Source: Callorhinchus milii (Eukaryota). From it: a DNA stretch of 64,000 nt. This document shows positions 1-64,000 of the stretch, one piece after another; position 1 is the first letter of the stretch; every line of letters starts with the position of its first letter. The translations under genes and the position numbers were made by a program. Under the pieces are notes generated by a model. The model was given only the letters and a program-made list of their open reading frames with translations, was not told the DNA's origin and searched no databases. The stretch lies in NCBI RefSeq assembly GCF_018977255.1, contig NW_024704763.1, positions 2,294,001-2,358,000 on the forward strand. Reading direction: 5' to 3'.

Positions 1-3000
1 GAGGACATTAGCCAGTTTGCTCTGGCTGTAGCTGACAACAGAATCATACTTCTGGTCCAGATTAATATCGTCAAAGTTAATTTTACCTGAAATTCAGAAG
101 CATAAAACAATCACTTAAATGCTGGCATCCATCAGAGCTGAGGAACTAGAAGGGCTGGTGGCCCTTCCTCTCTGCTATCTCTCACAGTCAATTCAAACAT
201 CCATGAACAATAGCAATAAAAACACAACATAACAATAAACTTGCACATTATCACACTATCAACATGTCTTAAAGCGCTTCATAGGAATTTACTGTAAAAG
301 ATGTAGTGGCTGAACTTCTACACAATCTTTAATTGGCAGAGTGCGAATGTGTAGAAAAGACTTGGAGCCAGTCAGGAAAAGGTCGCAGACATTTTGGGCC
401 GAAAGGCTGTGGATTCTGCATCAATTCAAATTTTGCAGCCTGGGGTGGATAGATGTTTGTTAGGTCAGAGTATCAAGGGGTATGGGGCAAAGGAGGGTAA
501 TTGGAATTGAGGTACAGATCAGCCATGATCTAATAGAATGGCAAACAGGCTCGAGCGGCTGAATGGCCTCCTCCTGTTCCTAAGTTCCTGGAGCCTGAAG
601 ACAAACTTACCTCTTTTATGTGCTAAGCTGGCCACGTTAACTATCCGACTGGGGGCGGACTTCTTCAGCAGGTCCAGCAGAAGGTTGGTCAACAGGAAGT
701 GACCCAGATGGTTAACTCCAAACTGCATCTCAAAGCCATCCTCGGTCTTCCACTTGGGGCACCACATGATACCTAGAGATAGAGAAACGGAACAATATTA
801 CATGGAAGCAAATGCTATTTGGCCTACAAATTGTTATAAAAACACAAGGGTGGAAAACTATCGCAATGAAGGTCAATCGAGTGGTCCATTCATTCAATAT
901 TTAGTGCATCAAATTGACTGGAATGTGCAAGAAACCTTATATTTTATCCTCTTTCCCTCTCCTACCCCTCCCCAGCAGTTGACTTCTTATACCAATACTC
1001 ACCTGCATTGTTGATGAGAACATCCAATTGAGTCTCGGTATCCTGGATTTCTTTAGCAAAAGCACGGACAGACTTCAGTGAGGCCAAATCCAGTTTGCGA
1101 ATCAGGACGTTCCCATTCCCTGTCTCTTCCCGGATCTTGGCTGCTGCCTTTTCAGCCTTTTCCAAATCCCGGCAAGCCAGAATCACACGAGCCCCTGCAA
1201 CCACACAAACAGTTGTGCATGTTTTATAGTGGATATAAAATATATAATAATTTATAAAAGGTCAGTTAAGAACCAAAGACAAAAGCCACCGCGAACCAGA
1301 AACATTACAACAAGCTGGAGATCAAGCCTGAGGCATTAGAATTACACAGAATTACAGAAATTACAAGCAATTACATGAAATAGAACCAAACAAAAATTAT
1401 TAACCTAACAAAAGACAATAGATTATCACTTAACAAGTCAAAAGACACCAAAGTTTCTCCAAATAAAAAAAGAGTCATCGTGTCCAAGATGGGTCTTACC
1501 TCTCCGAGCAATGTCCTTAGCCGTCTCCTTTCCAATCCCAACGTTAGCGCCAGTGACAATCACAGTTTTTCCATCGAGTCTCACTCTGCTCCTGCAAACC
1601 CCACCAGTCATCCAGCGCCGCAGAAGAATGAGCCCGACACCTAAAAGGTCAGCACACAAAACACATCGCCCATTCGCTTTCATTTCAAACAGCCTCATGG
1701 TAAACAGTTGAGACCAGATAAAGATAGCAACTCTGCACAAGAAAAAAGAATCACACTGCAAGTGTAGCTCACAATACAGTCCAGGATACACATAAAGGAT
1801 GGTTGGTGACTGGCAATGTATCACATCAGCACAGTCTAAGCCGGGGGTGGGGGGGGGCAATTATTTTGGCTGGCGGGTTACTTCACAAGTTTTGGTAAGC
1901 TTCGTGGGCCACACACTTAATATAGATGCAAATGCTTAATAATAGCTCAAAATCGTGTCTTACGCTTGCACATGCATAAAATAAAGTCTGTCTAATTGAC
2001 ATTCATTAAAATTAGGTTAAATAAAAACAACTCATTAAGCAGACATTTATTCATATATTGATGAGAATGTGAGAAGCTCACTCAGTGGGAAGAATGAAAG
2101 CGCTGATGTGCGTTAACCAGACAATTTAAGTCAGGCTTCGTCTCCGTTGTTGCAATGCGGAGTACTGCTGCAAGGTGGTCATCAGTCATCGCAGATCTAC
2201 GTTTTGATTTATTGAATTTCATCACAGAAAATGTCTCCTCGCATTTGTATGTTAATCCAAACAGCACAGGTATCCTCCGGGCATGAGCCTTTATGTTTTG
2301 AACAGTATTTTCATTAAGAGAGGCGTAAAAACTGGGAAGCGGCACTGATTTGAATTGCTCCGCAAGCAATGGATCACATTGCAGGTCAATAAGCTCGAGT
2401 TGGAGGTCAAATGGGGCTTTGTCAACATGAAATGAGAAAGGTGAAGAGACCAAAGACAGGTCATTTTCGATCAAATTGAGATTCTGGAATCGGCGAGAAA
2501 ATTCAGCACGTAAGTCAAGTAGTGACAAAGTATACTTTTTAAGGCTTTGATCGCAAACAGTAATCTGCTGCAAAGTTGGAAAGGGGGCGAACTGCCTGTT
2601 TCCTATCTGATGCAATAAAAGAAATAATTTCGTCATGAATAACTTAACACTGCAATACAAATCGTGCACAAAGGTCCCCTTCCGTTGCAGTTTTGAATTC
2701 AGTTCATTCATGCGGCCCATGATATCAACGGCAAAATGAAAAATCAGAGAGCCAATTTGCATCATTCAGCTGTGGGAAATACAAATCTTTTTGTTTCATG
2801 TCCAAAAATAAATCAATCTCTGCTCTCAGTTCCCACACTCTTTTCAAGACCTTTCCTAAACTAAGCCATCTTACATTCGTGTGATACAGAACATCCGTGT
2901 GCTCGGATTCCAATTCCTCAAGCAGAGTTACAAACTGCCTGTGGTTTAATCTTCTTGCTCGAATGTAGTTGACCACGTTCATAACTGTGTCCACGACATT

Positions 3001-6000
3001 GCTTAGTTTTAGAACACTCTTACAGAGGACCTCTTGGTGGATAATGCAGTGTAGAAAAACAATATTCTGTTCTGGATTTGTTTCTTTGACTTGATCTTGA
3101 ATTCTTTTCAGTAACCCAACATTTTTGCCTGTCAGATTTGGGCTTCCATCGGTGGTCACATTCACCAATTTTTTCCACTCCACTCCTAATTTTAAGATAC
3201 ACTTATTTACTGCCTCCAAAAAGTCTTCTCCAGTTGTCGTATCTTCTCATTGACTGCATTGATGCTAATTCTTCTGTGAGCTCAAAATGTTTGGTGATAC
3301 CTCGAATAAAAATTATCAACTGGGCTGCGTCTTTGACATTACAACTCTCATTGGGTGCCAGTGAAAAACATGCAAAATTGCTTAATTTATTTTGTAGCTG
3401 CAGATACAGGTTCTCAGAGATATCTTCGACACACCTCACAATAGTTCGCCTTGACAAGCTAATGTTCTCGAACCGTTTTTTTCTTGTCTGGGCATAAAAT
3501 CGAGGCAGAGTCAACCACACATTGCTTTATAAATTCTCCATCAGAGAATGGTTTGCTGTTCTTGGCGATTTTGTGTGCAATCACTTAACTCCTGTAATCT
3601 GATCCTCGGAGGCAAATTAATAATAATAATAGTAATAATCCTTGCACTTGATATAGCGCTTTTCACGTCTTCTAGACGCCTCAAAGCGCTTCACAGAATA
3701 TGCTGTAAAGTGAATTGACTGTATATTTGTGGGTGAAACGCAGCAGCCAATTGCGCACAGCAGCGTCCCACAAACAGTCGTGGATTGAAAATGGCCAATT
3801 TTATTTTTGTTTTGGAGGGATTATTATTAGGCGTGTGGAGTAAGGAAACTTGCCCAAGGTTTCGTCCTTCCTGGAAAAGAACCCAGATGGCTCGCTTGCA
3901 AGGCGAGTGCTCTAACCACTGAGCTACAGGACTCCACTTTCACAAATTGTTTTGTGAAAATGCTTTGTTCTTTTTGATTTGATCAACCATCTCACCAGCT
4001 TTCTTTCCTTCGGCAGAAACGTTCTTATATTTGCAAGCATGTTTGCTCTCAAAATGGCGATTCAAGCTGTAGTCTTTGAGCACTGCCACACTTTATTTGC
4101 AAATTAAGCGCGCAGCTTTTCCACCCACACTGGTAAAAAAAAAAGTATTTAGGAGTCCATTCTTTGTTGAATATTCGGCCTTCAGCGTCCACTTTCCGCT
4201 TCTTTGGCAAACTCATTTCGAATTAACGTCCTCTTCAGTGAAAAGTATTGCCGCGGTTGCCGCGAGCGTGTTTGAAAATTTGCCGATCCGTACATTTCTG
4301 ACTTCAGCCCTGATTCAACACTTAAGGGAACGTGCGCACAACTAAGCCGTGCGAGTGGCCGATGTTCCCGGTCTGATTGAAATGCTAAATTTGTGGGACT
4401 TTCTGGGACTGAACGAACTATAATATTTTTCCTATTGCTAGACACCATGACGGGCTGGATGCAATCATTTCGCGGGTCGGATAAGGCCCACGGGCCGTAT
4501 TTTGCCCACCCCTGGTCTAAGCTGATCACCAACAACAACATTTATACAGCACCCCTCACACAAGGTAGCATCTCGGAGCGCTCAACAGTGGCGGTGCTTA
4601 ACATCAAGCTGGTGGGTAGTGGGGGGAAAGAGATGACCATAGGCATGGTGGAGGAGGAAGGTCTCAGGTGCAATCTGAAGACAAGGAAGGAGGAGGGATT
4701 GAGGAAGAGAGTTCCATAGTTTCAGGGCATAGGAGCTGAAAGCACGGCTCCCGGTGGTGGTGCAGAGGGGACGAGGAACAGACAGAAGGCCAGAGAAAAG
4801 GTCTCATGGCAATATTCGAAAAGAGAAGGGAGTTTCTCTCTTAGTCAATCATCCTCCAAAATAAATTAATGATACACTTCATTGCGGTGTCTAACTCGCA
4901 CTCGCCTCGCAAGTGAGAGACCTGGGTTTGATTCCTGGCAGGGTGAAGCCTTTTCTTAATTCCATAGGGCCTGATAATAATCCCTCAAGAGAAAAAAATA
5001 ATAAATTGGTCACTTCAATCCACGACTGTTTGTGGGACGCTGCTGTACGCAATTGGCTGCTGTGTTTTGCCCACAAATATACAGTCAATTCGCTTTACAG
5101 TCCATTTTGTTAAGCGAGTCTAGAAGACCTGGAAAGCGCTATATCAAAATGCAAGGATTATTTTTTATGGCTGTACAAGATACAGTTGTTACACAGTAAA
5201 TCTGATATGAAAGCTGCTGTATCGAATTCAAAGATTAATTGATTATATCTTTCTTACAGTCCTACACCTCAACAACAAGAGTAAACTCCAACTCAGAGTA
5301 ACCCTTACAAAACATGACATGTGGCCTTGACTACATGTCCCTACTTGTTATCTGGGATCCTTTGAATCATTAATCTTTTACTTTTTTTTAAAAAAAAAAT
5401 TGTAACCTCGACCTAGTCCCTGATCTTCAGTCAAAGTAGATAACGAAGAGATAGACTTGAAACGTCAGTCGAAAATCAAGGGCATTACACACAATACGCC
5501 TGGTGGCTGTGCAGAATTTTAAAGAAAAGTAGAGCAAAAATCTCCCTTCTGTACCAAGGGTCACAAAGAGTAAAGAGAGTTTAGTCACGGCAGTTGATCC
5601 AGATTGCTGCTACATCTTAAATCCAACACAAAATTGTCCCTTTAGGGAGGTGTAAGGTAGTACATGAGCATTAATAATAATACTTGCATTTGATATAGCG
5701 CCTTATCAAGTCATTGAGACGTCTCAAAGCGCTTCACGGAATATATAGTAAAATGTACCGACTGTGCATTTTGTGGGCTAAACGCCACAGTCAATTGTGC
5801 ACAACACTGTACCACAAATAGCCACGTATTGAGTGACCCAATTTTAAGAAAAAAACATAAAGAAACAAACCAGAAACGCACCCACTCCCCCTCCCCTCAA
5901 CCTTTAAGTGCCAGTCTGAAAAAGGACAAAGACCGAAGGAATGTAAACTTCCAGAGGATTACTTCTGAATCAATTTAGACAAATTCAGAACAGGAGTAGG

Positions 6001-9000
6001 AAGTAGATTTACTAAACTCAAGAAGATTAGCTAATAAAGGATTGTTAATCCTCTGTTAATAGGATTGAGCTGCACGAGTATTGGGGTGAAATGAGACAAC
6101 ATGAGCGCAGTGGATTTGCTGTCTTGCAAGAACTTTGAGAAGTTCAAGGCAAAAAGTACAAGGAAATCGGGGAATGTCAGCAGCCATCACAGAACATAGA
6201 GTCAGTCTCAAGTCACAGAGAGACTGGTTTAGTAAAGGCAGCACATTGGTAATTCCATAATTCAGTTTATAGTTTATCAAGTGCCATCTCTGATAAGCCA
6301 GAGGGAAGGACAGTACACAGAATGCAATGTCCAACCGTATTCATGGAATACTGTTTTTGGGTACGTTATCACAATTCCCACTGCCAGGGCGTCAGGTAAA
6401 TGTCGATACCTCTCTACCCATCTAGATAACACCACAGTATCACGTAGTGCAGATCAGGAACCATTTCCCTGCATTTGGTATATCGCCAGCCATGTCAGGA
6501 AGCAGTCTAAAAGTGCTTCATGGCATTTATTCAAAAATGTAGGCAAACACGCAGCAAACTTACCCACTGCAATGTCCCACAAACATGAAAGCTCACCCAA
6601 TCCTTTTTTTAAAAATAGATAAATGGTGCGTTTGACAGATCACCAAGCAACATTGGAGTACACTGAATGCTGTATAGCAAACAAAATCCAGCCAGGGTTG
6701 TTCAGCAGATTGCAAACAAGTGTGTCTCTTCTGCAGGCAATACCTTGGCTCCATTTCAAACCAATTTGCTGAACTCAACTCTTCCATCGTGCGGACTAGA
6801 AGCCAAGGTAAGCCAGTGTAACTGCTGCCACATGGTGTGTTGCTAATTGCTTGTTAGGACAAAGATATCGCTGTTTACCATCAAAGACAAGAGTCTCCAA
6901 CCCTCATGGGATTAAATTCAGTGCAGTGCTTCAACATAGACAATTGTTCCACCTAAAATCTACCCATACAATCTAAATATATTATATATATTATAATATT
7001 ATATATATGATTATATATATATATATATAAAGCAGTTTAAAGAGCTTTCAATTTTACTTGGGATTCCTCTGACGGAGCCATCTCTAAATCAACATTTTTG
7101 TCGCTCTTAAAGTTGTTCAACCCATTTCTGTAGATTTAAATTTCAACTTCAAAAAGATCTGTCATCAAAAGCCTACACTACAACTGGCCATCAAATGCAA
7201 CTTAATCTTCTGTACATAGTTCAGAGGGAGCAATCTTAGACAGTATCGAGGCTTAAATTCCAGTGTCTTTTTAATCCACAGTTTTATGCTCATACTGTTG
7301 GATATTAAGGCAAATATTGTGATAAATGCCATGAATAAAGGGCATAAAGTCAGAGCCCCCCCATTTCCCATCAAGTCCCCACAATAATAACAAATAATAA
7401 ATAATAAAATAACAATCCTTGTATTTGATGTCGCACCTTCCGTGTCAGGAGGATGAAGTATCAAAGCGCTTCATGGGATTTATTGTAAAAGCGCAGCGAC
7501 TGTGTGTGTTTATGGGCAGACATTGAAATACACAGGGAACGCTTAGGATAATGCAGCAGTCCTGAAGGAACACTTCCACTTTATTGAGAGCATAGATTCA
7601 GCCAAGCTTCAGCACTTACACAAAGGACACTTGTACGGCTGGTGTGGAAAGTGAGTGATCCAATTGAGACGCATCTTTTGCGGTCAGGGCCAAAGCACAT
7701 GGCTCCAAGCAGCGTCTCGTCTCGCAAGAGAGGTTCAGATGAAGAAAGCCCTTTGACCTGACCGGTTAATTATAAGACGTTTCCGAAAACAAAGGAATTT
7801 AAGTAATCTTTTAATTCGGTTTGAAATCAGATTAACCAGAACAGCTGTCACTTCTCCTCCTCCTCATTGTCTGGAACGAAGGCTCAAGCTGCTTGTAAAC
7901 ACCATACCAGTCAGCCGTTCGAACCTAAGCATTTGACGCAAGTTGAACACCTCAAAGCCCTTCCCTGAGAAAATTGAATGCACTGAGCGGGAGCAGAGGA
8001 AGGGGACTATATAGGCATTGAGCAACTTTAATGGTGTTAAAAGCAATTTTAAACCAACATCCTGTAATCAGAAGCTTGCAATTTACAACACCAATTTACA
8101 TTTTATGTGCCTTTCACATAAAAGGAACATCTTGAAGCACTTCACAGAATGTGAACAATTAGACAGGGTCTCACTTGAAAAAGGGACCACGCATGATCTG
8201 GAGATAGTGTTTGACCCTCAACTGTCTTTTCTCCCCCACATCCAAGCCATGACCCGCTCTGCCTTCCTTCAACTCCCTAACATCGCCCGACTCTGCCATT
8301 ACCTCACCCCTCAGGCGCTGAAACTCGTGTTCATACCTTCATCGCCGCCAGGCTCGACTATGCCAACGCCCTGCGTGTCAGCCTTCCCAACTCCTCCCTC
8401 CACAGCTGCAGATAATCCAGAACTCTGCAGCCCGTGTCCTCTCCCGCACCAAACCCCATCGCCTCCACTCTCGCCCGACTCCATTGGCTCCCTATCCTTC
8501 AGAGGATCCAGTTCTAGATCCTGGTCCTCACATACAAAGCCCTCCATGGCCTCGCCCCACCCTACCTGTGCCACGTCCTAACCTCCTACCGATCCACCCG
8601 TTCCCTTCGCTCAGCCGACTCCGGGCTGCTCCACGTCCCCCAACCCACCATTGGCGGGAGAGCCTTCAGCCACTCTGCCCCCAACTTCTGGAATTCCATC
8701 CTCCCATCACTCCACCTCTCCCTCTCCTGAGCCTCCTTCAAGTCCCCCTCAAAACCTTCCTCTTCGACCGTGCCATCGGCCACTTCCCTTCCCCGACCCT
8801 GACTCGGGTCTGAAATGCTGTACACTGTCCAGCGCCTTGGGACGTCCTCCCGACGTGAAAGGCGTTATGCACATGTAATCTTGTTGTTGTAATAATGCAG
8901 CCACTTATCACAAAACGCTTTAAGCACTTCACAAACGATTGCTGTTTAAGTGAAGAAGCAGCGAGAGAATAATAATAAAATAACAATCCTTGCATTTGAT

Positions 9001-9400
9001 GTCGCGCCTTTCATAGCGGGAGGATGAAGCGTCAAAGCAATTCACAGGATTTATTGGCACATCATAAAGCACCTCGCGCAGAGTCATCAAAACACTGCAA
9101 AGCGCTTCATAGGTACTAAAGCGTAGTGACAGTATTTCCAGGCAAGCGCAGCACCCGATTTTGCACACAGCAATATCCCACACACAGCAACAACGAGCGG
9201 TTTGTTTAACACGGGAACTTTAACGTCCACCAGAAAACCCACAACCTTCCGACTCGGAGGCGAGAGCCTCCGTCCACTTACAACATTTCCCATCTTATCC
9301 CACCTCATTTCTGGGGTGTGCCCCTCTCACCTGTAAAAGTCAGCACACAGAGGCCAGTGCAATGCTGCTGCACAAACTCCCTCATTTCAAAGGAAGCCAT
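1..9400 (-). CDS. Retinol dehydrogenase 11/12/13-like short-chain dehydrogenase (5' part; continues past the window start)
   Basis: Exons 9400-9331 ([24 protein letters not shown]), 1640-1500 ([18 protein letters not shown], TGxxxGIG motif), 1194-1003 (ARVILACRD...LINNAG), 772-611 ([20 protein letters not shown]), 86-1 ([10 protein letters not shown], catalytic YxxxK). All introns GT-AG, phase 1. Exact paralogue not resolvable. Confidence 0.9.
445..582 (+). mobile_element. CR1-type LINE 3' end fragment
   Basis: ggtacagatcagccatgatctaatagaatgg...ggctgaatggcctcctcctgttcc is a CR1-like 3' terminus; a near-identical copy lies at about 55590-55735. Confidence 0.65.
2082..4216 (-). pseudogene. Disrupted hAT transposase (GTF2IRD2/EPM2AIP1-like)
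   Basis: Begins [20 protein letters not shown] at 4216. Contains [24 protein letters not shown] and TYKCEETFS motifs across frameshifted ORFs (3203-3520, 2725-3219, 2082-2765), an in-frame stop and a SINE insertion. Confidence 0.88.
3618..3935 (-). mobile_element. tRNA-derived Deu-domain SINE nested in the hAT transposase
   Basis: Minus strand reads a gtagctcagtggttagagcactcg tRNA-like head, a gtttgtgggacgctgctgtgcgcaattggctgc core and a (tta)n tail. Confidence 0.85.
8190..8893 (+). mobile_element. L2-type LINE 3' fragment
   Basis: Degenerate RT C-terminus ([22 protein letters not shown]; RLDYANAL) followed by the gggacgtcctcccgacgtgaaaggcg tail and (ttg)n end. Confidence 0.8.
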
Positions 9401-9519
9401 GGCGGGGAGAAGGGAAGGGTGAGGTCCAGGGGGAATCGCCGAAGGCTCCCGGCTTCTTTGAAGGTCAACTGCAACACAATCATAGAACCAGGGGCGGGCT
9501 CCATTATTTCCCTAAACAT

Positions 9520-9870
9520 TATAATAATAATAATAATAATCCTTGCATTTGATATAGCGCTTTTCACGTCGGGAGGACGTCCCAAAGCGCTTCACAGAAC
9601 ACACTGTAAAGTGAATTGACTGTATATTTGTGGGCGAACGCGGCAGCCAATTGCGCACAGCAACATTGCCACTCCTGCAATTAAAAAAGGGTTTGGCGTT
9701 GGCGTGGGTGGGGGGGGGGGATGGGTGGGGGGGTGGGTGGGAGACCAGCTACGTTACGGCGGCGTCCAGCAAACAGTCGTGGATTGAAGTGACCGACTCT
9801 CGTGGAGTAAGGAAACTTGCCCAGGGTTTCGCCCGCCTGAACCCAGGTCCTCTCGCTTGCGAGGCGTAGC
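9520..9870 (-). mobile_element. Deu-domain SINE
   Basis: (taa)n tail, ccttgcatttgatatagcgcttttcacgtcgggaggacgtccc and a degenerate tRNA head near 9870. Confidence 0.8.
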
Positions 9871-10504
9871 GCTCTGCCCCGCTGGGGCCGCGGGACGCCG
9901 ATGGCCCTGGCGTTCGTTCGTCAGCGCCTCCTCACGTCTTCGACACGACTGGAAAGCCCTTCGCAGAATCGACCGCAAATTGTGACGGCTGCGCACCCGG
10001 GGGGTGGGGGGGGGGGCGCGGCGACGTCCCACGGACAGCCGCGGATTGAAGCGGCCAAATTACTATTAACCTCGTTATCGATTAAGATTATTATCCATAT
10101 TATTAATTACCCACCAGATATTTTTTTTTGAAGGGATTAATTAATTAACCGTTAATCAACTGACGACGACCCGGTTCAGATGACGGGGCGAGTGTGGGCG
10201 GCGGTGGGGGGGGGGGGGGGGTCACGGCAACGCGACGACGCAAGAGGACCCTCAACGGGGTGGGGGTGGGTGGGGGGGGAATGAGCTTTCTCCCCAACGT
10301 TTGCATCGCCGCCTCAAGGAGGTCCTCAAGGAGGGCAGGAACTACGCCGGGACCTGTAGCCCCCACCCCCCACACCCCCCCCCAAGACAAGGAGAAGCTG
10401 AAGGAAGACCGTGTGGATAATGCAGTGGCCACTCACCGGGCGGCTCCGGCTGTCGCCGTGGCTCAGGCGGTAGTTGTGGTGGAGAGTTGCGGCTGTGGTT
10501 CCGG

Positions 10505-10915
10505 TTGTGCTGTGGTTGTGGTGTAGTTGTGTTGTGCTGTAGTTGTGCTGTGGTGTAGTTGTGGTGTAGTTGTGCTGTGGTGTAGTTGTGCTGTAGTTGT
10601 GCTGTGGTGTAGTTGTGCTGTGGTGTAGTTGTGCTGTGGTGTAGTTGTGCTGTAGTTGTGCTGTGGTGTAGTTGTGCTGTAGTTGTGGTGTAGTTGTGTT
10701 GTGCTGTAGTTGTGCTGTGGTGTAGTTGTGGTGTAGTTGTGCTGTGGTGTAGTTGTGGTGTAGTTGTGCTGTGGTGTAGTTGTGCTGTAGTTGTGGTGTA
10801 GTTGTGCTGTGGTGTAGTTGTGCTGTAGTTGTGGTGTAGTTGTGCTGTGGTGTAGTTGTGCTGTAGTTGTGCTGTGGTGGTGTAGTTGTGCTGTAGTTGT
10901 GCTGTAGTTGTGGCT
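10505..10915. repeat. Pentamer-based tandem repeat (gttgt/gctgt/ggtgt/agttgt)
   Basis: Directly visible array of about 410 bp. Confidence 0.95.
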
Positions 10916-10949
10916 GTAACTGAATGAAGGAGAGGCCCCGCTTCAGGGC

Positions 10950-11235
10950 ATTTAAAAAGATCCCGTGACGTCACCCACCCGCCCACCAACTGTCAGTGTT
11001 CCCGGGGCTCTGGGGGGCGGGGCTCGGGGGGCGGGGCTATGGGGGGCGGGGCTCTGGGGGCTCTAGGGGAGGGGCTCAGGGGGCGGGGCTCTGGGGGCGC
11101 GTGGGGGGCGCGGCCACTGGGCGCGTGCGCTTGGGCGACTTTGGGCTACAAAACGCCTCTGAGCCGCCGGTCGCTGCCGCCCGGCTGCACTGCGCGTGCG
11201 CAGAGGCGCCGGAAGTGCCGGGTCGGATTGGTTGC
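10950..11235. promoter_or_regulatory. Bidirectional CpG-island promoter for the RDH-like gene (-) and SNAPC5 (+)
   Basis: Perfect CRE palindrome gtgacgtcac 10965-10974, several ggggcgggg Sp1 boxes 11010-11090, NRF1-like tgcgcgtgcgca 11191-11202, ETS ccggaagtg 11209-11217, inverted CCAAT 11227-11231. Confidence 0.7.
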
Positions 11236-11318
11236 GTCTCTCTTTCTCTCTCTCTCTCTTTCTCTCTCTGTATTTCATGTCACAAAAGAATGGCTCTTTT
11301 ATTGCAATGTAAGTGTGG

Positions 11319-11914
11319 NNNNNNNNNNNNNNNNNNNNNNNNNNNNNNNNNNNNNNNNNNNNNNNNNNNNNNNNNNNNNNNNNNNNNNNNNNNNNNNNNN
11401 NNNNNNNNNNNNNNNNNNNNNNNNNNNNNNNNNNNNNNNNNNNNNNNNNNNNNNNNNNNGAGGAGGTGAAGGAGGAGGAAGAGGAGGAGGTGGTGGTGGT
11501 GAAGAAGAAGGAGGAGGAGAAAGAGGAGGTGAAGAAGGAGGAAGAGGAGGAGGTGGTGAAGAAGGAGGAAGAGGAGGAGGTGGTGGTGGTGGTGAAGAAG
11601 GAGGAGGAGGAAGAGGAGGTGAAGAAGGAGGAAGAGGAGGAGGTGGTGAAGAAGGAGGAAGAGGAGGAGGTGGTGGTGGTGAAGAAGGAGGAGGAGGAAG
11701 AGGAGGTGAAGAAGGAGGAAGAGGAGGAGGTGGTGAAGAAGGAGGAAGAGGAGGAGGTGGTGGTGGTGAAGAAGGAGGAGGAAGAGNNNNNNNNNNNNNN
11801 NNNNNNNNNNNNNNNNNNNNNNNNNNNNNNNNNNNNNNNNNNNNNNNNNNNNNNNNNNNNNNNNNNNNNNNNNNNNNNNNNNNNNNNNNNNNNNNNNNNN
11901 NNNNNNNNNNNNNN
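11319..11914. other. Two assembly gaps (N 11319-11459 and 11787-11914) flanking a GAG/GAA/GGT trinucleotide repeat (11460-11786)
   Basis: N runs and the purine-rich repeat are directly visible. Confidence 0.97.
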
Positions 11915-12903
11915 GGGAAAAAAACTTTTCTCCCTGTTAAAAAGAATAAGCTTAGTTTTTGCAGTGAGGAGGACTCAGGTGAGTCAGGGTCAACGACGGG
12001 GCTTTGTGGGTTTGTATATAATATAATAAGCTTTGCAATTGATATTGCGCCACATCACGATTTCGAGACGTCTCGAAGTGCTTCACAGAATTTACTGTGA
12101 AGGGGAGTGACTGTCCCCTTCGCCCACAAATATATGCAGTCAATTCACTTTACAGTCTATTCTGTGAAGCGCTTTGAGACGTCGAGAAGACGGGACACGG
12201 CGCTGTATCACATGCAAGGATTATTATTATTATTACTACTGTGTATTTGTGGCCATTCCAGCATCAAGCTGTTTCTTCACGCCCTGGCCACAACCATACT
12301 GTTAAGAGATGTACTTCCTGGTGTCTGACCCGAAATTGCCCTTCATTTTGCTGCCTTGACGTACCTGAAAGTATTCTTCTGGATTTACTTCCTCATTCCT
12401 ATTTAGAACCTTGTAGACCCTATTCTAAATAGAAACTTGCCCAAGGTTTTGCGCTGCCGGGAATCAAACCCAGGTCTCTCAAGATTGCCCGCGGCAAATT
12501 GCTGTTTCAGTGAAACGTTGAACACTTTTTTTTTTCTCAATTTACGCCATTCGTAACCTTGCTTTCATTCCGGATAAACTTGTGTTGAAATCTGCTGTAA
12601 CTTTGCTCAGAATTAGATTCAGTTGTCTCTTTCTGTCTTATTTTTTGTCACAGGTTGAATTTTGTTCCCCTCGAAATCTCCAAAGATGAAAGGAAGATTT
12701 CCCAAAGTGCAGTTCAGCCCTGCAACCTCCTTGCCGTCAAACACTGCTGGTAAGAAACCCCAGAATTGACCATACTCTGTGGAAGCTTTCACTAAAAACT
12801 TTTGCCTCCTCTTCACGCCACCTTAAGTACTGTAATTGCAACAAGCTTTTTGTAAATTGTGTAATCCTTCTGCAGGTAAACATTAACCCCTGAACGGAGC
12901 AGA

Positions 12904-14026
12904 ATGCTGAGCAGGCTGCATGAGCTAAAGAAAGAGGAGGAGGCCCTAATGAAAATCAAAACCACTTTACAAGATCAATTGAACCGACTCAAGGTATAAA
13001 CCGGAATTTTACGACCCCCCCCCCCCCTTGGGCCGTCTTTCGGACATTTTCTCATCCCACTACCCACCACAGCAAACCATGTACTGAGTAACAGCAGCGA
13101 GCCATTCATTATGGGGTAGGAAGCACGGGAACCACAATGCATAGTGAATGCAGGCACTGGTTTTGAAGGTAGATTCCAGCGGATGTGTTATAACATAAGT
13201 CTTGTACGAATCTTCCACCAGGTGGAAGAGCTGGCTCTGAGATCAATCATCATGACCAGAGAACACAATGAAGAGGAAAACTCTGGTCAAAGAATTGAAG
13301 CAGCTGATGACACAGAGGTGAGAAATGCAACTCGCAAACTTTTTATTTGAATCGTTCAGTTGTCAAAGTTCCAGCAACTGCAGAGAACTTCAGTTAACGT
13401 AGTGTAATGACTGTGTATTTTGTAGGCGATTCATGCCTCTCTCTGGCATTTGCTAATGCTTATTGACTCTTTTCCATGCCACTCTACCATTGTTTCCCTA
13501 TATGTTCTTGTCCCCACTTCTGTGTTTGCAGTTGTTTCCTGGCTCTGATCTCTGCTAATGTTGAGCATTGCGCCATGCTGCAATGTCACAAATTGGTACA
13601 CAAAATGGTTACTCAACAGATCAGGAAGTAAATGCCAATAATATTAAAGCTTGCATTGGTATAGCGTCTTATCATGTTGTTGAAATGTTTCAAAGTGCTT
13701 CAAGAATATATTGTAAAGTGGAGTGACTGTATATTTGTGGGCAAAACGGTTTAGGGACAAAAGAAGTCTTCTAAAGAAGAATTGTTTTAAATGCAAAAGT
13801 TTTAACGATATAGTTATATCTGTTGTGGAATGACTGTTATCCTGATCTAACCAATTACTTTTGCAAATAGTCAGAGATGCAGGTGGACGATGAAACTGCC
13901 ATCAATCAAACCCAGCTTGAGTTGGGCACCTCACAGTGTGTCAGTTACATTGGAGAAGGAAATGATGGTGAGGAGGCAGAAGAGGAAGAAGAAGAGGAGG
14001 GTGATGAGGAAGGTTACGACTCCTAG
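12904..14026 (+). CDS. SNAPC5: snRNA-activating protein complex subunit 5 (about 113 aa)
   Basis: Exons 12904-12993 (MLSRLHELKKEEEALMKIKTTLQDQLNRLK), 13222-13317 (VEELALRSII...), 13871-14026 (VDDETAINQTQLEL...acidic tail, TAG). Phase-0 GT-AG introns. AATAAA at 14354. Confidence 0.93.
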
Positions 14027-15915
14027 AAGTAATTTCATTGAGAAGAATGCAGAATGACGGCACAAAGAGAATGCACCTTTTTTTTATCATTTAAGCTTGG
14101 AGGCTGAATGGCACTGGATATGTAATTGACAACAAAGATGGTTCAGGGCACATGAGACACCAGGAACAGTTGCCAGAGAACTGATTAGCAAAGAAGACAG
14201 GACACAACTGATGGTTTATCTGTGACCTGGAATCTGCTTATTGCTGAAATATTGTGCTGAGTTCCAGATATCTAACTTATTCTGCCACCCATCAGATGCT
14301 AATGTAAATAGTGTTCGAGAGAGAAAAATTTACGATTAACTCTCTGATTCGCAAATAAAGATGCACTGTACATTGTTGGCGCAACAAAAGCTGTGAAAAA
14401 CACGAAGTAGGAAAACCAGAGGTTGAGACGTTAAGATATACTGATCTTGTGGAAGCCCAAGAAAATATATCCATATGTTTCATGTTGGACCTTAGTAGCA
14501 AATTGAAATATTCCAGTATAATTTTTGTCCCAGTGCAATGATCCCTACCATTTATTGATGTAATTTAAGCACGTCTAATAGTAGATGATCAATACTGCAG
14601 ATTGGGAGGGCAAGTCAGAACTGTTGCCCAGTACTGTATTCAGCAAAAGAATAGAATACACCTGCCGTTGGTCTGCTTTGTACATGTTCCTCATCTTCAC
14701 AATTAAGCGCTGTTCAATTTCTGGGGACATTTGTAACCCAATTGCCAGTTCCTTCTATGTGAGCTCAGGTTTTCGTTGCTCAAATATTTGGCCTCTGAAG
14801 TAAGTAAATTCATAGAGATTATCGGTGAACATCTTGACTTTCTGTTGCTTTCTTTCCCCAACACTGTAAATATTATAGGACATATGGTATTATTTGTGCC
14901 ACATGTTGAACCTTGCTTCCAGTTCCCTTTTCAGCAAGGTCCCAGTGCAGATAGAAAAGGTTCCTAATGAAATGTTTAGATTTTGTGCATCTGTTATTCA
15001 AAATTGAGTGGGGCGCTGGGGGGGGAGAGAAGAAATTCTACTGGGTTTAGATTTGCTCCCTTTGCTCAGCATTTCAGAACGTGCTGAATTTCGCGTTTTG
15101 TCCAATTCAGCCTCGAAGCCGGTTTTCTGTGGTTCGTAAAAGCGCTTAAAAGAAAGCAGCCTTCAACATGAAGCCTGCATTTAATCTGCCAAGTTGTGCA
15201 ATACTCTGAAATACTGAGAAAGGGAGAATACATCTGGAGCCTGTTGCAATGTCCTGCCGCTGTGAGGTGTTAAATCTATTTGATGTGTGCACTTTAACCT
15301 CCCCCTACAATAGCATTGAACACGCTCCCCTTTATGCACTGAAAGTTAATGCTCATTTTTTTTTTGGGGTGGGGGGGGGGGAAGAGTGTGGGGGGAAGGG
15401 GGTTGAATGCGTTTTTAATACATTTATATAACACCCTTCACTGTGAAGTAGAGAAGGAACACAGGAGACTTGTCCTGACTGCCCTCTCCCCACGGGTGAG
15501 GAGAGCTCTCGGCTGAGTTCCTGTGACCCTTTATTAGGAAACGTGTAGCAGTCTTAAGAAGGGAGGAGGGAAATACAGGAGTTAAAGAAATGGGAGGACG
15601 CGGGAGGAGGAAGAGAACTGCTTTTCTGTTGTACTTTTGTATCCTCTGGCTGGTTAAAGTGTTTATACAGGAGTATAACCTGCAGAATGATCCAATCTTT
15701 GCCCTGAAATCGAAGCTTTTCCCAGCATTTTGTATTGAACGAAACTGTTGCAATATTCCCACAGGTCTGCGCACGTGGAAATTTTGTACAAGGAGAGTTT
15801 GGGTTGCAAACGTGAGAAAGCTAAATTGCACGGCTCCCAAGAATAGTCAATAAATAAGGTTAAAGTGATGCCTCTTTTATTACCGGTGTACAGGGCTCTT
15901 AAGCGACGAGAATCC

Positions 15916-18775
15916 TCAGTGAAAGCGGATGCGTCGAATGGATCCCATGGTCGCCCTCGGAGCTCCCCACTCGCTGTAACTATTGTAATCTCTTTTCTCC
16001 AGAACGTAGTGTGGTCCACGGTAATGTGGTTCCTGGTAGCCCACCCAGCTGTGATTTATTGAAAACAAATTACAAGTCCATTGGCCAGCCGCCAGGTGAA
16101 TTTAAAGCCACTTAATAATAATAATAATAATAATCCTTGCATTTGATATAGCGCTTTTCACGTCGGGAGGACGTCCCAAAGCGCTTCACAGAACACACTG
16201 TAAAGTGAATTGACTGTATATTTATGGGCGAACGCGGCAGCCAATTGCGCACAGCAATGTCCCACAAACAGTCGTAGATTGAAAATGACCAATTTATTAT
16301 TGTTTTGGGTTTTGGAGGGATTATTATTAGGCTCTGTGTGGAGTAAGGAAACTTGCCCAAGGTTTCGCCCTCTGCCTGGAATTGAACTCAGGTCTCTCGC
16401 TTGCAAAGCGAGTGCTCTAACCACTGAGCTACAGGTCTCCACATATAACAACGATTTGCACATCTAATGCCGCTCACACAGGATAGTGTTCCAGAGTGCT
16501 TATCTCCCCCCCACCCCCCACGTCAGCCCAGTGACTTATTGATGGTGCGGAATTTCCTTTGAGTCAGGGTGACGAGCTTTCCCAGCGTAGAAGAGGCCGC
16601 CTTGCTCAGATTTATTCATTAAGAAACATTTTTACAAAATGCTGCAAATTTGATCTTTTTTTTTAAAAGAAAACACATAGCTGTCAGGACATTGACACTT
16701 GCACACAAGTATCACTGATTAAAACTGCTAATAGTGTAAGCTTCTCCTGCACTTACTTGCCTCCAAGAACCCTGATAGAAGCAAAGCGATCGAGACTGAA
16801 ACGAGACATGAGATTTGGAATATCCTCTTGAATTTCTACTTTCCTTCCAGAAAAGCCAGGTCTTTCATGCAAATGGACTTTGGGTAGTGAAGTCTCCTAT
16901 TTGGATTGAAGGGGAAAAGAAGCGGGAGAAGCTTATATTAAATCTTGAACTGGATCTGTAAATGATTACGGCCAGCACACTGGGTGTTTTGCTCACCCAT
17001 AAAACAGTCACTGCAGTTTACAGTATATCCTGTGAAGTGCTTTGGGATGTCCTGACATGAAAGGCACTATATCAAATTAAGGATCATTATTTTAGAATTC
17101 CCGCTCTTCAAACTAGTACTATGTCATCTTTACAAGTGAGGTATTTTCCAACAAGGGAGCGAGAGAGGGGAGAAGTTTTACAGCTTTGATGAGAAGAAAT
17201 GTTCACAAAAATAAGTAAGCAAATAGGACGCATAGATAGGCTGGACTATGGACCTGACTCACCTGCCTCACTGCTCTCACAGAGGAGATCTGATCTGTTG
17301 ATGCCCACCATTTATCATAGCTGCCGTAATCTCGATTGTCACCGGCTTCCCACAGATATTGGCGACCACTGTAGTTCTCACCCTCGTACCCAACCCAACT
17401 GCAACAGGGAGTGAAAGGGAGAGGGAAAAGAGAATGTAATGTAGATCACAACCATGTCTGCAGTCTGTCTATGATTACAGTGGTGAGACATCACCTTGTT
17501 GACGAGTATCAACAAGATAATAATAATCCCTCCAAAAAAACCAAAAAACAATAATAAAAAAAAAATTGGGTCATTTTCAATCTACGACTGTTTGTGGGAC
17601 ATTGCTGTGCGCAATTGGCTGCCGCGTTCGCCCACAAATATACAGTCAATTCACTTTACAGTGTGTTCTGTGAAGCGCTTTGGGACGTCCTCCCGACGTG
17701 AAAAGCGCTATATCAAATGCAAGGATTATTATTATTATTATTATTATTATTATTTATCATCTACTAGGTTCCTAATAAAGAATGGGATCATCATCAGTGG
17801 AGAACAACATTGCTGTTGTGAGGAACTTTCCATGGGATATGAGGAAGTCGGATTATATAAGTAAAGTTTACATATAAACAACAACTTGCAGTTGCATAAA
17901 ACTGTTGTTCTCACTCAGACGTTTTATGCAGTAGAGCATTCTTCAGCACCAGTGTGGATTGCATTGTCTGCAATTCCACGTAAAGTCGGTGAATGTAGGA
18001 ACTGGTGGAGAATCTCAATCCACGACTGGGACGCTGCTGTGTGCAATGGGCACCCGAGTTTCGCCCACAAAATATACAGTCCATTTCACTTCACAGTATA
18101 TCCTGTGAAGTGCTTTGAGACGTCTCAACGGCGTGATAAGGTGCGATATTAAATACAAGAATTATTATTATTACTTACACTCCATCCTCAACTTGCACCG
18201 AATTGCATCTCTCGGGGAAGTTTCGCTCTGACAGTCTCGGGCAGTCGCTGGTCACTGCTAACCTCTGGCCGGTGAAGTTCCTTTGGTCGTAAAGGATCAC
18301 CTGAGACAGACAAGAAACATCAGGATATGGGCCACCAGACATGGGGGCTGAAAATGCTCTAACAATGACCTCTGGTTTGGGAGTGATATTGCGGGATTTA
18401 CTAACAAATACGCTTATGATATTAGGGGAAAAATTGCAATGCCATTATTTCACTTTCCGACCTTGTACTTTTTGTGCCTTTTCTTGGTTGAGAAACTCCC
18501 AAATCACATCTTCAGCTGCAATGGCAAACCAGGGGTCACTATTAATGTTGCAACTTCCAGGTTGCAAACATCTCATTTTCAAACCCATATTCACCAGTAG
18601 CTTATCAACATCAGAACCATGACTAATATGGCATAGTTGGTACAACACCAAGAACAACAACTTGCATTTATACAGAGCCCCTCTCGCAGGTTAGAGTCCC
18701 ACAGCACTTAAAGCAGAAGTACTCACGCAGCCATCAGACCCATGAAAAGCCCGTTGGAGTACAGACCCCAGCTTG
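15916..18775 (-). CDS. crybgx: Beta/gamma-crystallin gene, crybgx-like (first coding exon unresolved; 1-nt frameshift at the start of the last exon)
   Basis: Exons 18775-18727 (KLGSVLQRAFHGSDGC), 18300-18179 (VILYDQRNFTGQRL...CNSVQVEDG), 17398-17263 (WVGYEGENYSGRQYLWE...ISSVRAVRQ), 16896-16757 (VHLHERPGFSGRKVEIQEDIPNL...ASIRVLGG), 16047-15916 (VGYQEPHYRGPHYVLEKRDY...MGSIRRIRFH*). Four Greek-key motifs, one per exon. Minus-strand AATAAA at 15876-15881. Confidence 0.87.
16113..16440 (-). mobile_element. Full-length, little-diverged tRNA-derived Deu SINE in the last crystallin intron
   Basis: Complete head (A box gtagctcagtggttagagc, B box gagttcaattcc), core and (tta)n tail. Confidence 0.9.
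17515..17753 (+). mobile_element. 5'-truncated Deu SINE
   Basis: Matches the 3' two-thirds of the 16113-16440 copy and ends in (tta)n. Confidence 0.85.
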
Positions 18776-18809
18776 CTGTAGAGAGAACGAGGAAGTCATT
18801 CCATTTTTA

Positions 18810-19105
18810 CAATAGTAATCCTTGCATTTGACTTAGTACCTTATCATGTCTTCGAGACATCTCAAAGCGCTTCACAGGATATACTGTAAAGTGTAATGAC
18901 TATATTTTGTGGGCAAAATGCAGCAGCCAATTGTGCACAGCAGTGTCCCACAAACAGATTGAGTGACCATATTATTTATTTATTTACTGCTAGGTTAACA
19001 GAGGCGCGTGGAGTAAGGAAACTCACCTAAGGTTTTCGCCTTACCCGGGAATCGAACCCGGGCCCTCTCGATTGCGAGGAGAGCGCTCTAACCAATACGC
19101 TATAC
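18810..19105 (-). mobile_element. Deu SINE
   Basis: Same tail and core, with tRNA head ggttagagcgctc...gggttcgattcc on the minus strand. Confidence 0.8.
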
Positions 19106-19769
19106 AGTGTTATAAGAACATGAGAGAGAACGGATCAAGAAAAGGGTCTTTTGTGGAAAATTGTATTTGGAAGTTCTGCAGTTCTTGGGCAGAATTGAAT
19201 AATTTCCCAAATTATCAAACTATAACTTAAAATGTAAGGCAATGATGTCAAGGTTAAGATCTTAAGAAATTTCAGGGCTTTGCGTGTTGTTTTTTTTTTA
19301 CCAACAATTCCGTGACAATATTTTAGACACAACAAGGCAACTGAAATACATCCGTGCGAAAGAGAAACGTTCAGAGTTGGAAGTGTTCAGCAAACGCAAC
19401 CCTACCTGATTTATTCTGCTGCTCTAGGGACCTCGGTAATTTCGATCTCAGTCCCAAAGTTCGAGGAAGGGGGCAGGTTAAATACACACAGCAACATCAA
19501 TGGGTGGATTATTACAGCTGTGCTATAGATGGTTCCTGCAACTGACCCCGAGTTTATTGATATGCTAAAAGCGTTACAAAAGGCCGGGAACAATCATAAC
19601 ATCTCCATTCTCTCCATGCAAGAACCAAAAGGCAAAAGGTGAACTGTCAAAAGAGCGATTTTTTTTTGTTTTTGCAATTCAGGAGCTCAAGAAATATTAT
19701 TCTTTTGAATAATTCAAAAGTACAAATAAAAAGAGAAACCCCAAAACCGGAAATTGAGCGACAATATCA

Positions 19770-19995
19770 ATATAGAGTTGTTACGACCTGGAATGCACTG
19801 CCTGAAAGGGTGATGGAAGCAGATTCAATAATAAGTTTCAAAAGGGAATTAGATGTTTACCCGAAAAGAAAAAAAATTGCAAGGCTACGGGGAACGAGAG
19901 AGGGAGTTGGACTAATTGGATAGCTCTTTCAAAGAGCAGAGGCACTATGGGCCGAATGGCCTCTTCTGTGCTGCATCTATGATTGTATGATTCTA
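19770..19995 (+). mobile_element. CR1-type LINE 3' fragment
   Basis: RVVTTWNALPERVMEADSIISFKRELD is a typical CR1 RT C-terminus, followed by gggccgaatggcct and a short tandem tail. Confidence 0.75.
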
Positions 19996-20088
19996 TATTG
20001 TTTTGCAATAACATTTAAGGTTTGTCATGTGCAATAACATCGCTTTGTAAAGGGGGAATTGTTGTTGTGAACGGACTGTGCAGCTTAC

Positions 20089-20955
20089 ATCTCGTTTGTC
20101 CATTGCTAGTTCATTTGTGATGCACTTTGTTGATGGCTCCCTAACTACCTATTGGTTTGCATTCAGTTCTGATTCATATTGAACACCACTCGGCCTCTTA
20201 TAACTCATCAGTTGTCAATGGCGTCAGTAAATAAATAGCCTGTTATTTCACATATACAAAAAAAAAGTTTGCTTACCTAAGGATCCCGGCCTAAACAAAC
20301 AGTTTTGTGAGGCTAAGCTAAATTTATTGATGCATCATTGCACTTGAATAGGCATTTTCTGCCCCTTTCCACATATTTGTTTGGGAAGTGATAAATGGAG
20401 CTGGTGCTAGATTGTTCCTCAGACATTTTGTTGGTTTTGACTTTTGTGAGAGGGTTGTTTGGGAGTTGGTGAATTTATTGTGGATACTTTAACGTTTTTT
20501 GTTTCTGGTAGTCGGAGGGTTCTCTCCCGGGCCTGGATAAATGTGGAAAGGATAAAAGGTAAATATAAGAGTGTTTGAGTGTTAAAGATGTTTCTTTATT
20601 AATTAATACTTAAGCAAAAACTTTAATGTCATCATTGATTTGAGTCGGAAGTATTTATCCAATGATGCTTTTGTTATAAAATAATTATATTTTCATATTC
20701 AATTTTCCAATAGAATAAAACAACGGGTGGGGGGGCAATTTGTGTCCTTTAATTGTGGCTGTTTAATGCAGTACTACTTCTCTGCTTATTATTAGAGATG
20801 CTTATTGTCTAGCGATAGTTTTACTGCATCTTTTTAAATAGCTTTTTCTTCTCTCTCTCTCTCTCTCCTGGCATTTATTTCCTGGCAGGTTGCTGAGTGG
20901 AGGTTCTGCTATAGGAGTCGTCAGCCGAGTGCTGCTGGATTAAATCTGAAGAGAG
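20089..20955. promoter_or_regulatory. Candidate shared promoter region between the crybgx-like gene (-) and LCTL (+)
   Basis: Palindromic ttataa 20198-20203. Upstream of it on the minus strand lie a SOX-like cattgac and an AT-rich half-MARE-like tttactgac. Minus-strand donor at 20088. Plus-strand acceptor at 20887-20888 for the LCTL ATG exon. Confidence 0.45.
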
Positions 20956-30762
<9,807 letters not shown>

Positions 30763-32269
30763 ACAGCTACGGCTAGCATCGTGACCATCGCAACACGACT
30801 GATTCAGGAAGTACTGAATCTGTTCCTCTCTATTCCTGACCCCGAAGATATGAATCAAATCTCTGCTGTTAGTACAGTACAGTCAATCATTATAAAACCT
30901 CCTGCCCATGGCTGAAATTTTAGTCATTCGTGCAACAGCTTATAACCCTTGATAATATTACTTCCCCAAATAGACCACATAACTACACAACTACTTGTTT
31001 CTCACAAGTTTGCAGCAAGCAGCAAATCATACACACACACAAGGCTTTTCTGTAAAATAAAGACCATGCTTTTGCAGAACAACCTCTTCACGTGAGAATT
31101 TTACCAAGCAACTGATACGTTTTACTGCAGCATGTGTTGACAATAGTACAACCTTCTAGACTGGTTTGTGGTTTAGGAAGACGTGGGCTGAATAAAGTTG
31201 GTCAACCCATCAGTGCAGACATAGAATAGCCCAGCAACCTTTTGTACACTGAATAGAGGGAGATACAGAACTGTCACGAGAAAATTGTGTGGGTGTTCCT
31301 CAGCACTGAAATAGAAATACCTATTACACAGTTGCTCATATATTCTGCGCCTAATGGAATAAAAGTGATTTTTTTTCCTCTTACAAAGTATTAACATTTT
31401 GTTCAGTATTGTAATTGGAAGATATTAACTGCTATGTATTGTGACAGATGTTACTGCAGATTTAGGGCAACATCAAAGTGCCAGTGGAGAGCAACTCTGT
31501 AATAAATTATGATGTGAATGTGTTGCTTTCCACTGGCTCTTATTAATTTATTATAAATTTGTAGTAATTAATTTCTGAAGAGATCTGCATATTACAATTA
31601 TACACTCATTCTGCCTTGATAAAGTCACACTAACATCTAAGAGTCTTCAATTAATATCATTTTAGTGCCTTGAACTCTGGTCAGCATGCATTTATTGAGC
31701 CTATGATATACATCAGAGAAAAGTATAGATGATGGCACACGGTAATTTTGAGTTGAAGTTCAGGTGAGTTGAGCAATCACTCGAGTGACTGGTAACCTTG
31801 AACACTATAGTAAATTAGTACATCGTTTGTAGTAATAGTATTACCGTTAGATACAAAGCAGGTTTCTTTTCAACTCTTCTCTTCCAAGATATTAACAATT
31901 CAATATTTCTGAGTCGGGCATATTTTGTCTCGTTTGGTTGATATGTTAATGGCCTGAGAGGTCGGAGTTTTACATTGACAATGTATCTAAGATAAAACAA
32001 TCTTCGTAAAATAAAATTCATGCCGATTCCTTGCCCAGCTTGCAATATTCCAAATTTATTTCTCAACAGTAACTCTACACAAGAAAAAGTGTAACGTGCT
32101 CCCAAATTATATAAAAATAGATACAATCACAACTCAAATATGCATTTTCAATAGGACAGATTATTAGGTGGACTTCAAACTCCATTTTGAGAATATTTTA
32201 ACCAATTTTCTCCTTTTGTCTCTCTGGAAGGCCGATTGATCCTGGAGCACATTTGCATAAAGCCTGGCC

Positions 32270-32550
32270 TCAGCCTGACCCTGTTGGTAGCACTCTCGCC
32301 TCAGTCAGAAGGTGTGGGTTTAAGTCCCGTGTCGGGACTCTGAACTCAGTCCAGGCCGGCACTCCAATACAGTTCTGGGGGAGTGCTACACTGTTGTGTT
32401 TCGGATGAAACCGAGGTCCCGTCAACCTGTTCAGGTAGATGTTAAAGATCCTGTGGTTCTATTCGAAAAAGAGAACAGCGTTTGTTCTGGTCAACAATCC
32501 TCCATATAAAACTGGCTGTTCACTTCGGGCCAATTTGTGAGACGTTACTG
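32270..32550 (+). mobile_element. Older DeuSINE (SacSINE1/AmnSINE1-like) remnant
   Basis: tRNA-like head ggtagcactctcgcctcagtcagaagg plus Deu-type segment cggatgaaaccgaggtcc...gttaaagatcc...ctattcgaa. Related fragments near 21130-21400 (+) and 53150-53400 (-). Confidence 0.6.
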
Positions 32551-32688
32551 GCTCTCAGTATTGGTGCAACTAAGTGTAAGTTCACCACGTGGGAGAGAAA
32601 ATGTGCCGTCCTGTGCCGTGCCTTTGCACTGGAGAAGATTTTAAAAGGGTAATATCCATATTTGTTGCATTTACCTTTTGCCAGATGA

Positions 32689-35600
32689 TTATGTGAAGCT
32701 TGTCTGACTGCAGCTGATCACCGTGTTGTAACGAACAACTTCCTCGTGGTCACCATTCAAAGTTGTATCAATCGATAGATCTTAAAAAGAGGCAATAGCA
32801 ATAATATTGACATGTTCTACCAATTCTGTAACATTGCGTTTGCAACTATACTGTGCCCAGGATTTAGCTTAACAGGTCATGTGTTTGTAACCAACTATCA
32901 AATCATAATGGGATCCACTGCAGTTTACATTTTAGTTCTAACATGGGTCAGGAGTGAAATATTAGCAACTCAGAAATTCATGAAAACTTGTATTTACATA
33001 GAGCCTTTTTTGTAGGAGGTTTGAAACCCCTCACAGTGGCAGGGTTTAGGGAGAAAGGGGAGGGAGGAGGTGACCATAGAGCTGATGAGGTATGTTTTAA
33101 GGTGGGATTAAAGATAAAGAGGGTGTGGGAGCAAGGCAGCGGGATACAGCCATAGTTCCAGACGTTTGAGACGGAATGAAGGCTCGGCCATCAATGGTAA
33201 CTCGGAGGGAGGGCTCCATGTGTGCGATTAGGTAAAAGGAAAATAACTCAGATACCAAAAGGACTTTACCTGGAGTATCAAACATCACATGATCTACTGG
33301 AGGTCTGGTATTGAGCTGCCATGTTGTCTTCACCTCTTTCTGCCCATGACCACTAATAACTTCCACTCTCCACATGAACGGGTGCTCACTGCAACACAAT
33401 CAGTCAGTTAGGATATTAAACCCAACAACAACTTGCATTTATATGGTGCCCTTCACAAGGGCCAGCGTCTCAGGAGCACTTGAGAGCATTCAATATCTGA
33501 TGGAAGCCGCTTTTCTAACCGGTTTTGTATGTCTATAATTCAGTTTTGCCCTATAGTATAATTAAAATTGCACATTCAGTGCAGCACAGAAATCACAAGG
33601 TCTTTTCAATTTCTGCTCCATTCACTGTATGCCTGTATGTTTTTATTATGCATATGCTAAATGCAAGAATGAACTAAACCAGAAATAGATTTTACTAAAT
33701 ACAAAGCAAAACATGCTACACAGTCATTATTTCCCATGAGATCTAATTCCACATTGGTTTCAATAGAGTAAGGAATAAATAGTGGTCCCTTTCCTACACA
33801 TTCCAATGGATTTACGCAGCAGACTGCAGACCACATCCAGACTTCTAATAGATTTTAACTGGATTTGATTTGCATAAATCACGTCAAATAAGATGACCTC
33901 TTCAAAATATCTCCCTTGGAAACTGTTAAAAAATATATTTACAATAAAGCTAATTCTCCTGTTGAATTGACAAGCTATTAAACATAACCCTTACTTTTGA
34001 TAGTAGGCACTGATAGCTGTGGGTCTGATTGGCAGCTGAAAAGAATGTCGTTCATCCAATGGATTGTCTTTGTAGTATCGTATGCAAGATCTGTCACAAG
34101 AAAGTCCGGGAAGAGCGAGTATAAAAATGTGACAGAATGGCAGGGCAGACAAAAATAAAATAGTTTTGTATCTACTTAAAATCTTTAAGACATTAAAATC
34201 AAAATACAGTAGTTTAAATGCATTATTGCAATTATAAGTCTGAAGCCTTTAAATTGAACGTAATTACCATTACCAAACGGGGAGTGGTAATTACCATCAA
34301 AGGGAATTAGAGGGATAAAACATGTTGCAAAAAAAATTATTATGAAGCAAAAGACTGGTTGTCAAATTCTCAGACAAAATGCTGCAATTGGGCTGTCCTC
34401 ACTGCTCAGGCATAAAACCTGTGCTGCTACAAGACACAGCTATCCTTGTCATTTCTTTCTACTCAAGACTACTTATTTTTACTGGAATGCTCGAGTTGTC
34501 TGAAGCGCTCACTGTGTTAGTGCAAAGAGGTTCTCGTGACTCAGGCTGAGGAACGCACTGCAGGTCACCACCAGCTCCAGCACGTGGTGCAGCTTGTGCA
34601 GACGCTGTACCTGCTCCTCTGGACGCACGGTCGACACCAAAAAGTAATCCTGTCGAACAAACACCAGGAGACGATGAAACAAATAACAACAACAACTTGT
34701 AATTAGCACCCTTCACGTGGATAGCATCTCGGGGAGCGCTTAGATATGAAAGAAAAGCTCAAGTAATTCTGAGATCAGATTCACAGTCCTTACCAAGTAA
34801 TTCAACGTTGTCAGTTCTTGACCTGGAAGAAAAACAAGTTTTCAGAAGTTCTTCCATTTTATTATATATAATTACAAATCCTGAATGCTATGTTCATTAT
34901 CTTCCCCCCACTCCCCCCACCATCACATCATACAAAAGCTCCAAGGCGCTGCTAAACATCTACCCCCAGAAAAAGTACAAAATTACAACCAAGAACTAAA
35001 CAATATAAACCCTAGACTCATTATTCCACAATAAACCATCTGCCCGGCAACATACCTATAAAATAGTTTATGTAATCCCTCTGCAATTTATCCAGTCCTA
35101 TCTCCAAGAGCATTCGGATAGCATTGAGACCACTGACAGAGACGGTTGGCATGGTGCTATGGTAGGATTGCTGAATCAGCTTGCTGAGAGAATTATTGCT
35201 TCCTCGATGAATCTGAGAAACAATCAGATTACTTTAAAATATCCTGCTTTTGCTGGATAAAAGTACAATCATTGCAAATTCATAAAAACAACGGTTTCCT
35301 TCTCTACACCCAAGAGAATACAATCTAAATAGATAGCTGCTGCTAAATAAATCACCATCATCTGTTTCAATAAGCAGAAGATGTGCAACAACAAGTGGTT
35401 GATTCTCTGGTGAATCACCAAATTAAATTGGGTATTTTATAGATGGAAAGGATACCAGTTCGGGCACCCTGCCAGCAGTGTGAAGCACTCTCCTACCAAC
35501 AAGAAAGGAGCTGTGTAAATGTATACTTTGATATCTAAAGGATTCTAACTTGTAAGATCAGTGTTCTATCTTAATTACATAGCCTTCCTGTCTTTGCCTC

Positions 35601-38600
35601 AGTTATTATCTTTCTACTCTCTGCTGAATATTTTGGGGAAGGTGAAGGGGATTTTAGCAATGATTGGAGAGTGAGCTCACTATAGCAGGTGGCATTAAGA
35701 GGCTCAGTAATAATGTGTTTTAAGGAGAGGAAATTATCCCTTTTCTGCAGTGTAAAATAGAGGGTTTATTCCACAAAGATCAATTAAGTATCTCACTATT
35801 ATTTATTACTAGTTGCGAGCTCACATTGCTTGTGATGGTCTGAATGACCTCCTTCTGTGCTGAAATTTCTACAAAGTACAACTATATGAGGCAAACCAAT
35901 GTTGTAAGGACTGAAACTAAATTTGCAATCCCCAATTTAAAAAAGAAAAATATATTAGTAAAACAAAACTAGCATCACCAAATTATTAACTATTTGAAAT
36001 AGCAACACTCTTACATACCCATGGTTGAATGTCACCACATTTTAAGTGTTGAAGAACTAATGTTAAGCAATCCACTACATCTTGGTATGAGGAAACAGCT
36101 GAATCAAAACAAACAGAAAAATGAAATGAAATGGATCATAGAGACTATTCTGTGACACTGACTACTTGTGCTTGATCTCTCAGCAGCGAGTTTATTAGAA
36201 GACTACCTACTTTTTCTCATTCTGGTCCAGAGCTGTTCTGCAAAATCAAGGTCTCCACGTTCGAGAACAAATGACGAGTGAATGTTTGAATCCACAGCAG
36301 CGGCATCGCTCTTTAATTTCTGATTGAAAAAAAATGAAGTGGAAACAAAACATACAGCAAATAAAGTGAATGGTCAGCATCACGGGCGTCCTTTAGTAAG
36401 CTAGCTTGACAGTGGAATAGTTCACTCTACATTCCAATGAAAACACTGCTGGTTTACTGTTAGACCACTGTTGTTTTTTAAGCAACTTGTAAGCAATGCT
36501 GAGACAAGTTCATCGCTATGCAAACAGACAAAAGTACTTACAAATAAAATCGAATAGTTTGGGGTTTCATTTTGCTGCAGTTACAAAAGTACTGACTGAC
36601 ACTCTTTGTAATAAGTGTAGCTGTTTAAGATCAACGTACCAATTCAATAATTCACACATCTTCCTATAACTGCACCACATACCCATCTTGATAAGGAGCA
36701 TTCCATTTACGCAAAATAAACTTGTTCTTACAGATAATGCCAATAGTTCCTGGGAACCTTTAAGACAAGTTGCCTTATTTCCAACAAATTACACAACCCA
36801 GTTCATGAGTATTTAAGTTTACCCTCTGCTTTAATAAAAGGCAATTATTTGCCTTACATACGTATTCGTATTTAAAACTCTTAACTATACTAGTGTCAGC
36901 ATTAGAAAAAAAAACCTTACCTCTGCATCCTTTTTATTTGACTGATTATGAAAGACATCCAGCTGGTTCTTTAGGTCTGTATTAAAGATGGGACACATTA
37001 CAACGTAGAAACAAATAACTTCCAGAAAACTAATGGGAAGGAATCTCTTGGCCAACGTAAAAGTGAAAAACTCCCAATATCTTAACTTTGATATTCCTCG
37101 ATTTGATAAGAACAGAAAAAATAACTCCTTAAATTAGTGTCAGTTTCCATGACATTTGAGGCTGGAACTTTGGTTTATATGGAAATGTAAACTTTACAAG
37201 TGAAATGCTTGTCCTCTGTACCTTCAATTAATTGCTGAACAACATCAACTGCACTTTTTCCTTCTAGGACTTCTGGCCATTCAGTCTCTCCTGTTTTCAA
37301 ACCTTCAGCTAAAACCTGCCGAACACATAGGCGAAGCCACATCATCATAGTTCTTCCTCAGCATCCATAAACTGTTTATATTTAAAACAAGTGCATGTCA
37401 TCTCAATAGACTTTTAATATGGAGGGTGAATTTTCAGGGTGGGCAATGTTATACATTCAGAAATGAGACCTAAGTTGGTTAAGTACAACATTTAACGAGA
37501 TTCATATTGAAATTAATATGCAATGTTTACTGATCCTATTCACTGTATAGGGTCTTTTCCCGTGTGAAGGCTAAGCAAGCAAAGCATCATTCTGGGTTGA
37601 TATTCAAAAAAACATACTTACAAGAAGAAATTCCAGCTCTTTATATATTTGGAATACAGGGCTTCTCATGTCTCCAGATTCTACTCTGATATTCTAAAAA
37701 AAACATCAAAAATAATACAATTACCCAAAAATATTCATTGGCCACATTAAAGGAAAGTTAGTGGCAAAGCTGTCTTGCTTTCTACATCAATGCAAGCTTA
37801 ACAAATGCTGATACTAAATATTTGCTTTACTTACCAGTGTGGCAGTTGATGTGAGTGGGGGAACTTCCAAGATGCTCTCCACATTGCTCCAAGTGAAATC
37901 CACCATAATAGTACTTTGAGATTCTATAACTGTGTTCTCCACTACAGTGGAACCAAACAAATCATACTGTGCATAGCACTTGGTCGTTACCTAAATGAAA
38001 GCAATAAACTATTACTTTTCATCTTGAGGCATTCAAGTTAAAAATCTACCACCCAGCTTGGCAGGGATTTATATACAGTATCCCTAAACAAACGTACACG
38101 TCTTAATAAAAGTAAAGCCATTGAAAATGAGAGAAAAAAATACCTACTGAAGAACAAGAATGTCTGTCCTTGTGAATGTTTTTCACTCTTTCTAAACTGG
38201 TGAAAGAACTCTGGTCGACAATTGGTCCTAAAGGAATTTTAAATAAATAAATAATAATAATAATAATCAAAATGTAAAACAAATGACTTCCAGTATAATC
38301 CTTTAAATATGAAAAATTGCCAGGAAAAGGGTGTGAGCACATTAGGTACAGAACAATACGGTCTAACGACTATTCTCTAATCAAACATTACTGCAGTGAT
38401 ATTTAACGCCTTCCTAATAAGTCTAGTGAGTAAAGACACCTACTGGTGCTGCACTGCAATTTCAACGAAAATCATGGGATTAAATATCAGTCTGTACTGA
38501 GTTAGTTGATATCAACCATGGTCTTATTGCCAAATGATAACGCAAACTGCAAGCAGTGAATTCAACCGTCCAAAGCCTTTCTTATAACCGTACTTTGATG

Positions 38601-40945
38601 TCAATTCAATAACATGTTTTAAAGTAGATGGAAATAAAATTAGTAAAGGTATTGAAATACATTACTTCACTGTGAAACTGAAATAGGAGCAATTAAAACA
38701 AAGTATTCATGACCCATCTGCCTTTCGTGAAGTCTTACCATTGCATGTAACTATATGGAAAACCATTGCTGTAACGACATCCCTAGGTTTAAGAGGTTCA
38801 GCTCCCAGCCAAACAATGCCTTCAGGATCAGAGCCATCACATCTAACCCACAGCAGTGGGAGTGCAACAGATGTGCTGCAATTGACCAGTTGGGACATAT
38901 TTGGATTGTGGGCCAGAGCATACCAAGAAATCAACTGCCTACAAAGAAAGGAAAGAAACAGATAACTGTTAGAAGTACAAGACGAATATACATTGACTGT
39001 ATATACTAGGCATGTAACAAATATCACTGGTTCATGACACTATTTCAGCTATTACCTTGCCTTCATGACCGAGAGTGGCAATGGCCCGGATTTTTCTGTT
39101 AGCTTGAAAGGAGATCCATTGCTTGTTTCAGTCGTGTGAGACTCCTCCACTTCATCCTCATCTACTTTTAATGGCTGTGAGAAAGCAGAGATTAGGTCAT
39201 TCCAGTCCACTGCACTTAATTGCGCAATTAATTTAATTTTTTAAAAAAACATACTTACTGGTCTTTCTGCTATAATTATTGGGAAATTTCCATTCCAGAA
39301 TGAACGTAAGGGATTTCTGCTCTCTTCGGATATGATCTGCACATGGACCTCATCCTACAAATCAAACCAAATATTGAAGATCAGTCACCAAAATTATATT
39401 CAACCTTGATCTCTAAACAATTAACCATTAAATCAGTGGTGAAGCTGAGATGGTGCAGTATCACGAGATTTTAATCAGAAATTCTGTCAGGGTACCAGGA
39501 ATACTCTTTCCGCCTGATTTAGATATTTAAAAAAAAATTAAATGATTTTACTTTACATATTTTATCAGCCAACAAGAATAACCCAAGCCTCAAAGGCAAA
39601 ATACCTTGTACAACACTGGCTCCTTCGATGTCCCTTTCTTGCCTTGATCACACAATCTGAAAAAATAAATAGCTGAGGTAAGTTAATGTGATATTTGGTA
39701 TTTCTGGAATAATGAGATCAAATTGACCAAAAATCATTCAAACTGCTAGTGCGCTATAATACAAGGCAGACTTAAGTGCTGTAGATGTGGACTCAATCCT
39801 GCAAATCAAAGCCCTTTTGGATAAGGCAGAGTTACCTGGAGAAGCATTACGCCTGGTTCGAGCAAACGTTAAAGACGCCGAAGCACAACTCAAAAAAGAG
39901 AAGGGAGCTTTTCTGCCCCGTGTCCTGGCCAACCATTCCACCGATAAAATGGCTCGTTCAGTTCATGGCTGTTTGTGGTACTTTGCTGCGTGCAAATTTG
40001 ACAGCCACGTTCGCTTACAAAACACACAACCACTGCGCTTTACAGTAAAATCCTGTGAAGGGCTTTGCGACGTCCTCTTGACGCGAAAGGCGCCCTGTCA
40101 AACGCAAAGACTATCGCTACTGTTGTATCATCATTGCCCGGCGGGTCTATCACGGCTGCTGCACAAGGGGTTTGTTCACAACAAGATGACCTGTGTATAG
40201 CGCCTTTCACGTCGGGAGGACGTCCCGAGGCGCTGGACAGAGTACAGCATTTCAGACCCGAACTGGGGTCAGGGAGTGGATAAGGGAGGGAAGGGGAAGG
40301 TGGGTGGGGGTGGCTGATGGCATGGTCGAAGAGGAGGGTCTTGGGGGGGGGGGGTACGGGGGGGACTTGAAGGAGGCTAAGGATGTGGGGGGGGGCGCGA
40401 GGCGGAGTGACCGGGCGATGGAATTCCAGAGGTTGGGGGCGGGAGTGGCCGAAGGCTCATTGAACGCTTGGATTGGAGAAGCTTTTCAAAGAGCCGGCAC
40501 CGACGCCACGAGCCGCCACGCGACGAGACGCCACGAGACAAGACGCCACGCGAGACGCCACGCGACGAGACGCCACGCGGCGACGAGACGCCACGAGACA
40601 AGACGCCACGCGACGAGACGCCACGCGACGAGACGCCACGCGACGAGACGCCACGCGACGAGACGCCTCCTTCTGCGCCGTACAGTTCGCCGCCCCGGCC
40701 GCGGTCGGCCTGTTTCGCCCAACGGCCTCCCGCGTCAATCCGGTTCGCGGCGGGTTTCTCCCGTGAAGAAGCCCTTTGAGAGACGTCTTCCACGGCACGA
40801 TAAGGGGCGGCCTCAAGTGCAAGGCTCATCGTGATGATGATGATGATGGTTATTATGATGATGATGATGATCATCATCATCACTACACTTACTCCAGCAG
40901 AAACGTGTGGAAGTCTCGGGCGGCCTGAAGACCCGCAGCCGCCAT
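32689..40945 (-). CDS. ZWILCH: Protein zwilch homolog, RZZ kinetochore complex (about 598 aa)
   Basis: 18 coding exons: 40945-40893, 39656-39605, 39354-39259, 39174-39056, 38938-38739, 38227-38148, 37990-37835, 37693-37622, 37315-37222, 36976-36921, 36319-36211, 36098-36019, 35212-35056, 34822-34794, 34649-34513, 34090-33995, 33388-33270, 32780-32689. Motifs [42 protein letters not shown]. Phases consistent. Confidence 0.94.
40178..40460 (-). mobile_element. L2-type LINE 3' fragment in ZWILCH intron 1
   Basis: Reverse complement of the L2 3' end seen at about 8600-8893. Confidence 0.75.
40501..40666. repeat. CpG-rich 15-bp minisatellite (gacgccacgcgacga)
   Basis: Directly visible tandem units. 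Confidence 0.93.
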
Positions 40946-41714
40946 CGCCTGGTTTGGGTTTGAGAAACCCGCCCCACGATTTTCCTCTGAACACCGACCG
41001 CTGTTTCTGAGGGGAATTTGGATCAAAAACCGTATTGGTTTTCAAATGCACCTCAAAACCGAACAGCCCGCGCGCGCGCTTCCCGCCCACCGGCTCGGCC
41101 CCGCCTCCCGCCCCGGGCCCGCGCGTCACATCCGCCGGAAACCAACGCCGATATTTCAATCAACCTTTTTTTTAAAACTTTTTTTTAAAAAAAAAGCCGA
41201 AACTGATATCTTAACATAAATTAATTCCTCTCTCTCTCTCTCTCTCTCTCTCTCCCCCCTTCACCTCCAAAAAAAAAAACGTACCGTTTAAACGGAATGA
41301 AAACCCGGCCACGCGACGACCGACCGACCGACCGCCAGACAGCTCTCGCGCGCGCGTCTCACTCCGCGAAAAAAAAATAGTCCGCGCCGCGCTCGAGGTC
41401 GGTTTGGACAAAGAATTCAGAGAGTTTTTGTCCCGATATCTTTTTTTTTTCGAAGGCGCGTCGTGTTTTGAGTGTCTCTGTGTGTGTTTTTTCTCGGGAA
41501 AGAGAGAGAGGAGAGAGTTTGAGGAGTGGGGGGGGGGGGGTCGGTGGCCGTTGGGCGCTTTGTGTGTGTGTGGGGGGGAGGGGAGGGGGAGGAAGTAGTG
41601 CCGGCGGCGGGATGTTATAAAGCGAGTGGCGGTGAAGCGTCCTTCCTTTTCCTTCCGTGGCCGCCATCCCGGGAGCGGAGTCGGGGCAGTGGCGAGCCGT
41701 GAAGAACCCACAAA
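40946..41714. promoter_or_regulatory. Bidirectional CpG-island promoter ZWILCH (-) / RPL4 (+)
   Basis: ZWILCH side: attgg 41034-41038, ttcaaa 41041-41046 (CHR TTTGAA on -), E2F-like ttcccgcc 41080-41087. RPL4 side: ggaagt 41591, tataaa 41616-41621, polypyrimidine TCT/5'TOP tract cttccttttccttcc 41642-41656, YY1-like ccgccat 41661. Confidence 0.75.
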
Positions 41715-49122
<7,408 letters not shown>

Positions 49123-49557
49123 AACTAGATGAGGGACTGGTTCACGGACCTCTCTTGGAATGGCATTTGCATTAAATTCAAATAAAAATATATTTAAAAA
49201 AAGTTTTCTGAAATTTGTAGCTGATTTATTTTATGTAAATACAGTATAGGCCAGAGGCTGTTTGTGACCCAGATGGTCTAATGTTTCAGTCTTGACCACC
49301 CCATTCCACAATATAGCTGTATGCAATTAATGACATGGGTTGATGGGTTTTGTTGCCCAAACCCTCGTACTTAATTGGTTGGTTTTTTCCAACAAAAGTC
49401 TGTTACAGACTTGTTAAAGAATGATTGAAAACAAGTGGAAGGTAGAGTATGTTGGGATGAGATTACATGTGTAAAAGTCCTTTGTTGGAACCTTTACGCT
49501 CTTGTTCAGATATCTACAAAACAGACGAAAGAAGCTGAAGTTTTAGGTTTTTGTACA

Positions 49558-49563
49558 TTTATT
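49558..49563 (-). terminator. Probable MAP2K1 polyadenylation signal
   Basis: tttatt (AATAAA on -) about 2.5 kb past the MAP2K1 stop, before the convergent RPL4 3' end. Confidence 0.55.
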
Positions 49564-52113
49564 GCAACATTCAATTGATGAAAATATTAGCAGGAACACA
49601 AAAAGCTCTCTAAATTGCACAGTTTCACATTACACACTATTTTCTCATCGTATTTGGTCTAAAGAAAGATTGTCTGGTTTAGTGTACTGCACATCTTGCA
49701 TCCTTAAGTGTTGCAACGTGATTTTTTTTCCCCTAAAGATTTTTAATATAAAATTCAATTTCCTGTTGAATTACTCGAGACCTATGTCAATTACATTTTA
49801 ACAAGGCAGAAATGTAAGTAGTCTTGCCATCAAGGCTCCTTTCACAGAGGGAGTCTCACCTGAGTGTGGGCACAGGCTGCTGTATCAGCAAAGTAATATG
49901 AACTGCAAATCCCAATTAGATTTTTTTTTTAAAAAATCAGCTGCACTATGGAGAGAATCCAAAGGATCCCAGGTTACATCTTTTAATGACCAGTTTGGTG
50001 CACAAGGAAGCCAGTTACCAAGGGAGAGACCAAGAAAAAGAGGACAGAAAAACATTTAGTCTTAGCCAAAAAAAAAATAGAAGGGAGAATCCTCTAAACA
50101 TTAAATCGAAAGCACTCCCCCAGTGACTCTCGGCCATCGGCAACTGTGCGGCTGAGCCACACTCAGTGACTGGTGGTCGGTGCTGAAATGGCAGCAGTGG
50201 AGATGTCAGACCATCTACAGTATAGTCAATCCTGTTTTGGTGGCAAAGGGAAAAGATAGTTTATTCTTTCCTGGCACAGAGGTTAGAATGGGTGGTGGAT
50301 TTTATTTTTTTGCAGTTTTATGTGTGGGTATGTGTATATATATATATTACATATACACGATTGAAAAATCCCACCAGATCCAAACACAAACCGAGCTCTG
50401 TCTTGTCTGTCCTGCCATAACCGATTCTTTCGGTTTCACAAAAATAACTAATTTCAAATCGGCCGTAACCAAACAGTCTGGGCACGTGATGCCCACGGAC
50501 AATAATAATAGCAATCCTAGCATTTGATATAGCGCTTTTCACGCCTGTTAGACGTCTCAAAGCGCTTCACAGAATACACTAAAGTGAACCGACTGTATAT
50601 TTTGTACGCGAAACGCGGCAGCCGATTGCAGCAAACCGTCGTGGATTGAGTGACCACAAATTGTTGTTGTTATTTATTATTATTGTTGATGACTGTTGTC
50701 CCAGGCAGCTCTGCATCTCAAAAGAGGCATCAAACCCAGAAAGCCGGCAGCTGGAAGCAGTGCCTTTGCCTCGCCGGCAGGCGGCGCCGTTTCACTCTTA
50801 ACGATGAAACCGTTCAAACGGAAACCTGCAAAAGTTCCCAAACTTACATGGACTCACACTCGTTCCCCAGGAAAATTCAGCCTTAAAACTGGAAGTCGGT
50901 TATTTTCGTGAACTGCAACAAAAAAAAGAGAAAAAAAAAAAGGGGGGCTTCCAGATAAAGATTGAATTTCGACAACTTTCCATAACAAGAGGCCGGTCGC
51001 CAAGGTGGCATTGCGGCAGGAACTTTCCCCACAGCAAGCACAGGAAATGGTTAATTGACTACTGTAAGCATGTCGGACAATCCCTCGACCTCCCTGGAGA
51101 TAAGGCGTCGGACAGCAAATCTCTCCGTCGCGGTCAATGACCGTTCGCTCGCAGAGCAGGAACAACACCCGCTTTGAATTTGGCCTCGGTTTGTGCGCAC
51201 GACGTTAAAGTAACGGAGAGGAATTGGCAGCGAGACTCCAAGGGATGTGGCCACGAGTGTTCAATGCACCTTGGTGCTGGGTGGGTAATTGTAGTGGGGA
51301 GGGGGGGGGGTGGATGGAGGGGGAGAATGTCCAATGTGTTGGGTGAATTAACGTGTTGCAGCAGAAGTGCTGGGATGAGATTTCTGGCCTCCGCTCTGGC
51401 CATACATTGAGTTTCCTATCTCTGTCGGTTCATTTCGGTGGGGCTCATAAGCAAAGGCTCGCTGGGAAGGAGAGGGAACCAGCCATCAACCGTGGCCATC
51501 TTCACACTGCTCCCAGTCCAGCAGCAGGTTGGAAAGTGACATTGAGAAAAGCCGAGGAGCAGATTGTCCAACCAGCCACCTCGACAGGCCGGCCAGTAAA
51601 TGGGTAGGAGTATATAATTTGGTTGGGAGTTTGCAATACCTATTAGCAGTCCAGTGCAAGAGCTTGTTTAATCCCACCCCAAAAATCAGCTCCCAATTAT
51701 TATAGTATTAACTTAAAGATCCCTCTCTCCACCAGTGTCCCTGCCCTCCCCGAGGGGAACATGATGCCCAACAAATTGTTCACTCGCCGAGTGAATCATC
51801 TCTCACTTTTACCGGCTTAGAAGGGAACCATCGAGTCTCATTATTCGCCTTTTCTCATCTCTAATGGAGACAAAGATACCTCCCTCCACAGGCAGGTTCT
51901 TACTAACTAAGGCAAATGACCTGAAACAGACATCCTTCCTTTTTTTTAAAAAAAATATCCAACGTGACAACAATCAATCAATCAATGGGACAGGAGCGTT
52001 AGTGACTGAGGTAAAGGGTTAGCAGAAAACAATCATGAGATCATCGCATGTTAAAGAGAGAGACAGAGAGAGAGAGAGAGAAAAAGTAAAAGGTTTAGCT
52101 CGGTCCCAGGGAC

Positions 52114-59068
<6,955 letters not shown>

Positions 59069-62000
59069 TCAGGAGGATGTCCCAAGGCACAGGACAGTCA
59101 AGGATCCGCACCCGAGCTGGCGATTGGGATCCGGAGAGGTGGTTGGTGGGGGGGGGGGGGTGGCGTGGTGGGGTAGGAGGGTGATTGAAGCGACAGGGAC
59201 CCTTTAAGGTCAAACAGAACTGAACGTTAAACTATCCCGAGCTGTGAAGCGGGTTAAATCACGTTGGAGCCTGCAAATCTGTCTGGCCTGAGGATTGGGT
59301 GTTGGTGGATAGGAACTCAGTCCTTTGAAGACTTTGCATTCTCGCCACCATTGGCTTCCAGTTCAGGCAAATTGTGGCCTCATCATAGAAACACCCTACG
59401 CGGCCACTTTCAGTACGGAAGGAGAACTATTCGGCCCTCTCTACATCACCGCTAATTGTTTTTCCAAACTCCCCCTTTTTTTAATCCCGGAATCCCTCAC
59501 ACCCTCACTTGCCTCCTTCAAGGCCTGTCTCAAGACCTTCCTCTATGACCACGCCATCAGCCAAATTCCCACCCCTAACCTAAATGGAAGCCCCCCCGCT
59601 CCCCCCGAATGTTCAAACGTGGGAAAGGATATGACAATGACTGCCACAGAGCTCCAGTGTGAAGCGCTTTGACACATCTCAACGACATGATAAGGCGCTA
59701 TATGAAATGCAAGGATTCTAGGATTATTAATTATTACAATGTTGGAGGAGAGATCATCTCTCTGTTAGAAATAGTGCTTAAAGCAGGGAGGTCAAGATAA
59801 AAGGGAACGCAATACAAAATATGTTTTTTTAAAAAAAAAGAAAATTAGCAATTTAAACTCTTTAAGGGACGTACATTATTTTTCTCTCTCTTTTCAAATA
59901 TTCTCTCCGCTGAGAGGAGAAAGGTTTTTTTTTTCGCCTCCAAACTAACCATTTCTACTCATGTTTGGTACAAAGGATTCTTTCTTTCATATGTAAACAC
60001 TGGAATTGGATAAATCCCACTTCAACTCGAGTTCGTTTCTGTCTGTCAGCACAGCCAGCGTGCTGCTGCCACGAATATATTCACCCCACTATTGTTCAGG
60101 GCACACAGCAGTACTGAGCAACATCATTCAGCAAGTCACGATCTGCTAATGGACTGTATCTAATTTATCTCAAGTTTGTTAGGTGAAGGAAGTCTTGCTT
60201 AATTAATTGATTCATTAAGAGTAAACTATTTTCACTTCTGGCTGTGCTGTCCTGAGTGTCTCTGGGTGCCACAGTAAAACCCTCCCACCCGGCTTTCGCC
60301 GGGTTCCCCAGAGCTCGGAGTACCTTGCTCTTCTCCGACTTGCTTTGCTCAATAGGGAAAGGAAAGGGGGCACGAGTAGGGCAATCCCATTGTCCAATCT
60401 CACATGATCCCGAGAGAGATTCGGATAAACCCGACTCTCGATTTCACCCCTCCAGAATCCCCATCCTTCCATCCTCCAATCAACAACAACAACAACAATT
60501 AAAGCATCGCACTACTTCCATAATGAAGTCACTTGCCTGAAATCGCCCCTTGCTGCTGCCAACCTGTATCATCAGTTGATTACAAACTGTGTAAAGAAAA
60601 ACTTGCTGGTGTCCATCTGTCCTAAACCTACACTTCTAAACCAACCGGGAGCAGGAACCCTGGCTGATTTTCTCCCCTCTTTCCTGCCTGTGTGACACTG
60701 AGATTTAGGCCACTTAACAGCTGCCCCAGTAGCAGTACATGGCATTATCTCTCTCTCCAACAGTACAGTAAACCTCACATAAGTCATATCACTTGGGACC
60801 ACACATTTTTAATATGACTTATGCAAAGTTTGAGTTACGTCAAACTTGCATAGAATATAAACTGTTGAACTGGACTTGGGCAGATGTACGACTGAGGCGA
60901 TTATACGGTTTATACAGATTAGATTTATACAAGTGTTACTGTACTTCCTTCCTTCCATTCTTTAAAGATCAGAGACTGGGCCTATGAAGGAATGATGACC
61001 GGGAGGGAGACTGCCTCACCAGTCAGCACACTATTCCTCTGTGCACTTTTTTGGGGGCCCGAGTTACGAGCTCGAGGACTTTACTTGTTCTGCGTAATTT
61101 CATTTGAAACACAAACACCGAAAATATTTTTTTAATGTCGACAAAACCAGATGATTATCATCACATCTTTTCATTCCGCCGAAAACCTACGCTTTCAAAA
61201 TGCAAAACGCTTTGGCTGATGGTAAAGGGGGAATACAAGTCATTGTCAGGGTTCCAGGAAAGAGTTGGGAGTTACCATGGAAACTCCGAACAGAAGGCTT
61301 TAAGGAGAAAGAGAGAGAGAGAAAATTGCAAAGCGTTTTGAAATCTTCCTTTTTGATGCAGCCGTTAAGGTTTTTATTTTCATTCGACGTTTGCTTTTTT
61401 GAAAAAAAAAACGAAATGGGAGTGGGGGGAGAGGGGTGAGGAGCTGGCCACACCCACACTGGCGGGTGGAGCTGGTGCATTTAAGAGGAATATAATAATA
61501 ATAAAAATAATAATAATCCTTGCATTTGATATAGTGCCTTCTCGTGTCATTGCGACATCTCAAAGAGCTCCTCAGAATATATTGTAATGTCGATTGACTG
61601 TGTATTTTGTGGGTGGAACGTGGCAGCCAATTGCCAGGGATTGAACCCACAACCTTCCGACTCAAGAGGTGAAAGTGCTATTGATTGAGCCGGGCTGACA
61701 GGCCTGATAGTCTATTCCATGGTGTCCAACTCAACCTTCACTTTGGATGTAAATTTCTAGGACTCTGAGCATGATTATTATTAATTATTAATAATAATCC
61801 TTGCCTTTGGTACAGCTCCTTATCTCAAAGCGCTTCACAGAAGATACTATACAGTGAATTGACTGCATATCTTGTGGGCGAAATGAATTATCCCCTCGAG
61901 GGACAGATCAGAACCCCCTCCCCACCTGTGCTGAGTTATCTGATCGCTCACTGATTACTGTACAGATAAACCACGCACACAGTACATTCCCTATTACGAG

Positions 62001-62167
62001 ACACTGACCCGATTCAACACATTATGACTATTATTATTTATGACCCAAGACAGCTGTTTGTCTGCTGTGAGCTCTTCGCTGGGTTTCTACATGCCTGCAG
62101 GAATGCGAACAGATATTTTTTGGTGGAAAGAAATGGTAAACCTCTTGGTATGTCTGCACACGTCTGC

Positions 62168-62201
<34 letters not shown>

Positions 62202-62789
62202 TGCAGTGCTAAGTGCACTAAAAGGTTTCACAACATACGAGTATGTCACCAGGGCAGGGCAATGGTTTACAGACCTTACAAAGGCCTGACTCATCACCCA
62301 GCGCCTAGAAGTGATGCCCTCAAGGCGGATGAAAAAGGAGTCGGTTTTATATAATGTTCTGACCCCCTTATCCTGAAAGCTATCATAGGTGATCGCTTTA
62401 ACCTGCCCCCACCCCCCCCATTCCCCTGCCTGCCCCACACGCGCTAACACATACACACACACAAGATCCCCACCCCTTCCACCTCCTCTCCTCTTCTGAA
62501 TGCGGTGGAGTTCCACAATCACTGAGGATAATAATGATAATAATCCTTGCATTCGATACAGCGCCTTATCACGTCGTTGAGACGTCTCAAAGCGCTTCGC
62601 AGGAAAATCCCCCCTAAGTCACACACACACACAGAGTCAAACCTCCCACAAGCTACAGGGAGGTGAAAAAGTAGCTTCCAAACAGCAGCCATTCTGTGGG
62701 AGATTATTGCTGTGAAAGGGAGAGGGGAAAGGAGAGAGAGAGAGAGAGAGGAGCACAGTCTTTCAGGTCCAGTTGCAATCATAAATTGA

Positions 62790-64000
62790 TCCCCATCCCC
62801 CCAACCCCCCATCTCTCTCCCCCACCCCCCCATCTCTCTCCCCCCACCCCCCATCTCTCTCCCCCCCCCCCCCCCCATCTCTCTCCCCCACCCCCCCATC
62901 TCTCTCCCCCACCCCCCACCTCTCTCCCCCACCCCCCATCTCTCTCCCCCACCCCCCATCTCTCTCCCCCACCCCCCATCTCTCTCCCCACCCCCCATCT
63001 CTCTCCCCCCCCCCCCATCTCTCTCCCCCCCCCCCCATCTCTCTCCCCCACCCCCCCATCTCTCTCCCCCACCCCCCCATCTCTCCCCACCCCCCATCTC
63101 TCTCCCCCACCCCATCTCTCTCCCCCACCCCCCATCCTCTCCCCCCCCCCCCCCCCCATCTCTCTCCCCCACCCCCCATCTCTCTCCCCCACCCCATCTC
63201 TCTCCCCCATCTCTCTCCCCCACCCCCCATCTCTCTCCCCCACCCCCATCTCTCTCCCCCCCTCTCTCTCCCCCCCACCCCCCATCTCTTCCCCCCCCCC
63301 CCATCTCTCTCCCCCACCCCATCTCTCTCCCCCACCCCCCATCTCTTCCCCCACCCCCCCATCTCTCTCCCCCACCCCCCTCTCTCTCCCCCCCCCCATC
63401 TCTCTCCCCCACCCCCATCTCTCTCCCCACCCCCCATCTCTCTCCCCCCCCCCATCTCTCTCCCCCACCCCCATCTCTCTCCCCCCACCCCCATCTCTCT
63501 CCCCCACCCCCCATCTCTCTCCCCACCCCCCCCATCTCTCTCCCCCACCCCCCATCTCTCTCCCCCCCCCCCCCATCCTCCCCCCACCCCCCCATCTCTC
63601 TCCCCCACCCCCCATCTCTCTCCCCACCCCCCATCTCTCTCCCCCACCCCATCTCTCTCCCCACCCCCCACTCTCTCCCCACCCCATCTCTCTCCCCACC
63701 CCCATCTCTCTCCCCCACCCCATCTCTCTCCCCCACCCCCCATCTCTCTCCCCACCCCCCCATCTCTCTCCCCCACCCCGCAACTCTCTCCCCACCCCCA
63801 TCTCTCTCCCCACCCCCATCTCTCTCCCCACCCCCCCCCATCTCTCTCCCCCACCCCCCCCATCTCTCTCCCCACCCCCCCATCTCTCCCCCACCCCCCA
63901 TCTCTCTCCCCCCCCCCATCTCTCTCCCCCACCCCCCATCTCTCTCCCCCACCCCCCCATCTCTCTCCCCCACCCCCCATCTCTCCCCCCCCCCATCTCT
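62790..64000. repeat. C-rich minisatellite, about 18-20 bp unit (ccccccatctctctccccca), in MAP2K1 intron 1
   Basis: Directly visible array of more than 1.2 kb running off the window end. Confidence 0.97.

What the first reader, a model, noticed from the sequence alone, without database searches (positions are those of the whole stretch)
15916..20956. Crystallin gene missed by the ORF track lies head-to-head with LCTL: a candidate lens gene pair
Seen: four Greek-key exons plus an N-terminal arm exon on the minus strand, with the probable 5' end less than 1 kb from the LCTL ATG. Known: one motif per exon is the beta-crystallin arrangement, LCTL is lens-enriched in mouse, and crybgx is described from fishes with no human counterpart that I know of. 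Inference: an ancient co-regulated lens module, and mammalian LCTL may have kept lens expression from this promoter after losing the crystallin.
Basis: partly seen in the sequence, partly recalled or inferred. Interest (0 to 1): 0.78.

Follow-up and report, generated by a model that had tools for sequence, protein, structure and literature searches.

The report
Known lens crystallin lacking its start
This is an already annotated fish-and-salamander lens crystallin gene (crybgx) lying back-to-back with another lens gene, LCTL; in this chimaera its ancestral first exon has lost the start codon, so the otherwise intact protein must begin somewhere else, possibly at a CUG codon.

Summary
The gene is real and already annotated. 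Four Greek-key exons and an arm exon (minus strand, 18775-15916) splice into an open frame identical to Callorhinchus milii crybgx in Ensembl and RefSeq. It groups with crybgx (99/99), a lineage apart from beta- and gamma-crystallins, and orthologues also occur in salamanders. It lies head-to-head with an intact 13-exon LCTL. The claimed distance under 1 kb is not shown: the exon homologous to the gar/teleost first coding exon starts 1.5 kb from the LCTL ATG. That exon has no ATG and has an in-frame TAA, while the rest of the gene shows no decay. None of 22 models from 14 non-neopterygian species has the teleost leader, yet the next eight residues are invariant. The protein therefore starts at a replacement ATG exon (about 0.45) or at a CUG in strong Kozak context at 18771 (about 0.3). 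Both genes are lens-expressed in zebrafish. Conserved synteny, a shared promoter and inheritance of that promoter by mammalian LCTL could not be tested.

The parts
15916..16048 (-). crybgx last exon, Greek-key motif 4, ending in TGA (15918-15916)
   Evidence: a contig of run X2 covers 15870-16048 and stops exactly at the acceptor
16757..16896 (-). crybgx exon, linker plus Greek-key motif 3; holds the first in-frame ATG of the spliced model
17263..17398 (-). crybgx exon, Greek-key motif 2
18179..18300 (-). crybgx exon, Greek-key motif 1
18727..18775 (-). crybgx N-terminal arm exon (49 nt, begins KLGSVLQR; these 8 residues are identical in 17 of 17 aligned orthologues)
18769..18771 (-). in-frame CTG with A at -3 and G at +4: candidate non-AUG start (inferred)
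19406..19449 (-). homologue of the gar/teleost first coding exon; strong donor in the right phase, no ATG, in-frame TAA at 19413-19411
   Evidence: rank 1 of 7064 GT-anchored sites; 13 of 1000 shuffles; donor score 9.3; codons
19302..19351 (-). first coding exon used by the RefSeq model; weak donor, no likeness to orthologues
   Evidence: donor 3.0, below all 24 training donors
18301..18342 (-). start used by the Ensembl model: an ATG in the intron, read into motif 1, which leaves out the conserved arm exon
20149..20203 (-). candidate alternative first exon: TATA-like 20203-20195, ATG 20162 in poor context, donor 5.6, in frame with the arm exon (unproven)
19450..20955 (.). divergent intergenic region; strong unused donors at 20277 (minus) and 20558 (plus) and an acceptor at 20888 (plus) may mark non-coding first exons of both genes (inferred)
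20956..30762 (+). LCTL (lactase-like/KLPH): 13 coding exons, 568 aa, one GH1 domain, hydrophobic C-terminus
   Evidence: spliced contigs in runs X2 and X3
15876..15881 (-). AATAAA, likely crybgx poly(A) signal, 22 nt from the AATAAA of the converging SNAPC5 transcript (15849-15854, plus)

Best explanation
The locus is the chimaera orthologue of crybgx, a four-Greek-key lens structural crystallin with a beta-type gene layout (one motif per exon) that forms its own lineage. It is transcribed away from LCTL across an intergenic stretch of at most 1.5 kb. SHOWN: gene structure, identity, intact coding frame, normal rate of change, head-to-head layout, and a first exon that is kept as sequence but has no ATG and has a stop. 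INFERRED: the gene still makes protein in lens fibre cells, and translation begins at a replacement start just before the invariant arm, either an ATG on another small first exon (about 0.45) or the CUG at 18771 (about 0.3). INFERRED more weakly (about 0.5): the intergenic stretch holds lens-fibre elements that act on both genes, as for Cryba4-Crybb1. The confidence below is for identity plus a working gene with a replaced start, not for the shared promoter.
For: Core identical to the annotated C. milii crybgx. Tree: crybgx clade 99/99, sister to sharks 100/97; end branch 0.16 against about 0.17-0.22 from the same fork to shark tips. 53-80% identity to orthologues in each motif exon. All splice sites canonical, no frameshift. 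The first-exon homologue ranks 1 of 7064 GT sites in the window and 1 of 95 locally. No in-frame ATG before motif 3 in the spliced model. 0 of 22 non-neopterygian models carry the teleost leader against 66 of 78 others. Zebrafish crybgx is lens-fibre expressed; Crybgx and Lctla proteins are both in zebrafish lens; mouse Lctl rises in fibre differentiation and its loss gives suture cataract.
Against: Without the GT anchor at least 10 of 127,214 positions outscore the first-exon homologue, and I chose the profile after seeing the match, so the homology rests on position, strand and phase. Homologous leaders in Carcharodon and Erpetoichthys models do hold a Met, so loss of the AUG is not universal. 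12 of 78 other models also miss the leader, so annotation error explains part of the pattern. crybgx and both lctl paralogues fall together in three zebrafish data sets, but at most one paralogue can be the neighbour, so this shows lens expression and not a shared promoter. No gammaN sequence was in the tree.
Confidence: 0.75

Rival explanations
1. Non-AUG start as the sole start. The mRNA splices the disabled first exon to the arm exon and ribosomes begin at the CUG at 18771, giving a 191-residue protein that starts Met-Gly. The same may hold in sharks, coelacanth, bichirs and salamanders, with the AUG leader fixed only in gar, bowfin and teleosts.
For: The donor at 19406 is among the strongest in the region, 9.3. 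The CUG is the first in-frame near-cognate codon after the stop with both A-3 and G+4. Conservation starts abruptly at K-L-G in all models, with 19 different ends before it among 22 non-neopterygian models. The coelacanth Ensembl model begins with Ile at the Met position. RefSeq and Ensembl use different and poorly supported starts here.
Against: The Leu codon could not be read in any other species. A downstream hairpin is marginal: 4 of 200 shuffles in one of four windows tried, 10 to 62 of 200 in the others. Two out-of-frame ATGs follow in the arm exon. Carcharodon has a Met one codon upstream in a homologous leader. Sole CUG starts are rare in vertebrates (own knowledge).
Confidence: 0.3
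2. The pairing is incidental. crybgx and LCTL are neighbours in a compact block, each with its own promoter, and mammalian LCTL lens expression owes nothing to the crystallin.
For: Head-to-head pairs are 4943 of 20,591 adjacent mouse pairs, and only 18% of pairs under 5 kb are co-expressed in lens against 11% of more distant ones. The block has been reshuffled: SNAPC5 lies beyond crybgx here rather than between RPL4 and MAP2K1 as I recall for human, and the teleost locus L001 has a different gene downstream. KLPH protein is reported in lens epithelium while crybgx is fibre-restricted.
Against: Two lens-preferred genes lying 5'-to-5' within 1.5 kb is unlikely by chance. Strong unused donors at 20277 and 20558 would bring the two starts within about 300 nt (inferred).
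Confidence: 0.4
3. crybgx is a young pseudogene in this chimaera: loss of the start codon and a stop in exon 1 have silenced it.
For: Two disabling features in the first exon. crybgx is lost or reduced in blind fishes and is missing from my searches for several lineages, so it is dispensable.
Against: Both lesions fall in 14 of 206 codons (7%) and the other 192 codons and all splice sites are intact. The branch is not long. A contig of run X2 ends exactly at the last acceptor, as a spliced RNA would (RNA status is a guess).
Confidence: 0.12
4. The broken first exon is an assembly error or a rare allele.
For: One assembly was read; the window has N gaps elsewhere.
Against: Two separate changes are needed (ATG and stop), and both public models of this species avoid the exon.
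Confidence: 0.06

Closest known systems
crybgx / betagammaX-crystallin (zebrafish NP_001028894, Q45FX8; C. milii XP_007907816.1, A0A4W3KEM7)
   Same: Same gene: core identical to the C. milii entries, 58-74% per motif exon to zebrafish, same invariant arm, same clade.
   Different: The 15-residue AUG leader of gar, bowfin and teleosts is disabled here. Both public models of this species use other, unsupported starts. Orthologues in salamanders are filed as gamma-crystallin A/C-like, against the label 'fish specific'.
beta-crystallins CRYBA/CRYBB
   Same: One Greek-key motif per exon and an N-terminal arm on extra exons (Kappe 2010, PMC2929430).
   Different: Outside the beta clade in my tree (beta 98/95, crybgx 99/99, root unresolved). 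No C-terminal extension. The arm is the best conserved part. Oligomer state unknown.
Mouse Cryba4-Crybb1 head-to-head pair (PMC6336207)
   Same: Divergent lens genes within 5 kb (3301 bp there; at most 1.5 kb here).
   Different: There, two crystallins with measured co-transcription; here a crystallin and a Klotho-family membrane protein with no measured starts, co-expression or conserved linkage.
CUG-initiated vertebrate proteins such as p61Hck (recalled, from no call)
   Same: No in-frame AUG, a near-cognate codon in strong context, Gly after the start.
   Different: Not shown here; a replacement ATG exon is at least as likely.

Membership tests
crybgx | Four beta/gamma Greek-key motifs in two domains | tested here: met
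   PF00030 in all four exons; joined frame open
crybgx | Groups with named crybgx proteins | tested here: met
   17-row clade 99/99 in a 39-row tree
crybgx | Conserved KLGSVLQR arm before motif 1 | tested here: met
   exon 18775-18727; invariant in 18 of 18 rows
crybgx, gar/teleost type | AUG-started 15-residue leader on exon 1 | tested here: not met
   homologous exon has no ATG and a TAA
crybgx | Lens-fibre expression | not testable with these tools
   shown for zebrafish only; tissue of the laid runs is not given
beta-crystallin (CRYBA/CRYBB) | One motif per exon | tested here: met
   definition in PMC2929430
beta-crystallin (CRYBA/CRYBB) | Falls inside the beta clade | tested here: not met
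   separate clade; betaA1/A3, A4 and B3 not sampled
gamma / gammaN crystallin | Two motifs on one exon in at least the N-terminal domain | tested here: not met
   intron between motifs 1 and 2 and between 3 and 4
bidirectional lens gene pair (Cryba4-Crybb1 kind) | Head-to-head within 5 kb | tested here: met
   1507 nt from first-exon homologue to LCTL ATG
bidirectional lens gene pair (Cryba4-Crybb1 kind) | Mapped divergent starts and co-transcription in lens | not testable with these tools
   contigs cannot show starts or strand
bidirectional lens gene pair (Cryba4-Crybb1 kind) | Linkage conserved across vertebrates | not testable with these tools
   only L001, which lacks the upstream side; no coordinates in the supplements read
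non-AUG-initiated gene | No usable in-frame AUG and a near-cognate codon in strong context | tested here: inconclusive
   true for the exon 19406 + arm model, but ATG-bearing alternative exons exist
non-AUG-initiated gene | Start codon conserved across species; initiation shown by ribosome profiling or N-terminal peptide | not testable with these tools
   only proteins of other species were available
pseudogene | Lesions through the coding region and faster change | tested here: not met
   192 codons intact; branch 0.16

The most novel reading that the evidence does not exclude
Outside gar, bowfin and teleosts, crybgx is a lens crystallin started at a conserved CUG. Its invariant arm then begins Met-Gly and could be myristoylated and membrane-seeking. 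It is transcribed with the suture membrane protein LCTL from one bidirectional lens promoter as old as jawed vertebrates. The crystallin survived into salamanders and was lost in amniotes, leaving LCTL with the promoter.
Probability: 0.12. Interest if true: 0.72.

Novelty: new member of a known kind. Interest (0 to 1): 0.35.

Why it matters
crybgx has no functional study according to the zebrafish lens atlas preprint, and mouse LCTL loss causes suture cataract. If the pair shares a promoter, it would explain how a Klotho-family gene became lens-preferred and would point to the human regulatory DNA worth screening. If the CUG start holds, it would be a non-AUG crystallin and would correct the N-terminus in the models of 14 species, which now disagree. 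The salamander orthologues move the loss of this third beta/gamma lineage into tetrapods. If neither holds, this is an ordinary annotated gene with a mis-modelled first exon.

Tried and rejected
No own genome is held, so nothing outside the window could be read for this species. Run search: no RNA holder listed; eight rows are RNA by guess only. Laying four of them was swamped by SINE repeats; no listed piece bridges the first-exon junctions and the tables were cut, so nothing follows about the 5' end or the TAA. Plain protein alignment of five orthologue leaders against 18301-21000 found nothing above shuffles; only the donor-anchored profile did. Synteny searches: metagenome scan gave 1 vertebrate locus of 3, without the upstream side; genome and viral scans gave none; the four supplements searched for linkage gave no coordinates; the catshark and cichlid supplements could not be read and may bear on co-expression and linkage. 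tblastn of odd N-termini against the window gave only low-complexity hits in the part of the output shown. The AlphaFold model had pLDDT 43 and was not used. The 50%-representative search was filled by long multi-domain proteins and added no orthologue. The gene downstream in L001 found no match in PDB, Pfam or the Atlas. The bacterial promoter scan is irrelevant here. Earlier findings of the scan: none bearing on this gene. Considered and rejected: a beta-crystallin paralogue (tree), a gamma or gammaN gene (exon layout), an unannotated gene.
Full report
Observation. The four Greek-key exons are real: 18300-18179, 17398-17263, 16896-16757 and 16048-15916 on the minus strand, each flanked by AG and GT, with junction phases 2, 0, 2, joining to 176 open codons and TGA. 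Each matches Pfam PF00030 above its cut-off. A 49-nt arm exon at 18775-18727 is in frame. LCTL begins at ATG 20956 on the plus strand; 13 exons with AG/GT ends give an open 568-residue frame with a GH1 domain, and contigs of runs X2 and X3 bridge LCTL introns (RNA status is a guess). The head-to-head layout is confirmed. The claimed distance under 1 kb is not (see below).

Identity. A profile of the four exons returned as best hit the Callorhinchus milii 'Crystallin beta gamma X' of Ensembl/UniProt, which holds the window's 176-residue core letter for letter; RefSeq has it too (XP_007907816.1). So the gene is annotated and was missed only because it is spliced. In a 39-row tree it lies in a crybgx clade (99/99), sister to five sharks (100/97), apart from beta (98/95) and gamma (99/98) clades, with the three-way split unresolved. 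No gammaN, betaA1/A3, A4 or B3 was sampled. One motif per exon is the beta layout (Kappe 2010, PMC2929430, parts 1-3 of 6 read), so it is beta-like in gene structure without being a beta-crystallin.

Range. Three word-limited searches and cluster look-ups found orthologues in 7 shark species, coelacanth, bichirs, sturgeon (fragment), gar, bowfin, many teleosts and three salamander genera, the last filed as gamma-crystallin A/C-like but nested in crybgx. The zebrafish lens atlas preprint calls the gene fish specific (10.1101/2020.12.09.418533, passages). No listed hit came from rays, carpet sharks, lungfish, frogs, amniotes or lampreys; only part of the large clusters was listed, so this is weak evidence of absence.

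The first exon. Gar, bowfin and teleost proteins begin with a 15-residue leader before the arm. A nucleotide profile back-translated from 21 such leaders ranks the donor at 19406 first of 7064 GT sites in the window and first of 95 on the local minus strand; the site is in the right phase, 630 nt upstream of the arm exon. Its translation scores above 987 of 1000 shuffles and the donor scores 9.3 on a matrix of 24 donors from the window (range 4.5-11.2). Against this: I built the test after noticing the match, unanchored scoring gives at least 10 better positions among 127,214, and plain alignment found nothing. This exon has GAG ATC where the ATG should be and TAA at 19413-19411. In the spliced model all seven ATGs before the middle of motif 3 are out of frame. 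The exon starts 1507 nt from the LCTL ATG.

The gene is not decaying. The lesions lie in 14 of 206 codons; the other exons are intact and 53-80% identical to orthologues per motif; the first eight arm residues are identical in 17 of 17 aligned orthologues. The end branch is 0.16, no longer than the shark paths from the same fork. A 290-letter contig of run X2 covers 15870-16048 and stops at the last acceptor with 111 letters left unlisted, as a spliced RNA would.

Where it starts. Ensembl starts in the intron at 18342 and drops the conserved arm; RefSeq uses ATG 19351 with a donor scoring 3.0. The fourth is the in-frame CTG at 18771 with A-3 and G+4. The trouble is general: 0 of 22 models from 14 non-neopterygian species have the teleost leader, against 66 of 78 others, and they show 19 different ends before the invariant Lys. 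The coelacanth Ensembl model keeps the leader but begins with Ile; Carcharodon and Erpetoichthys keep it with a Met nearby; 13 of the 17 leaders tested show no likeness above shuffles. A hairpin after the CTG is marginal. I put a replacement ATG exon at about 0.45, CUG at 0.3, pseudogene at 0.12 and assembly error at 0.06. No paper on non-AUG crystallin starts came up (listing only).

The pairing. Zebrafish crybgx is lens-localised (PMC13762441 passages); Crybgx and Lctla proteins are both in lens (PMC12232379 supplement rows); mouse Lctl rises in fibre cells (PMC4225139 passage) and its knockout gives suture cataract (PMC13168428 passages; Fan 2018 seen only as a cited title). crybgx, lctla and lctlb fall together in three zebrafish data sets (supplement rows of PMC8624534, PMC9456529, PMC10606920), but both paralogues do, so this shows lens expression only. 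The precedent is Cryba4-Crybb1; in that study 296 of 1643 close pairs were co-expressed (PMC6336207 passages). Strong unused donors at 20277 (minus) and 20558 (plus) and an acceptor at 20888 could mark non-coding first exons that bring both starts within about 300 nt; this is inference. Linkage elsewhere could not be tested: the single vertebrate locus found, L001, holds motifs 3 and 4 but not the upstream side, and its downstream neighbour is not SNAPC5. I recall zebrafish crybgx lying next to an lctl paralogue but could not verify it. The claim about mammalian LCTL is untested.

In print. 'crybgx' occurs in 10 library papers. In the main texts searched for both terms (PMC7502198, PMC10368750, PMC13762441, PMC11979771, PMC12232379, the atlas preprint) none names both genes; searches (listings; 25 of 52 shown) showed no paper on the pair. 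PMC11979377 was seen as passages. Subscription papers that first described the gene are not held, and two supplements could not be read.

Verdict. Known gene, real head-to-head layout, unproven co-regulation. What is new is modest but testable: the disabled first exon with an unresolved, possibly CUG, start, and survival of crybgx in salamanders. Interest 0.35.

Noticed in passing
window 12904-15870 (+): SNAPC5 (Pfam PF15497) lies tail-to-tail with crybgx; contigs of all four laid runs cover most of 14500-15868, and the two AATAAA signals are 22 nt apart (15849-15854 plus, 15876-15881 minus), so the 3' ends abut. In human I recall SNAPC5 between RPL4 and MAP2K1, so it has moved.
   Followed up: partly
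window 41700-48800 (+): RPL4 with two SNORD16 and three SNORD18 copies in its introns, head-to-head with a minus-strand gene at about 32000-41000 that I take for ZWILCH from recall and position (no family hit obtained).
   Followed up: partly
window 500-1750 (-) and 55000-59100 (-): A short-chain dehydrogenase (RDH-like, PF00106) and MAP2K1-like kinase exons (name recalled) flank the block; an RDH-type gene near two lens genes was not examined.
   Followed up: no
window 2085-3526 (-): Long frames that look like a broken hAT/SPIN-type transposase (recalled likeness) inside the dehydrogenase region.
   Followed up: no
L001 4652-4798 (-): Last exon of a gene converging on crybgx in this teleost-like contig; it resembles the C-terminus of cysteinyl-tRNA synthetase CARS1 from memory, with no tool match.
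   Followed up: partly
window 23442-23570 and 26442-26568 (+): LCTL has NNP where GH1 enzymes have the acid/base NEP motif but keeps the ENG nucleophile motif (motif names recalled), in line with a non-catalytic Klotho-type domain.
   Followed up: no
window 16160-16460, 17560-17730, 18050-18150, 18810-19100: Every crybgx intron but one carries copies of a tRNA-derived SINE (one hits Rfam tRNA at 16372-16434); two 16 kb and 17.6 kb copies are near-identical and inverted.
   Followed up: no
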